From Candidatus Levybacteria bacterium RIFCSPHIGHO2_01_FULL_41_15 (lineage in GTDB: Bacteria; Patescibacteriota; Microgenomatia; Levybacterales; UBA12049): a stretch of 64,000 bases of DNA. The translations under genes and the position numbers were made by a program. This document shows, piece after piece, positions 1 through 64,000 of this stretch. The notes below the pieces were generated by a model that worked only from the letters and a program-made list of their open reading frames with translations, ran no database searches and was not told where the DNA came from. Location: contig MFNV01000006.1 of the NCBI GenBank assembly GCA_001782165.1, positions 444 through 64,443 of the forward strand. The letters run 5' to 3'. Positions within the stretch are counted from its first letter, which is position 1; each line of letters opens with the position of its first letter.

Positions 1-1850
1 CTGTCTCCAGAAGTTTCCAACAGATACACCCATATCACTCCAGGAAAGAGTGCCTGAACCATTTGTTGTTAGAGCATAGTTTGCAGTCTCAGTTCCCGGC
101 CATGTATAGGTAAGATTCCCAAACCTTGTGGTTCCGTCTACCTCAAGCTCATCCTGGATATATAGGTCAGCTACTCCATCTGGGGTTGATGCTCCTGAGG
201 TATCAGAGGCAAAGAAGTTGTAGGCGTTGGCAGTTCCACCTCCAATATTTAGAGCATCAGAGGATAGAATATTTCCACCAGCTGCATCAATTACAAGATC
301 GCCATCTGTGTCTTTAGTAAATGTTGCAAAGGTAACTCCTGCATCCTTAAAGATAACATCTGCACCGTCTGCATCAAGGATAATATCTGTTGAGGAGTCT
401 AAGGTCATATCTCCTGTTGAATTTAAGTTTAAGGTTCCTGCAGGAGTAATGGTAAGGTTTGATCCGTCTGTGGTTGAGAGAGTTAAGTTTGTTGCATCGG
501 ATTGGAACTTGAAGTAGTCTCCCGTATCACTGTTTGGCTGGATGAGAACGTCTCCTGTTGTTGCACTACCTAGAGTCAAGGTTTGTTGAGCAGTAGTTGA
601 GAGTGTTCCTGAAGATAAAAGATATGCTCCTCCTGCTGTCCCTGCAGATAAGGAGGCTGTAGGAGTACCCGATGAGATGTTTAAGACTGCAAACTTAGCA
701 GAAGTAGATGCCTGTCCGCCGATAGCAAAGTCGACAGTCGAATTATTAGCAAACAAGAGCCCCGAACTCTGGCTCCAGAAGGTATCTCCCGTCTCCCCTG
801 TTCCGCAAGAGCCAAATGATGGCGCTGTTCCTCCCAGAAGACATTGAGAAGTTGTTCCTGCTGTTGTCTGGGCCAGGACTCCTGATCCATTGGTATATAG
901 AGGGCCACCGTTTGATGTAAAAGATGAAAGAGTGAGAGAAGAAAAAGTTGGTGATGCGCCTGTATGAATATTTTGGGGTAAAGAAAGTGTAATCGAGCCG
1001 GTTGATCCGGAAACAATAACCTGATTGCTGGTGCCGGTAAGCGATGTTACCCCCGCATTTGTAATCTTAAGGCCTGAAACAGATATTCCACCTCCTGCTT
1101 CAAGGGTAAGGCTACCGGACTTACCTCCGATAGAAAGAACCCCCGTATTTGTAATAGTCGGGGTTTGACCTGTTCCGACCGATATACCATCCCCTGCAAC
1201 CACTCCGTAGAGAACATTTGATGCTGTTAATCTTCCTGCTCCAGCATCGATATCCTGATCCTCGGTTATTATACCTCCTGAAAGAGTTGCTACTCCGACT
1301 GCCTTAATGGTATTTAGAAATTCTACATTTTGGGCAAACTCGCTTGGAACAGTTACTCCAAAAGTCAGACTGTCCGCCAGGTTTGCAGCCCCCAAAACTG
1401 CTTTCCCTGTCAACCTTGAAACTTCAGAATAGATAGGCTTTTCTTGGGTTTTCAAAATGCCTGCGAATGAAAGAATTTTGGAAAGATCAGGTTTTTTAAG
1501 AAGATTATTTGACTTAAGAGTTGCAAATCCAATACCAATTAGAACAATAAAGAACATTACAAAAACGGCTCCAAGCATCATCTTTTTGAAAACAATTATC
1601 GTCTTTACAAGCTCCTCAAGATAGTTTTGGGAGTGCGAAATAGAAACTTTTTCTGAAGCGGGTTGCAAGGTCTCCAATACTTCGCCTGCCTGCTGTCTTT
1701 TAAAGTTATCTATTTGCTCTGGGGCGTATCTTCTTTGATTGCCCGGAGTTCTATGAGGAATAAGAATGCCTTTTTCTTCCCATCTTCGAAGAGTTTTTGT
1801 TGAAACGCCCAAGATACTCGCTGCTTTTTGGATACTAAAAAGTTTCATAG
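1..1850 (-). CDS. Membrane-anchored transcription-factor-like protein, 3' end truncated by the window edge: N-terminal MerR/excisionase-type HTH, one TM helix, very large extracellular Gly/Thr/Ser-rich repeat (fibre/beta-helix-like) domain
   Basis: Start codon 1850..1848 on the minus strand (cat on the given strand = ATG) gives MKLFSIQKAASILGVSTKTLRRWEEKGILIPHRTPGNQRRY (HTH_17-like), then hydrophobic MMLGAVFVMFFIVLIGIGF, then an uninterrupted G/T/S-rich reading frame to position 1. Absent from the ORF track because no stop lies inside the window. Confidence 0.7.
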
Positions 1851-1920
1851 GGCAGGTCCCGCCAATGGCGGGGCGGATTAAAATTTCCGCCTAGATCTTT
1901 TTCAAAATTTCGAAAAAGGA

Positions 1921-1998
1921 TGTCCAAGTTTGTCAACATTCTAAAGTAAGTCTGTCTAAGTGTGTCTAGGTTTTTGTCCATGTTTGTCCAAGTTTTCC
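1921..1998. promoter_or_regulatory. Array of six direct TGTCYARGTT repeats (tgtccaagtt, tgtcaacatt, tgtctaagtg, tgtctaggtt, tgtccatgtt, tgtccaagtt) in the divergent region between the HTH-fibre gene and the Fic gene; candidate operator
   Basis: Read directly from the sequence; lies 70-150 bp upstream of the minus-strand HTH gene start. Confidence 0.4.
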
Positions 1999-2040
1999 AA
2001 TAATATATATATTACTACATATATGTGAAAAAATGTCAAG

Positions 2041-2049
2041 TGGTATAAT
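2041..2049 (+). promoter_or_regulatory. Extended -10 element TGGTATAAT, candidate promoter for the Fic gene
   Basis: TGnTATAAT match, followed by direct repeat atcttatcagaatcttatcaag. Confidence 0.3.
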
Positions 2050-2168
2050 AATCTTATCAGAATCTTATCAAGTTACTGTCAGCGAAAATGAAAGATCAAA
2101 TTTTTGAAGCTAAATTTTTCACAATTTTCCCTATTGCCAAAATGATGAGATTATGATAAATTTTAATT

Positions 2169-3898
<1,730 letters not shown>

Positions 3899-3946
3899 CC
3901 AAGTCTGACTTGGTAACAATTCTGACTTGTTGTAGAATAATTTTAT

Positions 3947-4070
3947 GACCCGTTCGAGGCATTCGACTGAGCTCAGCCGAAGTCCAAGTTCAGGCCATCG
4001 GCTCTGAGGACTTCGACGGTGAGCTCAGTCGAACCGCTCAGGCTTGAAGAGGTCATAGTGAGGTATTCGA
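3947..4070. repeat. GC-richer structured intergenic element E1: long imperfect inverted repeat (ttcgactgagctcagccgaagtc / gacttcgacggtgagctcagtcgaa); related to the element at 44806..44910
   Basis: Arms at 3962..3984 and 4009..4033; shares cattcgact, ctcagg and cttgaagagg motifs with 44806..44910. Confidence 0.4.
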
Positions 4071-4073
4071 ACT

Positions 4074-4778
4074 ATGAACATTAATCAAATAGTAATCCTA
4101 GATATAGCATTTGCTCTTTTGGTGGTCTCTGTAGCTCTCTGGGTAATGGTAATCTCTTATTCTCAACTTCTTAAAAAAATGAACTCGTATCAGAGGCAGG
4201 CAGATGATCTTAAAAAGCAAATTAACTATAAGGAATCTCGGATCATTGATGAGGCAAGGGAAAAAGCAAGGGAAATTATTGATGAAGCTTTGGAAAAAGC
4301 GCAAAGAGTGATAAGCGAAAGCCAGTCGACTAATTCTCAGGCAAAGAAAATGCTTGATGATGCTCTTGAAGCCTTAATAAAACATCAGATTTCCTATTTT
4401 GAGAAAGCATCTCAGGATTTCCTGAATGAATACAGGAGGGAGCTTGGAGCCCTGAAGCAAAGAAGTGTACAAATAGCTCGAAATGTATCAGAAGATATAG
4501 GAAAGCATACTCTTGAAGAGGTGCAGGATTTTGACAGTATTCTTCAAAAAGAAACTATTGCCGCCCAAAAAATCGTAGAAGACAAGATCGAGGACCAATA
4601 TTCCGGGGCCCAAAAAGAAGTCGAAGAGTACAAGAATGAAATGATGAAAAAGGCTGAGGAAGAAATCTACAAAATTCTTGAAAATGTTTCAAAAATTGCT
4701 CTTGGAAAAGGACTATCACTTCAAGAACACGAACAACTTATAATCGATGCTTTGGAAAAAGCTAAAAAAGCCGGGTAA
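4074..4778 (+). CDS. atpF: F-type ATP synthase subunit b
   Basis: N-terminal TM helix then long charged coiled coil; position in the atp operon. Confidence 0.7.
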   Translation: MNINQIVILDIAFALLVVSVALWVMVISYSQLLKKMNSYQRQADDLKKQINYKESRIIDEAREKAREIIDEALEKAQRVISESQSTNSQAKKMLDDALEALIKHQISYFEKASQDFLNEYRRELGALKQRSVQIARNVSEDIGKHTLEEVQDFDSILQKETIAAQKIVEDKIEDQYSGAQKEVEEYKNEMMKKAEEEIYKILENVSKIALGKGLSLQEHEQLIIDALEKAKKAG

Positions 4779-4790
4779 AAATAGCTTCTT

Positions 4791-5294
4791 ATGCAAAATA
4801 ATCTGCCCAGTTCTGATATTTTCAAAAACTTGAGGACCCTCAAGGAGACAGAAGAATTCTTGTCCCAAATCAATAATACCCTTGAGAGCCTTTTCAAAAT
4901 TAAAAGGGGGAGCTTTTCACAGGTTCTTGATAAAAATATGGGGGCGGAGAATGCCCAGATTCTAAAAAAAATCGCAGAGGAAAAGAAGATAGATCTTTCG
5001 AATCATTCTTCACTTGAAAAGCTTCTTTTTGAAATTAAACAGGAAATTTCAAAAGTCAAGGTTCTTAAGCTTTATCTTGCGATTGATCCCACTCCTCAGA
5101 TCATTGAAAATACTTCTTCATGGGTCAAGGAAAATTTAGGAGAAGACGTGGTCCTGGATATAGAAAGGGATGAAACAATCCTAGGTGGGGCTATAATTTC
5201 CTTTGATGGTCAATACAAGGATTTTTCTCTTAGGAAAACACTTGATGAGATCTTCAAAAGTAAAAGAAATGAAGTTTTTGCCCTTATCAAATGA
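4791..5294 (+). CDS. atpH: F-type ATP synthase subunit delta (OSCP)
   Basis: About 167 aa, sits between b and alpha; the C-terminal region reads as OSCP-like, though this is a weak impression. Confidence 0.6.
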   Translation: MQNNLPSSDIFKNLRTLKETEEFLSQINNTLESLFKIKRGSFSQVLDKNMGAENAQILKKIAEEKKIDLSNHSSLEKLLFEIKQEISKVKVLKLYLAIDPTPQIIENTSSWVKENLGEDVVLDIERDETILGGAIISFDGQYKDFSLRKTLDEIFKSKRNEVFALIK

Positions 5295-6752
5295 AAGATT
5301 TTACTGCCTATCTAAATGAGACTGAAGAAATTGGATATGTTGAGCAGGTTGCTGATGCAATAATTTATGTATCAGGCCTTCCTAAGGTTAAGGTTGATGA
5401 AATTGTGGTCTTTGAAACAGGAGAGTTCGGCCATGTTTTCTCGATAAATCCAGATTTTGTGGAAGTTCTAATATTTTCCAAACAGCATATTCAGCCCGGG
5501 ACACGAGTGGCAAGAACCAATGAAGTTCTTCGGATTCCGGTAGGATCCGGGCTTCTGGGAAGAGTAATAAATCCTTTATGCCAGGCGATAGATGATGGAA
5601 AACCAATACAAGGCTTATCTGAAAGAAGACCCATCCACCCCCCTGCACCTGGGATAATAGAGAGAAAATCAATCACCAAACAGTTTGAAACAGGGGTTCT
5701 TTTGGTTGATCTTGCAATTCCCTTAGGACACGGGCAAAGAGAGTTAATTTTAGGTGAGAGAAAAACCGGAAAAACAAACTTTCTGACCAGAACAATTTTG
5801 ACCCAAACAAAAAAAGGGAACATATGCGTTTATGCAGGCATAGGAAAGAAAAAAATGGATATTAAGAAAGTTGCGGAATTTTTCAAAAAGGAAGGTGTTT
5901 TAGATAAAATGGTTATTGCTGCAACAGGGTCTAGTGATTCAACAGGACTTATTTATCTTACACCATATATGGCTATGACAATTGCCGAATACTTCCGGGA
6001 CCAGGGGAAAGATGTTCTTCTTGTTCTTGACGACATGACTTCGCATGCTAAGTTCTACAGGGAAATTGCGCTTCTCGGACGAAGATTTCCCGGCAGAAAT
6101 TCATATCCAAGCGATATTTTTTATGCCCATGCAAAACTTATGGAAAGAGGAGGAAATTTTAAGACAGACAAAGGAGAGGCTTCCATTACATGCCTTCCTG
6201 TTGCCGAAACCTCTCAGGGTGATTTATCAGGATATATAGAAACTAATCTGATGTCTATGACAGACGGGCATTTATACTTTGACAGAGATCTTTTTTATTT
6301 GGGTCGAAGACCTGCAATACATCCATTCTTATCCGTCACTCGTGTAGGAAGACAAACCCAGGATGTCTTAAGAAGAGAACTCTCAAGGGAAATAATGAGT
6401 TTTTTAAATCTTTATGAAAAGATGCAGAGTTTTGTTCACTTCGGCGCAGAAATAAATGAAAATATAAAAGCTACCCTCTCAATGGGAGACAAAATTATAG
6501 CTTTTTTCACTCAAATCACACCCCATGTGATGCCCTTAAAGCTTGAAATGGCACTCTTTGCGATGTTCTGGGCAAATCTTTGGGACGGAAAAGACGCAAA
6601 TTCTATAAAAGATGAGATGTATAAGACAGCAGAAGCCTATAATTCAGATGAAAAAATAAAAAAAAAGATTGACAGTCTTTCGGAAACAGATTCCTTCAAC
6701 AAAATGCTTGGAATTATAAAACAAGAGGGGCCGGGATTATTAAAGGAGGTGC

Positions 6753-6772
<20 letters not shown>
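5291..6772 (+). CDS. atpA: F-type ATP synthase subunit alpha
   Basis: Walker A GERKTGKT (cf. GDRQTGKT), IPVGSGLLGRVINPL, 493 aa. Confidence 0.9.
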
Positions 6773-9376
<2,604 letters not shown>

Positions 9377-9380
<4 letters not shown>

Positions 9381-10261
9381 ACAGCTTTTCTATAAGCTGC
9401 TCTATGTTTTGTTTTAATTTTTTCAACATTTGGCGTCTCAAAGTGTTCTATCAGAAATTCCATTGTCTCTTTTGGATCCTGAGTATTTACAAAGATTCCG
9501 GTTCCTATCTCAAATCCTCCCAGAATTTTTGCCCTTGGCATAATTCTTAAATACCAGTTATTTCCAGGATAAATATAAAAATTAAATGGAAATTCATGGC
9601 CATGCCTTAAATCAAGTATTTGAATAATCCGTTGTATTATAAAAGATAAATCCTGAATTTCCGAATCCGAAGCGTCACCGAAGACTTGAGACTTCTTGGA
9701 AGATATCCATATCTCGTCAGGCCATTGACTTGACAATGGACAATAAATTAGAAAATATTCTGTTTCTATCCTGTCTGATACTGTCGGGTCTTCGTCTTTA
9801 GAATTGCGGGCAGGAATATCAAGTTCTACATCATTTGGAATGACAGTTAATTGAGTATGGGGGTGGGGCAAGCTCTCTCCTCCCCTCTCTCCTCTGTTGT
9901 GAAATATGTAAACCCGCCCTTCGTTTCTATAAGTGTTATATCTTTGCCGGTAAGTATCAAAAATCAAAACGACCTGATCAAGCGGAAGCTCTTCGAAATT
10001 TTTATGGTGGTCGGGCGAGTGAATTATAATCTCATGAAACGGGGCAAATGGAAACTTATTTAAAATCACTCTTATCTGCCAGTTATCCTCCGGATCCTTT
10101 CCTCCGACTCGGAAGGCCGAAGGCTCTTCTTTCTCTCTTCCGATACAAAAGGGGCAAAGAGGAGAAACTGTCTTTGCGGCATCGGGCCTTTCTGCTCTCT
10201 TTGGAGCAAAAATTGTCCACTTGCCGGATATCGGATTCTTAATAAATTTAAAATCACCCAC
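9377..10261 (-). CDS. HIT-family nucleotidyltransferase, galactose-1-phosphate uridylyltransferase-like
   Basis: Zinc-site CPFC and catalytic HPHTQ (HxHxQ) motifs. Confidence 0.6.
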
Positions 10262-10348
10262 TGTTAATAGTATTAAATATTATGTACTAAGTATCAAGTA
10301 TATATTTGGTCAGCTGTTCAATGGTAAATCTGTCAATTTGTTAATTTG

Positions 10349-11500
10349 TTATTTGTTGATTAGTTGACTATAAACCCTTTCGTATCCGTCCACCATTTTT
10401 TCAACAGTAAAATTCTCCTCAACATGTTTTCGACAAGCACTTCTGTCTATTTTGTCTATATTTTTTACAGCTTCAACCAAGCCCTCTATTCCGGTTTTTT
10501 TAATAATAAAGCTTCCTTTACCTTTATGATTGTTCCCCTCATCAGGATCAACTATAAAACCCGTAATTCCATCTTTTATTATCTCGGATACAGATCCATG
10601 GTTATAAGCAACAACAGGTGTACCGCAGGCCATCGACTCAATCATTACCATACCAAACGGTTCTTCCCAAAGAATTGGGAATAGAAGTGCCTTGGCATTC
10701 CTCAAGAAACTACCCCGATCTGCTTCGCCAAGAAACGTTTCATCCTCAATAACACCCTTATTAAGATGGGGTTTTATTTTTGTTTGATAGAAGGCAAGCT
10801 TTCTGTATGCATCATCTCCAACCATTCGGAGCGTAACTCCTGCTTCCTTGGAAGCAGTAATTGCTTCAACAACTCCTTTTTCTTTAATATACCGACCGAT
10901 GAAAGCAATGTATCCTTGATTCCCATCTCCAAAGGAGAATTTCTTTGTATTCACGCCATGGTAAATAACGCCTACAGATTTTACTAATCCACTAAAATTC
11001 TTTAATTGGGACTCACTAATAAAAATATAGTTGTCATTTCTAAAGTGTTTAAACCGCCAGTACTCCAGATGTTCTCTTCGAGGAAGTGGATCGTGAATCG
11101 TATACACAGTTGGTAAATCTGCAAGTCTGTTTATATAATGAGCCATGAAGTCATGGTAGGAATGCATGATATCAAGCTTTTTCTCTTTCCCATGAATATA
11201 TGCTTTCATGCTTAGGTCAATTTCGTACTCTGTTTTTGTAGCAATGTGAGCGTTCTTTAGTTTTGTAAGCCGGTCCAATCCACGGAATTTGGGGCTTATA
11301 AAGTCTTGCTCGATGAACTCACGATGTCCCTCGACAAGATATGCTTTTGTGTTTGTTCCTGGAGCAGCATATACATACACTGTATGTCCCCTTCCAACCA
11401 ACCCATCTACAAGACTTAAGAATAATTGCTTAGGAGCAAAGATTTTATTTTTATATTTACTCCCCATATAGACAGATGGAAGAAGCATCCCAATTTTCAT
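10349..11500 (-). CDS. GT4-family (GT-B) glycosyltransferase
   Basis: EEPFGMVMIESMACGTPVVAYNHGSVSEIIKDGITGF (EX7E region). Confidence 0.75.
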   Translation of the reverse strand: MKIGMLLPSVYMGSKYKNKIFAPKQLFLSLVDGLVGRGHTVYVYAAPGTNTKAYLVEGHREFIEQDFISPKFRGLDRLTKLKNAHIATKTEYEIDLSMKAYIHGKEKKLDIMHSYHDFMAHYINRLADLPTVYTIHDPLPRREHLEYWRFKHFRNDNYIFISESQLKNFSGLVKSVGVIYHGVNTKKFSFGDGNQGYIAFIGRYIKEKGVVEAITASKEAGVTLRMVGDDAYRKLAFYQTKIKPHLNKGVIEDETFLGEADRGSFLRNAKALLFPILWEEPFGMVMIESMACGTPVVAYNHGSVSEIIKDGITGFIVDPDEGNNHKGKGSFIIKKTGIEGLVEAVKNIDKIDRSACRKHVEENFTVEKMVDGYERVYSQLINK

Positions 11501-11505
11501 ATTCT

Positions 11506-12630
11506 TTACCGTTCTCCTATAAGTTTCCTATAAAGCTTTTCATAGTTTTCAACCATTTTCTCAGCACTAAACTCTTCCTCAATTCGCATTCTACAATTGT
11601 CTGAGATTTTTTGATACTCATTTGTGGAAAGACTGTTGATTTTTTTCATAGCCTCAGTAAGTCCATCAACTCCACCTATAGGATCTATAGTGTAACCTGT
11701 CAAACTATCTACTACTATTTCAGGGACACTTCCTCTTTTATAAGCAAGCACCGGCGTTCCACATGCCATAGATTCTGTCATTACTAATCCAAACGGTTCT
11801 TCCCAGTGAATGGGAAACAGAAGTGCTTTGGCATTTTGGTAGAGATTCGCTATCTCTTCTCTTTTTAATTTTTGTTCCGAAGATGGCTCACCCACAAACT
11901 TAATCTTTAAAGATAAATGTGGGGCAATAATTGTATCGTAAAATGCTCTGTCCTCAACATTCCCAACGATTCGTAATTCTTCCCCTAACCGTTCTGCGGC
12001 CATGATAGCATCTCGTACTCCTTTGGGATCCAAAAATTTCCCGCTTTTATCTTTTACCTTGCTCATACGCCCAACAAATAGAAAGTAGGATCTTTTTATA
12101 CTCGTTGCCTTGCTAAATAATGTTATATCAATGCCATTATAAATGACAACTGATGGAAGATTAAGTCGTTTTTGAGCACTTTTAGATATGCAAACAAGAT
12201 GAGTTTTTTTATAGGTATCCGAGAGCGCCATCACAAGTTCTTGCGTTACCTGAGCATGAATTGTAGTAACAACGGGTATTGTATAAGAGTGTGCTGCAAG
12301 GAGTGGTAAAAACTCGGGATACATATGATTGTGAATAATATCGAACTGATCTTGATGGATTACGGCTTCCATAATTTCGTGGGAAATGTACGCAGTCTCT
12401 GTATAAAACGGATTTTCGGAAGGGGGAAGAAAATTTAATCCTTTTTTAGAAATCCCAACTATTTCAATGCCTGGAATGTACGAGTCTGAGCTTGCAAACA
12501 CAGTCACCTTGTGCCCTTTTTTAAATAATCCAGTTGCCAAATCAACAATAATACGATTTCTGCTGACGGTAGTTGTGGGATTAAGAGAACGTCTTAACGG
12601 CGCCAACATTCCTATCCTGAGCTTAGTCAT
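11506..12630 (-). CDS. GT4-family glycosyltransferase
   Basis: WEEPFGLVMTESMACGTPVLAYKRGSVPEIV. Confidence 0.75.
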   Translation of the reverse strand: MTKLRIGMLAPLRRSLNPTTTVSRNRIIVDLATGLFKKGHKVTVFASSDSYIPGIEIVGISKKGLNFLPPSENPFYTETAYISHEIMEAVIHQDQFDIIHNHMYPEFLPLLAAHSYTIPVVTTIHAQVTQELVMALSDTYKKTHLVCISKSAQKRLNLPSVVIYNGIDITLFSKATSIKRSYFLFVGRMSKVKDKSGKFLDPKGVRDAIMAAERLGEELRIVGNVEDRAFYDTIIAPHLSLKIKFVGEPSSEQKLKREEIANLYQNAKALLFPIHWEEPFGLVMTESMACGTPVLAYKRGSVPEIVVDSLTGYTIDPIGGVDGLTEAMKKINSLSTNEYQKISDNCRMRIEEEFSAEKMVENYEKLYRKLIGER

Positions 12631-12633
12631 AGA

Positions 12634-13899
12634 TTAAGATCCATTTCTTGCAAAAAATTGATTTATTGATCCAATAATACCAGAAAGCTGAGGGCTGGTT
12701 CCTTTTACACGGGCTATATATTCTGAAGTAGAATAGCGGAATTGTTTATAAATTGCTTCAAACTGATCTGCAATCTTATCCCAAGTAAAACGTTCCCTTA
12801 CTGTATTGTAGGCTTCGTCTGCTATTTTTTTGCGGAGCGCATCATTTTCAAGAAGCATATTTATCGTTTCTGCAATCTGTTTGCTGTTTCTCGGCCGTAT
12901 AAAAAAACCATTCACACCGTTTTTAATAAGAGAAACGACTCCTCCCTTTCTGGTAGCTACAACGGGCGCATGAGCGGCCATAGCTTCAAGAATTGTCAAT
13001 CCGAGTGGCTCTTCCCATACACTTGAGGATATATACACATCTGCCCTCTCATAGAAAGCATGAAAGAATCGAAGGTTTGTTGGATTTATGTAACCCGCAA
13101 GCACAACATTTCTCAGCCGTCGTTTTTTGATTTCGTGTTCTAGATGTTTCCTTTCCGAACCATCTCCAACGATTAATACCGTTCCATTAATTGAGGCAGC
13201 TGCGCGGACAAGATAGATTACTCCTTTATTCTCTGTCAATCTCCCGGTAAAAAGAACCACTTTTTTATTAAAAAGATTGTATTTTTTATTTATGAAAGTT
13301 ATCTCTCCGGGATCTCTTTTGTAATTTGATAGATTTACACCCCCCATAATTACACTACTTTTCCGCCTCAAATCATCACCAAACATATCAAGGTACCAAC
13401 GTTTTGTAAAATCACTATTCGCAGTGATAAATCGTGCTACCCGATTCGCATCATTAATAAGTCCGATGAACCGATTATCTGAAGAGAGATAATTTAGATC
13501 GCTTCCATGAGTCGTAATAATAAATTTAATACCAAAAAGGATTTTGATAAGCCTTGCAATACCTGGTAAAAATGCCGTATGGAATACATGGATTATTTCC
13601 GGATCAAACTCAGAAACAGCATCGATTGTGGCCTTAAGATAGCTGGCGTAGATGTAACCAAGCTCTTTCCCATTCATATCTTCAAACCTCTTTGCACGTG
13701 GTAATTCTGGATGCCCAACGAATACGCCCATTTGCGGGGGTTCAACCACGTAGTGTTTTATGCCAGGAAGTTTTCTCTTGTCAGGAGCAATAATCGCCAC
13801 GGTGTGTCCCCTCTTTACAATTTCCCCAGTCAGTTCTCTTAAAAAAGCAGCGCTCCCATTACCCCACAATGGAAACATATATAAATAAAGTATTTTCAT
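12634..13899 (-). CDS. GT4-family glycosyltransferase
   Basis: WEEPLGLTILEAMAAHAPVVATRKGGVVSLIKNGVNGF. Confidence 0.75.
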   Translation of the reverse strand: MKILYLYMFPLWGNGSAAFLRELTGEIVKRGHTVAIIAPDKRKLPGIKHYVVEPPQMGVFVGHPELPRAKRFEDMNGKELGYIYASYLKATIDAVSEFDPEIIHVFHTAFLPGIARLIKILFGIKFIITTHGSDLNYLSSDNRFIGLINDANRVARFITANSDFTKRWYLDMFGDDLRRKSSVIMGGVNLSNYKRDPGEITFINKKYNLFNKKVVLFTGRLTENKGVIYLVRAAASINGTVLIVGDGSERKHLEHEIKKRRLRNVVLAGYINPTNLRFFHAFYERADVYISSSVWEEPLGLTILEAMAAHAPVVATRKGGVVSLIKNGVNGFFIRPRNSKQIAETINMLLENDALRKKIADEAYNTVRERFTWDKIADQFEAIYKQFRYSTSEYIARVKGTSPQLSGIIGSINQFFARNGS

Positions 13900-13913
13900 T
13901 TTGGTTAATTATA

Positions 13914-14651
13914 TCATTTACGAGGCTTTATGGATTTTGTAAAGAATCTTTCTTTAAATACCAATAAAATAAACGTTACAAGAGAGATTTGTCTTTTGAT
14001 TCTCCAAGGTTGAATAATCAATCTAAAAAGCCATTCAAAACCTAAGCTTCGAACCCATAAAGGCGCCCTTTTTACCTTCCCTGAAATAAAATCAAAAGCT
14101 CCCCCTACCCCTATTACTACCTTTACCGAGAGTCTGTTAAGATTTTCGTAAATCCAAATTTCTTGTTTAGGCGACCCAAATGCGACAAAGAGAATGTCAG
14201 TAGCTGGTATCTTAGTTATGGATTCATGGTTATGAAACTCTGAACTAGCGAAAGTTACTTTCAAGCCCGGATATTTTCCCTTTAAGCACTCGGCGGTTGT
14301 TTCTGCTATTTTAGGTCCTCCTCCCAAAAATCCCACAGTTATAGGCTTTTCTGCAACCCCTTCACAAAGCTTTTCCAATAAGTCTACACCGGTAATTCTA
14401 TGCTTGAGAGGTTTTCCCAGAAATTTACTTGCCCATACAACACCCGCTCCGTCAGCCAAGGCTATTTTTGCCGAATTTAAGACTTTTGTATAAAATTCAT
14501 CATTACTTGCGATAACCAAAATTTCGGGGTTTGGGGTAACCACATAATATTTTTTTGATGATTTTTTAAGACTTTTGACTATATACTCTAGGACTTCTTC
14601 AGGAGTTACATTAGAAAACCCAATTTCTAATAAATTTATTTTCTCAAGCAT
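13914..14651 (-). CDS. WecB/TagA/CpsF (GT26) family glycosyltransferase
   Basis: VVTPNPEILVIASNDEFYTKVLNSAKIALADGAGVVWASKFLGK pattern. Confidence 0.65.
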   Translation of the reverse strand: MLEKINLLEIGFSNVTPEEVLEYIVKSLKKSSKKYYVVTPNPEILVIASNDEFYTKVLNSAKIALADGAGVVWASKFLGKPLKHRITGVDLLEKLCEGVAEKPITVGFLGGGPKIAETTAECLKGKYPGLKVTFASSEFHNHESITKIPATDILFVAFGSPKQEIWIYENLNRLSVKVVIGVGGAFDFISGKVKRAPLWVRSLGFEWLFRLIIQPWRIKRQISLVTFILLVFKERFFTKSIKPRK

Positions 14652-14904
14652 AGTTAATTTACTATAAGCCTTTAGTAAAATTTCGCTAAATGTTGATTTT
14701 TAGCATATTTGGGTACTTTATATACCCAAACTTACCCATAAAATCTACACTCATAGACTCGGAAAAACAATAAATTTTATTTGTCTTTTCAAGATAAATA
14801 CTATAAACCATAAGTACTGTGAAAAATTCTATTTTTTTATAAAACTTTTTATCTTTTGCAAAGCAGACGGGAAAATTATAGGATAAAAAAAGAAGATTTT
14901 CAAT

Positions 14905-15918
14905 TTATTTTTTCGCAATGCTTCTTTTATAAAGTTCGATGTTTTCAAGAGCAACACCTGTACCTCTTACGACGCAAAGAAGAGCTTCTTCTGCAACATG
15001 GCAGGGAACACCCGTCAATTTGGTGATAAGCTTATCCAGATTTTTAAGAAGAGACGTCCCTCCGCTTAAGACGACTCCTTTGTCAATTATGTCACTTGCA
15101 AGTTCCGGCGGTGTCTGTTCCAAAACTCCCTTGATTGCCGATATAATTTCCAGAAGCACAGGTTGTATAGCTTCGTTTATCTGAACTTCCGTAAGTTCGA
15201 CGGTCCGGGGCAATCCTGTTATACTGTCTCTCCCTCGAATTTCCATCTTCTTTGTTTCTTTTGAGGGATTTTCTATAAGAGCATTTCCCAGCTCAATTTT
15301 TATCTCCTCGGCTGTTCTTTCCCCCACCAAAAGATTAAATTTTTTCTTGGTAAAATTTGCGATTACCTCATCAATCTTATTCCCTCCGACTCTTACTGAA
15401 TTGTGAACTACAACTCCGCCTAGAGATATTACAGCGGCCTCGGTCGAACCACCTCCCATATCAACAACCATGTGTCCTGCTGCCTGAGCAATAGGAATTT
15501 TTGCACCAATTGCTGCAGCAAGGGGTTCTTCTATAAGATATGCAACTTTTGCTCCAGCCGCCATTGTGGCGTCAAGGACAGCACGTCTTTCGACCTGTGT
15601 GACTCCGGAGGGTATGCAAACCATAACCTCAGGCTTGAAGAATCGGGATTTTCCCGCTGCTTTATCTATAAAATAAGAAAGCATTGCTTCTGTAATAGTA
15701 TAATCAGCAATCACTCCGTCCCTAAGCGGTCTTTGGGCAACAATATTTCCTGGAGTCCGTCCGAGCATTTCTTTTGCTTCACGTCCTACCGCAACTACCC
15801 TATTTTCCTCAGCCGTAACCGCGACCACAGTAGGCTCATTGAGAACGATTCCCTCCCCAGCAAGATAAACAAGGGTGTTCGCAGTACCTAAATCAATACC
15901 TATACGTTTAGAAAGCAT
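14905..15918 (-). CDS. mreB: Rod-shape-determining actin homologue MreB
   Basis: IGIDLGTANTLVY, DMGGGSTEAAVISLGG, 337 aa. Confidence 0.9.
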   Translation of the reverse strand: MLSKRIGIDLGTANTLVYLAGEGIVLNEPTVVAVTAEENRVVAVGREAKEMLGRTPGNIVAQRPLRDGVIADYTITEAMLSYFIDKAAGKSRFFKPEVMVCIPSGVTQVERRAVLDATMAAGAKVAYLIEEPLAAAIGAKIPIAQAAGHMVVDMGGGSTEAAVISLGGVVVHNSVRVGGNKIDEVIANFTKKKFNLLVGERTAEEIKIELGNALIENPSKETKKMEIRGRDSITGLPRTVELTEVQINEAIQPVLLEIISAIKGVLEQTPPELASDIIDKGVVLSGGTSLLKNLDKLITKLTGVPCHVAEEALLCVVRGTGVALENIELYKRSIAKK

Positions 15919-16026
15919 AAATTTTTAATTGCTGGGTTGTTTCATTGTTAAATTCAAAATTCAAAGCATCAAATTCTAAATAATATCCAATATCAAATTA
16001 TTTAAAATTCAAGACGGTTTTGGTAA

Positions 16027-16085
16027 TTAGAATTTTGGATTTTGAATTTATTTGGGATTTATAATTTTGCATTTCGACTTTTGAG
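16027..16085. repeat. AT-rich ~55-bp intergenic repeat (ttagaattttgGattttgaatttatttgggatttAtaattttg...), second copy at 47307..47358, degenerate copy near 21541..21608
   Basis: About 85 % identity between the 16-kb and 47-kb copies on direct comparison. Confidence 0.5.
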
Positions 16086-16240
16086 TTTTGACTTAGTTTA
16101 GTATGTCAAAATACTATCTTAATAGATCAAAGAACTCTTGTCCTGTATGATCGATTATATATACACTTAATATCTCTTGCAAGACCTATTATCAGTCGCT
16201 GCCCGACGCGCAACCTCTTTGCCAATATTACAGATCGACC

Positions 16241-17461
16241 TTGCGAAGTCATTGCGGGCGGGGTATAATTCTTTTGATGAAAAAAATAGTTCTCACGCTC
16301 TTAATCCTTATCCTTCTTTTGTCAGCCACCGCAGCAATCATTTTTTATGCAACGGGGTGGCGGCTGTCATTCAATAAGGGGCGCCCGGACCTTTCGGGAA
16401 CGGGGCTTTTGGTCACAACAAGCAATCCTGACGGAGCTTCGGTATTCATAGACGATCATCTCACAACAGCAACAGACAATACTATAAACCTGTCTCCCGG
16501 AACCTACAATGTAAAGATTTTTAAAGATGGTTACTTTCCGTGGCAGAAAAAGTTGGTCATTGAAAAGGGTGTTGTTGCCAAAGCAGAGGCTTTATTATTT
16601 CCGACTGCACCCAAGCTTGAAAGCATTGCCAATCTTGGAGCAAACGGCCCCGTTCTTGACCCTTCTAGAACCAGGGTTGCCTATACTGTCTCTTCTCAAA
16701 GTGTCAGAAAAAACGGTGTTTATATCTTGGACATGACGACAAGGCCAATACTTACACTTCAAAGCTCCTCTACGCAAATTGCAGATGACACCCTTGATCT
16801 ATTCTCAGTTGCAAAACTTACGTGGGCGCCCGATGGATCTTCATTAATCGCAAGTATCTCAGCCCAAGCATTATCAAACTATCTTCTTGTTTCAAATTCT
16901 TTCAATCAAACCCCAAGCGATGTCACAGCCACACTTTTAAGCGTAACTTCTTCTTGGGACAAGATCAAAGCTGATAGAGAAAAATCAGCAATGAACAGCA
17001 TGCCTTCAAAAGTAAGAATCTTAATCAAGGAAAATTTTAAAATAATTGAGTGGTCACCAGACGAGACAAAGTTACTTTATGAAGCCTCTTCCTCGGCCAC
17101 CCTTCCTATCATTATTAAGCCTCGCATCATAGGCCCAAACCCCACTCCCGAAACTCGAGATATAAAAAGAGGACAGGTTTATATTTACGACGTAAGGGAA
17201 GATAGAAATTACAAGATAAAAGATTCGATTGATGAGAGAGAAAAGATTACCTGGTTTCCTGACTCAAGACATTTGATCTACGTCCATGAAAAGAAAATAG
17301 ATATCATGGAGTATGACGGACAAAACAAGACTACAGTATATGCCGGTCCTTTTCTGGACAACTACGTATTCCCATGGGGAGATATATCAAGAATTGTGAT
17401 TTTAACTAATTTGGGAAACCTCGATACTGTGGCAAATCTTTACACAATAAGCCTTAAGTAA
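16241..17461 (+). CDS. Membrane-anchored PEGA-domain protein with TolB-like (PD40) beta-propeller repeats; likely start at the MKKIVL codon near 16277
   Basis: TM LTLLILILLLSATAAIIFY; PEGA NPDGASVFIDDHL...PGTYNVKIFKDGYFPW; repeats WAPDGSSLIA, WSPDETKLLYEASS, WFPDSRHLIY. Confidence 0.6.
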   Translation: MRSHCGRGIILLMKKIVLTLLILILLLSATAAIIFYATGWRLSFNKGRPDLSGTGLLVTTSNPDGASVFIDDHLTTATDNTINLSPGTYNVKIFKDGYFPWQKKLVIEKGVVAKAEALLFPTAPKLESIANLGANGPVLDPSRTRVAYTVSSQSVRKNGVYILDMTTRPILTLQSSSTQIADDTLDLFSVAKLTWAPDGSSLIASISAQALSNYLLVSNSFNQTPSDVTATLLSVTSSWDKIKADREKSAMNSMPSKVRILIKENFKIIEWSPDETKLLYEASSSATLPIIIKPRIIGPNPTPETRDIKRGQVYIYDVREDRNYKIKDSIDEREKITWFPDSRHLIYVHEKKIDIMEYDGQNKTTVYAGPFLDNYVFPWGDISRIVILTNLGNLDTVANLYTISLK

Positions 17462-17531
17462 ATACTACAAATATTACCAATAAATACCAATTTCCAATAT
17501 TGAAAACTTTGTTTATTTGAGATTGGTAGTA

Positions 17532-18236
17532 TTATTTAGGCTCTGCGAAGACTAATAAACGCTTCCAGGTCGTCCCGGGCGGCCAGCAGGTTTGAAGAAT
17601 TAAAACCTCTTTTCCGGTATTGCTTTTGGTTATAAAAGAAACATCCTCCGCATCAACCACTCTTGATTCGGTAACTACATAATTATGTCTTTGGTTTTCA
17701 AAGAAGATTGTCACATCATCCCCCTGTTCTAGATCTTTTAAGAGATAAAAAATTGCATTATACCGTCCCACATCCCAAAAGTTATCTGTGGAATGGGCAA
17801 AAAGATAAATGTTTCCCGCAAGTCCTGGGAAGAATGTCCCTTTCGCATGAGCGACTCCTTTTTGAAGGAAGGGCAGAAATTCTTTCTGATTTACCGGATC
17901 CGCATTCGCAAATACCTTAGCGCTTGCGCCAAGCTTGGGTATCAAAATACTAAAATTTGTATCTTTAGGTATCAAGATTTGTTCTTTTGGGCCTGTCAAA
18001 AGAGCGCCAAGCCTTCCGCCTGCCTGCGCCTCTTTGGATTTTCGCAAAAGTTCCCCAAACGGAGTTTCCTTATCGGCAACTGTGTAACTTATACCTCTTA
18101 TTTGAGTAATTTTAAAATAAATTTCATAATAGAGTGAAGGACCAAAAGTTGCCAAGACTCCAAAAATTGCAAAAAGAAGTAAAAAATTCCCAATTGTACG
18201 CAGGATCAAAAAGCGGATAATTTCATCCTTGCTCAT
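17532..18236 (-). CDS. Sortase family transpeptidase
   Basis: N-terminal TM, His LFAHS, catalytic LILQTCWPPGT (TLxTC), Arg near the C-terminus. Confidence 0.75.
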   Translation of the reverse strand: MSKDEIIRFLILRTIGNFLLLFAIFGVLATFGPSLYYEIYFKITQIRGISYTVADKETPFGELLRKSKEAQAGGRLGALLTGPKEQILIPKDTNFSILIPKLGASAKVFANADPVNQKEFLPFLQKGVAHAKGTFFPGLAGNIYLFAHSTDNFWDVGRYNAIFYLLKDLEQGDDVTIFFENQRHNYVVTESRVVDAEDVSFITKSNTGKEVLILQTCWPPGTTWKRLLVFAEPK

Positions 18237-18257
18237 AGATTAATAATAACAAAGAAG

Positions 18258-18436
18258 CGCTCCCGAGAGGAGTCGAACCTCCAATCTTTCCCTCCTGCTC
18301 GCCGAAACTTTGCGCCGCTGGAGAGAGTCGAACTCTCAGTCTTACCCTTAGGACGGGTCTGCTTTATCCTTTAAGCTACAACGGCCTGTGCAGGCGCGGT
18401 AGGACGGGACTGCTCTATCCATTGAGCTACGAGAGC
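18258..18436 (-). tRNA. Interrupted tRNA-Arg(CCT)-like gene: 5' half at 18436..18399, 3' half at 18292..18258, 106-nt insert at the canonical 37/38 position containing a complete tRNA
   Basis: Halves pair with each other: acceptor GCTCTCG/CGGGAGC, D GCTC/GAGC, anticodon stem GTCCC/GGGAA loop GTCCTAC, T GGAGG-TTCGACT-CCTCT. Confidence 0.45.
18313..18385 (-). tRNA. tRNA-Arg (anticodon CCT), 73 nt, CCA not encoded
   Basis: Acceptor GCCGTTG/CAGCGGC (one G-U), D GCTT/AAGC, anticodon stem GACCC/GGGTA loop GTCCTAA, T GAGAG-TTCGACT-CTCTC. Confidence 0.7.
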
Positions 18437-18454
18437 AAACCTAAGTATCTTAAG

Positions 18455-19021
18455 CTACTTAAGCGACTTAAGTCTATCATTTAACCTTCGTTTAAACAAG
18501 TTTTCCGAAAACCCACCCTCCTTAATAAATTTTTCCTCAAGAGCCTTAATTTGTCTATTTAAAAGGAAGGTCGCTTGATGACATAGAGTCAAAAGAAAAT
18601 TTGCCGCCTCTTGAGGATTCTCTGGCAAAATTGGTTTCTCTTTTAAGTTACCTAAGTCACTTAAGTTACTTAATGAGGTCAAACGAAAACTATTTTTCCT
18701 AAACTCCGCTATTCTTCTGTCTGTCTTTAACCAAATCTCCAATTTTCTTTGCCTTAAAAAATCTTCATAATCAGCTAGTAATTCTTCTAAAGATGCCATT
18801 GAAACACCAAGCAATTTAATTTCACCCTTTTTAGAAGTCTGACTCTGGCCCACTCCTTCAATAATATTCTGTTTCCCCGATCTTGCGGCTTGAATCATTT
18901 GCTCCCGATTGCGGCGGTTATCAAATCCATATAAAAACTTATTGCAAAATACAACAGTTAAATCATGGATTATTTCGCAGTATCGATAAGTTAAGAGATA
19001 TTTATATTTGGGCAGTGGCAT
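18455..19021 (-). CDS. Four-helix-bundle protein (the family often found in 23S rRNA intervening sequences or next to tRNA genes), with an in-frame ACTTAAGT-repeat insertion
   Basis: YLLTYRYCEIIHDLTVVFCNKF...QMIQAARSGKQNIIEGVGQSQTSKKGEIKLLGVSMASLEELLADYEDFL matches the family pattern; low-complexity LTSLSNLSDLGNL is encoded by repeats at 18640..18678. Confidence 0.55.
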   Translation of the reverse strand: MPLPKYKYLLTYRYCEIIHDLTVVFCNKFLYGFDNRRNREQMIQAARSGKQNIIEGVGQSQTSKKGEIKLLGVSMASLEELLADYEDFLRQRKLEIWLKTDRRIAEFRKNSFRLTSLSNLSDLGNLKEKPILPENPQEAANFLLTLCHQATFLLNRQIKALEEKFIKEGGFSENLFKRRLNDRLKSLK

Positions 19022-19065
19022 TATTTGTATTTTATCAGCAAGAAAGCTAAAATACTAATGAAAAG

Positions 19066-19140
19066 CGGAGACTAGTTCATCGGTAGAACGCTCGGTTCGG
19101 GACCGAGAGGTAGAGGGTTCAATTCCCTCGTCTCCGACCA
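19066..19140 (+). tRNA. tRNA-Pro (anticodon CGG), CCA encoded
   Basis: Acceptor CGGAGAC/GTCTCCG, anticodon stem CTCGG/CCGAG loop TTCGGGA, T GAGGG-TTCAATT-CCCTC. Confidence 0.8.
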
Positions 19141-19271
19141 GGTTAAACCTTGAGTTTTGTGACCTATGATCTATGACGATCTATGACGATACGGGATCGG
19201 AAAGGGATCGTCTCGGGCTAAACTAACTCTCCGGAAAAATTTTTGATTTTTCCGACGTTTAGTTTTAATCT

Positions 19272-19574
19272 TTAACCTCCGTAGAGTAAAGTACCGAAAA
19301 AGATTGTGGCGCCAAGAATTACTCCTAGTATTCCGTTTACGATAATAACCTTCTCTTTATGGATAATTCCATAAGTAAACCAGATTATTGCGGTGAAAAC
19401 ATATGCAAGCCAAGTTATTGAAGAGACTCCCGCCACATTTTTCTTTGTATAAATATCAAATAACTGGGGAATAGTAATTAAAGGGCTTGCCGTTGCAACA
19501 ATCATTATGACCGCATTTAGGGATTTATGAAATATTGATGCATGCTTTTTGTGAACCGGATGCTGATGTAACAT
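19272..19574 (-). CDS. SemiSWEET / PQ-loop small sugar transporter
   Basis: 100 aa, 3 TM helices, PQ motif in TIPQLFDIY. Confidence 0.6.
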   Translation of the reverse strand: MLHQHPVHKKHASIFHKSLNAVIMIVATASPLITIPQLFDIYTKKNVAGVSSITWLAYVFTAIIWFTYGIIHKEKVIIVNGILGVILGATIFFGTLLYGG

Positions 19575-19638
19575 ATAATAAATATATCAGAAATAAAAAC
19601 TTATTGAAATTAAAACGTAGATATGTCAGAATTACAAA

Positions 19639-20367
19639 ATGGAAAAACTGACCAAGAAGCAGAGGAAAGAACTTAAGAAATTTGAGTGGCAAGAAAAATT
19701 AAAATCTCAAAAGAGAAATGAAATGCTTAAGAAAATTGCAATTTGGGCGGGAGCCGCGCTTCTTTTGATCTTATCTGTCTGGGGGCTTATTGCTCTTTCC
19801 AGTTCAAGTCCAGACCAACAAAATTCCTCAACCCGAATTCCGCAAGTCTCAAAGGAGGATATAAAAATCGGTTCGGAAAGTGCGCGAATCACTCTTGTCG
19901 AATATTCTGACTTTCAGTGCCCGGCATGCGCCGCATACCACCCCATGGTCAATCAACTAATTTCGGAATTTGAAGGGAGAATGCTTTTTGTTTACCGCTT
20001 TTTCCCTATTCAAAGCCATCAAAATGCAATGATTTCTGCCCAAAGTTCTTTAGCTGCACATAAGCAAGGCAAATTCTTTGAGATGTACAATCTTCTTTTT
20101 GACAACCAGAATTCCTGGGTAAACTCGTCAAACGCTGAAAAGATTTTTGTAGAATATGCCGGCAAACTCAATCTTGACATTGATAAATTCAAAAGCGATC
20201 TTAAGAAAGACGAAACTAAAAATCTTATAAACAACCAATATAGTCAGGCGATTGCGATTGGAGTAAACTCTACCCCGACTTTCTTTCTAAACGGAGTTAA
20301 AATCCAAAACCCGAGAACCTATGATGATTTTAAGAACCTGATTCAAAATGAACTTAATAAAAAGTAA
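19639..20367 (+). CDS. DsbA-like thiol:disulfide oxidoreductase (thioredoxin fold), membrane-anchored
   Basis: CxxC motif DFQCPACAAYHP; N-terminal TM. Confidence 0.75.
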   Translation: MEKLTKKQRKELKKFEWQEKLKSQKRNEMLKKIAIWAGAALLLILSVWGLIALSSSSPDQQNSSTRIPQVSKEDIKIGSESARITLVEYSDFQCPACAAYHPMVNQLISEFEGRMLFVYRFFPIQSHQNAMISAQSSLAAHKQGKFFEMYNLLFDNQNSWVNSSNAEKIFVEYAGKLNLDIDKFKSDLKKDETKNLINNQYSQAIAIGVNSTPTFFLNGVKIQNPRTYDDFKNLIQNELNKK

Positions 20368-20782
20368 AAAACTTTTTTTTATCCTTCTTATTCTTTCGTT
20401 TTTGGGTTTTCTGGATTCTGTCTATCTTACTATTCTTCATTATAAAAACGCATTCCCCCCTTGCAGTGTCACTTCAGGCTGCGAAGAAGTTTTGACTAGC
20501 GCTTATTCGATGCTAGGACCAATGCCGCTTGCTTTGTTTGGCAGTATTTTCTATCTCACGGTTATTGTTCTATGTCTTTTTCTAATTACAAACTATAAAA
20601 AAATATATCTTAATATATTAAATCTTTTGGTTTTCGCGGGTTTTATTGTTTCTGTTATTCTCCTCTTAATCCAGGCATTTATACTCCACTCTTTCTGCCA
20701 ATACTGTGTTTTGTCCGAAGTGATAACCACAGCACTTTTAATCCTTGTAGTTTTAAAATTTTGGGAGGGTAAAAGACGTTAA
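20348..20782 (+). CDS. Vitamin K epoxide reductase (VKOR) family membrane protein, DsbB analogue
   Basis: 4 TM helices, Cys pair CSVTSGC and CQYC; overlaps the DsbA-like gene by 20 nt. Confidence 0.7.
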   Translation: MNLIKSKKLFFILLILSFLGFLDSVYLTILHYKNAFPPCSVTSGCEEVLTSAYSMLGPMPLALFGSIFYLTVIVLCLFLITNYKKIYLNILNLLVFAGFIVSVILLLIQAFILHSFCQYCVLSEVITTALLILVVLKFWEGKRR

Positions 20783-20823
20783 ACTCCTTCAGATCGCCAT
20801 TTCGAATGTCGAATGCACGAAAA
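20781..20823. repeat. Intergenic repeat REP-B (ttaaact..ttcgccatttcgaatgtcgaatgcacgaaaa), second copy at 44761..44798
   Basis: 28 of 31 bp of the core are identical between the copies. Confidence 0.5.
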
Positions 20824-20893
20824 TTAATCTAAAATTTGAAATTTGAATTTTTCAATGAAAATTTAAAATTGAAAATTGAAAATTTCCTAGGGG

Positions 20894-21466
20894 CTAGATA
20901 TATTCCTCTACTCTTTTATATTCGTGGATCTCAGAAGGAGTAAACCAGAGAGTTTTCTCAAGATTTGCTTCTTCTAAACTGGCTGAAACGTGGACCAAAT
21001 TTTGCACTCCCCTTTTTTCATCATTGGCATAAGCGGCTGAGTCTGTTGAGAAATCCCCTCTTATAGTACCTGCAGGTGATTGAACTGGCATTGTAGGACC
21101 CGAAATTGAAAGGGCATTTTCGACTGCATGTTTTCCCTCCAAAATAAGAGCAACAATCGGCCCTGATTTAACGTAATCAAACAGCCACTTATTAACCATT
21201 TTACCAAGCTCTATTGGATCATCGGTGCCTAAGTCTTTTTTGGCATTCTTGCCGTATTGAGTATAGGTTCTAAGAGTTTTCTCTCCCCACCTCTTAAGCG
21301 TTGCTGGATTATTAGACTGGTAGTGCTTGACAAGAAGCTCATCCGAGGCTTTGACCATTTTCATTGCCACAATCTTAAGCCCCGTTCTTTCAAATCTTTT
21401 TATAATTTCCCCAACCAAACCTCTTTTTACTCCGTCGGGTTTTACGAAAACCATTGTCTGTTCCAC
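20894..21466 (-). CDS. ndk: Nucleoside diphosphate kinase with insertions and an altered HGSDS motif (HVSAS)
   Basis: MVFVKPDGVKRGLVGEIIKRFERTGLKIVAMKM, GTIRGDF, NLVHVSAS. Confidence 0.8.
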   Translation of the reverse strand: MEQTMVFVKPDGVKRGLVGEIIKRFERTGLKIVAMKMVKASDELLVKHYQSNNPATLKRWGEKTLRTYTQYGKNAKKDLGTDDPIELGKMVNKWLFDYVKSGPIVALILEGKHAVENALSISGPTMPVQSPAGTIRGDFSTDSAAYANDEKRGVQNLVHVSASLEEANLEKTLWFTPSEIHEYKRVEEYI

Positions 21467-21614
21467 AAACTATAAAATCCTAAATTCTAAATTACAAATC
21501 CTAAATAAATTCAAAATTTTAAATTCTAATATCAAAAGAGTTTTGAATTTTGAACATTTGAAATTTGATATTATTTGGAATTTGGTGCTTTGAGTTTGTA
21601 ATTTTCATTCTCTG

Positions 21615-22904
21615 TTATAACTTTAGCAACTTTTCAAACCTTTGTCTATCGGGAAAATTCCCAATAACAGCAAGGTTAATCGAAGAGTTTACGAAATATT
21701 TCTTTGCGGCCGAAAGAACATCGTCCAGCCTCACCTTTTCTATTTTTGCAATCTGCTCTTGCGGACTGTCAATCTTGTCCTCAAGAATTTCCTGTATGCC
21801 GTAATATCCTGCCACAGCCCTTGAGTCTTCAAGTTCCAAAACAAAATGTCCTTTTAAAAATTCTTTGGATTTTGTAAGTTCCTTATTTGATATTTGCCCT
21901 GAGCTTGCCGAATGGGTGATATTTGATATTTTGTGATACTCATTGAGTATCACAGAGACCGCTTCATCAACTCTCTTAGGATCGACTCCTGCTGTTGAGA
22001 CTAAAGTTCCGCAGTCCTGGTAATGCTCAGAGCTTGTCCTCACATAATAAGCAAGTCCTCTTTTTTCCCGTACTTCATGAAAAAGTCTTGAGCTCATTCC
22101 TCCTCCAAGTACAGCCGCAAGGACCGAAAGAGGAAACCTGTCTTCGCTTCTTATCGGTGCAGTCCGAAAACCAATCGCAATATGGACCTGCTCTGTGTTT
22201 TTCTGCTTGACAAACACCTCCGGCTTTGACTGCTTTTCTACTACTTTTAAGTATCTTTTTATATCAAACGATTTCATCCTGCCGAAGTGTTTTTCGACAA
22301 GCTTTAGAACTTTTCCAGAGTCGATTCCTCCTGCAACAATAACCACCATGTTATCAGCACTATAGAGACTCTCCATGTAGGAAATAAAGTCATCCCGCGT
22401 AAGCTTGCCTATAACTTCTTTTCTTCCTGCTATATCCCAACCCATAGGCGAATCTCCATATAAAAGTCTTTCATAAACATCTCCGATTTTTCTTGCCGGA
22501 GTATCCTCATAAAGATTTATTTCCTCAATAATGACCCCTTTCTCTTTATTGATCTCCTCTTTTTTAAAAAGTGAGTTTTGGAGCATATCTGAGATTACAT
22601 CCAAAGAAAGTTCAAGATGATTTGAAGAAGATTTTATGTAATAGCCTGTTGTTTCTTTTCCTGTAAATGCATTAAACTCTCCTCCAATCCCATCAATTAG
22701 AGAAGAAATTTCCAAAGCTGAGGGTCTTTTTTGAGTCCCCTTGAAGGCCATGTGCTCAAGAAAATGGGAAACTCCGTTATTGCGGTCTGTTTCATATCTT
22801 GAGCCTGCGCCCACCAAAACCATTGCTGTTACGCTTTCTAATGAGGGCATTGGAATAGTGAGAACCCGCAGTCCATTTGATAAAACATGTTTCTTAAACT
22901 GCAT
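21615..22904 (-). CDS. M16-family zinc peptidase (insulinase-like)
   Basis: Inverted zincin motif HFLEHMAFKG (HxxEH), 429 aa. Confidence 0.85.
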   Translation of the reverse strand: MQFKKHVLSNGLRVLTIPMPSLESVTAMVLVGAGSRYETDRNNGVSHFLEHMAFKGTQKRPSALEISSLIDGIGGEFNAFTGKETTGYYIKSSSNHLELSLDVISDMLQNSLFKKEEINKEKGVIIEEINLYEDTPARKIGDVYERLLYGDSPMGWDIAGRKEVIGKLTRDDFISYMESLYSADNMVVIVAGGIDSGKVLKLVEKHFGRMKSFDIKRYLKVVEKQSKPEVFVKQKNTEQVHIAIGFRTAPIRSEDRFPLSVLAAVLGGGMSSRLFHEVREKRGLAYYVRTSSEHYQDCGTLVSTAGVDPKRVDEAVSVILNEYHKISNITHSASSGQISNKELTKSKEFLKGHFVLELEDSRAVAGYYGIQEILEDKIDSPQEQIAKIEKVRLDDVLSAAKKYFVNSSINLAVIGNFPDRQRFEKLLKL

Positions 22905-23044
22905 ATTAATATTTATAAATAGAACAAAAATGATCAGATATCCTGATCAGCAAAAATTATAATAGCACAACCAATTTACCCAGACAATACTTAAACTGCA
23001 AGAAAAATTGAAAAATAGGCGTTTCTAAACTATAATTCACCTCC

Positions 23045-23737
23045 ATGAGAAGACTTATATATATTCCGATGATACACGAAGCAGAACAGACTGTTTTTAG
23101 AAACACTTCCGATCAGATGAAAAGACTGAGGGTCACAATGCTTTGGAAAGAGATAGAAAAAGAAATTGATAAGTTAGATTTAGACAAACAAAAAGTTAAG
23201 ATATTCGCAGATGGAATTGCTCAAGGAAAAGAACTTATGGCACTTAGATCTGATCAACCGGGTACAACAATGAGAATAATAAGAAATCTTGTAGCCCATG
23301 GTGCGATTTTGATCGGTGTCGAGGATCCAAGATTGATTAGAGAACAAGCTGCTCTCCTGAGATTGGGAAACGCCTGTGAAAACAATTCTCCCACAGTAGG
23401 ACAGCTGGAGGGATTTGATTATTATGACCGTATGGTAGGATTGGTATCTGAAATTATGAATTGCGTAAAGAAAAGAGATAAAGTAATTGCAAAAGGAGTT
23501 GATAATAACATTCGCCAAGGAGAAACTGGAATCTTATTTCTGGGATACCAACACGATATTACTGCTTATCTAGCAAAAGATATTAAAGTAGAAGGTTTGA
23601 GTCCTGAAACCATGCTTTTGCATGATCAAATTGTAAGAGATCATTTTGCCAATGGAAGTTTTGAAGAATCTATTGAGAGATTCACCCGGCTAAGAGATTC
23701 TTTTGCTCCTCAAGGCCGCGGACCGGAAAAGAAATAA
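23045..23737 (+). CDS. Hypothetical protein
   Basis: 230-aa ORF with no recognisable motif. Confidence 0.4.
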   Translation: MRRLIYIPMIHEAEQTVFRNTSDQMKRLRVTMLWKEIEKEIDKLDLDKQKVKIFADGIAQGKELMALRSDQPGTTMRIIRNLVAHGAILIGVEDPRLIREQAALLRLGNACENNSPTVGQLEGFDYYDRMVGLVSEIMNCVKKRDKVIAKGVDNNIRQGETGILFLGYQHDITAYLAKDIKVEGLSPETMLLHDQIVRDHFANGSFEESIERFTRLRDSFAPQGRGPEKK

Positions 23738-25456
23738 CTACATTTTTGTTGGGGATTCGATACCGAGGAGATAGAGGCCGGTTTTGAGGGTCTGACCGAC
23801 TCCTCGCGTGAGTTTTAATCTAAACTCTTCGTTTTCACTTTCCAGAATCTTATGTTTTTGATAAAAATTATTAAACGCCTGTGAAAGTTCAAAAAGATAA
23901 TTGCAGAGAAGATTTGGAGCAAAACTGTCTCCGGCCTCCTCTACAATTTCTGGGAAGTGAATCAGTAATCTTAAAACCAAGAGTTCTTCCTTTTCAAGTT
24001 TAATATTTTCTGAATTCTGAATTCTGAATTCTGAATTCCGAGCATTTGCGAGCACACTTTGCGTTCTCGCAAAAGTATATTGAATATACGGTCCTGAATT
24101 GCCCTCAAGATTGATCGACTCTTTGAAACTAAAGGTGATATCGGATTTGCGGGAAAATTTAAGCACAGAGTACTTTACAGCCCCTACAGCCACTTTTTCC
24201 AAGGTTTCCTCCTCCATTTGTTCGAAATTTTCTTTTAACCTTCTTTTCGTCTCATCCAAAAGCCACTCCCCCGAAATTATGTTTCCAAGGCGGGATGACA
24301 TTTTCGTATCTTTTAAACTCACAAAACCAAAAGAATAATGGAAAGTTTTTTTGGCAAGATCCGGAAAAACCTTATCAAGCGCTTGCAAAACTACTTTAAA
24401 GTAAGATACCTGTTCATTTGCGGTAATAATTATTGACTCGTCGTAGGGAAAATCGTCAAATTTTGCCGATGCCAAAGCCAAATCCTTGGCCTCATATGTT
24501 CCGTAACCATCGCTTGTTACAAAAACTCTAGTGTGCTTTCCGCGGAAAACCACAGCACCTTCATGTCTTTCAAAAATCCCATCTTTGATATGAGACAGAA
24601 CAATCTCCCTTCCAGGTTCTTCAACCTCGCTTTCAAAATAATATCTTTTGTATTTGGTTCCTAATCTTTTATAAATATCTTCAAAATGCTCAAGACTCCA
24701 CTTTCTCCCCTCTCCCCAAAGTTTGTTCAATCCTGGGTCTGATTTTTGATAAATTTTAAGATTTATTTCCCGAATTTCTTCCTGTGCTTTTTTATCTTCC
24801 TCGTACGCTTTTGCACCTGCCGCGTACGCTTCTCCCAAAAATTTTGCTCCTTTGTCTTTTGACTTTAAATTTTGAATTTTGAATTTTGACTTTTGAATTC
24901 CATAAATCGCTTTTGCAACATGCATTCCAACATCCCCTTGATAGTTGGCTCGAAAAACTTCTGCGCCTTGAAACTCCAAAAGCCTTGAAAAAGATTCCCC
25001 CAAAGCTATATTTCGAAGATGGCCTATGTGAAATTCCTTAAAGGGATTGGGGTCTGCAAACTCGAGCATTATTTTCTGCTTGCCCCGCGGAGCTTTCTTG
25101 ACCTTCGAAGTTTTAACGAAGGAGGTAGCGAAGTGGGGTTTCCCGTAATTTTCATCTGATGCTATTTGATGCAGTTTTTCTGTCAGATATTTCTTGGAAA
25201 GAAAAAAATTAAGAAATCCGGGCGGAGAAACTTCAATCTTCCCAACTTCGGGTACATTTTTTTGAAGCTCCTTTGAGAGGAAATTTCCAAATTCAATCGG
25301 GTTTTTATATTTATCCTTTACTTTGTGAAAAAAGGTAAGAGGAGCGTTCGTGGAATAATCTCCATATACTATATCAATCTGTACCTCCACTTCAAACTTC
25401 TCCTTTATGATCTTCTCAAGTTCTTTCCTAAGCGCTCTCTCAATCTTTCCCTTCAT
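23738..25456 (-). CDS. argS: Arginyl-tRNA synthetase, carrying in-frame repeat-derived insertions
   Basis: HIGH motif FHIGHLRNIALGE; class-I core and C-terminal anticodon-binding domain; 572 aa. Confidence 0.9.
   Translation of the reverse strand: MKGKIERALRKELEKIIKEKFEVEVQIDIVYGDYSTNAPLTFFHKVKDKYKNPIEFGNFLSKELQKNVPEVGKIEVSPPGFLNFFLSKKYLTEKLHQIASDENYGKPHFATSFVKTSKVKKAPRGKQKIMLEFADPNPFKEFHIGHLRNIALGESFSRLLEFQGAEVFRANYQGDVGMHVAKAIYGIQKSKFKIQNLKSKDKGAKFLGEAYAAGAKAYEEDKKAQEEIREINLKIYQKSDPGLNKLWGEGRKWSLEHFEDIYKRLGTKYKRYYFESEVEEPGREIVLSHIKDGIFERHEGAVVFRGKHTRVFVTSDGYGTYEAKDLALASAKFDDFPYDESIIITANEQVSYFKVVLQALDKVFPDLAKKTFHYSFGFVSLKDTKMSSRLGNIISGEWLLDETKRRLKENFEQMEEETLEKVAVGAVKYSVLKFSRKSDITFSFKESINLEGNSGPYIQYTFARTQSVLANARNSEFRIQNSENIKLEKEELLVLRLLIHFPEIVEEAGDSFAPNLLCNYLFELSQAFNNFYQKHKILESENEEFRLKLTRGVGQTLKTGLYLLGIESPTKM
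24012..24039. repeat. Tandem 7-mer (GAATTCT)x4 inside argS, encoding ...NSEFRIQNSEN...
   Basis: Read directly from the sequence. Confidence 0.7.
24861..24900. repeat. AAATTTTG/GAATTTTG-type low-complexity repeat inside argS (encodes QKSKFKIQNLKSK)
   Basis: gactttaaattttgaattttgaattttgacttttgaattc. Confidence 0.6.
25079..25145. repeat. RPE-like GC-rich palindromic element inserted in-frame in argS (encodes GKPHFATSFVKTSKVKKAPRGKQ); related copies at 32000..32038 (leuS) and 42420..42447 (intergenic)
   Basis: cttgccccgcggagc...ccttcgaagttttaacgaagg...gcgaagtgggg; internal perfect 6-bp stem CCTTCG/CGAAGG. Confidence 0.55.
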
Positions 25457-25589
25457 GATGTTATTGTAGCACAGAGATGGCTAATGGTTCAGGTTTAAAA
25501 TTTAAAGCGTACGACTTATTATGTACGTTCTTACGGCCAGTTCTCGGGCTTGACACTTTAAGCCATAATTGATAGCGTAATAATTGAAG

Positions 25590-25976
25590 ATGAAAATTCT
25601 AATTGTCGATGACGATGAAAGTCTAACTCAGGTTCTCTCAACAGCCTTTACCAAAGAAGGCTTTACTACAATTGTTTCAAAAACCGGAAGAGACGGGCTA
25701 AATAAGGCAAAAGAAGAGAATCCCAATCTGATATTACTCGACCAGGTCCTCCCCGATATTTCAGGCAACCAGATTTTAAAAGAACTTAAAATCGATGAGC
25801 AAACAAAAACTATACCGGTCATGATGGTTTCAAATTTCAGCCAGGAAGATTTAGTAAATCAGGCAATAAATGACGGAGCAACGGATTATATCTTCAAGTA
25901 TCAGGCAGACATTGAGGACATAGTGAACAAAGTCAAAGGTGCCTTAAAATCAGACGACTCCGGGCAGACAGTTTAA
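25590..25976 (+). CDS. Response regulator, stand-alone receiver (CheY-like) domain
   Basis: MKILIVDDDESL...D52-like ILLDQVLPDISG...K; about 129 aa. Confidence 0.8.
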   Translation: MKILIVDDDESLTQVLSTAFTKEGFTTIVSKTGRDGLNKAKEENPNLILLDQVLPDISGNQILKELKIDEQTKTIPVMMVSNFSQEDLVNQAINDGATDYIFKYQADIEDIVNKVKGALKSDDSGQTV

Positions 25977-25981
25977 TAAAA

Positions 25982-26857
25982 ATGGAGTTTTCAATTCTAA
26001 CCGCTGTTTTCTTTGGGGCTCTTGCAATCATATTCTCCATAAAAGAAGAGAGAAGCAAAAAAAAACTTGCCGAGGCGCAAAAGCAACTCGAGGCTGAAAA
26101 AAATAAACTTAAAGACAATATTATCAATGAAGAGAATATGAATAAAGTGAAGGAAGAGCTGACGCATGTTATGGTACATGAACTTCGCGCGCCTTTAGCA
26201 AGCATAAAAGACTCATCCGAACTTCTCCTCTCGGATAAATTCACTGAGGAAGAGAAGAAACAGTTCCTCAAAATAATAAATCATGAAGCAAAGCTTCTTT
26301 TAAGCCATGTCTCAGGGATTCTTGATGCTGCCAAACTTGAGTCGGGAACATTTACTCTGGAGAAGAATAAAGAAAATATAAGTGATATAATCTACGAAAC
26401 AATAAAGCTTTTCGAACCGCAGGCAAACAAAAAAAATCTTACTCTATCCTCTCACATAGACAGCCCTTTTCCCTTTGTTTTTATTGATAAAATAAGGATT
26501 GAGCAGGTAATAAATAATCTCTTGTCAAACAGCATAAAGTTTACTCCCCAAGGAGGCAAAATAACAGTTAAGGCAAGGCGGAGTTTAGACGGAGGAGTTG
26601 AAATTATAGTAGAAGATACCGGTATTGGTGTTCCTAAAGAGCTTCAAGGAGATATTTTTAACAAGTTTTACCAGGTGAAAAATCATGGTATAGAAATACA
26701 GGGGACAGGTTTGGGTTTGTATATTACCAAAAAAATTGTTGAGGCCCACGGAGGTACAATCGAAATTGAATCCGAAGAGAATCAGGGAACAAAAATTAAG
26801 GTTTCTCTTCCTGCATATGACGAGACTCACCAAGCTCCATCTTATCTTCCTAATTAG
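25982..26857 (+). CDS. Sensor histidine kinase (HisKA + HATPase_c) with an N-terminal TM
   Basis: H-box MVHELRAPLASI; N/G boxes NNLLSNSIKFT, DTGIGVP, GTGLGLYI. Confidence 0.85.
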   Translation: MEFSILTAVFFGALAIIFSIKEERSKKKLAEAQKQLEAEKNKLKDNIINEENMNKVKEELTHVMVHELRAPLASIKDSSELLLSDKFTEEEKKQFLKIINHEAKLLLSHVSGILDAAKLESGTFTLEKNKENISDIIYETIKLFEPQANKKNLTLSSHIDSPFPFVFIDKIRIEQVINNLLSNSIKFTPQGGKITVKARRSLDGGVEIIVEDTGIGVPKELQGDIFNKFYQVKNHGIEIQGTGLGLYITKKIVEAHGGTIEIESEENQGTKIKVSLPAYDETHQAPSYLPN

Positions 26858-27719
26858 GCTTGATACCGAATGACTCTCCGTCTGATACCACCTCTATATC
26901 TCCCGACAGATCTGTTCTTAAAGTCTTTATATGGAAATTTTTTAAAAGGCTTAAGGTAAAGGGGCTTGGATGTCCGTATCTGTTTTTCTTGCCAGCGGAT
27001 ATTACAGCCAGCTTTGGTTCAAGAGATGATAAAATTTTATCATTTAAACCTGTTTTTGACCCATGATGAGGAACTTCCAAGACATCTGTCTCCCCAGCTT
27101 CTGTCCCAAGAGCTTGGACAAGCCCCTCTGTTTGACTGTCTCCTGTAAAAAGAACACTGAAGCTTCCGAACCTAAGAAGAACGATGAGGGATCCAAATTC
27201 CCCGCTTTCTTGAATATTTCGGCCAGGGCTTGTCTTGTCTAGATATTCATAACTTGGTCCTAGAATCAAAAGACTTGTTCCATCTTTTAACTTAAAAGAG
27301 TCTCCCGAAAAAACATATATAATTTTCAAATTTCTACTTCTGATATTATCCATAAGCGCCTGGAAACTTACACTTTTATTGCTTAGGTCTTCAGTGACAA
27401 AAGATAACAAACTATATCTTTTTATTACAAAATTGAGTCCTGCAAAGTGATCAAGATGAGGATGTGTCAAAAACGCTGCCGAAATAGTTTTATCCCAAAA
27501 AGGCATGTGCCTTTCAAGACATTTTATGATCTTATCATCCGGACCTGCGTCAATTAAGAAGTTCTTCCGACCTGGCGTTCTTATGAAGACCCCATTCCCC
27601 TGTCCTACATTGCAGAATATGACATGAAGTTTGCCGTCATTGTATTTTGCATTTTCAAATACCGCAAAGCCGCCAAAAAAAAGAATTAGAAAAGAGAAGA
27701 TTAGTACGGTCTTTTTCAT
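26850..27719 (-). CDS. ComEC/Rec2 C-terminal metallo-beta-lactamase domain protein (separate ORF)
   Basis: HPHLDHFAGL motif; signal/TM at the N-terminus; start overlaps the upstream comEC membrane-domain ORF by 4 nt. Confidence 0.7.
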   Translation of the reverse strand: MKKTVLIFSFLILFFGGFAVFENAKYNDGKLHVIFCNVGQGNGVFIRTPGRKNFLIDAGPDDKIIKCLERHMPFWDKTISAAFLTHPHLDHFAGLNFVIKRYSLLSFVTEDLSNKSVSFQALMDNIRSRNLKIIYVFSGDSFKLKDGTSLLILGPSYEYLDKTSPGRNIQESGEFGSLIVLLRFGSFSVLFTGDSQTEGLVQALGTEAGETDVLEVPHHGSKTGLNDKILSSLEPKLAVISAGKKNRYGHPSPFTLSLLKNFHIKTLRTDLSGDIEVVSDGESFGIKPN

Positions 27720-28945
27720 AATTTATTTTTAAACTTTAAAACAAGTGAGACAAGAATGAGATAATATCCTGCCGCAAACTGCCAAGGGAAATCTTCGATT
27801 TCCAGAGATCCCCCTAAATCCGAAAAGAGGGAGACAATTTTGTCGAAATAAAAAATTAGAGGAAAGGCAAGAAGAATCACCGCTTTACCTGCCAATTCCC
27901 AAAATATACCCAAGGATCCTCCCACTGCGCCGATGACCATAAGAATAGGGACAGTCCAGAGCACCAATGCATTTACAAAGACTGACCAAATCGAATAGGT
28001 TCCGAAATTTGCAATAAGAATGGGAAGAGTGGCGGCTTGGGCAGACAAAGTTATTATCAGATCTTCTCCTATTAAAGTTATGTTCAAAGCTTTTTTTATT
28101 GTGTCTGAGAAAAAGAAAAACGGTCTTATGGATAAAAGCCCAAAAGTTGCTGCGAAAGAAAGCTGAAAACCTATATCAAATATCGTCAATGGATTTATGA
28201 AAATCATTAAGTATCCCGCGACCATGAGGGCATAAAAAGAAAGTCTTTGTCTGCCCAAAATTTGAGCAGACAAAGCAAGTATTCCCATAATTGTCGCTCT
28301 TACTATTGATGCTTCAAACCCAGACAAAACTGCATAAAAGAGAACCCCCGAAACTGTAAGAAAAAGGGCAATCTGCCTCTTTAAGAAGAACGAGAATACT
28401 CCTCCTATAAACCCGCCGAAAAGTGTTATATTCATTCCCGAAGCCGCAATTACATGCAAGACTCCCGCAATTCTTAAATTGTCCAAAAATTCCGAAGACA
28501 TATTCCTCCTTATTCCAAAAGCAATGCCCAAAAGCAAGGACGAATAATCCGAAGGCAATGTTCTCTCAAATAGGTATATTAATTTTTGCCGCAATACTGA
28601 TATAAATTTAAAAATAGAATTCTCATCTTCTATCTTTTGTATTTTCGGAAAAGACAAAATAAAAATCTCATTTTTATTTAGCACTCCGACTTTTAATTTG
28701 CCAGAAACTCTTATTCGATCTTGATAATTAAATTCAGGATGAGGTGAAGTTATTATTAAAATTCTGTTCAAATCTAAATTAGCAGATACTATTTGCCGAC
28801 TGCCAGATATTTTGGGCTGTGATTTGATCTGGGTTACAAAATTAACTTCTTCTCCGTCCTTTAAATCTTGTCTATTTTGATACTCCAAAAATGCTCGGAT
28901 TCCAAGAACGAGAATAAGAACCAAAAAGACAGAGGCAATTCTCAT
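27716..28945 (-). CDS. comEC: ComEC/Rec2 DNA-uptake channel, membrane (competence) domain
   Basis: N-terminal OB/DUF4131-like region plus polytopic membrane domain typical of ComEC. Confidence 0.7.
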   Translation of the reverse strand: MRIASVFLVLILVLGIRAFLEYQNRQDLKDGEEVNFVTQIKSQPKISGSRQIVSANLDLNRILIITSPHPEFNYQDRIRVSGKLKVGVLNKNEIFILSFPKIQKIEDENSIFKFISVLRQKLIYLFERTLPSDYSSLLLGIAFGIRRNMSSEFLDNLRIAGVLHVIAASGMNITLFGGFIGGVFSFFLKRQIALFLTVSGVLFYAVLSGFEASIVRATIMGILALSAQILGRQRLSFYALMVAGYLMIFINPLTIFDIGFQLSFAATFGLLSIRPFFFFSDTIKKALNITLIGEDLIITLSAQAATLPILIANFGTYSIWSVFVNALVLWTVPILMVIGAVGGSLGIFWELAGKAVILLAFPLIFYFDKIVSLFSDLGGSLEIEDFPWQFAAGYYLILVSLVLKFKNKL

Positions 28946-29574
28946 TAATAAATCGTAATTTTATCTTTTATTTTATCGAAGACCGAGCTGCCCACTATTT
29001 TTTTTGAAAGCAGATCATCTATGGTCTGGTAAGGCCTCCCTTGTATTATTTTTGATGCCGTAGCAGGCCCTATTCCAGACAAAGTATCTAATTCTTTATC
29101 AGATGCAGTATTTATGTTTATTAAGCCTCCTGATTGAATACTGGCTCCTCCCTGAACTTGGGAAGAGGTAAATGTTTCCCCTTCAAACGGTATATAAATT
29201 TTTATTCCGTCCGTAACTTTTAAAGCAAGATTTAGATTCTTGGCTACCCAATTTCTATCTGCACCTGAAGAAAGACCTCTGGCTGCTACCAGTACGTCTT
29301 TTACCCTTGATTCCTTGGGCAAATTATAAACTCCGGGAGAAACAACCGCTCCTTCTATATCTACTACGATCTGGCTATCTTTTTTATTACCTGAATTCAC
29401 TTCCGATGATTGGCTTGCTTTCTCAAATGCAATATCATTTGAGTTTGATGATGAAACTAATAACCCTATCACACCATATCCTAAAAGTATCACTCCCAAA
29501 AAACCCAAAATTAGCGGCAAGAGGTTCTGTCGGATAAGAGGAACTAAAGAGTCACTAAGGTTTTTATAATCCAT
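28945..29574 (-). CDS. comEA: ComEA DNA-binding competence protein (SLBB + tandem helix-hairpin-helix)
   Basis: ININTASDKELDTLSGIGPATASKIIQGRPYQTIDDL HhH motif. Confidence 0.75.
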   Translation of the reverse strand: MDYKNLSDSLVPLIRQNLLPLILGFLGVILLGYGVIGLLVSSSNSNDIAFEKASQSSEVNSGNKKDSQIVVDIEGAVVSPGVYNLPKESRVKDVLVAARGLSSGADRNWVAKNLNLALKVTDGIKIYIPFEGETFTSSQVQGGASIQSGGLININTASDKELDTLSGIGPATASKIIQGRPYQTIDDLLSKKIVGSSVFDKIKDKITIY

Positions 29575-32125
29575 TGTCTAAAACGAAGTTTATTACCTTC
29601 CCTTTGATATAAACAATGTCTTTGATCTTCCTTTTGTTTAAGTATTTTTGCACCCTTTGACTTTTCCTGGCAGTTTCCTCTATTTTCTGCTGATCATTAA
29701 TATGGGCTGAGTCAACCCTTAAAACATCCCGGGTTTTACCATTTATCTGAACGGCGATAGCAAAAATTTTTTCTGCCAAATATTCTTCTTTAAAACTGGG
29801 CCATGAGGCTTTATGAATAGAATCTTGGAAATTTAAAGCATGCCATAACTCCTCTGAAAAGTGCGGAGCAAAAGGACAAATCAAAAGAAGAAAAGTTTTA
29901 ACTTCATCTTTTGATATATTTTGTTCCTTTGACAAAAAATTATAATATTCCATAAGCGAAGCTATCGCAGTATTGTATTTAAGATTATCGATATCTTCTG
30001 TGACTTTTTTTATTGTTCTATGAAGCTTTGAGAGAGACTTGACTGAAACACTTTTATCTGAAATTTTGGTTAGACAAAGAACCCAAGCTCTTTTTAAAAA
30101 TCTGAAACACCCCTCAACGCTTTCCTCACTCCAGAGAACAGTTTGGTCAAAAGGTCCCATGAACATCTCGTAAATTCTCAAGGTATCTGCCCCAAATTTA
30201 TTGATTATTTCATCAGGATTAATGATATTTCCAAAGGACTTACTCATTTTTCTGCCGTCTCTCCCTAAGACAATCCCGTGTGAGCGTCTCTTTGCATATG
30301 GCTCAGGATTCGGCACTACACCAATGTCAAATAAAAATTTGTAGACAAACCGCGAATACAAAAGATGCAAGGTGGTATGTTCAAATCCGCCTTGATAGAT
30401 ATCAACCGGCATCCAATAATCCATTTTTTTCTTATCGGCAAGAGCCGAATCATTGCCAGGATCTAGATAGCGTAGAAAATACCAGTTTGAACCAGCCCAG
30501 TTTGGCATAGTATCTGTTTCGCGTCGTGCTTTTCCGCCACATTCTGGGCATTTTACCTTGAGCCAATCTTTGGCAAGCGCCAGGGGAGATTCTCCCGTTC
30601 CTGTTGGCTCATATTCTTTAAGGAACGGAAGCTCAACCGGCAGATCTTTTTCAGGAACCGAAACAGCTCCACATTTTTTGCAGTGTACTATTGGAATTGG
30701 CTCTCCCCAATAGTGCTGTCTTGAGAAAACCCAATCGCGGAGATGATAAACTGTAACTCTCTTACCCCAACCTTTTTCTTCAATATAATCCATTATCTTT
30801 TTTGTAGCCTCATGAATATCCAATCCATTGAGAAAATCCGAATTGATCATTGTTCCCTCTTCTTCTTGGACCTGAGAAGCTTTTGTGATTGGCGATCTAT
30901 CGCCATCTTTGCCAACAACCACACGGATTATTGGTAACTTAAAACTTCTAGCGAATTCGAAATCGCGAATATCATGACCAGGCACGCCAACAACTGCACC
31001 CGTCCCAACATTACCTAGAACAAAGTCACTCACCCATATTGGCATCTTTCTTTTGTTCAAGTCGTTAATCGCGTACGATCCCGTAAAAACTCCGGTTTTC
31101 TTCCTGCCTTCTGCGATTCTTTCAACCTCTGATTTTCTTACTGATGCATTAATATATTCTTTGACTACTTTTTTATGTTTTTCTTTTGTTATCTTAAGAA
31201 TAAGCGGGTGTTCAGGACCAACTACTATGAAAGTTGCGCCAAAATTAGTATCGGGCCTTGTCGTGAAGCACTCGATCTGATATTTACTATTTTCTATTTG
31301 ATATTTAATGTTGATTCCTTCTTTTTTTCCAATCCAATTTATCTGCTGTATGGCTATTTTTTGAGAGTAATCAACCAGTTTTAAATCTTCTAAAAGTCTA
31401 TCGGCGTATTTTGTAATCTTAAGAAGCCATTGTTTTTGCATTCGCTTTTGAGTTTTGGTGCCACAGCGTTCATGTGTTCCGTCTAATAAGACTTCTTCAT
31501 CCGCCAAATTAGTCTTACACGATGGACACCAGTTTACTGGAACATCTGCCTGATAAGTCAATCCCTTTTCAAAAAATTTTAAGAAGATCCACTGAGTCCA
31601 TTTGTAGTACTTAGGATCGGTCGTGTTTATTTCGCGGCTCCAGTCAAACGAAAGACCTAGGGATTTACACTGTTTCTTAAATCTTTCAATGTTTTTTGGG
31701 ACAATAGTAGAAGGGTGGACACGCATCTTCAAAGCGTAGTTTTCAGCAGGCAAACCAAAAGCATCCCAGCCAATTGGATAAAGCACATTCTTTCCTTCCA
31801 TTCTTTTCTTTCGGGAATACGCATCCATTGCAGACCATGAGCGGATATGTCCTACATGAAGACCTGAGCCTGAAGGATAGGGAAATTCGATCAAAACATA
31901 AAATTTCTGCCGCTTATCAAAATCTATGGCCCTATAAAGTCCCTCCTCCTCCCACCTCTTCTGCCATTTTGGCTCTATTAAACTTGGGTTATACTTCTGC
32001 TTGCCCCGCGAAGCCGCGTTTGACGCGGCGAAGTGGGGCCATTTGGGTTCAATTTCCGAAGGATTATATTTTGGAATCATGATTTTTACCTTTTCTTTTT
32101 TGTTTTTTGATTTTAAATTAGCCAT
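29564..32125 (-). CDS. leuS: Leucyl-tRNA synthetase, with N-terminal in-frame insertion/duplication
   Basis: HIGH region YPSGSGLHVGH; KMSKS; class-Ia editing domain; 853 aa. Confidence 0.9.
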   Translation of the reverse strand: MANLKSKNKKEKVKIMIPKYNPSEIEPKWPHFAASNAASRGKQKYNPSLIEPKWQKRWEEEGLYRAIDFDKRQKFYVLIEFPYPSGSGLHVGHIRSWSAMDAYSRKKRMEGKNVLYPIGWDAFGLPAENYALKMRVHPSTIVPKNIERFKKQCKSLGLSFDWSREINTTDPKYYKWTQWIFLKFFEKGLTYQADVPVNWCPSCKTNLADEEVLLDGTHERCGTKTQKRMQKQWLLKITKYADRLLEDLKLVDYSQKIAIQQINWIGKKEGINIKYQIENSKYQIECFTTRPDTNFGATFIVVGPEHPLILKITKEKHKKVVKEYINASVRKSEVERIAEGRKKTGVFTGSYAINDLNKRKMPIWVSDFVLGNVGTGAVVGVPGHDIRDFEFARSFKLPIIRVVVGKDGDRSPITKASQVQEEEGTMINSDFLNGLDIHEATKKIMDYIEEKGWGKRVTVYHLRDWVFSRQHYWGEPIPIVHCKKCGAVSVPEKDLPVELPFLKEYEPTGTGESPLALAKDWLKVKCPECGGKARRETDTMPNWAGSNWYFLRYLDPGNDSALADKKKMDYWMPVDIYQGGFEHTTLHLLYSRFVYKFLFDIGVVPNPEPYAKRRSHGIVLGRDGRKMSKSFGNIINPDEIINKFGADTLRIYEMFMGPFDQTVLWSEESVEGCFRFLKRAWVLCLTKISDKSVSVKSLSKLHRTIKKVTEDIDNLKYNTAIASLMEYYNFLSKEQNISKDEVKTFLLLICPFAPHFSEELWHALNFQDSIHKASWPSFKEEYLAEKIFAIAVQINGKTRDVLRVDSAHINDQQKIEETARKSQRVQKYLNKRKIKDIVYIKGKVINFVLDNGL
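32000..32038. repeat. RPE-like palindromic element inserted in-frame in leuS (encodes PHFAASNAASRGKQ)
   Basis: cttgccccgcgaagccgcgtttgacgcggcgaagtgggg; perfect stem GCCGCG/CGCGGC. Confidence 0.55.
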
Positions 32126-32153
32126 AAATGGAGCATAGCACAGAGAAGGGTAT

Positions 32154-33074
32154 TTATCTAGACACTCTATCGGCCTGTGGTAGTTGCCTCTGTTCTAAAA
32201 GATTTCTAGCATTTACCGGGGCAACAGATCTAAATATTGGCTTCTCCGGAGATTTTATTCTTATTTTTACCCTTCCTGGACCATGATCATCAAGAAGAAC
32301 CTGATATCCACACAATTCATACATGCTAAAGTTTCTGCACTCAGTAGCCCATCCTATAACTCCATTAACAGGTCTGTTAAAAAGTCTCTCTCGCTTGTCA
32401 TCAAAAACAATCCTAAGGGGAATTTGCCCATCACGCAAGATTATCAATAATCTTCCGGGTTCTTCTGATGGATCCCTCTTGGTTTCCGCCAAAAGGGCGA
32501 AAAGACCATCGACAACAACTGCTGAGCCATCCGGTTGAAGCTCCAATTCTGTCTCCGTCATATCGATTAACTCCTCGGCCCTTTCTGTAACCCGGCGCTT
32601 CCGCCTTTTTCCCCGGACTCTCTTTCCTAAATGGCTTTCGTAAATAATTCCGCTTTCTTTTCCTCTATCCCTTGCTCTTAAACTATTTAGATTAAACTTG
32701 CGGAAGATAAATGGTTGTCTGTCGAATGAACGAAGTTCTACTGTTATAGATGAGGAATTTTGAGGCTTTTTAATAATTAAACTATATTGACCAAATGTAA
32801 TACTGCTAATTTCCTCTGGTCGCAAGTTAAGATTTTGTGCGCTACTAATAGCAACCTGTCCCTGTCTTCCTACCACAACTGTGGGATGCTCTCTTCTTCT
32901 TAGAACTGTCAATTTACTTCTTGGTAGTTGTCCATCACTTAAATCACTCACAGCCCTAAGACAGAATTGTCCCCCATTAACAATCACAGCTTCTCCATCT
33001 ATAAAGAGTTCAACTAAACCAGGGGAATATCCTTCCAACCGGTCTTTTTTCTCAACTGCTGTTTCTAGTTTCAT
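32154..33074 (-). CDS. Hypothetical Arg-rich protein with apparent internal two-fold duplication
   Basis: 306-aa ORF; basic patch KRVRGKRRKRRVTERAEEL; no recognisable motif. Confidence 0.4.
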   Translation of the reverse strand: MKLETAVEKKDRLEGYSPGLVELFIDGEAVIVNGGQFCLRAVSDLSDGQLPRSKLTVLRRREHPTVVVGRQGQVAISSAQNLNLRPEEISSITFGQYSLIIKKPQNSSSITVELRSFDRQPFIFRKFNLNSLRARDRGKESGIIYESHLGKRVRGKRRKRRVTERAEELIDMTETELELQPDGSAVVVDGLFALLAETKRDPSEEPGRLLIILRDGQIPLRIVFDDKRERLFNRPVNGVIGWATECRNFSMYELCGYQVLLDDHGPGRVKIRIKSPEKPIFRSVAPVNARNLLEQRQLPQADRVSR

Positions 33075-33167
33075 TTGCTATAATTTAACTCTATAGCACA
33101 AAGTCTTGTGCTTTTGCAATAGTCCAAATACCGACTTCTTGCTTTTTGATTTGGGATTCTATACGAT

Positions 33168-33767
33168 TTGATTATGAGACTGCTTCTTCAATCCCTCCTT
33201 ATTCTCTTTTCGTTTGCTCTTGTCTTTGTATGGCAGGATTCCCCCCTTTCAGGCTACACGCTTCAGATCATAGGTTTTCTAATAGCTGTCTATATCATAA
33301 GTTCTCTTGCTAAGTCCCGCAAGGGAAAACAAATTTCTCTTGGGGGTCCCTTAGGGGTTTTTATTTTAAATACCATTATTCTTCTTTTTGTCTTTGCGAC
33401 AGGCGGTCTGTCTTCCTCCTTTTTCTTTCTTCTCTACTTTGTGGTTCTGGCACTCGTTTTTATATTTGAACCTTATGCTGTAATCCCCTTTGTTATGGGG
33501 ATCGTTCTTATTTTTCTTCCTTCTGCTATCAAGGACGATGTCGTCGCAAACTTTATTAAGCTTGGCTCTATAGTTTTGATTTCTCCCCTTGCATTTTTCT
33601 TTGGCAGAGAATATCAAAAAAGCGGCCAAGACGAAGAAGCTTTTGAAAAAATTGAAGAGGATGTAAAGGATGTTCTAAAAAGCGAGAAAGGGAAACTTGA
33701 AGAAGAAGATGTAAAAAAACTTGAAGACGTGATTGAAGAGGCTGAAGAGGCTGAAAAACCCCAATAA
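33168..33767 (+). CDS. Polytopic membrane protein with acidic C-terminal tail
   Basis: 4-5 predicted TM helices; EE/DD-rich C-terminus. Confidence 0.45.
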   Translation: MIMRLLLQSLLILFSFALVFVWQDSPLSGYTLQIIGFLIAVYIISSLAKSRKGKQISLGGPLGVFILNTIILLFVFATGGLSSSFFFLLYFVVLALVFIFEPYAVIPFVMGIVLIFLPSAIKDDVVANFIKLGSIVLISPLAFFFGREYQKSGQDEEAFEKIEEDVKDVLKSEKGKLEEEDVKKLEDVIEEAEEAEKPQ

Positions 33768-34482
33768 ATTTATGAAAAAAGCCCTGAATCTACTCTTTCT
33801 TGTTTTTTGTCTGACCTTTTATCTTCTAACTACCAAATTCACCCAAGCCCAAAATATATCAAATGATAATTATATAATACAAACCAATGAGATAGAACAG
33901 AGTATCTTCCCTCAGAATCCAATAGAAAATGATTCCGGACGTTTCGGTACTATCAAAAAAGACATGGGGGCCTTGCTCGGGTTTGATGATATCTTAGCTG
34001 CAAATTTCTTCATTTTCTCTATCCAAAACAACATAATTGACTACGGTGACATATCGCCTACCGATCCGGTGGTAAGAGAAAGTAATTTAACCTTAAGCTC
34101 TAGACCCGCTCATGGTTTTGTCATTTTTGCCTGGGAAAATCATCCGCTGGCTGACGCTCCTTTTGAAAATCTGGTGCCGGATGCAACTTGCGATAGCGGG
34201 GCGTGCTCAGAAAAGAATCCTGGAACATGGAGCAACAATTTAACTTACGGATTCGGATTCAGATGCGAAAATGAAGGTGTTTTATGCCTCAATTTCCCCA
34301 AGGATTCATTTAAGCAGTTTGCGGATGAGTCCAAGAATGAATACCCCCAAGCTATTCTTAAAGGTAAAGGGCAAGAACCAGATATCAAAATCAAAATTAT
34401 TTATAAGCTAAACTTTTCTTCTTCACAGCCTAAGCAAACCTATTTGAACAACGTTACATTTGTTGTTCTCCCCTCTTTATGA
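33733..34482 (+). CDS. Secreted hypothetical protein (signal peptide, 4 Cys)
   Basis: N-terminal hydrophobic LNLLFLVFCLTFYLL; CDSGACSEK...CENEGVLC. Confidence 0.4.
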   Translation: MKRLKRLKNPNKFMKKALNLLFLVFCLTFYLLTTKFTQAQNISNDNYIIQTNEIEQSIFPQNPIENDSGRFGTIKKDMGALLGFDDILAANFFIFSIQNNIIDYGDISPTDPVVRESNLTLSSRPAHGFVIFAWENHPLADAPFENLVPDATCDSGACSEKNPGTWSNNLTYGFGFRCENEGVLCLNFPKDSFKQFADESKNEYPQAILKGKGQEPDIKIKIIYKLNFSSSQPKQTYLNNVTFVVLPSL

Positions 34483-35405
34483 AAAAACTTATTTCAGTTT
34501 TATTTTTAATGTTTTTAATAAATTATTTAGTTCCCTCCAAAGCATTGGCGGAGGACATTTCTTTTGGCGTATACCCCCCGATTATTAAGATCAGGGCCAA
34601 ATCTTCTTCCAAAGTTTCGGCTGCGATAAAAATAAAAAATTTTTCCGGCAGAGAAATAAGTCTTCAAGTAGTTTTAAGACCCTTTGAGGATGCAAAAACT
34701 CAGGACGGACAATTCAAGTTCATTTTATACAAAGATTATACGAATGAACTTGCCAATTTTTTATCCAAAATAAGGATAGTAGAAAAAGATCAATCTGTAT
34801 CAGAATTGATCATAGGACCCGAACAGGAGAAGAATTTGAATCTCATAATTGACATCGGTAAACTCAGCGAACATCGGGATTACTATTTTTCAGCTGTATT
34901 CCTTACACACAATAATCACAGTTCCTCTAATAGCTTTACAAGAATAATACAGGGAGTAGGATCAAACATATTAGTATCAATGGGTGATGGGCAACAAAAT
35001 CTACAGATTGAAGATTTTACTGTTCCCTTCACCCAAACCAAAAAGACCCTTGACTTCAGCTTTATTTTGACCAATTCCTCCGATAGATTTTCAACCATAA
35101 AGCCATATATTTTGGTAAAAAATATCTTTGGCAAGCAAATAGAAAGAATTGACTTCAGCCAAACCAATATCCTTGCAAAATCCTCAAGAAATTTTACGGC
35201 TAAAGAAGCCGAATTCATAAATACAAAAGGTGGTGAGTTTTTACTCGGGCCCTATACTACAACCCTGATATTGAATAATGAGGAAAAAATACTCACGAAG
35301 AATGCCAACTTTGTTTCTCTTCCCTTAAAACATGTCTTAATCTTGACACTGATCTTAATATTTCTTATATTTACAACAGCGAGAATCAAAAGCAGGGTTT
35401 TTTGA
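34479..35405 (+). CDS. Secreted protein with C-terminal TM anchor (possibly DUF916-like cell-surface protein)
   Basis: Signal peptide, then FGVYPPIIKIRAKSSSKVSAAIKIKNF, then C-terminal LILTLILIFLIFTTARIKSRVF. Confidence 0.35.
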   Translation: MKKLISVLFLMFLINYLVPSKALAEDISFGVYPPIIKIRAKSSSKVSAAIKIKNFSGREISLQVVLRPFEDAKTQDGQFKFILYKDYTNELANFLSKIRIVEKDQSVSELIIGPEQEKNLNLIIDIGKLSEHRDYYFSAVFLTHNNHSSSNSFTRIIQGVGSNILVSMGDGQQNLQIEDFTVPFTQTKKTLDFSFILTNSSDRFSTIKPYILVKNIFGKQIERIDFSQTNILAKSSRNFTAKEAEFINTKGGEFLLGPYTTTLILNNEEKILTKNANFVSLPLKHVLILTLILIFLIFTTARIKSRVF

Positions 35406-35920
35406 TTAGGACTAAGACCAAGATAAAATCTTTAATAAAATCTTTTACTAATAAACTGACAACTAGATCAAACTCCCCGAAAATTCAATCCAAAAAAATA
35501 AATAAGCAACCATATCACTCAATTTATTAAATTGCCAAAAGATATCCTCTAGTTTTAAGGGTCTGGTAATTTCTAACTAAATAAAGACCAACAACGTTAC
35601 GTGAGTACGTTTCAAAAAGTAAATTTTACAAGGCTAAAAAATAAGTATATCAAAATAAGTCAAGAACAAATTCACACAATCTGATATTGTTTAATATAGA
35701 TTTATATAAAAGCTGAGGAGTTAAAAGACGAATTTTTATTGAATATTTTCTCCAATTAGGATTTTCACAAAATTTTCCATTTTTTGTACATACTATATGT
35801 CTTCCAAATTTAACAACAAAACATATAGAAATATATCGTTTCTTATTTACTCTAGGCTATTGACAAGCAATAATAAATTTATCTATTCTGTTTATGGAGA
35901 GCAAAAATAACCTTATAACT

Positions 35921-35928
35921 TGTATAAT
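35921..35928 (+). promoter_or_regulatory. Extended -10 TGTATAAT about 40 nt upstream of the giant gene
   Basis: cttgtataatccgtataat. Confidence 0.3.
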
Positions 35929-35969
35929 CCGTATAATTTCAAAGCTAGATTGAGTTTTTCACATAAATT

Positions 35970-38900
35970 ATGGACTTTCTGAGTTTATTCAAATCCTTCC
36001 TAATTGAATCGGGTAAAGTATCTAAGGTTACTCTAAAAAATTATCTTTCTGATATAAGATTTTTCATATTTTGGTATGAGAGGTTTTACTCTCAGCCATT
36101 CTCTCCAACATCCATAGATTACTCTGTTGTACAAGCTTTTAAAAATTATCACTTCGACAGGATCGCCTTCTCGTCTCTTGATCGCAAACTTTCTGCTTTA
36201 AGAAAATTCTTTAGTTTTCTCAAAGAGAAAGGATTCATTGCTTCTGTTCCTTTTCAGGAGAAATCGAAAGAAGCAGAAGATAAGTTTTCACTTAAAGAAT
36301 TTAAGAATTTTCTATTCAGGCAAAACATTTCATCAGTTTCTTCCAAGAATTATCTGATTGACATAACTCAATTCCTAAACTGGGCGGATCAAGTAATCAA
36401 ACCCAGCGAACATTGGATAGTTTCTCAAAGAGATCTTTATTCAAGGATAGATAATGAACTCGTCAATGAGTATAAGAGAAGATTAATCGATCAGGGATTT
36501 TCTCCCCTTTCTGTAAACAGAAAGCTTTCTTCAATAAGAAAGCTCATTTTCTGGGCAATTAAAGAAGGGAAAATCAAAAAAAATAGATTTGATTTCATAA
36601 AAGAAAAAGGGCTTTTCCCCCTCAGCACAAAAGGGTCTACGTTGACCATTCAAGGAGGTTTTGCAGATTTTCTGACCCCTAAGATAGAAGAAAAGGCTAT
36701 GACCTATTCAAAGATTCCCCCAATCAGGGTAGCTCAGAAAATATTAGTTCTTTTTTCCTCAATCTATGATGATCTAATCATAGATCCCATCGCAGAATTC
36801 ATTAGCTTTTTGAACTTACTTCTTTTTAGGTTTGATAGAAAATCCATTTTCAAGTCAGATATCAAGAAAATCCCGCGAATTCAAGATCCAATAAAAATTT
36901 CAAATGTTGGCAAAAACTTTTATGCTCCGCTAAATATTTCTACAAAAGGGATGTCTTGGATCCGAAAAATATCGTATTCCATTCGATTTATACGACCAAA
37001 GTGGTATTTAAGATATCATAACTATGCAGTTGTCCATTACATACACTTCTCCATCCTTGTCATATTCATGACTGTTTTGGGTTTTGGGATTTATCAAAAG
37101 TTTTTCCTGCCAACAACAAATGTCCTTGGAGAGTCAATATTTTCCCTTTCCAGAATTCTTACGGTAAAACAGAGACTTACAGATTCTTTAGGAAATCCCA
37201 TCACCGAGAAAACTCTCATAAGATTCGCTATCTATGGGGATCCAGAAGCCTCAGGCTCAGCAATGCTTTGGGAAGATGTCAAAACAGTAGAACCCGATGA
37301 AAACGGCTTTTTCCAAACAAGCCTGGGGGAAAAAACTCCTATTCCCTCGAGCATCTTTTTCACTTATCCCTCCCTCTGGCTTGGAACAAGCATAGGCCAA
37401 ACATCCGAACTTAGACCCCGACAGCAGCTGACAAATGTTTCCCTAGCAACAAGCGCCCAGACTCTGAAGGGTCTGGGAATTAACTCACCCCTAAATTATA
37501 AAAATGTAATCCTGTCTCTTGATTCTTCAGGCAACCTGTCTCTTGGGGGACCATCTCATATTTTCCAGGCAATAAACGGGCAATTTGTTCTATCCGGAAA
37601 TATACTAACTCTTTCGACAATTTCGGGAACAAATACAAATATTGAAATTGTGCCTGATGGTTTGGGAAAAGTTGACATCCAAAAACCCATTCAAAATACC
37701 TCAAACAATAACAACATCCCAACTGCAATCGGAAGCGTTGAAATAGACGATCTTGTAAGTATACTGGCCACCTCAAGTGGTCAATCGGCCCTTACTATCA
37801 ATCAAAACGACTTAGGACCCATTATTAGCGCCTCTGCAAGCGGGATTGCCAAATTTACCATAGACAGCTTCGGGAATATGACTCTGTCAGGAGACATAAG
37901 TCTTTCGGGAAATAATGTAAATGTTTTTGCCACATCCCCTCAGTCAACCTTATCTATCGGCTCGGAAGACGGAGGCAATCTTATTCTCCAGCCTGTTTCA
38001 ACCGGTGAAATCCAATTTTTCTCCCCCTTAAATTTTTTATCTTCCGAGGGTACGCTTAAGCTTTCAGGGAATTTGATACTCTCAGGAACATCTTCACCCT
38101 CCTCCTCCTTTAGACTCTATGTGGAGGATTCTCAACCAAGTACCGCGGCTGCCCAAATATTCAATACAAGCGCAGGCTCAAAGGCAAGCGGACTTTTAAT
38201 AAAACTTGGAAACACTTCCGGCACAACAAATACAGATAATAAGTGGGTTACCTTTGAGCAGAGCGGGATCGGGATTGTGGGGATGATAAAAGGAAACGGA
38301 GAAAAAGGCGTAACTTTTCAGGGAAACGGGGTTTCTGATTTTGCTGAATATCTTAAAAAGGATGAGAATGAAAACATTCCCTTTGGCTCTCTGGTCTGCA
38401 TTGATGAAAAAGGTATGGTTACAGGATGTTCGTATAATAATCGGAATATTGTAGGGGTGGCGTCTGAAAATCCAACTTTCTTAGGAGGAGAGAACCTTGG
38501 GAATAAATCGATCCCGGTGGGCCTTGTGGGACAAGTTCCTGTTTTTGTATCAAACATAAACGGAGACATAAAACCAGGAGATCCTCTCACTTCATCTTTT
38601 ATAAAAGGTCTGGCCGCAAAGGCAAAAGACGAAGGAAGAATAGTAGGAAGAGCCCTTGAGAGCTTTGACTCCCTAAACTGTATCAATGAATCTTCGAATT
38701 TCGGTCTTGTTGAGAAAAGGATCTGCAAAGGAAAAATCCAGACTCTCTTGAACGTTTCGCATTATGAACCTTCTCCCTTAGACCAAGCCCAAAAAATCAA
38801 GGAACTTGTTCTTCAGGAAGTAGACAACGGTATCTTTGAGATAAAAGATTCACTGGGAATAGCAGTTGAAGAGATTCAGGCTTTTAACAAAAGTATAATC

Positions 38901-40088
38901 GGCACACTTGAAGCCGGAATAATCAATGCACGAAGGATTTCAGTTGAAACCCTAAATCTAAACGCACTATTTATAGAAGGGGAAAGTCTAAAAGACTATA
39001 TTGCTCAGATTATTCAAAACCAGCCTCAGATAAAATCCCCCATTGCAGAAATTGATGAGATAAAGACAAATATAATAAGCCCCCTTTCGCAGGAAAAAGA
39101 CATAAAGATAAAAATCGGAGAAACATCAAATCTTGCAGTTGAAAATCTTAAAGGACAAACAGTTTTTAATGTAGATAGTGAAGGAAACGCAACTTTGGCA
39201 GGAGAACTTTCTACCTCCTCTTTAAAAACAAATGAAATACAATCTGATAATGCCACTGTTAGTGGGGTTCTTCATGCAAAAAAAATCGTAACAGATGAGA
39301 TAGAAAATCAGAGTGAGAACAACTCTGTCTTTGCGAATATAGCATCATTTTCCTCTCAGCTTGTCTATGTTCAAAATCTAAAAGCGCAGACGGCTAATTT
39401 TACGGATGGACTCATAGCCTTAGGGCCTTCCTCTCTGATTGATACTGCAATATCGGGTCAGCTTTCGATTAATTCAAATTTAATTTTGGCAGAAAATTCT
39501 ATAAATGTCCTTGGTTCTGATCTTGAGATCCAGTCTGTAAGACAAGGCGGAGTTTCTCTTATGGGAGGTTTTGTTTATATAGATACAGATGGAAACCTAA
39601 AAGTCGGGGGAAATGCAGAGTTTGCAAAAGACATAACTGTAAAAGGAATAATATTTGCAAATATTATATCCCCTATTCCTGACAGTGATTTGATAGTTGA
39701 CATAAACGCAGAAAATAAATCTTTTATAATTAAAAACAAAGACAATCCTGTTGTTTCCGTAACGGGAGATGGAAATCTGACGGCATCGGGAAGTGGCACA
39801 TTTGGCAAACTGAATCTTTCTCTGATAAAACCTGCTCTTGCAGTTTCAGAAACCGAAGCAGTAGCAACCGGAGCTGCAGGAGTAGCCACAATTAGCGCTT
39901 ATCAAAAAGAACTGACAATCAAAAACAGTCTTATTACAAAAGACTCTCTGATATATGTAACTCCAAGAACTGATACAAAAAATATTGTAATTTACCTTTT
40001 AAGACAAGTGCCTGGAATATCATTTACTGTGGGAGTGAATACTCCCTCAGGATACAATATTCCGTTTAACTTTCTTATAATAAATTAG
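35970..40088 (+). CDS. Giant (1372 aa) membrane-anchored protein: three tandem phage-integrase N-terminal SAM-like (core-binding) domains, TM helices, huge extracellular Gly/Ser/Thr-rich fibre-like repeat domain
   Basis: Repeats VTLKNYLSDIRFFIFWYE, SSKNYLIDITQFLNWADQ, SVNRKLSSIRKLIFWAIKEG; TM HYIHFSILVIFMTVLGFGIY; remainder paralogous to the extracellular domain of the 1..1850 gene. Confidence 0.65.
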   Translation: MDFLSLFKSFLIESGKVSKVTLKNYLSDIRFFIFWYERFYSQPFSPTSIDYSVVQAFKNYHFDRIAFSSLDRKLSALRKFFSFLKEKGFIASVPFQEKSKEAEDKFSLKEFKNFLFRQNISSVSSKNYLIDITQFLNWADQVIKPSEHWIVSQRDLYSRIDNELVNEYKRRLIDQGFSPLSVNRKLSSIRKLIFWAIKEGKIKKNRFDFIKEKGLFPLSTKGSTLTIQGGFADFLTPKIEEKAMTYSKIPPIRVAQKILVLFSSIYDDLIIDPIAEFISFLNLLLFRFDRKSIFKSDIKKIPRIQDPIKISNVGKNFYAPLNISTKGMSWIRKISYSIRFIRPKWYLRYHNYAVVHYIHFSILVIFMTVLGFGIYQKFFLPTTNVLGESIFSLSRILTVKQRLTDSLGNPITEKTLIRFAIYGDPEASGSAMLWEDVKTVEPDENGFFQTSLGEKTPIPSSIFFTYPSLWLGTSIGQTSELRPRQQLTNVSLATSAQTLKGLGINSPLNYKNVILSLDSSGNLSLGGPSHIFQAINGQFVLSGNILTLSTISGTNTNIEIVPDGLGKVDIQKPIQNTSNNNNIPTAIGSVEIDDLVSILATSSGQSALTINQNDLGPIISASASGIAKFTIDSFGNMTLSGDISLSGNNVNVFATSPQSTLSIGSEDGGNLILQPVSTGEIQFFSPLNFLSSEGTLKLSGNLILSGTSSPSSSFRLYVEDSQPSTAAAQIFNTSAGSKASGLLIKLGNTSGTTNTDNKWVTFEQSGIGIVGMIKGNGEKGVTFQGNGVSDFAEYLKKDENENIPFGSLVCIDEKGMVTGCSYNNRNIVGVASENPTFLGGENLGNKSIPVGLVGQVPVFVSNINGDIKPGDPLTSSFIKGLAAKAKDEGRIVGRALESFDSLNCINESSNFGLVEKRICKGKIQTLLNVSHYEPSPLDQAQKIKELVLQEVDNGIFEIKDSLGIAVEEIQAFNKSIIGTLEAGIINARRISVETLNLNALFIEGESLKDYIAQIIQNQPQIKSPIAEIDEIKTNIISPLSQEKDIKIKIGETSNLAVENLKGQTVFNVDSEGNATLAGELSTSSLKTNEIQSDNATVSGVLHAKKIVTDEIENQSENNSVFANIASFSSQLVYVQNLKAQTANFTDGLIALGPSSLIDTAISGQLSINSNLILAENSINVLGSDLEIQSVRQGGVSLMGGFVYIDTDGNLKVGGNAEFAKDITVKGIIFANIISPIPDSDLIVDINAENKSFIIKNKDNPVVSVTGDGNLTASGSGTFGKLNLSLIKPALAVSETEAVATGAAGVATISAYQKELTIKNSLITKDSLIYVTPRTDTKNIVIYLLRQVPGISFTVGVNTPSGYNIPFNFLIIN

Positions 40089-40091
40089 AAT

Positions 40092-42245
40092 TTGTTCTTG
40101 ACATTGTTCTTTCGTGCTGTTAGATTAAGAAATATGGAACAAGAAAAAGGTGAAATTGCTTCCTATCTTGAAAACGCCTCAATCTTTCTCCTCGGACTTC
40201 TTCTTCTTATCTTTCCTGTTTTTATGCTTACTTTTACCACCGATGCCTTTACTCTTCCAAAACAGATTCTTCTTGGTGTGGTAGCTTTCCTGGTTCTTCT
40301 TCTATTCGGAGTAAAATCAATAATAAGAGGGCAGGTAATAGTACGGAGAACTCCTTTTGACATACCTATTTTCATCTTTGCTGCTATTGTTCTTCTTTCT
40401 AGTCTTTTTGCAGTTAATAAGGCTGATTCACTTACGTCTTTTGTTACACTTTTTTTTGTTGTGCTTTCTTATTTTGCAATTGTTAACTCAACCAAAGAAA
40501 AAAATGCCGTATTTCTCCTTATTACCTCCCTTTTGACGGGTGCTTCGATCGCGGGAGTTCTTGAAACTCTGACATTTTTGAAGATTTTTGTCTTACCCTT
40601 CCCTTTTACAAAAGCTCAGACTTTTAACTCTTTCGGCTCTCTTGCCGATCAGACAATCTATTTTTTTATGCTTATTCCTTTTATTCTCTACTTGATTTTG
40701 CCGATGTTTCAGAAGAGAAAAAGAGGTTTGGAGCAAGAAGCGGTTAACTATGAAGATTCCTTAAAAGGCAAAAATAATACCCTTCCCTTTGCCCTCCTTG
40801 GGATAGTTGTTGCAGTGGGACTTCTTTTGACTTCCTACCTACTCTTTAAGACCCCTGCCCAAAACGGAGGACTTCTTGCTCTTCCTTATGAAACAGGGTT
40901 TCAGACGGGATTTGCAGCAATCTCACAGGACACAGGAAGAGTATTTCAGGGTTTTCTCCTAGGCTCTGGGTACGGCACCTATATAACAGATTTTACGCGT
41001 TTTAAGCAGCCTTCCTATAATCAAAATCAAAATTTATGGAATCTTACATTTTTCAGATCATCAAGTTTTCTCCTGGAATTATTGGCAACAACCGGAATTT
41101 TGGGATTTCTTTCTTTCATATACATTTTATCTCGGATCTTTAAAAACAGGACAGTTCTTTGGGGAATGTCCTTTGCAATACTTGCCGCAATTTTTCTCCC
41201 TTTTTCCTTCTCCTCAATTGCGCTTTTCTTTATACTTCTTGCTCTTCTTTCGGCTTTAAGAGGGGCATCATCAAAGGCACACAGCGAAGGATTCTTCGAT
41301 GTTGAAATACAACTAGTCACTCTTAAGAAAGGTCTTATTGCCTTTGATCCAACTCCCGGCAAAGCCAGAAATTCTATTCTTCCTGTAATTTTGGTGGCAA
41401 TTTTGGCGGTATTAACAGGATTAATAGGATATTTTGGGGGAAGATATGTAATTTCAGATTTTCATTTTCAGGCTTCGCTTGTTGCTGCCTCACAAAACAA
41501 GGGTCTTGAAACTTACCAAAGACAGGGAAAAGCGATCGGGATTTTCCCTTACAGAGACGCGTATTATAGAATCTTTTCTCAGACCAATCTTGCTCTTGCC
41601 AACTCTCTTGCGTCTACCCAGCCTGCGGGGACAACTCCAAGCGCTCAAATCCAGCAAACAATATCTACGCTAATCCAGCAGTCAATAAACGCCGGGCGAA
41701 CAGCTGTTACATATTCCCCGCAAACTATGCTTAATTGGCAGAATCTTGCTTCTATTTACCGAAGTTTGATTGGTTTTGGGCAGAACGCCGATCAGTTCGC
41801 CATATTGGCGAATCAACAGGCAATAACTCTTGATTCCAACAATCCTCAAGAATATATCAATCTTGGAGGAATTTATTATCAGCTGGGTCAATGGGATAAT
41901 GCAATAAGGCAATTTCAGATTGCCGCAGCACTTAAACCTGACCTTGCAAACGCCTATTACAATCTTGGCCATGCTCTCCAGGAAAAAGGAAGCCTAAATG
42001 AAGCAATGACACAGTACCAGACTGTCCAAGGATTAGTAGCGCAGGACAAAACAAATCTGGATAAAATAAATAAGGAGATCGAAGATCTTGGGAAGATAAT
42101 TGAATCGGGGGGAACTGCAGGTGGTCCAAACCCAGCCACTGCGGGACCTTTGACAGTTTCAACTCCGGAAGCCCAGCTTCCGCCGCAAAATCCTCCTGTG
42201 AAAATCCCTCCCCCAACAGAGGAAGCAACCAAATCCTCAAGATAA
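40092..42245 (+). CDS. Polytopic membrane protein, O-antigen ligase/polymerase-like, with C-terminal TPR repeats and a Pro-rich tail
   Basis: About 12 TM helices; TPR AYYNLGHALQEKGSLNEAMTQYQ; PPQNPPVKIPPPTEE tail. Confidence 0.5.
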   Translation: MFLTLFFRAVRLRNMEQEKGEIASYLENASIFLLGLLLLIFPVFMLTFTTDAFTLPKQILLGVVAFLVLLLFGVKSIIRGQVIVRRTPFDIPIFIFAAIVLLSSLFAVNKADSLTSFVTLFFVVLSYFAIVNSTKEKNAVFLLITSLLTGASIAGVLETLTFLKIFVLPFPFTKAQTFNSFGSLADQTIYFFMLIPFILYLILPMFQKRKRGLEQEAVNYEDSLKGKNNTLPFALLGIVVAVGLLLTSYLLFKTPAQNGGLLALPYETGFQTGFAAISQDTGRVFQGFLLGSGYGTYITDFTRFKQPSYNQNQNLWNLTFFRSSSFLLELLATTGILGFLSFIYILSRIFKNRTVLWGMSFAILAAIFLPFSFSSIALFFILLALLSALRGASSKAHSEGFFDVEIQLVTLKKGLIAFDPTPGKARNSILPVILVAILAVLTGLIGYFGGRYVISDFHFQASLVAASQNKGLETYQRQGKAIGIFPYRDAYYRIFSQTNLALANSLASTQPAGTTPSAQIQQTISTLIQQSINAGRTAVTYSPQTMLNWQNLASIYRSLIGFGQNADQFAILANQQAITLDSNNPQEYINLGGIYYQLGQWDNAIRQFQIAAALKPDLANAYYNLGHALQEKGSLNEAMTQYQTVQGLVAQDKTNLDKINKEIEDLGKIIESGGTAGGPNPATAGPLTVSTPEAQLPPQNPPVKIPPPTEEATKSSR

Positions 42246-42288
42246 TCTATTTAAATAGAAACTCTTGTGTGTTAAAATTAAACTCCAA

Positions 42289-42359
42289 GGGCTGTTAGTA
42301 TAGTGGTAATACACCGCATTCGCATTGCGGAGATGGGAGTTCGATTCTCCCACAGTCCA
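42289..42359 (+). tRNA. tRNA-Ala (anticodon CGC), G3-U70 present, CCA not encoded
   Basis: Acceptor GGGCTGT/ACAGTCC, anticodon stem CCGCA/TGCGG loop TTCGCAT, T GGGAG-TTCGATT-CTCCC. Confidence 0.75.
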
Positions 42360-42452
42360 CTACACTTCGCTCTTTGAGCTTCGCGTAGCACAGCCCTAAG
42401 AAGCGAAAAGGAAGAACTGTATCCCGCGAAGTTTTAACGAAGTGGGAAATAT

Positions 42453-42689
42453 ATGTTTTATGTTTACATTTTAAAATTAAAAAATGGTCAATTTTACACA
42501 GGATTTACGAAAGATCTAGAAATACGAATTAAAAGACATAACTAGAAGGCAGTTAGGACAACTGCAAGGCTTAAATCAAAAGAATTAATCTTTTATGCGG
42601 CTTTTAAAAATAAGAGAAATGCTCTAAATTTTGAAGAATACTTAAAGAATTCATCAGGATTTGCATTTAGAAATAAACGTCTAATTTAA
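42453..42689 (+). pseudogene. GIY-YIG nuclease family small protein (UPF0213-like) interrupted by an in-frame TAG at codon 31
   Basis: MFYVYILKLKNGQFYTGFTKDLEIRIKRHN*KAVRTTARLKSKELIFYAAFKNKRNALNFEEYLKNSSGFAFRNKRLI. Confidence 0.55.
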
Positions 42690-42693
42690 TCTT

Positions 42694-42769
42694 GGGCCTG
42701 TAGCGTAACGGTTATCGCGCTTCCATGGCATGGAAGAGATTAGGGGTTCGATTCCCCTCAGGTCCACCA
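42694..42769 (+). tRNA. tRNA-Ala (anticodon GGC), G3-U70, CCA encoded
   Basis: Acceptor GGGCCTG/CAGGTCC, anticodon stem CTTCC/GGAAG loop ATGGCAT, T GGGGT-TCGATTC-CCCT. Confidence 0.8.
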
Positions 42770-42800
42770 GGTCGGATTTGGTCCACTACTAATCCTATAG

Positions 42801-43589
42801 TTGATAAATTCCCTCCATTCATATATAATTAGTCTTCCTATGAAAGAAATTTACCAAGGAACTCCATTTAGACAACTTTTAAGACCTGTTCCAGATGACG
42901 GGAATCAACATCTCTATACTCTTGATGGTAATCCAAACTACGTCGTGAGACAAAATCGTATAATTGTTTCCGAGGGGGTACCCCAGCTTAACAAAATTGA
43001 TATCGCCGAAGCATTATTTGAAGAATTGGAAAGAGATTATGGAATTCACGTTGTCCCATTTGACACCGTAGTAGGACTGGGTGAAGACAATCTGACCTCT
43101 GCTTTTATGATAGTAGATAAGGTAAAGGGTGCAGAATTACCCAAGGCCCAAGTCAGCGAACAAGAAGCCAAAGAATTTTTTTCAAATCTTCTTAGGTATC
43201 ACATAGATAAATTTGAACAAGGAGGTTTTTTTCTGTGTGATCTGAATCCCGACGATTTTATGTATGGGAACACAGAGAAAGACACGACAAAAAAAGTCTA
43301 TTTAGTTGACCTTGATCAATTTTATGAGTTTTTTGACGATTTAAATCCAAATCAGAAAAATGAATATTTTTCAACAAATCTTGAGGGTCTAAATGATATA
43401 TTAAATACTCTCGAGAAAAATTCTAAATCAGACCTTGGTGGACTTCGAGAAGATTACTTAGCGTTTTTGAGAAGAATAAGAAACTTACTCCACCCAGCGG
43501 ATCAAGAAACAATCGATAGTATTCTTGAAAATAATAGAAAATTAACTACTGAAGATATGGGAGTGGGTTTACAAGAACCCCGTTTTTGA
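42801..43589 (+). CDS. Hypothetical protein, possibly protein-kinase-like fold (APH/CAK-like)
   Basis: FFLCDLNPDDFMYGN and VYLVDLDQF resemble HGDLHxxN / DxD catalytic segments; weak. Confidence 0.3.
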   Translation: MINSLHSYIISLPMKEIYQGTPFRQLLRPVPDDGNQHLYTLDGNPNYVVRQNRIIVSEGVPQLNKIDIAEALFEELERDYGIHVVPFDTVVGLGEDNLTSAFMIVDKVKGAELPKAQVSEQEAKEFFSNLLRYHIDKFEQGGFFLCDLNPDDFMYGNTEKDTTKKVYLVDLDQFYEFFDDLNPNQKNEYFSTNLEGLNDILNTLEKNSKSDLGGLREDYLAFLRRIRNLLHPADQETIDSILENNRKLTTEDMGVGLQEPRF

Positions 43590-44667
43590 TTACTTCAAAA
43601 TGAAGATGGGATCCTGTTGTTCTTCCTGTTAAACCAACCGATCCTATAACAGTCTTCCCTGCTGTCACATTATCCCCTGCCGAAACACTTATAGTACTCA
43701 TATGTGTGTAATGTGTTTCTGTTCCGCTTCCATCTGAAATATAAACATTATTCCCGTATCCCCCGTCCCAAGTTCCAACAATAACTCTTGATACTGTTCC
43801 CGATTGTGCCGCGACAATCGGTGTGCCAATTGGAGAAACAATATCTATTGCCGTATGATACCACGATGCAAATTGACTTATATACCCCTGAACAGGCCAT
43901 GTAAATCCTGCAGAAGATATCGAAACAGGCCCCTGAACAAGATAAACTTCCCTTCTTATGGAGGGCTTTTCGGAAGGCTTTATTCCATCTGGAACTATAA
44001 GAATCTGGCCTTCTACCAAAGAAAATGTCTCAGGATTTGCAAAATCATTAAAAGGGAAATCTACTATCTTCTGTGGATTTGTGTCAAACTTCTTCGCAAT
44101 GGTATAAACCGACTCACCTTTTTCAACCTTATGAGCAATTCCCGTTACGGGAAGGACCTTAAGCTCATCTCCCACCGTTATATTATCTCCTGTCAAATTA
44201 TTTGCCCATTTAATTGTTTCCTGCGAGATTCCGAATTTTTGGGCGATTGTCGAAATTGTGTCTCCTTTTTCCACTCTGTAGGTAATAATTTTGTCTCTTG
44301 GCTTTTGAGAAATATCGGTCCTAAGAATATCCTCGCCTACGATTATTGACTGCGGTTGTGAAGAGGACTCGAGGGCCGAAACTGAAGAGCTATTCGAAAA
44401 AACCGGATATGTACTTGCGAGAAAGGGCGCAAGAAGAACACCAATGCCTAAAATTCCCATAATTGCAAGGTGCAAAAAAGACCGGCTGTACCGACCCCTT
44501 TTTATCATAAAAAGTTTAACAAGGCTATTCTTATTATCTTCAAATACCAATGATGCTGACAGAATTTTCTTTTTAAAGAAGAAAACAAGGAAACTTAGGA
44601 AGGAAAAAAGCTCGAAAAAAAACTTTGATAAAAAGACTATTATCCGGGAAATTGGGTGTTTTCGCAT
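43546..44667 (-). CDS. LysM-domain M23-family peptidoglycan endopeptidase
   Basis: N-terminal TM; LysM repeats YRVEKGDTISTIAQKFGIS, HKVEKGESVYTIAKKF; M23 HTAIDIV...GSHLHFEV. Confidence 0.8.
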   Translation of the reverse strand: MRKHPISRIIVFLSKFFFELFSFLSFLVFFFKKKILSASLVFEDNKNSLVKLFMIKRGRYSRSFLHLAIMGILGIGVLLAPFLASTYPVFSNSSSVSALESSSQPQSIIVGEDILRTDISQKPRDKIITYRVEKGDTISTIAQKFGISQETIKWANNLTGDNITVGDELKVLPVTGIAHKVEKGESVYTIAKKFDTNPQKIVDFPFNDFANPETFSLVEGQILIVPDGIKPSEKPSIRREVYLVQGPVSISSAGFTWPVQGYISQFASWYHTAIDIVSPIGTPIVAAQSGTVSRVIVGTWDGGYGNNVYISDGSGTETHYTHMSTISVSAGDNVTAGKTVIGSVGLTGRTTGSHLHFEVIKNGVLVNPLPYLQ

Positions 44668-44760
44668 ATAGAAAAATACAACTTAAAAGGTTAACAGATA
44701 AGCGGTGCTATGTCAAATCGAAAGAGGGATAAATTGCTCAATTGTTATATCGCTGAATTG

Positions 44761-44798
44761 TTAAACTTCGCCATTTCGCATTTCGAATGCATGAAAAG
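44761..44798. repeat. REP-B copy (ttaaacttcgccatttcgcatttcgaatgcatgaaaag)
   Basis: Matches 20781..20823. Confidence 0.5.
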
Positions 44799-44805
44799 TT
44801 GATTA

Positions 44806-44910
44806 GTGCGTCAGGTCATTCGACTCTGAGGGATGATGCCCTCAGGCTCAGACTCGAAGAGGGAATTCCCGCCTTGTGCGGGGAGGGGGTGTTACCACCC
44901 GAAGAACGAG
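44806..44910. repeat. GC-richer multi-hairpin element E2, related to E1 at 3947..4070
   Basis: gtcattcgactctgaggg...ccctcaggctcagactcgaagaggg...gggtgttaccaccc; several short stems. Confidence 0.4.
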
Positions 44911-45001
44911 TTTAATTACGAAAGCACGAAATGAGGCTTGTCAAGAGCTTTTGTTTCTTTTCTCGGCAGAAAAGAAGAAGGAAGATTATTTACAAAGAGC
45001 T

Positions 45002-46237
45002 TTATCCCTTCCCAAGGGAAGCAAGAAATTCTTCGTTGGTTTCAACCTTTGAAAGTCTCTCAACAATAATAGCAGTTCTCTCTTCAGGCGAGAGCATATC
45101 AATCATTCTTCTCATTGTTACAACCTTTTTAAGATGGTCGGGAGGCAAGATGAGTTCTTCCTGTCGGGTTCCTGATCTTTCAATATCAATACTCGGGAAT
45201 ATTCTTCTATCGGACAGCTTTCGGTCAAGATGAAGTTCCATATTTCCCGTTCCCTTAAACTCTTCATAAATAAGATCATCCATTCGCGAACCCGTATCAA
45301 CAAGAGTTGTTCCGATTATTGTAAGGGATCCTCCCTCTTTGCAGTTTCGGGCCGCGCCAAAAAATTTTTTGGCAGGCCACAGCGCAGCCGGATCAAAACC
45401 ACCTGATAAAGTTCTTCCCGAAGGCGCAATAGCTAAATTATAAGCGCGGGCCAAACGAGTAATAGAATCAAGAAGAATAATTACATCAGTGCCCATCTCA
45501 ACAAGTCTTTTTGCACGATCAAGAGTAATTTCTGCAACTTTTGTTTGTTTCTCAGGCGGTTCATCAAAGTTTGAGGCAACAACATCTCCTTTTACAGAGG
45601 CAGTTATATCAGTAACCTCCTCGGGCCGCTCACCAATAAGAGCTGCCATAAGATGAGCTTTTGGAAAGTTCTGAGAAATTCCTGCCGCAATTTCTTTAAT
45701 AATAGTAGTTTTGCCTGCTTTTGGGGGCGAAACTATCATTCCTCTCTGTCCAAATCCAATTGGCGCGACAAGATCAATTATCCTGGTTGATAAAGGAAAT
45801 TTTCCTGTAGTAAGGGTGATTTGTTTCTTTGGATAAATCGGGACAAGATCATCAAAATAAAGACGTTTCATTGAATCATCCGCGGGAATTCCATTTACCT
45901 TCTCAACCTTCAAAAGCCCATAAAATCTTTCCGTATCCTTAGGAGGTCTACCTACTCCCTCGATTAAATCGCCGGGTCTTAGCATAAATCTTCTTATTTG
46001 AGATTGGGAAATATACACATCGCGGGCAGATGCAGTAAATTTGGGACGAAGAAACCCATGTCCCTCAGGCTGAATATCCAAAATGCCCGAGACCGGCTGA
46101 GTCTGAGCCTCCTCTATTCCCCGGGGAACAGTTAAAACTTTTGGAACTTCTTTCACTAAGGGAACTTCGGCGACTTGGGGTCTCCCGACGATATCATCTG
46201 CAGATTTTATCTTTGGAGTTTTCCGGGTGTATACCAT
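45002..46237 (-). CDS. rho: Transcription termination factor Rho
   Basis: GQRGMIVSPPKAGKTTIIKEIA P-loop, Rho RNA-binding N-terminal domain, 411 aa. Confidence 0.9.
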   Translation of the reverse strand: MVYTRKTPKIKSADDIVGRPQVAEVPLVKEVPKVLTVPRGIEEAQTQPVSGILDIQPEGHGFLRPKFTASARDVYISQSQIRRFMLRPGDLIEGVGRPPKDTERFYGLLKVEKVNGIPADDSMKRLYFDDLVPIYPKKQITLTTGKFPLSTRIIDLVAPIGFGQRGMIVSPPKAGKTTIIKEIAAGISQNFPKAHLMAALIGERPEEVTDITASVKGDVVASNFDEPPEKQTKVAEITLDRAKRLVEMGTDVIILLDSITRLARAYNLAIAPSGRTLSGGFDPAALWPAKKFFGAARNCKEGGSLTIIGTTLVDTGSRMDDLIYEEFKGTGNMELHLDRKLSDRRIFPSIDIERSGTRQEELILPPDHLKKVVTMRRMIDMLSPEERTAIIVERLSKVETNEEFLASLGKG

Positions 46238-46387
46238 ATTGAAAATTTAAAATTTGAAAAGACAATGGTCAATGATAAATGGTAAATCCAATGCTAATAT
46301 CAACATCTAAAATTTAAATTGCCGGATCATTTAGTGTGGGAATTTCTGAAGATTCAGAACAAATGTATTACATCATAAGAAGATTCC

Positions 46388-46483
46388 CATGTCAAGGGTC
46401 AATTTATAGGTCCTATAAGACCTATACGACTTATAAGTCTTATATTTTCCCCCCTTGACAAGGCCTATATTATGTGTTACTAT
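46388..46483 (+). promoter_or_regulatory. Composite regulatory module P1: inverted CCCTTGACA repeats, internal palindromes, consensus sigma70-type promoter TTGACA-17-TACTAT
   Basis: tgtcaaggg at 46389..46397 is the inverse of cccttgaca at 46452..46460; ATAGGTC/GACCTAT; GACTTATAAGTC; TTGACA 46455..46460, TACTAT 46478..46483. Homologous to 49550..49634. Confidence 0.45.
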
Positions 46484-46530
46484 CCCTTGCATCTAATGAT
46501 ACTGTACCTGATTAGTCAGTATCTTTTTTA

Positions 46531-47232
46531 TTGGATCAAACCATGAATAAAGTTTTTCTTTCAATTTTCGCTATTGCATTTTTTGCGCTTTTTGCGGTTT
46601 CTCAAAAAGCCTTAGCCGATACTGTTTGTCAGCCTATATATGGAGGCGGGCAAACTTGTGTTCAGGTAGGAAATATATTGGTTAACAAAACTGTTAAAAA
46701 CCCTCAAACAGGTGCTTTTGTTGACAATCTTAATATCAATGACCCCAAGCTTTTACCTCTATCAACTGTAACATTTCAGATCACTGTGACAAACACCGGA
46801 TCGGGCAATCTCTCTAAGATTACTGTTAAGGATACTCTTCCTTCTTTCGTAACTTTTGTTTCGGGTCCCGGAAGTTTCGATAGAAATACAAAAGTCTTAA
46901 CTTTCGAGGTTTCGAACCTTGGCGCCGGACAGTCTCAAACTTTCACACTTGAAGCAAAAACAGTTGAAGAAAACAAACTTCCCCAAGACCAGGGAATCGT
47001 TTGTGTGGTAAATCAGGTTTTGGCAACTTCCGATTCCAATCAAAGTTCTGACAATTCACAGTTTTGTATTGAAAAACCGGTAGTGGCGCCAGTTACAAAA
47101 GGCGGTCTTAAGGTATTCCCTGCACCAACTGTTGTAACCACACCTCCTACTGGTCCTGAGATGCTTTCTCTCATAGGTCTTATTCCTGCGGGAGGATTAG
47201 GATTTCTCCTTCGAAGAAAAGCCCGAAAGTAA
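46531..47232 (+). CDS. Secreted cell-surface protein with DUF11-like conserved repeat domain and C-terminal hydrophobic/basic anchor
   Basis: Signal peptide; TFQITVTNTGSGNLSKITVKDTLPSFVTFVSG; C-terminal LSLIGLIPAGGLGFLLRRKARK. Confidence 0.55.
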   Translation: MDQTMNKVFLSIFAIAFFALFAVSQKALADTVCQPIYGGGQTCVQVGNILVNKTVKNPQTGAFVDNLNINDPKLLPLSTVTFQITVTNTGSGNLSKITVKDTLPSFVTFVSGPGSFDRNTKVLTFEVSNLGAGQSQTFTLEAKTVEENKLPQDQGIVCVVNQVLATSDSNQSSDNSQFCIEKPVVAPVTKGGLKVFPAPTVVTTPPTGPEMLSLIGLIPAGGLGFLLRRKARK

Positions 47233-47306
47233 ATCCTAAATTCAAAGCACCAAGCTCCAAATAATATTTAATCTTCAAACTATCAAAATTCAAAAATATT
47301 TTGAGA

Positions 47307-47358
47307 TTAGAATTTTGTATTTGGAATTTATTTGGGATTTTTAATTTTGAATTTGAGA
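47307..47358. repeat. Second copy of the AT-rich ~55-bp repeat (see 16027..16085)
   Basis: ttagaattttgtatttggaatttatttgggatttttaattttgaatttgag. Confidence 0.5.
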
Positions 47359-47359
47359 T

Positions 47360-49558
47360 TTACCCAACCGGCTTAGTATATTTTTCCCTTGAAACCCTTA
47401 CCACCTTTTCCCTGTTTTGAGTAACGCTCTTAGGAAGAGGAAGAGTCTGACACAGAAACGGCGACTGGGTAATTCCGTCAACGGCAAGTTTTATAACTGC
47501 TTGGAAATTCCCCAACAAAAGTAAATCTTCTGCCTTAAATCTCTCCCCAAATTCTTTCCCCACATAAGCTGAGTCTTGTGCGCCAATGAGAAACGACATC
47601 ATAGTTCCTACATTTCCGAAGATTGCCGCTCTTACATCTTCGGGAACTTGTGATATATATTGATTCGCAAGTATAAGGTTAAGTCGGTATTTTCGGGCTT
47701 CCGATAAAATCTTTATAAAACTTGTTGTTGCAAAATTCTGAAACTCATCAACATAAAGATAAAAATCCCTGCGTTCTGCCTCTGGCATCGAAACTCTGTT
47801 CATCGCCGCAAGCTGAATCTTGGTAATAGCCATTGCTCCCAAAAGCGCTGCATTATCCTCACCTATTCTTCCTTGCGACAGATTCAAAATTACAATTTTT
47901 CCTTCATTCATAATCTTTTCAAAATCAACTGTTGATTTGGGATTTTTAATAATATTTCGCATAAGGTGGGACGAAGTAAACTGTCCTACTTTGTTTAAGA
48001 TCGGTGAGATAGATTCACTCTTAAGCCTCGGCTGCATTTGCTCAAACTCATTAATCCAATAGTTTCTAAGAACCCTGTCTGTCATCTTCTCAACCACTCT
48101 GTGTCTGAAGTTATCATCCGTTAAGATATCCTGTACCATAAGAAGTGTCGCATCAGGCAGACTGATTACCGATAAAAGAGCGTTTCGCAGGATATATTCA
48201 AGTCTTGGTCCCCAAGTATGACCGTATAATTTATGAAAAATTGCAACAATCCCTGAGACCACGAGTTCTTTTTGTTCAGGGTTTTCAACAGACAATGGGT
48301 TTAGCGAAAAAGCATGTATCTTGTCCGAAGGATCAAGATAAACTACATCATTTACCCGGAAAGACGGGATGTAATTTAATAATATTTCGCAAAGATCACC
48401 GTGAGGATCGATTACGCAAATCCCTTTGCGGTTTCTGAAATCACTTATTGCCATATTTGCAATAAGTGTTGATTTTCCCGTCCCTGTTTTTCCGATGAGA
48501 TAAAAATGTTTTCGCCGGTCAGCAGATTTTATTCCGAAATTTGTAACTCTGTTTTTAAACTCGGTTTGCGCAAAAAAATTAGTTTCTGTTTTTTCCTGCG
48601 AAGTTAAATATTCGGCAACCGGAAGGTTTTCGGGAGGCTCGGAAAGTATAGTTTTATGCCATGAGATATTGTGAAGTGTTGCGAATTTGGATGTCGGAAA
48701 ATGGAAAAAACTTGCAATCTCCTCAACGTTTAATATCTGATTTGCCGGAACAAACCTTTTGTTTCTTTTAACAAGAGCGCTCATCATTCTTTTTTTCTGC
48801 CAAAGATAAGTCCGGCGAAGTTGAAAACTGTTACCGGAGGGGTTATTAAAAGATGAGAAACTATTTGCAATTTCATACAGGATCTGATGACTTCTCTCCC
48901 GATCTTGCGAAGAAACAGCAATTCTTATTGCCGTTTTGAAACCGTTGAGTTTTATCTTCTCAGAAATTACCTTGGCATAGGGGTTTTGTTGAACTACTCC
49001 TGCGGAATCCTTTTTCTTAGTATTAATTGTTCTCTCTCCTGTCCTTTGCCATCCCGAACCGATTGGTATTAGCAAAACCTGTATCCAGATTTTGTCCTCT
49101 TTTTTTGCTTTTGACAGAACCGAAACAAGAGAAGACATGGGATCAACATCCTTAAAATCGCGAAAAGTCCGAAGTGGGTAAAGATATCCGGACGATATTT
49201 TCATCTGACCAAAGGTCAAATTATTTCTGTTCGAAAGAATTTCAGAAAGAGGATCCCCGCGGGTCTTTAGAAAAAGAGCTTTAGGATACTGGGAAACAAG
49301 CTGGGATTCTATAAAAGTCGTTAGAGTTTGAGGGACTGATATATAAAAATGGATAGTTTGATCTATTACTCCAATCTCCAATGTAATGGGGATTGCAAAT
49401 GAAACAAGATTTAGAACTCTTTTCTTAAGAGAAACAAGACTCGAGAGGAACTGAACCATCGCCTCCGGACTTTCTTCCCCTGTCCTTGAAGTTTTAACCT
49501 CAAGAAGAATTCTGTCGGATTTATTTTCCATAGTCTTATTATACGACATATAAGTCAC
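47360..49558 (-). CDS. Type-IV-secretion coupling-protein-like P-loop ATPase (TraG/TraD/VirD4 family-like), no N-terminal TM
   Basis: Walker A FYLIGKTGTGKST followed by CVIDPHGDL; Walker B-like YLYVDEFQNF; 732 aa. Confidence 0.55.
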   Translation of the reverse strand: MTYMSYNKTMENKSDRILLEVKTSRTGEESPEAMVQFLSSLVSLKKRVLNLVSFAIPITLEIGVIDQTIHFYISVPQTLTTFIESQLVSQYPKALFLKTRGDPLSEILSNRNNLTFGQMKISSGYLYPLRTFRDFKDVDPMSSLVSVLSKAKKEDKIWIQVLLIPIGSGWQRTGERTINTKKKDSAGVVQQNPYAKVISEKIKLNGFKTAIRIAVSSQDRERSHQILYEIANSFSSFNNPSGNSFQLRRTYLWQKKRMMSALVKRNKRFVPANQILNVEEIASFFHFPTSKFATLHNISWHKTILSEPPENLPVAEYLTSQEKTETNFFAQTEFKNRVTNFGIKSADRRKHFYLIGKTGTGKSTLIANMAISDFRNRKGICVIDPHGDLCEILLNYIPSFRVNDVVYLDPSDKIHAFSLNPLSVENPEQKELVVSGIVAIFHKLYGHTWGPRLEYILRNALLSVISLPDATLLMVQDILTDDNFRHRVVEKMTDRVLRNYWINEFEQMQPRLKSESISPILNKVGQFTSSHLMRNIIKNPKSTVDFEKIMNEGKIVILNLSQGRIGEDNAALLGAMAITKIQLAAMNRVSMPEAERRDFYLYVDEFQNFATTSFIKILSEARKYRLNLILANQYISQVPEDVRAAIFGNVGTMMSFLIGAQDSAYVGKEFGERFKAEDLLLLGNFQAVIKLAVDGITQSPFLCQTLPLPKSVTQNREKVVRVSREKYTKPVG

Positions 49559-49634
49559 TTAAGTCACTTAAGTCTTATTTCCCCTAAAAAGGCGAGCTTT
49601 TCAGCTTGACAAAGCCTATAATATTTGGTACAAT
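49550..49634 (+). promoter_or_regulatory. Module P2: (TAAGTCACT) repeats, cttatttcccc, consensus promoter TTGACA(49606..49611)-17-TACAAT(49629..49634), directed into the GC-rich island
   Basis: Homologous to P1 (cttgacaaRgcctataWtat); perfect 17-nt spacer. Confidence 0.5.
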
Positions 49635-49724
49635 CCGCAAGCTTTTTTAGCACACCCACCCAAATTGCGGGTTTGCTGTGGTAAACAGGCAGTGCTTTGG
49701 CAGAAATTGTCGCAAGATTATTTC

Positions 49725-49746
49725 TTTCAAAGAACGTTCTTTGAAA
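49725..49746 (+). promoter_or_regulatory. Perfect 10-bp inverted repeat TTTCAAAGAA-cg-TTCTTTGAAA between promoter P2 and the first island ORF; operator or 5'-UTR hairpin
   Basis: Read directly; 35 nt upstream of SD AAGGAGG at 49781. Confidence 0.45.
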
Positions 49747-49793
49747 AGGTATGCAGAAATAATTTTTTAAACCCTAAGTAAAGGAGGTGTTTC

Positions 49794-49958
49794 GTGTCAG
49801 CCACCGAAATAGGACTGCAGATTGCCATAGTACTGCTTGCCGGCATCTGGTTCCCTGTGATCCTTGCGCACTGGCGAAAGAGGCCTTTCGACGGCTTTGT
49901 TCTAGGACTGCTGGGCATAATGATAACTAGCATCCTTGAACTCTTGCTGTGGGCCTAG
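49794..49958 (+). CDS. Island ORF 1: 54-aa two-TM membrane peptide (GTG start, SD AAGGAGGTG)
   Basis: VSATEIGLQIAIVLLAGIWFPVILAHWRKRPFDGFVLGLLGIMITSILELLLWA. Confidence 0.45.
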   Translation: MSATEIGLQIAIVLLAGIWFPVILAHWRKRPFDGFVLGLLGIMITSILELLLWA

Positions 49959-50023
49959 CTTGACAACCGAATATAGCAATCGTTCTAGCCTTCGCGCAAG
50001 CGAGGAGACAAAGGAGGACTCAA

Positions 50024-50266
50024 ATGGGGAGCCTAATCGAGTTCTACTCAAGGCCCCTTGAGTGGGTTGCAAAAGTACCCCACTCAATTCACAGTCGTCC
50101 TAGCGACGATAGCGGTTGGGGGTCAGCTTGTTATGCTAGCCCTGCTGATCAAGGCCGCCATCGACTGGATCTAGCCTCCGCGGAAGCGCGTGAAGAGATC
50201 CCTGAAAGGAGGCGATGTGAAATCGTTGATCGACGCTTACCTTCTGTTTGGCAGGCTTCTGTTTAA
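50024..50266 (+). CDS. Island ORF 2: 80-aa hydrophilic protein (SD AAAGGAGG 9 nt upstream); an alternative overlapping SD+GTG ORF at 50217..50294 (25 aa)
   Basis: SD then ATG; coding status of the two overlapping frames is unresolved. Confidence 0.3.
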   Translation: MGSLIEFYSRPLEWVAKVPHSIHSRPSDDSGWGSACYASPADQGRHRLDLASAEAREEIPERRRCEIVDRRLPSVWQASV

Positions 50267-50401
50267 ACGCAGATGGCCAACCAGGCGAAGGTAAATCCAC
50301 CCAGCGCTTGTGTTCGCTCAAGTCAAGCTTCAGAAATCGCGTCTAACGCGACAAAGAGGCTGACAAGATGCGCGCACAAGCTAGCTTCAAAAGGAGGTTC
50401 C

Positions 50402-50560
50402 GTGGCTCGAAGCGAGAGAAAGAAGCGCAAACAACAGAGTAACGGAAGCGGCAAGCTGAAGCGCAGGCCAGAACCACCACCCGATGAAAAGCCCCCAGAC
50501 GAGGAGAAATCCCCTCTTTCTAGCTCAAGTAGCACAAGTAAAGGAGGCAGTCGGATGTGA
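50402..50560 (+). CDS. Island ORF 3: 52-aa basic/acidic low-complexity peptide (SD AAGGAGG at 50391 then GTG; the longer ATG form starts at 50273)
   Basis: VARSERKKRKQQSNGSGKLKRRPEPPPDEKPPDEEKSPLSSSSSTSKGGSRM; stop TGA overlaps the next GTG (GTGA). Confidence 0.35.
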   Translation: MARSERKKRKQQSNGSGKLKRRPEPPPDEKPPDEEKSPLSSSSSTSKGGSRM

Positions 50561-50688
50561 ACGGCAAGAAACGTCCTCCCAAACAACCGAATAGCGGGAA
50601 GCACCGCCATCGGCATAGGAACGGCAATAACCTTCGATTTCGCGGACCCCGAGGGATAATGACGGCAAGAAAGGAAGCGAGAAGATGA
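50557..50688 (+). CDS. Island ORF 4: 43-aa highly basic peptide
   Basis: SD AAGGAGG at 50541; VNGKKRPPKQPNSGKHRHRHRNGNNLRFRGPRGIMTARKEARR; stop overlaps the next ATG (ATGA). Confidence 0.35.
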   Translation: MNGKKRPPKQPNSGKHRHRHRNGNNLRFRGPRGIMTARKEARR

Positions 50689-50798
50689 GGCAACTCATTA
50701 TAATCGCTATCCTGACTGCTGTAGGGATCGGCATTTACCTCATCCTGCGAAAGCCGAGGAGGAAACCACGAAAGGACGCTCATGGACGAAGCGAATGA
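50685..50798 (+). CDS. Island ORF 5: 37-aa single-TM peptide
   Basis: MRQLIIIAILTAVGIGIYLILRKPRRKPRKDAHGRSE. Confidence 0.4.
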   Translation: MRQLIIIAILTAVGIGIYLILRKPRRKPRKDAHGRSE

Positions 50799-51039
50799 AG
50801 ATCGCCTGACAAAGATGCGAAAGCGCGTGGAGGTAGTCGTTGTGTTAATAGCCATCTTGGCTTTAATAAGCCTTGTGGCTTTGTTCCTCTCGATCAACAA
50901 TCGGGAAGACACGACGACACCGACACCCACACCAACGGCAACGAACCTTAATCTAGAGGAGGTGATGCCTAGCAACACTAACCTCGTATTGACAAGCCTA
51001 ACCTCGCCAATGGCGAGCGTATCACACTTGGAGGTGTGA
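50782..51039 (+). CDS. Island ORF 6: 85-aa single-TM protein with Thr/Pro linker
   Basis: ...RKRVEVVVVLIAILALISLVALFLSINNREDTTTPTPTPTATN...; overlaps ORF 5 end. Confidence 0.4.
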   Translation: MDEANEDRLTKMRKRVEVVVVLIAILALISLVALFLSINNREDTTTPTPTPTATNLNLEEVMPSNTNLVLTSLTSPMASVSHLEV

Positions 51040-51040
51040 A

Positions 51041-52054
51041 ATGACCGAAAATGTCAACAACACTGGACAACCGAATAACGACGGCAACGATGTTGTCAGC
51101 CCTCCCCCGTCTGAGCCCCCGACCACAACCGGCGGCACAAGCGGCAGGGGCAACAGTGACCGCAACGGTGGTGGCACATCAGCGCTTTCTCCTGTACATT
51201 GGGCGTTCATTGTCATGGCAATGGCCGCTATCGCACTAGCCGCCTTCATCCTGGTGGATGCTCTCAGCGGCAGCGGCAACGGATCGACGGCGGCCAACGC
51301 GACCACGACACCGGCATCACCGGCTGCTCTGACCATGGTGTCCTTTCCAACCCTGACGCCCGCGGCTGCAGGCACTGGCACGATTCCCGATCTCCCCAAG
51401 GACGCTTCTCACGGGAAGTGGACCATTAAGGAGAACGCGGCCATCGACAGCGACCCTATCGTGAGAGACGTACTCGACCGGCTTGAGGATCCGAATCCCA
51501 GCCAGTGGAAGTATTTCCCGAACGTCGGAAACCCGGATCGTCCGGATTTCCCGTCTGAGCCTGACCGGCCAGCACCATGGGGCGCTGAATACGGCGTAGC
51601 AAACGTGCCGTTCTGTCAGCAGGACATGCGGTGCGACTTCCAAGTTCCGGGCTGGAGCTACCGTCTTGTGACGGCCGACTACGGCTTTCTGGACAGGACA
51701 TGCCAGAACGACGGCACCAAGGGATGCTTGCTTTTGCTCATCAACGTGAGCGATCAATCATTCACCTGGCGCAACCAGATGGCCGACAACGGCTTTACGG
51801 TTCACGGTCGCTACTGGGACGGTGATCATCTCGAGTGGGCTATTCTCGGACTGACGAGCCACGCCAGCGCCAACATGCTGAACCTGCCGACCTTTGCCCG
51901 TGCGGGCGAGGTCCTCAACGCAGGAGGCAGCTCAAGCAATGCCGGCGCCAACTGTGGCAACCAGCCAGAGTCTTGTGCATCCGTCGATGTACGCGTAGTC
52001 GTCCATGCGGGTGAGCGTGTGCTCGCGGAAGCGACAATCGTAGTCAACCGGTAG
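51041..52054 (+). CDS. Island ORF 7: 337-aa membrane-anchored protein: Pro/Thr/Gly-rich N-terminus, one TM, extracytoplasmic Cys-containing domain
   Basis: SD GGAGGTG then ATG one nt after ORF 6 stop; TM HWAFIVMAMAAIALAAFILV; 8 Cys in the C-terminal domain. Confidence 0.5.
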   Translation: MTENVNNTGQPNNDGNDVVSPPPSEPPTTTGGTSGRGNSDRNGGGTSALSPVHWAFIVMAMAAIALAAFILVDALSGSGNGSTAANATTTPASPAALTMVSFPTLTPAAAGTGTIPDLPKDASHGKWTIKENAAIDSDPIVRDVLDRLEDPNPSQWKYFPNVGNPDRPDFPSEPDRPAPWGAEYGVANVPFCQQDMRCDFQVPGWSYRLVTADYGFLDRTCQNDGTKGCLLLLINVSDQSFTWRNQMADNGFTVHGRYWDGDHLEWAILGLTSHASANMLNLPTFARAGEVLNAGGSSSNAGANCGNQPESCASVDVRVVVHAGERVLAEATIVVNR

Positions 52055-52600
52055 TCCGGTCGACAACACCCGAGGGCATAGTGGAGTCTTAACCCCCAAC
52101 TGAGAAGTCCACCTAGACTTGCCCTCACCCAGCAAATTTCGAGGCGGTGTAACCCCCCCCTCCGCCACCGTCTCACTTTCTAAACTCGCGTTGTACCTCC
52201 TACAACGTCGAGGCTTCCTTTTCTGGGATTTCTACAGGAAGATCGGAATGGACGCCGTTACCCAGTCCTCCCCTCCGGGGGATAACCAATAAGATATGCT
52301 GATCGAAAGATTGGCATTTTCCTGGGAGGGGCACAAGTGCGAAAGCACAGCGTTGAGATCATTTTGATTCTCTCTTGCTTCACCAATTGCGGTGATACCA
52401 AGACTGATCAATTTGATCCTTCGCTTCTGCATACCTTCCCTTTTGAGCTCATCAACCATAGGCTGGTGGATTCAAAAGGGAAATTTAAAATTTAAAATCT
52501 ATATCCTCTTTAAATTTCAAATGCTGTGTCTTCAATCTTGCAATCGAACAAAAGACGTTAAGTTTTTGCAAATGAGTACATCAGGAGGATTCCTCGCAAA

Positions 52601-52633
52601 CTTGTCGAGGAGGGGGTGAAATCCCCCGACAAG
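52601..52633 (+). promoter_or_regulatory. Strong nested hairpin cttgtcg-agg-aGGGGGtgaaatCCCCC-gacaag at the right edge of the island
   Basis: 7-bp outer stem plus 5-bp G/C inner stem. Confidence 0.35.
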
Positions 52634-52677
52634 CGAATGAGCAAAAATAGTCCGACTTCGCTTGCAAGGAGTTTTTG

Positions 52678-52701
52678 GTACTTTTGTCGACACAAAAGTA
52701 C
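52678..52701 (+). promoter_or_regulatory. 10-bp inverted repeat GTACTTTTGT-cgac-ACAAAAGTAC about 57 nt upstream of the GT-C gene ATG
   Basis: Read directly. Confidence 0.4.
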
Positions 52702-52758
52702 AGAAAAAATGTTTTATTGTTAATTGTTAATTTTTTGAATTCATTGTACATTATATTT

Positions 52759-55700
52759 ATGAGTCGCAAAATCTTAGATAATCTCCCACTTTTGGCACTT
52801 TTCTTTATAACTTTAATTCTTGCGTTTCAAAATTATACTCCGGGAACCTTTCTTTCCGGATGGGATACGCTTGCCCCTGAATTTAATTTCGGCCTTAATT
52901 TTCAAAGACTTTTCTTTGGAGTATTCAGATCCGAGCAGGGGCTCGGAGCGGTCGCAGCCCATTCACACATGTCAGATCTTCCCCGCGCAATACTATTATA
53001 CATTTTTAACTATTTTATGCCTCTTTCTTTCCTCAGATATTCCTACATATTTCTAAACTTATTTTTAGGCCCAATTGGGATGTACTATTTTCTCCAAAAG
53101 GTAGTTTTGAAAAATAAGGCTGCCTCTTTTTTGGGCGGGCTCTTTTATCTTCTAAACTTGGGTACAATGCAGCAATTTATAGTTCCTTTTGAAATGTTTG
53201 TTGCTCAATACGGAATGCTTCCATGGATATTCCTATTCGCAACCCAATATCTAAAGACACAAAACTCAAATGGAAAATATCTTTTATGGTTTGCCCTTAC
53301 GATTCTTTTTGCCTCCCCTATGGCTTATGCCGCAACTCTCTGGTATATAACATTTGCTTGCTTCTCTATATATCTTTTTACTTTATCTCTGCCAACTCTT
53401 ATTAAGAAAAACTTCTCTGTCTTTAAAAAAACAATAATTCTAATACTTTTAAGCCTTCTTATTAATTCGTTTTGGATACTTCCAAATATATATTTCGTAC
53501 TAACTTCAGGAGCTAGAGTTACCTATGCAAATATAAATACTCTCTTTTCTCCCCAAGCTTTTTTGTATAACAAAGAATTCGGCAATCTAAAAGATATTGC
53601 TCTTATCAAAAACTTTTTATTCGACTGGGGGGTCTATGCCGGAGGGGGCCAGTTCGGGAACCTTCTTCAGGTTTGGACTGAGTATTTAAACAAACCTTAT
53701 GTTTCTCTTATCGGATTTTTCTTTGCCGCCGTTGCGGTTTTGGGGATTGTTTATTCAATAATTAAAAGAAACATAATAGGTCTCTGTCTCCTGCCGGTTT
53801 TAATATTCGTCCTCTTTTTCTTAATAAATGATAATCCTCCGACTTCTTTTTTGTACAGATTTCTTCAAAGCTCCATACCGCTGTTTAAAGAAGCCTTCAG
53901 ATTTCCCGCCGATAAGGTTCTCGGCATTTTTATATTTGTCTTTGGTTTATATTTTGGTTTAGGCCAAATGGCACTTGTTGAGATTTTCAAAAAACTCCCC
54001 TCTTTCTTCGCGAGATTTGTTGTTGCACTTCAGCTTATATCAATTACTGCTCTTCTAATTTTTTATATGACCCCTGCTTTCAAAGGAAATCTGATAAGCC
54101 CTTTGATGAGAGTTAAAATTCCGAACTATTATTTTGATATTTTCTCTTACTTTGATAAGCAAACTGATAATGGAAGAATTGCAGATCTTCCCATTCACTC
54201 GCCCTGGGGATGGCAATATTATGATTGGCAGGAAAATGGACCAAGTTATCAGGGCGCAGGATTTATATGGTTTGGGGTAAAACAGCCAATCTTAAATAGA
54301 GATTTTGATAGGTGGAACCCGGCAAACGAGCAGTACTTCCGAGAAATGTCCTATGCTGTTTATTCCAAAAGGGACGATCTTTTTAAAAGGGTAATTGAGA
54401 AATACAATATCCATTATATTCTTCTGGACGAGAGTATTATTGCGCCTGAAAATGATGCACGAATTCTGTATTATGATGAGCTTAGGAAGTTTTTAGAAAA
54501 GCTTGAGAAGGAAAATTTCGCAAGACAAGATGCTCAGTTCGAGAAGGTAAAAATTTTTAAAGTGGCAAGTGGATTGAACTCTTTATATTTATTAAAAGGC
54601 AGTCCTAAAGTCTTGCCAAAAGCGAGCGCTTATTATGAGGACTTTGCATATCTTAAGTACAATGATTACAAAAGTGAGGAAAGCGGGTCGGGGACTTTTT
54701 ATCCTTTCAGAAATCTAATTGACTCTCAAAGCCATATCCTAAATGGAAGAACCAATATAACTCAAGAGGGCGCGGTTCTTAATTTCCAGAAAAAAGATAA
54801 TCTTTCTTCTCCTGACTTTGCAGAGAGTGAAAATTATATTGCTTCAGATTTGTTTCTAAAAAGGGAGGGGACCTCAGTCTCAATCCAGTTTTACCCTCAT
54901 CTTCCCTATAGAAATCTTTTGGACTCTCCTCTTTCGATAACCTCTTCATTCGACATCCCCGACAAAAATTTTATCGTAAGCATCAACGGAACCAATAATT
55001 TCAGAGTTGCAGATATTGAGGAAAATGCACCGTTCTCACTGGGGACTGTATTTCTTAACACAGGAATGGGTAATTTAATCTCAGCTTACCCACAGAATCC
55101 GGATATTGCAGTCTCTCCTGATTTTTCAGAAATCCAGTTTGGGCTTTCTGCATGTGAGGGCAGAAGCCCAGACCAAGTAGTCGGCATCGAAAGGGAGGGA
55201 AATGGATTCAGTATTTTTGGGAAAAACGCGCCAATTTGCATGAACATTCCTTTGGAAGAGATTTTCAAAGACGCGGGTCAACTTAATAATTCCGAAGTTC
55301 TCTTGACATCAAGTTTCATGCAAAGCGGTAACCCATTATCATATGTTTGCGTTGCAGATATAAAAACAGGTTCTTGTTTAAGCTATACTTTCAAGAATGT
55401 TAATCCCGGACGATTTCCCATAAATTTGAGCTATTTTGGGATTGAAAAAAATAATTTACAAAATCTTTCTATCAAAGTATTTTTGGACGCAACTCAGACG
55501 GACAAAATTGAGAGGGTTAAATATTCAAACCTAGTTTTCTCTTTGACTAAACCTATCTTTTCATCAAACCTTTCAAAAGATCTTATAAAAGAATCTCTTT
55601 CAAGCGCAGTGTTGAATCCTGCAAATAAAAGCGCTCTAGTTCCCTTCTCGGGAAATGAGCAATTAAGCCAAGATATAACGTCTTTGCCTAGAACATCTAT

Positions 55701-56586
55701 CAATTGTAATCCATCCTCACCTCTAAACCATGAGGTTTCCAAAAAAATCATAAGTAAGGCAAAGGATAATTATATTCAATACGAGTCGGTCCAAGGTACC
55801 GCCTGCGATCATTTTTCCTACCAGAATCTTTCTCAAGACCAAGGATATCTTCTGTCAATAACTTCAAGAAACATTCAGGGCCTACCACTTACCATGTGCG
55901 TCTTAAATTATGCTTCAAAACATTGTGATCTGTACACAAATCTATCAAAATCTTCAAAGTTCACTACAGATATTTTTCTGATTCCGCCAATGCAAGAAGG
56001 ACAGAAAGGGTACGATATAGATATTGCAAGTCTTGGAATAAAAGGCACCAAAAGCGTGAATGATCTTAAGTCAATCCAATTCATACCTTTTCCTTATTAC
56101 TTTTTATCTAAAATCGAAGAAGGAGAAAAACAAGAAACATCAAAAAAGACTTCAATCGAAGGTCAGAACGAAATCAACCCCTCTCTTTATAAGGTTACTT
56201 TAAACGAAAATCCCGCTGTCAACGATACTTTAGTCTTTTCAAAATCCTATCAAACAGGATGGAAAGCCTATGAGATAAAAGGCAAAAGTCAAAATTCAAA
56301 AGTCAAAAGTTTTATTGTAACAATTTTTCCTTTCCTGTTTGGTAAGGAACTTAAGAATCATGTCCTAGTCAACAATTGGGCCAATGGTTGGCAAATGGAA
56401 AATGGAAAATCGTCAATAGTCAATAATCAATCATCAATTATTATTATCTATCTCCCCCAATACCTGCAGTACCTCGGCTTTATCCTAACTTTTGGCACAT
56501 TTGTCGTTGTTATATTGAAATTGATCAAAAACAAGAAGGGGAATTTGACAGAAAATGAGGTTTCTGATAAACTACCCACAATCTAA
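52759..56586 (+). CDS. Large polytopic GT-C-fold membrane glycosyltransferase-like protein (YfhO/ArnT/PMT-like) with a ~900-aa extracytoplasmic C-terminal region and terminal TM; the ORF track starts at TTG 52675
   Basis: More than 10 TM helices in the first ~480 aa; followed by a GT2 gene, as in the csbB-yfhO arrangement. Confidence 0.55.
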   Translation: MSRKILDNLPLLALFFITLILAFQNYTPGTFLSGWDTLAPEFNFGLNFQRLFFGVFRSEQGLGAVAAHSHMSDLPRAILLYIFNYFMPLSFLRYSYIFLNLFLGPIGMYYFLQKVVLKNKAASFLGGLFYLLNLGTMQQFIVPFEMFVAQYGMLPWIFLFATQYLKTQNSNGKYLLWFALTILFASPMAYAATLWYITFACFSIYLFTLSLPTLIKKNFSVFKKTIILILLSLLINSFWILPNIYFVLTSGARVTYANINTLFSPQAFLYNKEFGNLKDIALIKNFLFDWGVYAGGGQFGNLLQVWTEYLNKPYVSLIGFFFAAVAVLGIVYSIIKRNIIGLCLLPVLIFVLFFLINDNPPTSFLYRFLQSSIPLFKEAFRFPADKVLGIFIFVFGLYFGLGQMALVEIFKKLPSFFARFVVALQLISITALLIFYMTPAFKGNLISPLMRVKIPNYYFDIFSYFDKQTDNGRIADLPIHSPWGWQYYDWQENGPSYQGAGFIWFGVKQPILNRDFDRWNPANEQYFREMSYAVYSKRDDLFKRVIEKYNIHYILLDESIIAPENDARILYYDELRKFLEKLEKENFARQDAQFEKVKIFKVASGLNSLYLLKGSPKVLPKASAYYEDFAYLKYNDYKSEESGSGTFYPFRNLIDSQSHILNGRTNITQEGAVLNFQKKDNLSSPDFAESENYIASDLFLKREGTSVSIQFYPHLPYRNLLDSPLSITSSFDIPDKNFIVSINGTNNFRVADIEENAPFSLGTVFLNTGMGNLISAYPQNPDIAVSPDFSEIQFGLSACEGRSPDQVVGIEREGNGFSIFGKNAPICMNIPLEEIFKDAGQLNNSEVLLTSSFMQSGNPLSYVCVADIKTGSCLSYTFKNVNPGRFPINLSYFGIEKNNLQNLSIKVFLDATQTDKIERVKYSNLVFSLTKPIFSSNLSKDLIKESLSSAVLNPANKSALVPFSGNEQLSQDITSLPRTSINCNPSSPLNHEVSKKIISKAKDNYIQYESVQGTACDHFSYQNLSQDQGYLLSITSRNIQGLPLTMCVLNYASKHCDLYTNLSKSSKFTTDIFLIPPMQEGQKGYDIDIASLGIKGTKSVNDLKSIQFIPFPYYFLSKIEEGEKQETSKKTSIEGQNEINPSLYKVTLNENPAVNDTLVFSKSYQTGWKAYEIKGKSQNSKVKSFIVTIFPFLFGKELKNHVLVNNWANGWQMENGKSSIVNNQSSIIIIYLPQYLQYLGFILTFGTFVVVILKLIKNKKGNLTENEVSDKLPTI

Positions 56587-56613
56587 TAATTCTGCCCCGA
56601 TGAGTATATAAAA

Positions 56614-57411
56614 TTGCCCCGTAATTTACAATTTTCAAATATGAAAGACGAAAAGCCTTTAGTTTCTATTCTTCTTCCTGTTCATAATGCGGGAGCTCAT
56701 CTTTTTGAGTGTCTTAAGAGCATTAAGACCCAAAGCTACCGTAATATTGAAATACTTTCGCTTGATGACTTCTCAAACGATGATTCATATAAGATCCTGC
56801 GAGATTTTGCCCGAAAAGATAAAAGATTTAAAGTAAAGCGGAATGTGAAACGATACGGAATTGGAACTACTCTTAACAGGCTGATTAAAAAAGCTAAAGG
56901 TGCTTTTATTGCTTTTATGGATGACGAGGATATTGCGGCAAAAGATAAGATCAAAAAACAACTACTATTCTTAAAGGAGAACCCCAATGTTGCAGCTTTA
57001 GGAACTCAATGTTATTTTCTAGGAAGAAATGGAAAAAGAGTCGGCAAGAGCAGATTTCCTCTTGAAAACGGTCAAATCTATAGTTCCCCTCTTCATGGCA
57101 TCTCAATGCAGTTTGAAACTGTCATGATAAACAGAAGTCTTCTCCCCAAAGACATTTTGAAATTTCACACTAGAGGAAATCCTTTTATCTACAGCGACAT
57201 ATTCCTCAAACTTCTCCCTTACGGCAAGGTTGCAAATATCAAAAATTATCTCCACTATCACAGAAACCATCCAAGTGAATATTTTAAGGATCTTCGAAAA
57301 AATCCTGTTCATTTTATGAAACTTTGGATAAGATCAATGGCATTTTATAACTACAATTCACCTTTCAAAACCTTTAGATCCTTCTTCACCCCAATCGTCA
57401 GATCAGCATAA
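56614..57411 (+). CDS. GT2-family glycosyltransferase (polyprenyl-phosphate sugar synthase-like)
   Basis: VSILLPVHNAGAHLFECLKSIKTQSYRNIEILSLDDFSNDDS, DDED motif FMDDEDI. Confidence 0.8.
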   Translation: MPRNLQFSNMKDEKPLVSILLPVHNAGAHLFECLKSIKTQSYRNIEILSLDDFSNDDSYKILRDFARKDKRFKVKRNVKRYGIGTTLNRLIKKAKGAFIAFMDDEDIAAKDKIKKQLLFLKENPNVAALGTQCYFLGRNGKRVGKSRFPLENGQIYSSPLHGISMQFETVMINRSLLPKDILKFHTRGNPFIYSDIFLKLLPYGKVANIKNYLHYHRNHPSEYFKDLRKNPVHFMKLWIRSMAFYNYNSPFKTFRSFFTPIVRSA

Positions 57412-57982
57412 CTTAGCAACTAGCGACTAGTGGCTAGTTACTCATCCTCAAGTTATCCACATTTTTCATTACCAAAAAAAATAGATTGTGTAATCAACCT
57501 AATCAACCTATTATTTACTATGAGTTACCAAAATTTAAACCCCTTTTTGGCTATAGGATTGACAGGACTTGACAAGGTGTGTTAGAATATGGTTTGTCAT
57601 GAGATTCCTCTCTTTAAGGAGAAAAAAAACAAGAAAGAGTATCAGCGATTATAAGCAAGAAATATTGCTGAAAGAGGGCAGGGAACAGTTTAAGTCTCTT
57701 ATTAAAAAGGGGCTTTCGGTACCAATAGCACTTTTATAGATCTTAAATTGTAAATTTGCAAAAAAGAGCATCGCTTTCGTTACTCTCGATGATAATTTCA
57801 GTACGACAAGCAATGCTCTTGCAAGATAGGCTACTAGTTCCTTAGGCAGGAAATAAAACTAGTTGCCTTAGTTTTTAATAACAAAAATAGAAATTATTGT
57901 CAAGAAAAATCAGTGAAGCTAAAATTGTTGGTTTTTCTTGTTATTATTAGATTTTTCACGAAAATTTTTGCACTTATTTACA

Positions 57983-58021
57983 GTTTTAGACGAGGTAGGA
58001 GTCTTGGGCAGGGATTCCTAC
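57983..58021 (-). terminator. Hairpin GAGGTAGGA-n21-TCCTACCTC immediately downstream of the yacL stop
   Basis: Perfect 9-bp stem, 13 nt after the stop at 58034. Confidence 0.4.
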
Positions 58022-58033
58022 CTCTTCTAAGAT

Positions 58034-58810
58034 TCATACCTCTTTAAACTTTTTGGCAAACAGGATTCTTCCTGCTGTAGTCTGGATTACTCGGGATACT
58101 AAAACGTCAATAGTCTTTCCTATCTCCGAAGCGCCGTTTTCAACAACTATCATAGTCCCGTCATCAAGATAACCGACCCCTTGTGTTGTCTCTTTTCCCT
58201 TGTGAAGAACCTTTATGTGGAGAGCCTCGCCCGGCACTGCCCTAACCTTAAGAAGAGTCGCCAAAGTATTTATGTTTATGGCCGTTACACCTGATATATT
58301 TGCCCTTTTTTCAAGATTGTAATCGCATGTGATTATCTTGCCTTTATTTGTTTTTGCCGCAAAAATAAGTTTCTCATCAACTTCTGTGTACTCCCTGCCT
58401 TTGAAGATGTTCTCCTCAGATATCGTTATGAACTTAATCCCTTTTACCTTTTTAAGTTTCTCAAGATACTCAAACCCTTTTCTCCCCCGTTCTCTTTTTA
58501 CCGTATCCTGCGAATCTGCAATATGTTTTAATTCCAAAAGTATGCTTTCCAATAGCACAAAAGTTCCGAAAAACAAACCCAAATTTGTAATGTCAAAGAT
58601 CCTGCCGTCTATAATGGCTGATGTGTCCAAAAAAAAGGAGTTCTCTATCTTCTTTGTTTTTTTTCTTTTTTTAGGACGCCTGAATGGCGGAAGGCGTCTT
58701 ATTACGGTCTTTGCCACTTCATCTGCAATAAGACCCACAAGCTTTGGGGGAAATTGGCTTTCCTCTCTCTTCATGATCTTTGTTTTTTTTCTTTTTTTAT
58801 CTTTTGCCAT
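58034..58810 (-). CDS. yacL: YacL-like PIN-domain + TRAM-domain protein
   Basis: PIN FFLDTSAIIDGRIF...; C-terminal TRAM GEALHIKVLHKGKETTQGVGYLDDGTMIVVENG; lies next to radA as in Bacillus. Confidence 0.7.
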   Translation of the reverse strand: MAKDKKRKKTKIMKREESQFPPKLVGLIADEVAKTVIRRLPPFRRPKKRKKTKKIENSFFLDTSAIIDGRIFDITNLGLFFGTFVLLESILLELKHIADSQDTVKRERGRKGFEYLEKLKKVKGIKFITISEENIFKGREYTEVDEKLIFAAKTNKGKIITCDYNLEKRANISGVTAININTLATLLKVRAVPGEALHIKVLHKGKETTQGVGYLDDGTMIVVENGASEIGKTIDVLVSRVIQTTAGRILFAKKFKEV

Positions 58811-58826
58811 AACTATTTTAGATCTT

Positions 58827-60335
58827 TCAAATTAAATCTTTCAAAACCGCCTGAAGACTTCTGTGAGATTTGGCTGAAAGTATCTTTTTAAAGCCCATTT
58901 TTTGCGCTTCCTTGACTCTTTTTTCAAAAAATGATGTATTTCTCAATTCTCCCAAAAGACCTACTTCAGAAACGGCTACAAGACCCCACAAGGGCAGATT
59001 CTTAAAACTTGAGAAGATAGAAAGACAGACCGCAAGGTCTGAAGCCGGATCGGAAAGTTTCAGTCCTCCTGCAATGTTTACAAAAATGTCCATAGTTTCA
59101 ATCGGCAGTTTTGCCTGCTTTTGAAGAACCGCAATAAGAAGCTCGAGTCTTCTTGAATCGATCCCGCTTGCGACTCTTCGGGGAATTGGGAGTTTTGAAA
59201 AAACACAAAGAGCCTGGATTTCCACCAAAAACGGCCTTGTCCCCTCCATAGTAACCGTTAAAACCGATCCGGGAGTTTTTGAGTTTCCCTCTGTTATAAA
59301 TAAGCTCTCTATGTCTTTAACTTCAGACAATCCTTTTTCATCCATTTTAAAAATCCCCACTTCATCAACCGGACCGAACCTGTTTTTAAGGCTTCTTAAA
59401 ATGCGTGTCTGAGTGAATTTCTCGCCCTCAAAAAAAAGCAAAGTGTCTACCATATGAGATAAAACCATAGGCCCTGCCACCATTCCCTCCTTGGTGACAT
59501 GCCCTACCAAAACTGTAGGAATATTTAAGGTTTTTGCAGTTTTGATAAAAGCCATTCCCCCGTATCTAACTTGACCCACAGAGCCTGAAAGTCCCGAAAG
59601 CTTCTCAGATTCCATAGTCTGGATTGAATCTACAATTACAAAAGACGACATAAGTTCTCCAATAATTTCGCAAGCCCTGTCTGTATCATTAAGAGAGGCT
59701 ATGTATAAATTTTCATTATTGCCTCCTCCGATTCTCTGCGCTCTCATCTTTATCTGCTCTTCAGACTCTTCCCCTGAAATGTACAAAACAGGGTGCGGGA
59801 AGCTTTCAAAATTTTCGCTGTGAACATTCGCGCCACCAGCCTTTTTCTTTGAAAATGAAACTTTCTCCGCGTTGTGAACACGAAAATTTTTGTAAGCGAC
59901 CTCAGCATCTTTAAGAGCGTCATTCTCAATATGTGCTTGCCGAGTCTTCAACTTCGAACTGGATAGATTGAGCGCGATCTGAAGAAGAAGGGTAGACTTC
60001 CCGATCCCCGGATCTCCTGCGAGAAGCGTTACGCTCCCCGGAACCATTCCCCCGCCGAGAACTCCATCTGCTTCGGCAAAACCGGTTGAGATCCTATTTT
60101 TCTCCAAATACGAAATCTCACTAATCTTTTTTGCAGTTTTAGTTTTGTCTTTTTGGGAAATTGCAAACTCTGAAGTTTTGATTTTTGAACTTTGAATTTT
60201 GAATTCTCTCAGCGTATTCCACTCCCCGCATTCGGGACACTTCCCAAGAAATTTCGCAGATTCATATCCGCACTCCTGACAAACCCATGAAATCTTCGAT
60301 TTCATAATTAAAAATTTAAAATTTAAAATTGTCAC
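58827..60335 (-). CDS. radA: DNA repair protein RadA/Sms, with low-complexity in-frame insertions
   Basis: Zn-finger CQECGYESAKFLGKCPECGEWN, P-loop LLAGDPGIGKSTLLLQ, Lon-like C-terminal domain. Confidence 0.85.
   Translation of the reverse strand: MTILNFKFLIMKSKISWVCQECGYESAKFLGKCPECGEWNTLREFKIQSSKIKTSEFAISQKDKTKTAKKISEISYLEKNRISTGFAEADGVLGGGMVPGSVTLLAGDPGIGKSTLLLQIALNLSSSKLKTRQAHIENDALKDAEVAYKNFRVHNAEKVSFSKKKAGGANVHSENFESFPHPVLYISGEESEEQIKMRAQRIGGGNNENLYIASLNDTDRACEIIGELMSSFVIVDSIQTMESEKLSGLSGSVGQVRYGGMAFIKTAKTLNIPTVLVGHVTKEGMVAGPMVLSHMVDTLLFFEGEKFTQTRILRSLKNRFGPVDEVGIFKMDEKGLSEVKDIESLFITEGNSKTPGSVLTVTMEGTRPFLVEIQALCVFSKLPIPRRVASGIDSRRLELLIAVLQKQAKLPIETMDIFVNIAGGLKLSDPASDLAVCLSIFSSFKNLPLWGLVAVSEVGLLGELRNTSFFEKRVKEAQKMGFKKILSAKSHRSLQAVLKDLI
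60165..60210. repeat. GAATTT/GAACTT low-complexity repeat inside the radA 5' region (encodes REFKIQSSKIKTSEF)
   Basis: aactctgaagttttgatttttgaactttgaattttgaattctctc. Confidence 0.55.
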
Positions 60336-61459
60336 CTGTATCCTATTGGTTTTTCCTTAAGAACAGGAGACGCCAAAATTCTTCTTTTCTTAGAATCAAT
60401 TTCTATTATAACAAGATCAATTTTATCCTCCGGTTTGTAAGAAACCGTGAGGGGGGTTTTTCCCTTTCTCATCAACGCCTCCATCCCATTTCCGATATCA
60501 AAAACAATGCCCCCTGATGTTATTTCTTTCACTATTCCTGCAATCTTTTGATCTACCGAAAGGTTTTTAGTTTTTTCCTCAAATGGATCTTTTTCTAGTT
60601 TTTTAACAGAGAGGTTTACTCTCCTTCCGTTCTGATCGAAACCGATTATTTCCCCCTCAATTAAATCTCCTGTTTTGTACATTGAAAAAATATCGGTTAT
60701 TTTGTCCCAGGAAATTTCGGAGATATGAATAAAACCGTCGATTGCTCCCCTCTCGATTGGCACTGAAACAAATAAACCATAAGGAGTAACATTTGTAATC
60801 GTTGTTGTAATTTTTTCTCCAATCTTAAGACCTTTAATAGTTTGCCTAAAGTCGCCTGTCGTCACTGATTGGCTCTGAGAAAATATAATTTTGTTTGTTG
60901 CGCGATCTGCTTCAAGAATTATCGCTTTTATATGGGATCCGACCATAGAGGAAAAACCTTCTTCAAAATTTGAGGAAGCAAAAGACACCTGAGAGCCTGG
61001 AAGAAAACCCGATATCCCATTTTCTGCCGAAACCAGAAGTCCTCCTTTTATCGCCTCATTAACCACTACGTCCAAAACCTCCCTTTTTTCCTTAAGTTCT
61101 GTTACTTTAGCCCAAAGCCGGTTGTTAAGAAAACCCCGAAGAGAAACAACTGGATTACCCATTTCTGACTCCGGGTTTAGAATCTGAACATTAACTTTGT
61201 CCCCTACCGAAAGAGAAGATAAAATATTACGAAGTATTTTTTTATCTTTCTCCAAAACCACTGCTTCTGCCTTGGCATTTATATCAACCAAAACTTCTCC
61301 CGAAGTCAATTTGGTTATTTTGCCCTCAATAATGTCTCCCTTATGGGGGGTAACAAAAGAAGGTTTGCGCGAAGCCAAAAGCTGCGCCATCGACTGAGGC
61401 TTTTTGTTTGATTTAGAACTCTGAACTCTGAACTCTGAACTCTGAACTTTTTTCGCCAC
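60332..61459 (-). CDS. Ribosomal protein S1-like protein (4 S1 domains); real start is possibly the internal ATG (MAQLLAS...) with the 7-mer repeat in the 5' leader
   Basis: Repeated S1-domain pattern (GxV/I...G.G.F); the ORF-track start at 61459 is GTG. Confidence 0.65.
   Translation of the reverse strand: MAKKVQSSEFRVQSSKSNKKPQSMAQLLASRKPSFVTPHKGDIIEGKITKLTSGEVLVDINAKAEAVVLEKDKKILRNILSSLSVGDKVNVQILNPESEMGNPVVSLRGFLNNRLWAKVTELKEKREVLDVVVNEAIKGGLLVSAENGISGFLPGSQVSFASSNFEEGFSSMVGSHIKAIILEADRATNKIIFSQSQSVTTGDFRQTIKGLKIGEKITTTITNVTPYGLFVSVPIERGAIDGFIHISEISWDKITDIFSMYKTGDLIEGEIIGFDQNGRRVNLSVKKLEKDPFEEKTKNLSVDQKIAGIVKEITSGGIVFDIGNGMEALMRKGKTPLTVSYKPEDKIDLVIIEIDSKKRRILASPVLKEKPIGYR
61416..61450. 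repeat. Tandem 7-mer (GAACTCT)x5 at the 5' end of the S1 gene
   Basis: Read directly. Confidence 0.7.
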
Positions 61460-61531
61460 TCATTTATTCCTCCTTAATTTAAAGAGTGCTCCCATTGTAC
61501 CACACAATGGGGCCATGGTAAAATAAGGAAC

Positions 61532-61981
61532 ATGCGTGGACTTATCATTAAAACAGGTAGGTTTTACTTTAAAGATAGAGAGAAATCGACATGGCCAAAA
61601 GGAATTAAAGATTATCAGAGTTTTGAAAAAGAAGGTAAAGAATTTTCAAACGTGATAAATATTTGGGTCTGCGTAGAAAAAAACGACAGAGAAGATTATA
61701 TTATAAATTTAGTTAGAAGAATAAAAGAGTTAAATGATAATTTTTATAACTTGTCCCATGTAGTAGCTTTGCCCTTTGGACACCTGTCAAATAAACTCGC
61801 GAATCCAAAAAAAGCAAAAGAATTTTTTGACAAAATTGTAGAGCTGCTTCAAAAAGATTTCAAAGTTGATACTGTAACCTTCGGAACTCATAAAGACTTG
61901 ATACTTGAAATTCCCGGTCAGCCAGCTGAGGTAAGCTACTTTGAATTCCCCTATTCAGGTAAAAAACCAAAAGTTATATAG
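61532..61981 (+). CDS. Hypothetical protein
   Basis: 149-aa ORF, no confident motif. Confidence 0.35.
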   Translation: MRGLIIKTGRFYFKDREKSTWPKGIKDYQSFEKEGKEFSNVINIWVCVEKNDREDYIINLVRRIKELNDNFYNLSHVVALPFGHLSNKLANPKKAKEFFDKIVELLQKDFKVDTVTFGTHKDLILEIPGQPAEVSYFEFPYSGKKPKVI

Positions 61982-62003
61982 CTAATTCTGCTATAATCTT
62001 CAA

Positions 62004-62705
62004 ATGTCAAAGGCGAAGATGCTCGAAGAAGCAAGGCAGTGGGATGAGTATTGGACTAAGAAAAGGACAAAATCCCAGGCGATTTATCGGGCGGGTGCGG
62101 GTTTTTATAGAGAGTTTATTATAAAAAGAGCCCTTAATTATTTCATCCAAAAAGAATTTAAAGAGGGGTCAAAACTCCTCCATGCAGGTTCAGGAACAGG
62201 ACAAGTCGATATAGATATTCTTGATAAATATAAAATAACCGCTCTTGATATTTCAGGCGAAGCTCTCAAACTTTATAAATTAAACAACGGGGAAAAAGCA
62301 AACCTTTTAAAGGCAAGCATCTTTGACATCCCTACCAAAGGATCAATTTTTGACGGGATTTATAACCTCGGGGTTCATGAACATTTTACAGAAGAGGAGA
62401 ATGAAAAGATATTTAAAGAGTTTGCAAGAGTCCTAAAACCAAATGGCAAAATCGTCCTCTTCTGGCCTCCTAAATTCGGGATCTCGGTGATTTTTCTCAA
62501 CTCCCTGCACTTTGTTTTAAATGATATCTTAAAAAGAAATATAAGGCTTCATCCTGAGGAAATCTCTCTAATAAAATCGGAGAGCCAAGTCAGAGATATT
62601 CTTAAAAGAGGCGGATTTAAACTGACGAAATTTTATTTCGGACCCAAAGACTTTTTTACACATTGTATAGTGGTGGCAAAAAAACATAAATATGAAAAAA
62701 AATAA
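62004..62705 (+). CDS. Class I SAM-dependent methyltransferase
   Basis: Motif I LLHAGSGTGQVDIDIL; post I ITALDIS. Confidence 0.7.
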   Translation: MSKAKMLEEARQWDEYWTKKRTKSQAIYRAGAGFYREFIIKRALNYFIQKEFKEGSKLLHAGSGTGQVDIDILDKYKITALDISGEALKLYKLNNGEKANLLKASIFDIPTKGSIFDGIYNLGVHEHFTEEENEKIFKEFARVLKPNGKIVLFWPPKFGISVIFLNSLHFVLNDILKRNIRLHPEEISLIKSESQVRDILKRGGFKLTKFYFGPKDFFTHCIVVAKKHKYEKK

Positions 62706-63339
62706 CAGGGGATTTTATGCACTATTACTTCTGGTACTTGCTTTTTTCTTGATATTATTTTTAATCTCAAGAAATTATGTTCCTCTGTTCATAAAGGTTA
62801 TAGAGGAAAATCCTTTTGTTGGGCCTCTTTTTCTTATAGTTTGGAGAATAATTGGGATAATAGTTCCCGCCATACCGGCGGGTATTGTCTCCTTTGCAGT
62901 TGTTCCCATTTTCGGCTGGTTTAAAACATATATTTACACCTTAATAGGGATAATGATTGGGACTTCGATAAGTTTTTTTCTTGCAAGATATTTCAGGGAG
63001 CCACTTGTTGAAAGATTTGTGCCGATTAAAAAAATTCATAAACTTGAAGACAGACTAACTGAGCGACAAAAATTTTTAGGACTGGTAGCTATAAGACTGT
63101 TTACTGTTCCTGTTATGGATTTTTCAAGCTATGCCGCGGGCTTGACTCGAATTAGTTTCCCGAAATTTTTCCTTGCAACCTTTATAGCATCTATCCCTGA
63201 CATTGGCATTTTTTACTTTGGAGAAAAACTTTATCAAACTTTTTTCGGCAAGCAAATAATTATCGCAGTCGCCGTTCTTTTCTTTTTGGCATTGGGTTAT
63301 TTTATAGTTAAAAGATTTATACTTGATAAAGGAAGGTAA
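62692..63339 (+). CDS. DedA/TVP38 (VTT domain) family membrane protein
   Basis: Polytopic; PIFGWFKTYIYTLIGIMIGTSISFFLARYF. Confidence 0.65.
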   Translation: MKKNNRGFYALLLLVLAFFLILFLISRNYVPLFIKVIEENPFVGPLFLIVWRIIGIIVPAIPAGIVSFAVVPIFGWFKTYIYTLIGIMIGTSISFFLARYFREPLVERFVPIKKIHKLEDRLTERQKFLGLVAIRLFTVPVMDFSSYAAGLTRISFPKFFLATFIASIPDIGIFYFGEKLYQTFFGKQIIIAVAVLFFLALGYFIVKRFILDKGR

Positions 63340-63392
63340 TTCAATTTTCAAGCTCTTCTTCTTAGTCTAATGATCTAAATCATTAGACTTAA

Positions 63393-64000
63393 TTATCTTA
63401 ATATTTTTGAAGCAAGTTTTATTTTATCTGTAACAATGTCTGTAATTCCTGCGTTTTTGAAATATTTTATACCTTTTTCATTATTTATAACTCCTGCCAT
63501 TACGCGAAATCCTCTATCGTTATAAAATTTTTTTAATTTTTTGAGTCTATTTTGTGATATAAGAGTCTTGAAAATCTGCTGGCTCCCCTTCCACTCATCT
63601 ATCCATCCCAAGAAAACTCCATAACTTTTCTTGGGAGGTCTTATAAAAGATAAAATAGGAAGATTGAGAAACGGAATAACTCGAAGCTTTGGATATTTTT
63701 CCTGAAAAGAAAGTGCGGTTTTAATATAAATCGAGAAGCCGATCAAATGAACTAAGTCCCAAAGGTTTTCTTTCTTTATTTTTTCGGATACTTGTTTAAC
63801 AAGTTTTGGAGAGGAATCCTTAAGTTCAAGAAAAAAAGGCCTTTTTTTATATTTTATGTAATCAAAAAGATCAGACAGGGAAAGCTGATCTTTGTATTCT
63901 GAGTCAGAAATTTTATCATGCGACACAATTACCTTATCATTGATGATAAACCTTAAATCACACTCAATTCCACTGGCTCCGAGTCTAAAAGCTTCTTCAA
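63393..64000 (-). CDS. Glycerophosphodiester phosphodiesterase (GDPD) family, N-terminus beyond the window edge
   Basis: The frame continues upstream of the track M: EEAFRLGASGIECDLRFIINDKVIVSHD (GDPD signature); C-terminal GFRVMAGVINNEKGIKYFKNAGITDIVTD. Confidence 0.6.
   Translation of the reverse strand, partial: EEAFRLGASGIECDLRFIINDKVIVSHDKISDSEYKDQLSLSDLFDYIKYKKRPFFLELKDSSPKLVKQVSEKIKKENLWDLVHLIGFSIYIKTALSFQEKYPKLRVIPFLNLPILSFIRPPKKSYGVFLGWIDEWKGSQQIFKTLISQNRLKKLKKFYNDRGFRVMAGVINNEKGIKYFKNAGITDIVTDKIKLASKILR

What the first reader, a model, noticed from the sequence alone, without database searches (positions are those of the whole stretch)
18258..18436. Complete tRNA-Arg(CCT) nested inside the anticodon-loop interruption of a second tRNA-Arg(CCT)-like gene
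On the minus strand, a canonical 73-nt tRNA-Arg(CCT) (18313..18385) is flanked by the two halves of another tRNA: the 5' half GCTCTCG-TA-GCTC-AATGGATA-GAGC-A-GTCCC-GTCCTAC (18436..18399) and the 3' half GGGAA-AGATT-GGAGG-TTCGACT-CCTCT-CGGGAGC-G (18292..18258). The outer halves pair with each other, not with the inner tRNA. Relative to the inner copy they carry compensatory changes in all four stems: acceptor GCTCTCG/CGGGAGC vs GCCGTTG/CAGCGGC; D GCTC/GAGC vs GCTT/AAGC; anticodon stem 28-42 U-A vs A-U; T GGAGG/CCTCT vs GAGAG/CTCTC. So both look selected to fold. The 106-nt interruption sits exactly at the canonical 37/38 intron position. Possible explanations: an intron-containing tRNA whose intron carries a second tRNA (processed by RNase P/Z, then ligated); a split tRNA; or a paralogue destroyed by an insertion. 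None is routine for bacteria.
Basis: seen in the sequence. Interest (0 to 1): 0.85.

Follow-up and report, generated by a model that had tools for sequence, protein, structure and literature searches.

The report
Replacement tRNA inserted inside tRNA gene
A 106-base mobile cassette carrying its own complete arginine tRNA has landed in the anticodon loop of the resident arginine tRNA gene of a Levybacteria (Patescibacteria) genome, and it belongs to an apparently undescribed family of small elements that break a tRNA gene and supply its replacement.

Summary
On the minus strand, 18436..18258 reads: outer tRNA-Arg(CCT) nt 1-37, a 106-nt insert holding a complete tRNA-Arg(CCT), then outer nt 38-76.

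The outer gene is the ancestral resident gene. The nearest relatives carry it uninterrupted at the same locus, 96-97% identical. The insert is therefore recent and derived.

The insert is not a one-off. I found 13 distinct elements in Levybacteria and related metagenomic contigs. Eleven share near-invariant ends, 5' CC(G)CGCCTGCAC and 3' GTTTCGGCGGGCAGG; L016 and L063 have variant ends. They carry Arg(CCT), Pro(CGG), Val(CAC) or Leu(CAG). Each sits in a D-loop or anticodon loop of a tRNA gene for the same amino acid, in the same orientation, with no target duplication.

Once the elements are removed, 4 of 12 outer genes are intact, 2 have acceptor mismatches, and 6 are dead, chimeric or riddled with further insertions. 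No BHB motif or group I core is present.

Best reading: a self-compensating DNA insertion. The inner tRNA is the working gene and the outer halves are a fresh relic, not a spliced gene. How the element moves is unknown. Other Levybacteria carry an HTH plus LAGLIDADG-fold ORF cassette at the same 37/38 junction.

I found no prior description in the paper library I could search.

The parts
18400..18436 (-). Outer (resident) tRNA-Arg(CCT), nucleotides 1-37: acceptor 5' strand, D arm, anticodon stem 5' strand and loop up to A37.
   Evidence: nhmmer E=4e-9. Identical to the 5' part of the intact tRNA-Arg of L006 and L008.
18386..18399 (-). Element 5' terminus, CCGCGCCTGCACAG. The CGCCTGCAC core is invariant across the family.
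   Evidence: Flank alignment A4.
18313..18385 (-). Inner (cargo) tRNA-Arg(CCT), 73 nt. It starts with the family-typical GCCG and is presumed to be the working gene.
   Evidence: ARAGORN. Rfam RF00005, 56 bits. Its nearest relatives are other element-borne tRNAs: L041 84%, L104 81%.
18294..18312 (-). Element 3' terminus, CAAAGTTTCGGCGAGCAGG. The family consensus is GTTTCGGCGGGCAGG; the window copy has one G-to-A change.
18258..18293 (-). Outer tRNA-Arg(CCT), nucleotides 38-76: A38, anticodon stem 3' strand, variable loop, T arm, acceptor 3' strand. It has G68 where relatives have A68, giving a U5-G68 wobble.
   Evidence: nhmmer E=3e-4.
18455..19021 (-). Context: 188-aa four-helix-bundle protein gene (TIGR02436 plus suffix domain TIGR04258). 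It ends 19 nt upstream of the outer tRNA. It is a variable cassette gene, found in the same place in several other Levybacteria.
19022..19041 (-). Context (inferred): promoter-like TTGCTGATAAAATACAAATA. It resembles the TGTGCTAAAATACAA that directly precedes tRNA-Arg in relatives. It probably drives the ORF plus nested tRNA transcript.
   Evidence: Sequences. Inference only: the consensus scan did not list this site.
17532..18236 (-). Context: sortase gene starting 22 nt downstream of the outer tRNA. I used it as the synteny anchor to fetch 80 related loci.
19066..19140 (+). Context: tRNA-Pro(CGG), the usual neighbour of tRNA-Arg(CCT) in Levybacteria. In other genomes it is itself a target of the same element family.

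Best explanation
The resident single tRNA-Arg(CCT) gene of this Levybacteria genome was hit, recently, by a 106-bp non-coding cassette that inserted exactly between A37 and A38. The cassette consists of conserved ends, 5' CCGCGCCTGCAC.. and 3' ..GTTTCGGCG(G/A)GCAGG, around a complete and different tRNA-Arg(CCT).

Shown:
- The outer gene is ancestral and the insert is derived.
- The insert belongs to a family with near-invariant termini.
- Family members lie in loops of tRNA genes for the same amino acid, co-oriented with the host gene and without target-site duplication.
- Outer halves decay in older copies.

Inferred:
- The locus is transcribed as one RNA from the upstream promoter.
- RNase P and the 3' processing enzymes release the inner tRNA, which now does the decoding.
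- The outer halves are by-products and a young pseudogene.
- The cargo matches the target because an insertion into a single-copy essential tRNA gene survives only if it brings a replacement. This makes it a self-compensating insertion.
- Spread is at the DNA level. The use of three different sites (D-loop 21/22, 36/37, 37/38) and four tRNA identities points to real transposition or site-directed insertion into loop-coding DNA. Homologous recombination through the conserved tRNA halves could add to the spread; ComEA and ComEC are encoded in the window.

The enzyme that moves the element has not been identified.
For: 1. Outer gene is ancestral. Intact, uninterrupted copies sit at the syntenic position in L006, L008 and L112 (sortase 79-86% identical). 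They are 96-97% identical to the joined outer.
2. It is a family. A metagenome scan plus the related loci gave 13 distinct elements: the window, L041, L085, L088, L091, L093, L097, L104, L101, L106, L110, L016 and L063. CGCCTGCAC, GCCG and GTTTCGGCG.GCA are invariant in the 11 aligned elements.
3. Cargo matches target. The cargo decodes the same amino acid as the host gene and is co-oriented in all 13. The anticodon is identical in 10 of the 11 readable cases; L088 has AAC in the outer against CAC in the inner.
4. Element-borne Arg tRNAs are each other's nearest relatives, not relatives of the local resident genes.
5. No target duplication. The empty site is GTCCTA|AGGGAA; the filled site is GTCCTA|CCGCG..GCAGG|AGGGAA.
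6. Outer genes decay. After removing the elements, 4 fold perfectly (window, L097, L085, L088). Two have two acceptor mismatches each (L104, L016). Five are not tRNAs at all (L093, L106, L101, L110 chimeric Pro/Arg, L063 missing nt 22-37). The L041 outer is riddled with extra insertions.
7. The window's outer carries one unique change, A68 to G, which weakens pair 5-68.
8. There is no intron machinery signature.
Against: - No transposase, recombinase or nuclease gene is linked to the elements, so mobility is inferred from distribution alone.
- The window's outer gene is still a perfect cloverleaf. Three other outers are also intact, one of them (L088) despite a second insertion. RNA-level excision of the youngest copies therefore cannot be excluded without RNA data.
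- The strong conservation of the termini is unexplained. It could reflect an RNA processing role as well as a DNA recognition role.
- Only 64 kb of the genome is visible, so I cannot show that the inner tRNA is the only tRNA-Arg(CCT) in the genome.
- The census is small (13 elements). It is also biased by a search pattern that required a tRNA T-loop between the termini.
Confidence: 0.72

Rival explanations
1. A genuine RNA-level intron. The 106-nt insert is removed from the outer pre-tRNA, for example by RNase P and RNase Z releasing the inner tRNA. The outer halves are then ligated, so both tRNAs are functional.
For: The outer halves in the window form a perfect cloverleaf. The outers of L097, L085 and L088 are also intact, L088 despite two insertions. 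The insertions sit in loops, at the canonical 37/38 site among others. The termini are strongly conserved, as a processing signal would be.
Against: There is no BHB motif: the intron's 3' end is constant while the anticodon varies. There is no group I core: 33 nt outside the tRNA and no Rfam hit. RNase P and RNase Z cuts would leave 14-nt and 19-nt tails, not the exon ends. Eight of 12 outers are mismatched, chimeric, truncated or dead. An intron that splices cleanly has no need to carry a tRNA for the same amino acid, yet all 13 do. No RtcB or EndA is encoded in the 64-kb window, which is weak evidence.
Confidence: 0.1
2. Not a dedicated mobile element but a repair scar. A homing endonuclease cut the tRNA-Arg(CCT) gene at 37/38, and the break was patched by copying an ectopic or foreign tRNA-Arg segment.
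For: Thirteen of 80 Levybacteria loci carry an HTH plus LAGLIDADG-fold ORF cassette immediately upstream of tRNA-Arg(CCT). In several, a displaced tRNA-Arg 5' half ends exactly at nt 37. L110 has a 5' half (nt 1-37), then 17 nt, then a full tRNA, with no ORF. So 37/38 is a recurrent breakpoint.
Against: The near-invariant termini recur around four different cargo tRNAs and at D-loop and 36/37 sites as well. Random repair patches would not produce that. The HEG-like cassettes have different junction sequences (G(A)TTGACAA..) and do not retain the 3' half. No HEG-like ORF is present in the window.
Confidence: 0.13
3. A split or nicked outer tRNA that works without ligation. After the inner tRNA is released, the two outer halves stay base-paired and function in trans.
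For: The halves have 7 + 5 + further complementary pairs and would remain associated.
Against: A break with long tails at 37/38, next to the anticodon, is incompatible with decoding according to established tRNA and ribosome structural knowledge. Outer halves decay in other family members. The redundant inner tRNA removes any need for the outer one.
Confidence: 0.03
4. An assembly artefact, or a chance resemblance of the flanking sequences to tRNA halves.
For: None found.
Against: The identical 219-nt region occurs in four assemblies from different samples and pipelines. The outer is 96-97% identical to intact tRNAs of relatives. Twelve further elements have the same architecture.
Confidence: 0.01

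Closest known systems
Integrative genetic elements that target tRNA genes and restore them with their own copy of the displaced tRNA segment (integrase-mediated; my own knowledge, e.g. Williams 2002 NAR)
   Same: The insertion lands inside a tRNA gene, often in the anticodon-loop region. The element brings tRNA sequence so that a working tRNA gene remains. A displaced tRNA fragment is left behind.
   Different: The element here is only 106 bp. It has no integrase and no att direct repeats. It carries a whole independent tRNA rather than a matching fragment. Both halves of the old gene remain, flanking the new one.
Free-standing homing-endonuclease cassettes and intronless homing (e.g. phage T4 seg/mob genes; review PMC2988022)
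   Same: A selfish insertion at a defined site in a conserved gene region, co-inherited with a cleavage-resistant replacement allele. Related Levybacteria have exactly such an ORF-plus-tRNA cassette at the same 37/38 junction.
   Different: The window element has no ORF. Its conserved termini differ from the cassette junctions. It keeps the 3' half of the old gene.
Bacterial group I introns in tRNA anticodon loops, including those of Patescibacteria (PMC13011429)
   Same: The same phylum and the same kind of host gene, interrupted in the anticodon loop. Standard tRNA finders miss the outer gene.
   Different: Those introns average 257 nt, carry a ribozyme core and self-splice. That survey found them at every anticodon-loop position except 37/38. 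Here only 33 nt are not tRNA, and no ribozyme match was found.
Archaeal BHB introns, multi-intron tRNAs and split tRNAs (review PMC4090602; my own knowledge)
   Same: The canonical 37/38 position, additional D-loop and T-loop sites, and several insertions in one tRNA gene (L088, L041).
   Different: The host is a bacterium. There is no bulge-helix-bulge motif and no visible EndA. The exons are not conserved across the family. The insert carries a tRNA for the same amino acid.
MITE- or REPIN-like GC-rich palindromic mini-elements, and intervening sequences in rRNA genes of Patescibacteria (my own knowledge)
   Same: Short, non-coding and GC-rich in an AT-rich genome. The ends are able to pair (CCCGCC/GGCGGG). 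Cargo-less versions of 30-43 nt exist, in L110, L018 and L072. The elements reside in structured-RNA genes.
   Different: No target-site duplication and no high copy number in the 64 kb. The element carries a functional gene as cargo. No cognate transposase has been identified.

Membership tests
Archaeal/eukaryal-type (BHB) tRNA intron | Bulge-helix-bulge motif at the exon-intron junctions, with a central 4-bp helix involving nt 32-35 | tested here: not met
   The MFE fold shows a 4x3 internal loop, not 3-nt bulges separated by 4 bp. The intron 3' end ..GGGCAGG is constant while the anticodon is CCT, CAC or CGG, so the required pairing cannot form.
Archaeal/eukaryal-type (BHB) tRNA intron | Splicing endonuclease (EndA) and ligase (RtcB) encoded by the organism | not testable with these tools
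   Only 64 kb of the genome is available. The precomputed Pfam hits on called genes across most of the window include neither.
Archaeal/eukaryal-type (BHB) tRNA intron | Exons maintained as a functional tRNA across homologous interrupted genes | tested here: not met
   Eight of 12 outer genes are mismatched, chimeric, truncated or dead after the element is removed.
Bacterial group I intron in a tRNA gene | Group I ribozyme core (P3-P9), typically 200 nt or more | tested here: not met
   The insert is 106 nt, of which 73 are a tRNA. Rfam gives no hit other than tRNA, at the gathering threshold or at E<=10.
Bacterial group I intron in a tRNA gene | Insertion in the anticodon loop | tested here: met
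   The insert lies between A37 and A38. PMC13011429 reports group I introns at all anticodon-loop positions except 37/38.
Split tRNA (Nanoarchaeum type) | Halves encoded at separate loci with complementary leader and trailer sequences that form a BHB for trans-splicing | tested here: not met
   The halves lie 106 nt apart on one strand with no BHB.
Integrase-type integrative element in a tRNA gene | Tyrosine or serine recombinase gene within the element | tested here: not met
   The element is 106 bp with no ORF. No shared recombinase lies within 4 kb of the 13 elements.
Integrase-type integrative element in a tRNA gene | attL/attR direct repeats made of the duplicated tRNA segment | tested here: not met
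   Comparison of empty and filled sites shows no duplication.
Integrase-type integrative element in a tRNA gene | A working tRNA gene is preserved after insertion | tested here: met
   The element supplies a complete cargo tRNA for the same amino acid.
MITE / non-autonomous transposon | Short, non-protein-coding, conserved termini with inverted-repeat character | tested here: inconclusive
   The termini are near-invariant and contain CCCGCC/GGCGGG and CCTGC/GCAGG complements. However, the two repeats are in swapped order and only 5-6 bp long. In L016 the termini are inverted relative to the cargo.
MITE / non-autonomous transposon | Target-site duplication | tested here: not met
   None at the window site.
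MITE / non-autonomous transposon | Cognate transposase and many copies per genome | not testable with these tools
   There is one copy in the 64 kb and no transposase among the genes the Pfam look-ups covered. The rest of the genome is not available.
Free-standing homing-endonuclease cassette | Endonuclease ORF adjacent to the replacement allele | tested here: not met
Free-standing homing-endonuclease cassette | Insertion junction coincides with the endonuclease target site | tested here: inconclusive
   The window element, the ORF cassettes and L110 share the same nt 37/38 junction. The cleavage site of the protein itself is unknown.

The most novel reading that the evidence does not exclude
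The conserved termini define a new class of bacterial mobile element. It recognises the loop-coding parts of tRNA genes, as folded single-stranded DNA or at the RNA level followed by reverse transcription. It obligatorily carries a tRNA for the same amino acid as cargo, so it replaces essential tRNA genes from the inside and drives horizontal turnover of tRNA genes in reduced Patescibacteria genomes. A still bolder variant: the termini are an RNA processing signal, and young copies are true protein-dependent bacterial tRNA introns that yield two tRNAs from one transcript.
Probability: 0.3. Interest if true: 0.9.

Novelty: new variant of a known kind. Interest (0 to 1): 0.72.

Why it matters
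Bacterial tRNA genes are thought to be interrupted only by group I introns or by large integrase-borne elements. This finding shows a third way: a roughly 105-bp ORF-less cassette that destroys a tRNA gene and replaces it in the same stroke.

If the family is as widespread in Patescibacteria as this first sample suggests, several things follow:
- It explains how single-copy, essential tRNA genes can be invaded at all.
- It provides a route for horizontal replacement of tRNA genes.
- It accounts for tRNA half-gene relics and for local rearrangements at tRNA loci.
- It warns annotators that such loci hold a live inner gene and a dead outer one.

The conserved termini and the empty/filled site pairs make the insertion mechanism experimentally approachable. 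The element also puts a tRNA gene at the centre of a three-way contest with homing-endonuclease-like cassettes at the very same nucleotide.

Tried and rejected
- BHB intron: I folded the 179-nt unit and checked the geometry by hand. No motif is present.
- Group I or other ribozyme: Rfam at the gathering threshold and at E<=10 gave only tRNA.
- Assembly artefact: rejected, because identical sequence occurs in four assemblies.
- Linked mobility protein: all-against-all comparison of ORFs within 4 kb of the elements found only syntenic housekeeping genes.
- Phage origin: two scans of viral contigs gave only chance 15-mer matches and no element.
- ARAGORN intron mode on the unmasked sequence reports nothing, because the inner tRNA wins. 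It calls the outer gene only after the inner tRNA is shuffled. A masked scan of all loci found no cargo-less interrupted tRNA.
- A second flank-like match in the window, near position 724, is a chance hit inside a coding region.
- L018 and L072, which hold mini elements, gave no Rfam family at those sites.
- Taxonomy of the Leu and Val loci by exact cluster look-up returned no names. Homologues of an L106 protein are Levybacteria or Patescibacteria. L085, L088, L091 and L101 remain unassigned.
- Literature searches for nested, disrupted or embedded tRNA in bacteria found nothing relevant.

Full report
**Observation**

On the minus strand, 18436..18258 reads as follows:
- outer tRNA-Arg(CCT) nt 1-37: GCTCTCG TA GCTC AATGGATA GAGC A GTCCC GTCCTA
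- a 106-nt insert
- outer nt 38-76: A GGGAA AGATT GGAGG TTCGACT CCTCT CGGGAGC G

The insert holds a complete 73-nt tRNA-Arg(CCT) at 18385..18313, called by ARAGORN and by Rfam at 56 bits. The joined halves fold as a cloverleaf. The whole 179-nt unit folds as one cloverleaf nested in another. With the inner tRNA shuffled, ARAGORN's intron mode calls an outer tRNA-Arg(CCT) with a 106-nt intron. The same 219-nt intergenic sequence is present in four separate assemblies from ENA and JGI samples, so it is not an assembly artefact.

**Organism and context**

The neighbouring genes include sortase, a PEGA-domain protein, MreB, DsbA, VKOR and NDK, and further along ATP synthase, ComEA/ComEC, ArgRS and LeuRS. 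The named sortase homologues come from Candidatus Levybacteria and other Patescibacteria. The nested gene lies 19 nt after a 188-aa four-helix-bundle protein gene (TIGR02436 plus TIGR04258) and 22 nt before the sortase gene, all on one strand.

**The outer gene is the ancestral resident gene**

Using a sortase alignment, I fetched 80 species-level Levybacteria loci. Nearly all have a tRNA-Arg(CCT) just upstream of the sortase gene. The closest relatives are L112 (sortase 86% identical), L006 and L008 (74-79%). They carry an uninterrupted tRNA with the sequence GCTCTCG...GTCCTAAGGGAA...CGAGAGC. The joined outer gene of the window is 96-97% identical to these. Its only unique change is A68 to G, which turns pair U5-A68 into a wobble. 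Relatives have A at position 38, so the insert lies exactly between A37 and A38, with no target duplication. The insertion is therefore derived and recent, which by itself explains why the outer stems still pair.

**The insert belongs to a family**

The inner tRNA is not like the local resident genes. Its nearest relative is the tRNA of L041 (84%). In L041 the same short flanks surround the tRNA, but the unit sits in the D-loop of a different, heavily disrupted outer tRNA.

I scanned metagenome contigs for GCCTGCA..T-loop..GTTTCGGCG. This returned 27 stretches, of which 14 are tRNA-in-tRNA loci; several of those are duplicates of one another or of L041, and the rest are chance coding matches. 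Together with L016 and L063 from the genome set, there are 13 distinct elements:
- Arg(CCT) inside Arg(CCT): window, L093 and L104 at 37/38; L041 in the D-loop.
- Pro(CGG) inside Pro(CGG): L097, L110 and L016 at 36/37; L063 in the D-loop.
- Val(CAC) inside Val: L088 and L106 at 37/38; L101 in the D-loop.
- Leu(CAG) inside Leu(CAG): L085 and L091 in the D-loop.

In an alignment of 11 elements, CGCCTGCAC, GCCG and GTTTCGGCG.GCA are invariant. The inner tRNA usually begins with GCCG. When it does not (Pro), an extra GCCGAAAC precedes it and pairs with GTTTCGGC.

Cargo and host gene always decode the same amino acid and always point the same way. In L016 the termini are inverted relative to both tRNAs.

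Cargo-less 30-43-nt versions with the same ends (CCCGCC...GGCGGGC(A/G)GG) occur in L110, L018 and L072.

The Arg and Pro cases share Levybacteria synteny. A protein from the Val locus L106 has Levybacteria and Patescibacteria homologues. The other Leu and Val loci are AT-rich but remain unassigned.

**Is the outer gene spliced?**

- There is no BHB motif. The fold gives a 4x3 internal loop. The intron's 3' end is constant while the anticodon varies, so the central BHB helix cannot be maintained.
- There is no ribozyme. Only 33 nt are not tRNA, and Rfam finds nothing beyond tRNA. Group I introns of Patescibacteria tRNAs average 257 nt and were not found at 37/38 (PMC13011429).
- The outer genes do not hold up across the family once the elements are removed. 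Four are perfect cloverleaves: the window, L097, L085 and L088. L088 qualifies only after a second, roughly 94-nt T-loop insertion is also removed, and its anticodon is AAC. Two have two acceptor mismatches each (L104, L016). Five are not tRNAs: L093, L106, L101, L110 (a Pro 5' half joined to an Arg-like 3' half) and L063 (nt 22-37 missing).
- The L041 outer carries at least three further insertions and a damaged anticodon arm.

This graded decay, and above all the rule that the cargo always matches the gene it interrupts, fit a disrupting insertion that must bring its own replacement. They do not fit a cleanly spliced intron.

**How it most likely works**

Shown: the insertion, the family, the matching cargo, the co-orientation and the relic decay.

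Inferred: one transcript runs from the promoter-like sequence at 19041..19022 through the four-helix-bundle ORF and the nested gene. That sequence is similar to the TGTGCTAAAATACAA that precedes tRNA-Arg in relatives. RNase P and the 3' processing enzymes then release the inner tRNA, and the outer halves are discarded.

DNA-level mobility is inferred from four observations: the patchy distribution, the foreign origin of the cargo, the three insertion positions and the four tRNA identities. All sites lie in loop-coding DNA, which suggests recognition of folded single-stranded DNA or an RNA intermediate. No enzyme is linked to the elements, and none was found in viral contigs. ComEA and ComEC in the window make recombinational spread through the conserved tRNA halves plausible.

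**A contested site**

Thirteen of the 80 loci carry a roughly 210-aa ORF immediately 5' of tRNA-Arg(CCT). Five of them have a displaced tRNA-Arg 5' half upstream of it. Where that half is intact it ends exactly at nt 37 (L021, L035, L043); it is decayed in L016 and L022.

A homodimeric LAGLIDADG enzyme centred on the palindromic anticodon arm would be expected to nick the top strand after nt 37. That is my inference from the known 4-nt 3' overhangs of this family. Position 37/38 of this gene is thus a recurrent breakpoint. A break-repair origin for the window insert remains a minority rival, weakened by the conserved termini and the other insertion sites.

**Comparison and novelty**

In logic, the element works like integrative elements that restore the tRNA gene they split, and like free-standing homing cassettes that travel with a resistant allele. 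It fails the defining tests of both: no recombinase, no att repeats and no ORF. It also fails the tests for BHB introns, group I introns and split tRNAs. It resembles a MITE in size and in its conserved ends, but it has no target duplication and carries a functional gene.

I found no description of tRNA-in-tRNA elements in the searchable literature. I rate it a new variant of a known kind, a self-restoring insertion in a tRNA gene. There is a real chance that it represents a new class of element once its mechanism is known.

Noticed in passing
L005-L084, about 2280-2500 in each locus; L112 50-125: The tRNA-Arg(CCT) gene, together with its own promoter (TGTGCTAAAATACAA), points towards the sortase gene in some Levybacteria and away from it in close relatives. 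For example, L006 is + while L008 and L112 are -, with near-identical tRNA sequence. The module has inverted repeatedly at one locus.
   Followed up: partly
L021 1002-1770; L035 320-1092; L043 1707-2479; L016 1738-2494; L022 1735-2494 (13 loci in all): A cassette made of a displaced tRNA-Arg 5' half (nt 1-37), a TTGACA-type promoter, a roughly 210-aa HTH plus LAGLIDADG-fold ORF and a complete tRNA-Arg(CCT). In L022, L035 and L043 the ORF reads through the new tRNA's 5' half and stops at the TAA in its anticodon loop. The family has about 1300 members, all annotated as hypothetical.
   Followed up: partly
window 18455-19021 (-); also L072, L018, L070, L053, L063: A four-helix-bundle protein gene (the family known from 23S rRNA intervening sequences; TIGR02436 plus TIGR04258) sits between the promoter and tRNA-Arg(CCT) in several Levybacteria and is absent in close relatives. 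It behaves as another variable cassette at this spot. It is frameshifted in L053.
   Followed up: partly
L088 1323-1416; L101 (reverse strand) about 2437-2508; L041 1796-1815 and about 1944-1989: Other short insertions with inverted-repeat ends lie inside the already interrupted outer tRNAs. L088 has a roughly 94-nt insert in the T-loop (TCCCG..CGGGA). L101 has 72 nt at 53/54 (CCCTCC..GGAGGG). L041 has a 20-nt hairpin in the D-stem and 46 nt at 37/38.
   Followed up: no
L072 5096-5300: The first 11 codons of mreB are duplicated upstream of the real start. Between the two copies lie about 130 nt that include a 33-nt mini element, CCCGCC..GGCGGGCAGG. This is an insertion that re-supplies the disrupted gene start, the same logic as at the tRNA.
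   Followed up: no
L110 2415-2451 (-), 2504-2556, 2576-2760: One locus combines three things: a displaced Arg 5' half plus 17 nt plus a full tRNA-Arg; a cargo-less mini element inside a degraded Pro-like remnant; and a Pro-cargo element whose downstream half is Arg-like. This implies recombination between elements in neighbouring tRNA genes.
   Followed up: partly
window 48001-52000: GC content is 0.48 against about 0.38 elsewhere. The region sits next to a DUF87/TrwB-type ATPase gene (47360-49558, -) and several ORFs with no family. It may be an integrated foreign segment.
   Followed up: no
window 35970-40088 (+): A 1372-aa protein with two Phage_int_SAM_1 hits but no recognised integrase catalytic domain in the precomputed Pfam list.
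   Followed up: no
window about 27716-29575 (-): ComEC (Competence plus Lactamase_B domains) and ComEA-like (SLBB/HHH_3) genes. These are DNA-uptake machinery that could support recombinational spread of tRNA-gene alleles.
   Followed up: no
L018 525-680: A GC-rich, apparently structured stretch of about 150 nt containing a mini element (CCCGCC..GGCGGGCAGG). It has no Rfam match and could be an unrecognised or interrupted small RNA gene.
   Followed up: partly

What the first reader, a model, noticed from the sequence alone, without database searches (positions are those of the whole stretch)
25079..25145. RPE-like palindromic element inserted in-frame into argS, with a sister copy in-frame in leuS
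A 40-67-bp GC-rich element with core ccccgcgRagc-[perfect 6-bp hairpin]-gcgaagtgggg occurs in the same orientation inside two class-I aaRS genes, just N-terminal to their HIGH motifs. It adds GKPHFATSFVKTSKVKKAPRGKQ to ArgS and PHFAASNAASRGKQ to LeuS. A degenerate copy (cccgcgaagttttaacgaagtggg) sits intergenically after tRNA-Ala at 42420..42447. The same DNA encoding the same PHFAxS...RGKQ peptide in two unrelated genes indicates a small mobile palindromic element tolerated in-frame, comparable to Rickettsia palindromic elements. This has not, to my knowledge, been noted in this kind of genome.
Basis: seen in the sequence. Interest (0 to 1): 0.8.

Follow-up and report, generated by a model that had tools for sequence, protein, structure and literature searches.

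The report
Tiny hairpin repeats inserted inside genes
A 30-33-base GC-rich hairpin repeat found across many lineages of the ultra-small "candidate phyla radiation" bacteria sits in-frame inside the arginyl- and leucyl-tRNA synthetase genes of this Levybacteria genome. It adds floppy surface loops to both enzymes, and I found no published description of the repeat family.

Summary
argS (25076..25138, minus strand) and leuS (31997..32038, minus strand) carry the same element: CCCCACTTCG-[self-complementary core]-CTYCGCGGGG-CAAGCAG. Two weaker copies lie in inverted orientation just after tRNA-Ala, at 42360..42388 and 42422..42447.

The element is not specific to this lineage. The canonical unit is 33 nt, or 11 codons. 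It folds as a 6-bp outer helix, a conserved TTC/TTC internal loop and a variable inner hairpin, followed by a CAAG tail. Compensatory changes preserve the helices.

Copies occur in all three reading frames of unrelated housekeeping genes and between genes. They show no target-site duplication. The argS insert is two elements, one nested in the loop of the other. The inner one belongs to a second, equally widespread family (CCTCCTTCGTTAAAACTWCGGAGG), which is often found nested in the same way.

AlphaFold models place both inserts in disordered segments.

Best reading: a miniature hairpin repeat that is or was mobile, is tolerated as whole-codon modules, and works like Rickettsia palindromic elements or REP sequences. 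The enzyme that moves it is unknown, and no link to a RAYT transposase was found. No description turned up in the literature searched.

The parts
25076..25138 (-). argS insert. The outer family-A element is CCCCACTTCG-CTA^AAG-CTCCGCGGGG-CAAGCAG, and its loop is interrupted by a nested element. It encodes PHFATSFVKTSKVKKAPRGKQ (ArgS residues 107-127).
   Evidence: (38.8 bits). Without the inner 30 nt it equals the canonical form CCCCACTTCGCTAAAGCTCCGCGGGG, seen for example in L022.
25096..25125 (-). Nested family-B element CCTCCTTCGTTAAAACTTCGAAGG plus tail TCAAGA. It is 30 nt (10 codons) and sits inside the loop of the argS outer element.
   Evidence: (16 bits, local match). The same 24-mer family gives at least 119 metagenome stretches. 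The same nested layout is seen in L187 and L225.
31997..32038 (-). leuS insert. A family-A element with a 7-bp inner hairpin (GCCGCGT/ACGCGGC). It encodes PHFAASNAASRGKQ (LeuS residues 30-43).
   Evidence: -19.9 kcal/mol for the sense strand, -25.2 for the reverse strand; 41.6 bits, E = 3e-6.
32039..32071 (-). Upstream copy of an 11-codon duplicate (KYNPSEIEPKW) that flanks the leuS element.
   Evidence: It models as disordered. A W29C strain variant exists.
31964..31996 (-). Downstream copy of the duplicate (KYNPSLIEPKW). This is the canonical LeuS N-terminal motif.
   Evidence: it aligns with the N-terminus of all orthologues; folded, pLDDT 84-94.
42415..42447 (-). Intergenic copy, TCCCACTTCGTTAAAACTTCGCGGGA plus a degenerate tail. 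The first outer-helix pair has changed C-G to T-A (a compensatory change).
   Evidence: (33.3 bits, E = 1.4e-4).
42360..42395 (+). Degenerate intergenic copy, CTACACTTCGCTCTTTGAGCTTCGCGTAG, abutting the 3' end of tRNA-Ala(CGC). It lies in inverted orientation to the 42415..42447 copy. The outer helix is kept by two compensatory pair changes.
   Evidence: 14.4 bits, E = 0.68, weak on its own; structural scan.
23738..25456 (-). argS, the host gene (572 aa).
29564..32125 (-). leuS, the host gene (853 aa as the longest ORF; NCBI records annotate 829 aa).

Best explanation
The inserts are copies of a family of miniature, non-autonomous hairpin repeats that is spread across the Candidate Phyla Radiation.

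Shown:
- The unit is 33 nt in family A and 30 nt in family B.
- It has a 6-bp outer helix whose sequence differs and co-varies between subfamilies.
- It has a conserved TTC/TTC (TWC in family B) internal loop flanked by G-C pairs.
- It has a variable self-complementary core and a 3' CAAG tail.
- Copies lie in any reading frame of unrelated housekeeping genes and in intergenic DNA. They lack target-site duplications and are often nested within each other.
- Copies deep inside genes nearly always preserve the reading frame.

Inferred:
- The elements are, or were, inserted as DNA by a trans-acting enzyme that recognises the folded single-stranded hairpin plus its flanking TTCG/CAAG bases. This would be a REP/IS200-IS605-like mechanism that makes no duplication.
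- Because the unit is a whole number of codons, is largely free of stop codons (family A in all six frames; family B has one in-frame stop), and encodes Pro/Gly/Ser/Arg/Lys/Ala-rich peptides in the sense orientation, copies that land in linkers, loops or termini are translated into disordered segments and tolerated. This is how they persist in genomes with very little non-coding space.
- In this window the element entered the linker between the N-terminal and catalytic domains of ArgS, and a second element later entered its loop. It also sits at the extreme N-terminus of LeuS.
For: - Of the 80 rows shown, 50 are labelled CPR across many phyla. Only 3 long-spacer hits occur in viral contigs.
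- Anatomy and covariation: (99.7% of cells paired; 4 of 7 pairs have compensatory changes; 0 of 500 shuffles reach this). In family B, positions -1 and +1 co-vary as T:A or C:G.
- Many unrelated hosts: 112 Pfam families in 74 ORFs.
- All three sense frames are used: 31, 17 and 13 copies. Sense outnumbers antisense 61 to 22.
- Read through by translation: 43 of 48 deep sense-ORF copies have a core length divisible by 3, against 18 of 29 intergenic copies.
- Insertion polymorphism: the 19 closest ArgS orthologues lack the insert. A syntenic relative has an empty site. At least four ArgS positions are occupied in different clades, and the linker hotspot is hit in different frames.
- Nesting: the argS composite, and at least 11 of 114 family-B copies sit inside another element at two recurrent positions.
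- No target-site duplication.
- Tolerated location: ArgS residues 111-124 have pLDDT below 50 within a coil spanning 101-127, in an otherwise confident model (pLDDT 91.6). LeuS residues 1-41 have pLDDT below 50.
Against: - No transposition event, empty-versus-filled pair between near-identical strains, or mobilising gene was found. All strain variants of this organism keep both inserts, and a scan for a shorter argS allele found nothing.
- RAYT-like Y1 transposase genes exist in related Levybacteria. They are absent from the syntenic slot in this window and from about 0.9 Mb around more than 100 elements, and they are not flanked by elements.
- The arms are identical across phyla, while the cores differ between copies in one genome. 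Orthologous copies keep their arms and change their cores by compensatory substitutions even though the flanks are only 61-72% identical. That pattern looks more like purifying selection on each copy than neutral decay of selfish DNA. The pairs were found with an exact-arm pattern, however, so the comparison is biased.
- The argS event removed about 21 nt of native sequence, so it is not a clean insertion.
Confidence: 0.6

Rival explanations
1. The motif is a functional cis-acting signal kept by selection at each site. One option is a binding or processing site in mRNA or DNA for a factor conserved across CPR bacteria, affecting RNA stability or processing, translational pausing at domain boundaries, or nucleoid and replication functions. 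Another is a DNA-uptake signal for these naturally competent organisms. Insertion would be only how the signal is delivered.
For: - The 10+10-nt arms are identical in Saccharibacteria, Peregrinibacteria, Microgenomates and Parcubacteria.
- The helices are maintained by compensatory changes, including at orthologous sites whose flanks are only 61-72% identical.
- The leuS site is occupied in lineages only 62-70% identical.
- Copies favour the sense orientation about 3:1.
- Several intergenic copies sit directly upstream of a ribosome-binding site or next to tRNA genes.
Against: - Host genes and positions within them are heterogeneous.
- The closest orthologues usually lack the copy.
- Density is low for an uptake signal: 5 copies in 64 kb.
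- Uptake signals arise by point mutation, not by insertion of 10-21 codons.
- Nesting of one copy inside another would disrupt a functional hairpin.
- No Rfam family matches.
- The sense bias can be explained by the milder peptides encoded in the sense frames.
Confidence: 0.25
2. The segments are not translated. They are removed from the mRNA as intron-like sequences, or skipped by ribosome hopping as with T4 gene 60 or the Magnusiomyces mitochondrial 'byp' elements. In leuS the ribosome could take off at the first AAA-TGG and land at the second.
For: - leuS has identical AAATGG codon pairs 75 nt apart, flanking the element plus one copy of the duplicate.
- The element is a stable hairpin.
- GC-rich byp elements in AT-rich mitochondrial genomes are a precedent (from my own knowledge, not checked here).
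Against: - Copies deep in ORFs preserve the frame (43 of 48) and lack stop codons. That constraint would be unnecessary if the copies were removed or bypassed.
- The two 3-nt loops lie directly opposite each other, so there is no bulge-helix-bulge geometry.
- No ribozyme or intron family matches.
- The downstream leuS duplicate evolves like coding sequence.
Confidence: 0.05
3. The shared peptide is an ancestral or convergent protein feature of class-I aaRS N-terminal regions, or a chance or assembly artefact.
For: - Both window copies lie upstream of HIGH motifs.
- Several LeuS orthologues share the peptide at the same site.
Against: - The same DNA occurs in three different frames, giving three unrelated peptides, in about 70 unrelated proteins and in intergenic DNA.
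- It is present in independent assemblies from many projects.
- Shuffled controls give 0 hits.
Confidence: 0.02

Closest known systems
Rickettsia palindromic elements (RPE)
   Same: Both are palindromic repeats in a reduced genome that insert in-frame into essential genes (and beside RNA genes). They are translated and end up on protein surfaces. No transposase is linked to them.
   Different: RPEs are about 100-150 bp and confined to Rickettsia (from my own knowledge). Here the unit is 30-33 nt and an exact number of codons. It has a defined helix, TTC/TTC loop, helix and CAAG tail. It is conserved across a whole superphylum and frequently nested. No sequence relationship was tested or is expected.
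REP / REPIN elements mobilised by RAYT (IS200/IS605-like Y1 transposases)
   Same: Both are 20-40-nt imperfect palindromes with conserved bases next to a variable hairpin. Neither makes target-site duplications. One inverted pair lies after tRNA-Ala (42360..42447). RAYT-like genes exist as syntenic single-copy genes in related Levybacteria.
   Different: REPs are extragenic and carry a GTAG/CTAC head, and RAYT genes are flanked by their REPs. Here most copies are inside genes, the conserved bases are TTCG...CTTCG...CAAG, and no RAYT gene lies near any element or in this window's syntenic slot.
Cyanobacterial small dispersed repeats (SDR; 'very small mobile repeated elements', Elhai et al. 2008, from my own knowledge, not checked here)
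   Same: Both are very short (about 20-30 nt) palindromic units that are found nested in each other and inside genes and other repeats, with no associated transposase.
   Different: The taxa and sequences differ. Codon modularity, conservation across a superphylum and a dominant intragenic location are not features I know for SDRs.
Yeast mitochondrial GC clusters and Magnusiomyces 'byp' elements
   Same: Both are short GC-rich palindromic insertions in AT-rich, gene-dense genomes, and they sometimes lie inside coding sequence.
   Different: GC clusters of the M class duplicate a short target, and byps are skipped by the ribosome and need not preserve frame (from my own knowledge). Here there is no duplication, and frame is preserved.
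Classical MITEs (Correia/NEMIS, RUP, ERIC, Nezha)
   Same: Both are non-autonomous dispersed repeats with inverted termini, and both occasionally occur in-frame.
   Different: MITEs are 100-400 bp with terminal inverted repeats and target-site duplications made by DDE transposases. Neither length nor duplication matches.
DNA uptake sequences (Neisseria DUS, Pasteurellaceae USS)
   Same: Both are short motifs conserved across a clade of naturally competent bacteria, found in genes in several frames and sometimes as inverted pairs.
   Different: Uptake sequences are 9-12 nt, occur about once per kb and arise by substitution. Here the motif is 30-33 nt of extra DNA, with 5 copies in this 64-kb window.

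Membership tests
Rickettsia palindromic elements | Repeat unit of about 100-150 bp belonging to RPE sequence families of Rickettsia | tested here: not met
   The unit is 30-33 nt (42 and 63 nt in the window), and the organism is Ca. Levybacteria.
Rickettsia palindromic elements | In-frame insertion in protein genes, at surface-exposed positions | tested here: met
   Frame is preserved. The inserts are in segments with pLDDT below 50.
REP/REPIN-RAYT | Short imperfect palindrome with conserved flanking bases, and no target-site duplication | tested here: met
REP/REPIN-RAYT | Conserved GTAG/CTAC head | tested here: not met
   The conserved bases are TTCG / CTTCG / CAAG.
REP/REPIN-RAYT | Extragenic location | tested here: not met
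   About 70% of family-A copies lie in ORFs of at least 120-150 codons.
REP/REPIN-RAYT | Cognate RAYT gene present and flanked by the repeats | tested here: not met
   A local HMM built from 120 RAYT-like proteins finds none in the window or in the element loci. No element lies next to the Y1 genes in L130 and L132-L136. The rest of this genome was not available.
DDE-type MITE | Terminal inverted repeats plus a direct target-site duplication of 2-10 bp | tested here: not met
   No excess of matching 2-5-mers at any boundary offset among 103 copies.
IS200/IS605-derived palindrome-associated elements | Hairpin ends, no duplication, insertion 3' of a fixed tetra- or pentanucleotide, and a Y1 TnpA in trans | tested here: inconclusive
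   The hairpin and the lack of duplication are met. The conserved CAAG next to the hairpin could be a cleavage or target site. No linked TnpA was found.
DNA uptake sequence | High genomic density (about 1 per kb), arising by substitution within existing sequence | tested here: not met
   There are 5 copies in 64 kb. The copies are extra DNA relative to orthologues.
Intrinsic terminator | GC-rich hairpin followed by a U tract at gene ends | tested here: not met
   The tail is CAAGCA, with +1 being C in 82% of copies, and most copies are inside ORFs.
Archaeal-type bulge-helix-bulge intron | Two 3-nt bulges on opposite strands separated by a 4-bp helix, excised from the RNA | tested here: not met
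   The two 3-nt loops are directly opposite each other, forming a 3x3 internal loop. Frame preservation argues for translation. Excision itself cannot be tested with these tools.
Any Rfam RNA family | Match to a curated covariance model | tested here: not met
   Only four tRNAs match in the window. Nothing matches at the elements in the window or in five element loci.

The most novel reading that the evidence does not exclude
These are coding-adapted selfish DNA modules. They would be whole-codon, largely stop-free (family A in all six frames; family B has one in-frame stop) hairpins that colonise the interiors of essential genes because CPR genomes have almost no spare non-coding space. They would be kept uniform across an entire superphylum by a conserved, still unidentified enzyme or factor that recognises hairpins. 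A subset, such as the anciently retained leuS copy with its conserved flanking duplicate, may have been co-opted as a functional RNA or DNA signal or as a protein linker.
Probability: 0.3. Interest if true: 0.85.

Novelty: new variant of a known kind. Interest (0 to 1): 0.75.

Why it matters
CPR/Patescibacteria are a very large and poorly understood part of bacterial diversity. They are usually described as streamlined and poor in mobile DNA.

A repeat family that is conserved to the base across CPR phyla, sits inside core genes (aaRS, SecA, S2, RNR, ThyA, DprA and others) and reshapes their proteins would matter in four ways:
1. It would explain many of the lineage-specific "insertions" and Pro/Gly/Arg-rich low-complexity segments seen in CPR proteins.
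2. It would give a simple nucleotide marker for recognising CPR contigs and for spotting doubtful taxonomic labels.
3. It would be a likely cause of assembly breaks and gene-start miscalls. NCBI annotates this leuS 24 codons shorter.
4. It points to an unidentified CPR-wide activity that recognises hairpins.

It also offers a natural experiment on how essential enzymes tolerate peptide insertions.

Tried and rejected
1. Target-site duplications. None appeared at any boundary offset. Long flanking direct repeats are rare (L021 and L098 only), so the 11-codon leuS duplicate is not a general signature.
2. RAYT linkage. I found a Y1_Tnp gene in L130, collected 120 homologues, built a local HMM and searched the window and all loci. 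Only the known gene was found. Three more RAYT loci had no flanking elements. The syntenic slot in the window is empty.
3. Replication-strand versus gene-strand orientation, using local GC skew. The two are confounded and the result is uninformative.
4. A shorter argS allele (empty site or outer element only) in metagenomes. There were 0 hits. Cluster members of ArgS and LeuS all carry the inserts.
5. Phage carriage. There were only 3 long-spacer matches in IMG/VR.
6. Rfam. No family matches.
7. Literature. Eight full-text searches (a ninth failed on a query-format error) used taxon terms plus palindrome/MITE/REP/RAYT terms, and the DNA and peptide strings themselves. None returned anything relevant. 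A recent Patescibacteria perspective mentions only rRNA insertions.
8. GIY-YIG nuclease association. Two of two regex hits lie within 110 nt of an element, but a profile search found too few such genes to test the link. I dropped this line.
9. An apparent extra ArgS copy in L121 was a false positive. It is the native motif GLHVAKALWG.
10. The NDK gene's extra length is not element-derived.
Full report
**What is in the window**

The window is 38% GC DNA from a Candidatus Levybacteria bacterium (Microgenomates, CPR). Its ArgS and LeuS belong to the same 90%-identity protein clusters as those of the Rifle aquifer MAGs RIFCSPLOWO2_01_FULL_38_13 and RIFCSPHIGHO2_01_FULL_41_15. argS (23738..25456) and leuS (29564..32125) are both on the minus strand.

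Read on the coding strand:
- argS contains CCCCACTTCGCTACCTCCTTCGTTAAAACTTCGAAGGTCAAGAAAGCTCCGCGGGGCAAGCAG (25138..25076).
- leuS contains CCCCACTTCGCCGCGTCAAACGCGGCTTCGCGGGGCAAGCAG (32038..31997).

The shared arms occur nowhere else in the window. Two degenerate copies lie between the two tRNA-Ala genes, in inverted orientation. One is at 42360..42388 (+), abutting the tRNA 3' end. The other is at 42422..42447 (-).

**The inserts are extra DNA relative to orthologues**

In an alignment of 120 ArgS orthologues, the 19 closest (61-68% identical) read NYGK-GxxLxxK-KIMLEF. The window reads NYGK-PHFATSFVKTSKVKKAPRGKQ-KIMLEF. A syntenic relative (L121) shows that 21 nt of native loop were replaced by the 63-nt insert.

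Other lineages carry related GC-rich inserts at the same linker, in other frames or in degraded form:
- P0054: PTSLKLRGT
- L080: PHFAKASRGEQ
- P0058, P0065 and P0049
- P0073

Canonical copies also occur at three other ArgS positions:
- about residue 50 in L133
- residue 216 in P0068
- about residue 470 in P0050, P0106 and L116

In LeuS the same site is occupied in orthologues only 62-70% identical (P0129, P0130/P0136, P0149, P0160). The closest orthologue (P0122, 81%) lacks it. P0160 has a second copy in another frame.

**The family**

I scanned one genome per species with CCCCACTTCG-N6-36-CTYCGCGGGG. The 80 rows shown break down as follows:
- 50 are labelled CPR: Saccharibacteria, Peregrinibacteria/Peribacteria, Microgenomates and Parcubacteria lineages, Berkelbacteria and Andersenbacteria.
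- 14 are low-GC MAGs labelled 'uncultured Gammaproteobacteria' that carry canonical copies. One of them encodes an ArgS 51% identical to Microgenomates ArgS. I could not verify these labels.
- 13 are GC-rich or long-spacer matches that look like chance.
- The remaining three are labelled Nanoarchaeia, Bdellovibrionales and simply 'bacterium'.

The consensus is CCCCAC-TTC-G[core]C-TTC-GCGGGG-CARGCA. The core is self-complementary. The commonest cores are CCAAGG (16 copies) and CTAAAG (8 copies). Core length is a multiple of three in 83 of 103 copies. The canonical unit is therefore 33 nt, or 11 codons, encoding PHFAKASRGKQ, PTSPRLRGAS or PLRQGFAGQA depending on frame.

**Structure**

Both strands fold the same way: a 6-bp outer helix, a symmetric 3x3 internal loop (UUC/UUC, or GAA/GAA on the other strand) and an inner helix. 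The strand complementary to the mRNA folds better, at -25.2 versus -19.9 kcal/mol for the leuS copy. The reason is that a conserved A·C mismatch becomes a G·U pair on that strand.

A covariance model built from 37 canonical copies recovers all window copies. Across 117 hits, 99.7% of pair cells are canonical pairs, 4 of 7 pairs show compensatory double changes, and 0 of 500 shuffles reach this. Most of those sequences were selected with exact arms, which limits the test. The divergent copies that were not selected that way do show compensatory changes: TCCCAC...GCGGGA, CACCAC...GCGGTG, CCCTAC...GCAGGG and the window's CTACAC...GCGTAG.

**The argS insert is two elements**

Removing the 30 nt CCTCCTTCGTTAAAACTTCGAAGGTCAAGA from the argS insert leaves CCCCACTTCGCTAAAGCTCCGCGGGGCAAGCAG, a canonical 33-mer.

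The inner piece belongs to a second family. Family B has the same architecture: a perfect 6-bp helix Y-CCTCC/GGAGG-R whose outermost pair co-varies, then TTCG, a TTAAAA core, CTWCG and a CAAG tail, 30 nt in all.

At least 11 of 114 distinct family-B copies sit inside another element, at two recurrent positions:
- in the loop (GCTA^AAGC), exactly as in argS; L187 and L225 are near-replicas
- within the right arm (GCTT^CGG), as in L154 and L214

A generalised structural scan finds exactly five elements in the window and none in shuffles.

**Context**

Among family-A copies in low-GC loci, 61 lie in the sense orientation of long ORFs (31, 17 and 13 in the three frames), 22 lie antisense and 23 are intergenic. 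Copies deep in ORFs almost always keep the frame (43 of 48), compared with 18 of 29 intergenic copies. This argues that they are translated rather than removed.

Hosts cover 112 Pfam families. They include class I and II aaRS, ribosomal protein S2, Pth, MiaB-like enzymes, SecA, ribonucleotide reductase, ThyA, UvrD, TsaD, DprA and ClpB. There is no target-site duplication and no general long flanking repeat.

The sense frames encode Pro/Gly/Ser/Arg/Lys/Ala-rich peptides. The antisense frames encode Cys/Trp/Leu-containing peptides. That difference can explain the sense bias without invoking an RNA function.

AlphaFold2 models built with orthologue alignments place the ArgS insert in a coil (residues 101-127, with pLDDT below 50 at 111-124) between the N-terminal domain and the first Rossmann strand, in a model of mean pLDDT 91.6. 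LeuS residues 1-41, comprising the upstream duplicate plus the element, are disordered. The downstream KYNPSLIEPKW takes the canonical position.

**Mechanism**

What is shown is a dispersed, structured, whole-codon repeat with presence/absence differences among orthologues, recurrent nesting and no duplication.

What is inferred is insertion by an enzyme that recognises a folded single-stranded hairpin plus adjacent conserved bases, as RAYT and IS200/IS605 TnpA do.

I tested the obvious candidate. RAYT-like Y1_Tnp genes exist in related Levybacteria as a single gene in a conserved neighbourhood only a few genes from argS. However:
- They are not flanked by elements.
- None lies in about 0.9 Mb around more than 100 elements.
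- The corresponding slot in this window holds a tRNA-Pro and a small ORF instead.

The mobilising activity therefore remains unknown.

**Why function cannot be excluded**

The arms are identical across phyla, while cores differ among copies in one genome. Orthologous copies (MiaB-like L013/L072; Pth L031/L106; a Peregrinibacteria gene L007/L029/L082) keep their arms and change their cores by compensatory substitutions, although the flanks are only 61-72% identical. Those pairs were ascertained with an exact-arm pattern, so the contrast is inflated. In the unbiased leuS comparison the arms are about 70-90% identical.

I therefore give a functional cis-signal reading 0.25. It is not exclusive of a mobile origin.

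**Known or new**

No Rfam family matches. Eight full-text searches, by taxon plus repeat terminology and by the literal DNA and peptide strings, found nothing relevant. A 2024 perspective on Patescibacteria mentions only rRNA insertions. The library lacks many subscription papers, so this is absence of evidence only.

The behaviour matches a known kind of element: RPE, REP, cyanobacterial small dispersed repeats and mitochondrial GC clusters. The family itself is distinct, and several of its properties appear new: the 30-33-nt codon-modular unit, the defined loop and tail, conservation across the CPR, and systematic nesting.

**Unexplained**

The leuS element is flanked by an 11-codon duplicate, KYNPSEIEPKW / KYNPSLIEPKW. 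The two copies differ at 10 of 33 nt, and the duplicate is present in three lineages. Between lineages, both copies show mostly synonymous or conservative changes. A W29C strain variant in the upstream copy suggests relaxed constraint on that copy.

Recombination between the two copies would precisely delete the element. That may explain its patchy distribution, but I could not test the idea.

Noticed in passing
window 31964..31996 and 32039..32071 (-): The leuS element is flanked by a diverged 11-codon duplication of the LeuS N-terminal motif (KYNPSEIEPKW / KYNPSLIEPKW). The same arrangement is present in orthologues P0129 and P0130/P0136, and in shortened form in P0160 and perhaps P0131. It is not a general feature of the element family. 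Recombination between the two copies would excise the element precisely.
   Followed up: partly
window 42453..42545 (+): A 30-codon ORF (MFYVYILKLKNGQFYTGFTKDLEIRIKRHN, then a stop) looks like the N-terminal half of a small GIY-YIG nuclease cut short by a stop codon. It starts 6 nt after the inverted element pair, between the two tRNA-Ala genes. The only other regex match for GIY-YIG in 1.9 Mb of loci (in L255) is also within 110 nt of an element.
   Followed up: partly
window about 49900..52300: A 2.4-kb island of 50-64% GC in a 38% GC genome. It holds a 337-aa ORF (51041..52054, +) rich in Pro, Thr, Gly and Ala at its N-terminus. It is possibly foreign DNA and was not analysed.
   Followed up: no
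window 18455..19639; L130 13793..14407; L132-L136: Related Levybacteria carry a RAYT-like Y1_Tnp gene (about 205 aa) in a conserved slot: sortase, Avd/IVP-like gene, Y1_Tnp, (DsbA), NDK, peptidase M16, argS. This arrangement is typical of a domesticated, vertically inherited transposase. In this window the slot holds tRNA-Pro and a 100-aa ORF instead.
   Followed up: yes
L189, L195, L198, L234 (just upstream of the family-B copy): Another conserved hairpin repeat, GGATTCCCGC-NTTNG-CGGGAATGAC, directly abuts family-B elements in four unrelated metagenome contigs. This suggests further repeat families that co-localise with these elements.
   Followed up: no
L002, L004, L031, L033, L036, L038, L039, L048, L050, L051, L056, L065, L078, L080: Fourteen low-GC MAG records titled 'uncultured Gammaproteobacteria bacterium' carry canonical elements. 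One is a 915-kb chromosome, OZ246414.1. L080 encodes an ArgS 51% identical to Microgenomates ArgS. The taxonomic labels may be wrong, or the element may extend beyond the CPR.
   Followed up: partly
L006 2507..2532: A canonical 26-nt copy followed by a T-run lies on a 3.9-kb contig binned as Candidatus Nanoarchaeia (DPANN archaea). This is either a misbinned contig or a cross-domain occurrence.
   Followed up: no
window 29564..32125 (leuS start): Public records annotate this LeuS as 829 aa, starting 24 codons inside the longest ORF at MEPKW..., which requires a non-ATG start. Gene callers are evidently confused by the duplicated N-terminus and the element.
   Followed up: partly
L122 2153..6448; L130 1..1153: Very large proteins (about 1350-1430 aa) with repeated Phage_int_SAM_1 domains lie a few genes upstream of leuS in two related Levybacteria. 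I did not look for a counterpart in the window.
   Followed up: no
L121 7761..7786: A fuzzy pattern match inside ArgS turned out to be the native conserved motif GLHVAKALWG, not an element. Relaxed pattern searches for this family give false positives in ArgS.
   Followed up: yes

What the first reader, a model, noticed from the sequence alone, without database searches (positions are those of the whole stretch)
31964..32071. LeuS N-terminus: duplicated KYNPS(E/L)IEPKW segment flanking the inserted element
The LeuS reading frame gives MANLKSKNKKEKVKIMIP-KYNPSEIEPKW-PHFAASNAASRGKQ-KYNPSLIEPKW-QKRWEEEGLY. The canonical LeuS start motif (YNP..IE.KWQ..W) appears twice: 33 bp at 32039..32071 and 33 bp at 31964..31996. 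The two copies have diverged at ~9 of 33 nt, and the 42-bp palindromic element lies between them. This looks like an old target-site duplication or repair scar from element insertion. It also leaves the true translation start ambiguous.
Basis: seen in the sequence. Interest (0 to 1): 0.6.

Follow-up and report, generated by a model that had tools for sequence, protein, structure and literature searches.

The report
Hairpin insert and stacked LeuS N-termini
The leucyl-tRNA synthetase gene of this uncultured Levybacteria (CPR) bacterium starts with two diverged copies of its conserved opening motif, separated by a 42-base GC-rich hairpin that is translated in frame, and the same kind of hairpin also sits in other essential genes, so it behaves like the "selfish" in-frame palindromic elements known from Rickettsia.

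Summary
On the minus strand, leuS (29564..32125) reads K-YNPSEIEPKW (32071..32039), a 42-nt GC-rich hairpin (32038..31997, PHFAASNAASRGKQ), then K-YNPSLIEPKW (31996..31964) and QKRW. The copies differ at 11 of 33 nt, not about 9.

It is not an assembly artefact. The identical gene is on 12 contigs from several assemblies, including NCBI Candidatus Levybacteria MAGs.

The hairpin belongs to a dispersed family. A second copy with identical ends lies in frame in argS of this window (25076..25138). A 35/37-identical copy lies in a glutamate-dehydrogenase gene of another organism. Neither has a flanking duplication, so the 33-nt repeat is not a target-site duplication.

Ten of the eleven residues match, yet the copies are no more alike at the DNA level (22/33) than unrelated orthologues. 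A drifting in-place duplicate is rejected by simulation.

Two other LeuS lineages show the same stacking: extra N-terminal motifs, each followed by such an element directly after the Trp codon.

Best reading: an RPE-like in-frame element plus a recombination or repair scar that stacked an independently evolved 5' motif. Translation most likely starts at ATG 32125 and runs through everything. Copy B is the working motif. How the element moves is unknown.

The parts
29564..32125 (-). leuS coding sequence (853 aa) including N-terminal extension, motif copy A, the hairpin element and motif copy B
   Evidence: ORF list. TIGR00396 leuS_bact scores 962 bits and aligns residues 45-849, so it begins at Tyr45 of copy B. 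The exact product is on 12 contigs.
32132..32137 (-). -10-like hexamer TATGCT, 6 nt before ATG 32125, within a conserved TGCTATRCTCC(A/T)T(T/A)TT-ATG block; suggests a leaderless or near-leaderless leuS mRNA
   Evidence: The same block with the same spacing lies upstream of leuS in L001 and L002 although synonymous sites are saturated. The generic sigma-70 scan found no full promoter, so this is inference from conservation.
32072..32125 (-). Lys-rich N-terminal extension MANLKSKNKKEKVKIMIP. ATG 32125 is the probable start. ATG 32080 (Met16, preceded by AAGG) is an alternative.
   Evidence: Relatives have similar extensions, such as MPKTKRENQIP-KYNP and MAKTENKTAVS-KYNP. No ATG, GTG or TTG lies in frame between 32078 and 31964.
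32039..32071 (-). Motif copy A, KYNPSEIEPKW. It is contiguous with the native-looking extension and promoter and is cut off from QKRW by the element. Probably the displaced, now redundant motif.
   Evidence: The only SNP in 22.5 kb between strains turns its Trp into Cys (32039). AlphaFold2 gives low confidence here, pLDDT about 58-67.
31997..32038 (-). 42-nt GC-rich palindromic element CCCCACTTCGCCGCGTCAAACGCGGCTTCGCGGGGCAAGCAG, translated in frame as PHFAASNAASRGKQ. The hairpin has an outer stem, a 3x3 UUC/UUC internal loop, a 7-bp inner stem and a CAA loop. The last CAG may be host-derived.
   Evidence: A 35/37-identical copy is in L081. The argS copy has identical 11-nt and 14-nt ends. There is no Rfam match and no terminator-like site. 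The encoded peptide is predicted disordered, residues 28-42 below pLDDT 50.
31964..31996 (-). Motif copy B, KYNPSLIEPKW, continuous with QKRWEEEGLY. This is the canonical, working LeuRS N-terminal motif.
   Evidence: The TIGR00396 profile starts here. All relatives align here. AlphaFold2 predicts the canonical helix at residues 47-61.
32039..32039 (-). Polymorphic base. On the mRNA strand it is G in the window strain and T in L087 and MFOS01000008.1. It changes TGG to TGT (Trp to Cys) in copy A, and it is the closing G-C pair of the hairpin.
   Evidence: It is the single mismatch in 22,562 and 22,490 aligned bases. Both alleles are seen in several assemblies.
25076..25138 (-). Second member of the element family, 63 nt, in frame in argS (CDS 23738..25456) as PHFATSFVKTSKVKKAPRGKQ. 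It has the same ends, CCCCACTTCGC...CGCGGGGCAAGCAG, a different interior hairpin (CCTCCTTCG..CGAAGG), and no flanking duplication.
   Evidence: E. coli ArgRS has a 15-residue gap at this place in the alignment. Fold is -17.8 kcal/mol with the same outer architecture.

Best explanation
What it is (shown). A 42-nt GC-rich hairpin element of a small dispersed family sits in frame in the 5' end of leuS, directly after the Trp codon of the conserved KYNPxxIExKW motif. A second complete copy of that motif follows it and continues into the enzyme.

How it works (inferred).
- The element behaves as selfish or neutral DNA that survives because it is translated into a short, disordered, Ala/Ser-rich peptide.
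- Translation starts at ATG 32125 (or ATG 32080) and reads through copy A, the element and copy B.
- Copy B together with QKRW forms the canonical N-terminal strand and helix of LeuRS.
- Copy A plus the element are a floppy N-terminal extension under relaxed constraint.

Origin (inferred).
- The two motif copies are not a transposition target-site duplication and not a drifting in-place duplicate.
- They evolved separately as working LeuS N-termini and were then stacked by recombination or repair at the element. The likely route is uptake of a diverged leuS 5' segment, joined by homology on one side and illegitimately next to the element on the other. That would restore an intact KW-QKxW helix that an insertion after Trp would otherwise split.
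- The order of events and the way the element moves are not resolved.
For: Insertion relative to relatives:
- The closest genomes (L001-L003) and 8 inspected homologous N-termini have one motif and no hairpin.
- No second copy occurs in 80 related loci.

Element family:
- The argS copy in this window has identical 11-nt and 14-nt ends. Chance expectation for the 3' end is 0.14 matches against 2 found.
- The gdh copy in L081/L091 is 35/37 identical. Both differences lie in loops, and orientation and reading frame are the same.
- P0125 carries PHSAKASRGKQ twice.
- These sequences come from the same Rifle aquifer datasets.

Not a target-site duplication:
- argS and gdh have no long flanking repeat.

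Separate histories of copies A and B:
- They differ at 11 of 33 nt but at only 1 residue. Random substitution never gave 1 or fewer changes in 200,000 trials.
- An in-place duplicate with a neutral upstream copy never gave 1 or fewer in 20,000 trials.
- A versus B is 22/33 identical. The mean identity to 64 orthologues is 20-21/33, and single orthologues reach 29/33 to A and 26/33 to B.
- Synonymous codons are saturated even against the closest orthologues.

Recurrence:
- L089 has three leuS 5' ends in a row, and P0125 has three motifs. In both, every upstream copy is followed by an element straight after TGG and the last copy continues WQK.
- The left junction is fixed after Trp. The right junction varies (K-Y, D-Y, ATG plus a few upstream bases).

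Copy B is the working motif:
- TIGR00396 aligns from Tyr45.
- The AlphaFold2 helix is at 47-61, and the element peptide is below pLDDT 50.
- The Trp-to-Cys polymorphism in copy A is the only SNP in 22.5 kb.

Plausibility of the route:
- comEA-like and comEC genes lie next to leuS.
- Homology-facilitated illegitimate recombination and transformation-generated merodiploids are documented mechanisms (PMC3240628 and PMC3784515, abstracts listed).
Against: - No donor lineage and no close relative with an empty site was found. The nearest orthologues are only 67-72% identical, so the event cannot be dated and an old in-place duplication is not excluded on timing alone.
- In the window and in P0125 the downstream copy begins exactly one codon before Tyr. 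That in-register, tandem look is easier to get from an in-place or cassette mechanism than from a random illegitimate joint.
- The element family is resident in this genome (argS copy), so it need not have arrived with foreign DNA.
- The test rests on 11 codons.
- The search that found P0125 and P0126 used a profile that kept the LeuS flanks (30 positions). It was biased towards LeuS contexts.
- The structure prediction used an alignment that already placed homologues on copy B.
- Whether an insertion after Trp in a single-copy gene is harmful was not tested.
Confidence: 0.5

Rival explanations
1. Duplication first. An old in-place tandem duplication of the 11-12 codon motif arose in leuS. Later a site-specific element inserted after the Trp codon of the redundant upstream copy, because insertion into the working copy would be lost. 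Both copies kept their amino-acid sequence through selection.
For: The arrangement is in register and tandem. The element always follows TGG in the LeuS cases. The nearest relatives are so distant (67-72% identity, synonymous sites saturated) that there was time for the copies to diverge.
Against: - It needs purifying selection on a redundant upstream copy. With a neutral upstream copy, 11 nt differences give 5-8 residue changes against 1 observed, and 1 or fewer never occurred in 20,000 trials.
- The Trp-to-Cys polymorphism suggests copy A is not constrained now.
- No duplicated motif without an element occurs among 80 loci and the 8 N-termini inspected.
- In L089 the upstream copies are not even part of LeuS. 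They form a separate overlapping upstream ORF, yet they keep the motif.
Confidence: 0.2
2. Self-compensating cassette. The mobile unit is the hairpin plus a replacement copy of the leuS N-terminal motif (75 nt here). It inserts specifically after the Trp codon and carries the sequence it displaces, much as integrative elements carry a replacement tRNA gene end.
For: The left junction is fixed after TGG in three LeuS lineages, and stacks of 2-3 units occur. The downstream copy is always intact and diverged, as expected if it travels and is selected as the working N-terminus in each host. The junctions in the window and P0125 are in register.
Against: - The same element occurs without any carried host segment in argS and gdh.
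- The carried segment differs in extent between lineages: one codon before Tyr, versus ATG plus upstream bases in L089.
- No recombinase or other machinery was identified.
- Only three cases are known, found with a LeuS-biased query.
Confidence: 0.12
3. First reader's model. The 33-nt repeats are an old target-site duplication made by staggered cuts when the element transposed into leuS, and they have since diverged.
For: Direct repeats immediately flank the element.
Against: - 33 nt is far longer than usual target-site duplications (own knowledge).
- Other family members have no such repeat.
- Repeat length varies between LeuS cases.
- The divergence pattern, almost all synonymous and as large as between unrelated orthologues, does not fit drift of a duplicate.
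- The element itself is still 35/37 identical to a copy in another organism.
Confidence: 0.07
4. Functional RNA device. The hairpin and the matched KW codons serve translation control of leuS, for example ribosome pausing, programmed bypass from the first AAA-UGG to the second, or attenuation.
For: A stable hairpin (-24.3 kcal/mol) lies about 85-125 nt into the ORF. Identical AAA TGG codons stand before the element and at the end of copy B. Both differences from the L081 copy lie in loops.
Against: - The element is open and in frame, and no stop codon follows the supposed take-off site.
- There is no U-tract and no terminator-like site, and no Rfam family.
- The same element sits inside argS and gdh at unrelated positions.
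- In L089 the upstream copies are in another frame and end at a stop overlapping the leuS ATG.
Confidence: 0.04
5. Assembly or sequencing artefact.
For: GC-rich hairpins are error-prone in short-read data (own knowledge). The only SNP lies at the hairpin base.
Against: Identical sequence is on 12 contigs from different samples and assemblers, including two NCBI MAGs. The two copies are too different to be a repeat collapse or expansion.
Confidence: 0.01

Closest known systems
Rickettsia palindromic elements (RPE; Ogata et al. 2000, own knowledge; mentioned in PMC1779305)
   Same: These are short palindromic repeats dispersed in a reduced genome. They insert in frame into essential protein-coding genes, are translated, and are tolerated as surface or extension peptides. 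Copies lie in unrelated genes in the same orientation and frame.
   Different: The element here is 42-63 nt against roughly 100-150 nt for RPEs. It is strongly GC-rich in a 38% GC genome. The host is a CPR/Patescibacteria bacterium. No sequence relationship was tested or is expected. RPEs are not known to be accompanied by duplicated host motifs.
REP/BIME elements mobilised by RAYT (IS200/IS605-like) transposases (PMC3733652, listed)
   Same: Size (20-40 nt), imperfect GC-rich palindrome, and dispersed copies with conserved ends.
   Different: REPs are extragenic and carry a terminal GTAG or CGTC tag. This element is intragenic and in frame, and has no such terminal tag. Its copy number looks low: 2 in 64 kb and 1 in 14 kb. 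No RAYT gene was looked for.
Mitochondrial GC clusters and 'byp' elements of yeasts, and T4 gene 60 bypass (own knowledge)
   Same: GC-rich hairpin inserts in AT-rich coding sequence. Identical codons stand before the insert and further downstream.
   Different: Byp elements and gene 60 are skipped by the ribosome and usually break the frame or carry a stop. This element is open, in frame and a multiple of 3 in every copy. Nothing suggests hopping.
Homology-facilitated illegitimate recombination and transformation-generated merodiploidy (PMC3240628, PMC3784515; abstracts)
   Same: One homologous and one illegitimate junction can add foreign DNA and create local duplications of a gene segment. 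Competence genes lie beside leuS.
   Different: Those cases were shown experimentally in Acinetobacter, Streptococcus and E. coli and usually involve much longer segments. Here it is only inferred from a fixed left junction, a variable right junction and diverged copies.
Integrative elements that carry a replacement end of their target gene (for example the tRNA 3' end in attP; own knowledge)
   Same: A displaced, decaying copy and a working replacement copy of a gene end lie in direct orientation after integration. The replacement copy is diverged but functionally conserved.
   Different: Only 42 nt lie between the copies. There is no integrase and no element body. Other members of the hairpin family carry no host segment.

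Membership tests
Bacterial leucine--tRNA ligase (TIGR00396 leuS_bact) | Full-length match above the curated cut-off | tested here: met
   962.6 bits against a cut-off of 548.4. Residues 45-849 align to profile positions 1-842.
Rickettsia palindromic elements (RPE) | Palindromic repeat inserted in frame in protein-coding genes with the host ORF kept open | tested here: met
   leuS 42 nt, argS 63 nt and gdh 39-42 nt are all multiples of 3, in the same orientation and frame, with intact ORFs. Hairpins were confirmed by folding.
Rickettsia palindromic elements (RPE) | Sequence similarity to RPE families, length about 100-150 bp, Rickettsia host | tested here: not met
   Length is 42-63 nt. The host is Candidatus Levybacteria. 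Sequence similarity to RPE consensus sequences was not computed.
REP / RAYT-associated palindromes | 20-40 nt imperfect palindrome with a conserved GTAG or CGTC tag at one end | tested here: not met
   The palindrome is present, but the ends are CCCCAC... and ...GGCAAGCAG. The only CGTC is in the apical region, not at an end.
REP / RAYT-associated palindromes | Extragenic location, high copy number, cognate RAYT gene | tested here: not met
   All copies seen are intragenic. There are 2 copies in 64 kb. A RAYT gene was not searched for.
Transposon or MITE with target-site duplication | Every copy flanked by direct repeats of one characteristic length | tested here: not met
   leuS has 33 nt (diverged), argS at most AAA, gdh none, and L089 has longer segments including the ATG.
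Transposon or MITE with target-site duplication | Terminal inverted repeats related to an autonomous IS element | not tested
   The element is itself a palindrome.
Programmed translational bypass (T4 gene 60 / byp type) | Matching take-off and landing codons with a stop or frame break in the gap | tested here: not met
   AAA TGG occurs before the element and at the end of copy B. But the 75-nt gap is open and in frame, with no stop.
Intrinsic terminator or attenuator | GC-rich stem followed by a U-tract | tested here: not met
   No terminator-like site on either strand in 31900..32350. The element is followed by AAGUAUAAC.
Diversity-generating retroelement (template and variable repeat) | Differences between the repeats confined to adenines of one copy | tested here: not met
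   Only 3 of the 11 differing positions are A in copy A, and 4 of 11 are A in copy B (sequences).
Known RNA families (Rfam 15) | Match at or near the gathering score | tested here: not met
   Only chance-level hits (E of 1.8 or more, far below gathering scores). None lies on the hairpin itself.

The most novel reading that the evidence does not exclude
The hairpin is the visible end of a site-specific mini-element that targets the codon after Trp in the universally conserved LeuRS N-terminal motif. It spreads between co-occurring CPR bacteria as a self-compensating cassette of hairpin plus a replacement N-terminal motif. Successive hits leave stacks of displaced leuS 5' ends. That would be a new way for selfish DNA to colonise an essential gene without killing it.
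Probability: 0.12. Interest if true: 0.8.

Novelty: new variant of a known kind. Interest (0 to 1): 0.6.

Why it matters
If this holds, CPR/Patescibacteria carry their own class of very short, GC-rich palindromic elements that live in frame inside essential genes (leuS, argS, gdh). Until now that lifestyle has mainly been associated with Rickettsia RPEs. I found no description of such elements in the paper library searched.

This matters practically. The elements inflate and distort protein sequences and mislead start-codon annotation: NCBI begins this LeuS at an ATT inside copy A.

It also matters conceptually. The stacked, independently diverged leuS 5' ends in three lineages suggest that essential genes in these small genomes are repaired or overwritten with DNA from related organisms. 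That would be a direct footprint of recombination in a group that cannot be cultured.

The case is testable with existing metagenomes.

Tried and rejected
- Searching the 5.8-billion protein set for the element peptide failed three ways. The 14-aa alignment was too short and the E-value limit too low. A synthetic concatenation of the element's five open-frame peptides gave 47 word candidates, none at E of 10 or less. A padded alignment gave no candidate.
- Viral contig scans gave nothing relevant. L082 is a chance match in GC-rich DNA, and the second pattern had no hit.
- Rfam gave no family. There is no terminator and no sigma-70 consensus promoter.
- A DGR-like adenine-specific mutation pattern is rejected (sequences).
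- Looking for closer strains through the 90% clusters of LeuS and six neighbouring proteins found only this strain.
- P0125 has no DNA on record.
- L090 looked like a natural mosaic that imports a diverged argS patch with another palindrome. It is a 946-bp scaffold whose two ends both diverge abruptly, so an assembly chimera cannot be excluded, and I did not use it as evidence.
- Identity of copies A and B to L001 cannot say which copy is native: 25 and 23 of 33.
- An assembly artefact is rejected.
Full report
**1. The observation**

On the minus strand the window carries an 853-codon ORF, 29564..32125. It is a bacterial leucyl-tRNA synthetase: TIGR00396 scores 962.6 bits against a cut-off of 548.4.

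Its 5' end reads as follows:
- ATG(32125) MANLKSKNKKEKVKIM IP
- KYNPSEIEPKW (copy A, 32071..32039)
- PHFAASNAASRGKQ (32038..31997)
- KYNPSLIEPKW (copy B, 31996..31964)
- QKRWEEEGLY

The 42 nt between the copies hold an imperfect palindrome. As RNA it folds into an outer stem, a 3x3 UUC/UUC internal loop, a 7-bp inner stem and a CAA loop. The energy is -24.3 kcal/mol, and 1 of 200 shuffles folds as well. Apart from a GC-rich island at 51-53.6 kb, it is the only stretch of at least 72% GC in this 38% GC window.

The two copies differ at 11 of 33 nt, not about 9. Nine of the nucleotide differences are synonymous and lie in seven codons, including TCG versus AGT for Ser. The only amino-acid difference is Glu versus Leu. 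The motif occurs nowhere else in the six frames of the window.

**2. It is real and it is an insertion**

The exact 853-aa product is encoded on 12 contigs from several ENA and JGI assemblies. The 5' region is identical base for base in four of them.

Its 90% cluster contains two NCBI proteins from Candidatus Levybacteria MAGs of the Rifle aquifer, OGH23356.1 and OGH34981.1. Both are annotated from an ATT inside copy A, as MEPKW/CPHFAAS....

The closest species-level genomes (L001-L003) and eight inspected homologous N-termini all have one motif directly followed by QKxW. None has a hairpin, and they carry a similar Lys-rich extension in front. None of the 80 related loci has a second motif. 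So 75 nt are extra here.

**3. The hairpin is a dispersed element**

A structural pattern scan of the metagenome collection found one more copy (L081, also L091-L093). It is 35/37 identical, and both differences lie in loops. It sits in frame, in the same orientation and reading frame, inside a Glu/Leu/Phe/Val dehydrogenase: GGAKGGIIW-PHSAASDAASRGK-PDKSNS. The Thermus enzyme has gaps in this stretch of the alignment, 7 residues and then 4.

A signature scan of everything fetched then showed a second copy in the window itself. argS (23738..25456, minus strand) carries 63 nt at 25076..25138. Its ends are identical to the leuS copy, CCCCACTTCGC and CGCGGGGCAAGCAG. For the 3' end, 2 matches were found against 0.14 expected by chance. 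It reads PHFATSFVKTSKVKKAPRGKQ, and E. coli ArgRS has a 15-residue gap there.

Neither the gdh nor the argS copy is flanked by a long repeat. A related subfamily (CCCTCCTTCGCC...) is frequent in L089, again in frame inside leuS.

All copies are multiples of three, open, and in one orientation and frame. That is the behaviour described for Rickettsia palindromic elements. I found no description of such elements in CPR bacteria in the paper library. There is also no Rfam family.

**4. The repeat is not a target-site duplication**

First, other family members lack it (section 3).

Second, the divergence pattern is wrong for a duplicate left to drift.
- With 11 random substitutions in 33 nt, no more than one amino-acid change never occurred in 200,000 trials.
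- If copy B is held constant and copy A drifts freely, 5-8 changes are expected. One or fewer never occurred in 20,000 trials.

Third, A and B are 22/33 identical. That is no better than their mean identity to the same motif in 64 other lineages (21.0 and 20.1 of 33). Individual distant orthologues are closer to A (29/33) or to B (26/33) than A and B are to each other.

Synonymous codons are already saturated against the nearest orthologues. Those are only 67-72% identical over the full length, and 50-56% of codons for identical residues differ.

So both copies spent essentially all of their divergence under selection as LeuRS N-termini.

**5. The same architecture recurs**

I ran a profile search of 1.84 billion representative proteins. 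The profile was the window's element peptide with its LeuS flanks, and all 30 positions were kept, so the search was biased towards LeuS contexts. It gave two hits.

- **P0125**, from the same sequencing run as the window organism, reads EYKHSDIEAKW-PHSAKASRGKQ-DYNHVAIEAKW-PHSAKASRGKQ-DYDHKVAEQKW-QKVW, continuing as LeuS.
- **P0126** is a 58-codon ORF in L089. It overlaps the stop of the upstream NUDIX gene and the ATG of leuS. The locus reads ATG-T-KYNPQEIEAKW, element, ATG-R-KYNPKEIEPRW, element, stop/ATG-K-KYNPQEIEKKW-QKKW.

In all three lineages every upstream copy is followed by an element directly after the Trp codon, and the last copy is not. The point where the next copy begins varies. 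It is one codon before Tyr in the window and P0125. It is the ATG plus a few upstream bases in L089.

One junction is therefore fixed and the other variable, and the copies are diverged. That pattern is expected from recombination or repair at the element. It is not expected from staggered transposase cuts.

**6. Which copy works, and where translation starts**

Several lines point to copy B as the working motif.
- The LeuS profile and all homologues align from Tyr45 of copy B.
- AlphaFold2 on the first 220 residues predicts the canonical helix at 47-61. It gives pLDDT below 50 for residues 28-42, the element peptide. This is weak evidence, because the alignment already favoured copy B.
- Over 22.5 kb the window strain differs from L087 and MFOS01000008.1 at a single base, 32039. 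The change turns the otherwise invariant Trp of copy A into Cys and opens the closing base pair of the hairpin.

For the start codon:
- There is no ATG, GTG or TTG in frame between Met16 (32080) and the end of copy B. Any LeuS with an intact motif must therefore include copy A and the element.
- A TGCTATRCTCC(A/T)T(T/A)TT-ATG block with fixed spacing is shared with L001 and L002. It favours ATG 32125 and a leaderless-type mRNA.

**7. Mechanism**

Shown:
- An in-frame hairpin element of a dispersed family.
- Two independently diverged motif copies.
- Recurrence of the architecture in leuS.

Inferred:
- The element persists because its translation is harmless in linkers and extensions.
- An insertion between Trp and Gln would split the KW-QxxW helix. 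Only alleles that also have an intact motif downstream are therefore seen.
- That intact motif came from a diverged leuS, by homology-facilitated illegitimate recombination or a related repair event. Competence genes comEA and comEC lie next to leuS, and such mechanisms are documented.

I put this at about 0.5. The main alternatives are:
- an old in-place duplication later filled by a site-specific element (0.2);
- a self-compensating hairpin-plus-motif cassette (0.12);
- a translational device (0.04);
- an artefact (0.01).

How the element moves is unknown.

**8. Limits**

- No close relative with an empty site was found.
- No DNA is on record for P0125.
- The key test rests on 11 codons.
- The metagenome, genome and protein searches were exhausted before a full census of the element could be made.

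Noticed in passing
window 25076..25138 (- strand, inside argS 23738..25456): A second copy of the hairpin element family, 63 nt, in frame (PHFATSFVKTSKVKKAPRGKQ). It has the same 11-nt and 14-nt ends as the leuS copy but a different, AT-richer inner hairpin (CCTCCTTCG..CGAAGG) that resembles the L089 subfamily. It may be a nested or hybrid element.
   Followed up: yes
window 32039: This is the only difference in 22.5 kb between the window strain and two other assemblies (L087, NCBI MFOS01000008.1). It changes Trp to Cys in copy A and is the closing pair of the hairpin. It could be relaxed selection, a hairpin mutation hotspot, or a systematic sequencing error near a GC-rich inverted repeat.
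   Followed up: partly
window 32126..32140 and L001, L002 upstream of leuS: A conserved TGCTATRCTCC(A/T)T(T/A)TT block ends directly at the leuS ATG in three distant lineages. It contains a -10-like box 6 nt from the start codon, which suggests leaderless leuS transcripts in these bacteria.
   Followed up: partly
window about 50000..53700: A GC-rich island (56% GC over 50-52 kb against 38% elsewhere) holds ORFs without Pfam matches. It lies next to a TraG/TrwB/HerA-like coupling ATPase (47360..49558). It may be foreign or mobile DNA.
   Followed up: partly
window 28945..29574 and downstream (L083 5552..7410): A comEA-like gene (SLBB/HHH_3) overlaps the leuS stop, and comEC (Competence, PF03772) follows it. 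The DNA-uptake machinery lies right beside the gene that shows the recombination scar.
   Followed up: no
L090 (946-bp scaffold), positions 768..946: After 734 nt of 100% identity to the window's argS, the sequence switches abruptly to a diverged argS 3' end. That end carries another in-frame GC-rich palindrome (AACCACCCCCGGGGTGGACGG, peptide VSIGNHPRGGREG). It is either a natural mosaic allele or an assembly chimera.
   Followed up: partly
L089 1..160, 10174..13251 and 6387..7481: The L089 genome carries a tandem array of CCCTCCTTCGC-type units. Its 1025-aa LeuS has at least two more in-frame GC-rich inserts (PFRQAQGKP, PPFAKAPTVAEALADKSVGRQ) and an internal NUDIX Pfam hit. A reverse-transcriptase gene lies 2.5 kb upstream, beside a TatD gene fragment.
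   Followed up: no
window 35970..40088: A 1372-aa protein has two N-terminal Phage_int_SAM_1 domains and a faint Peptidase_G2 hit but no recombinase catalytic domain on record. It lies 4 kb from leuS. Any relevance to the element is unknown.
   Followed up: no
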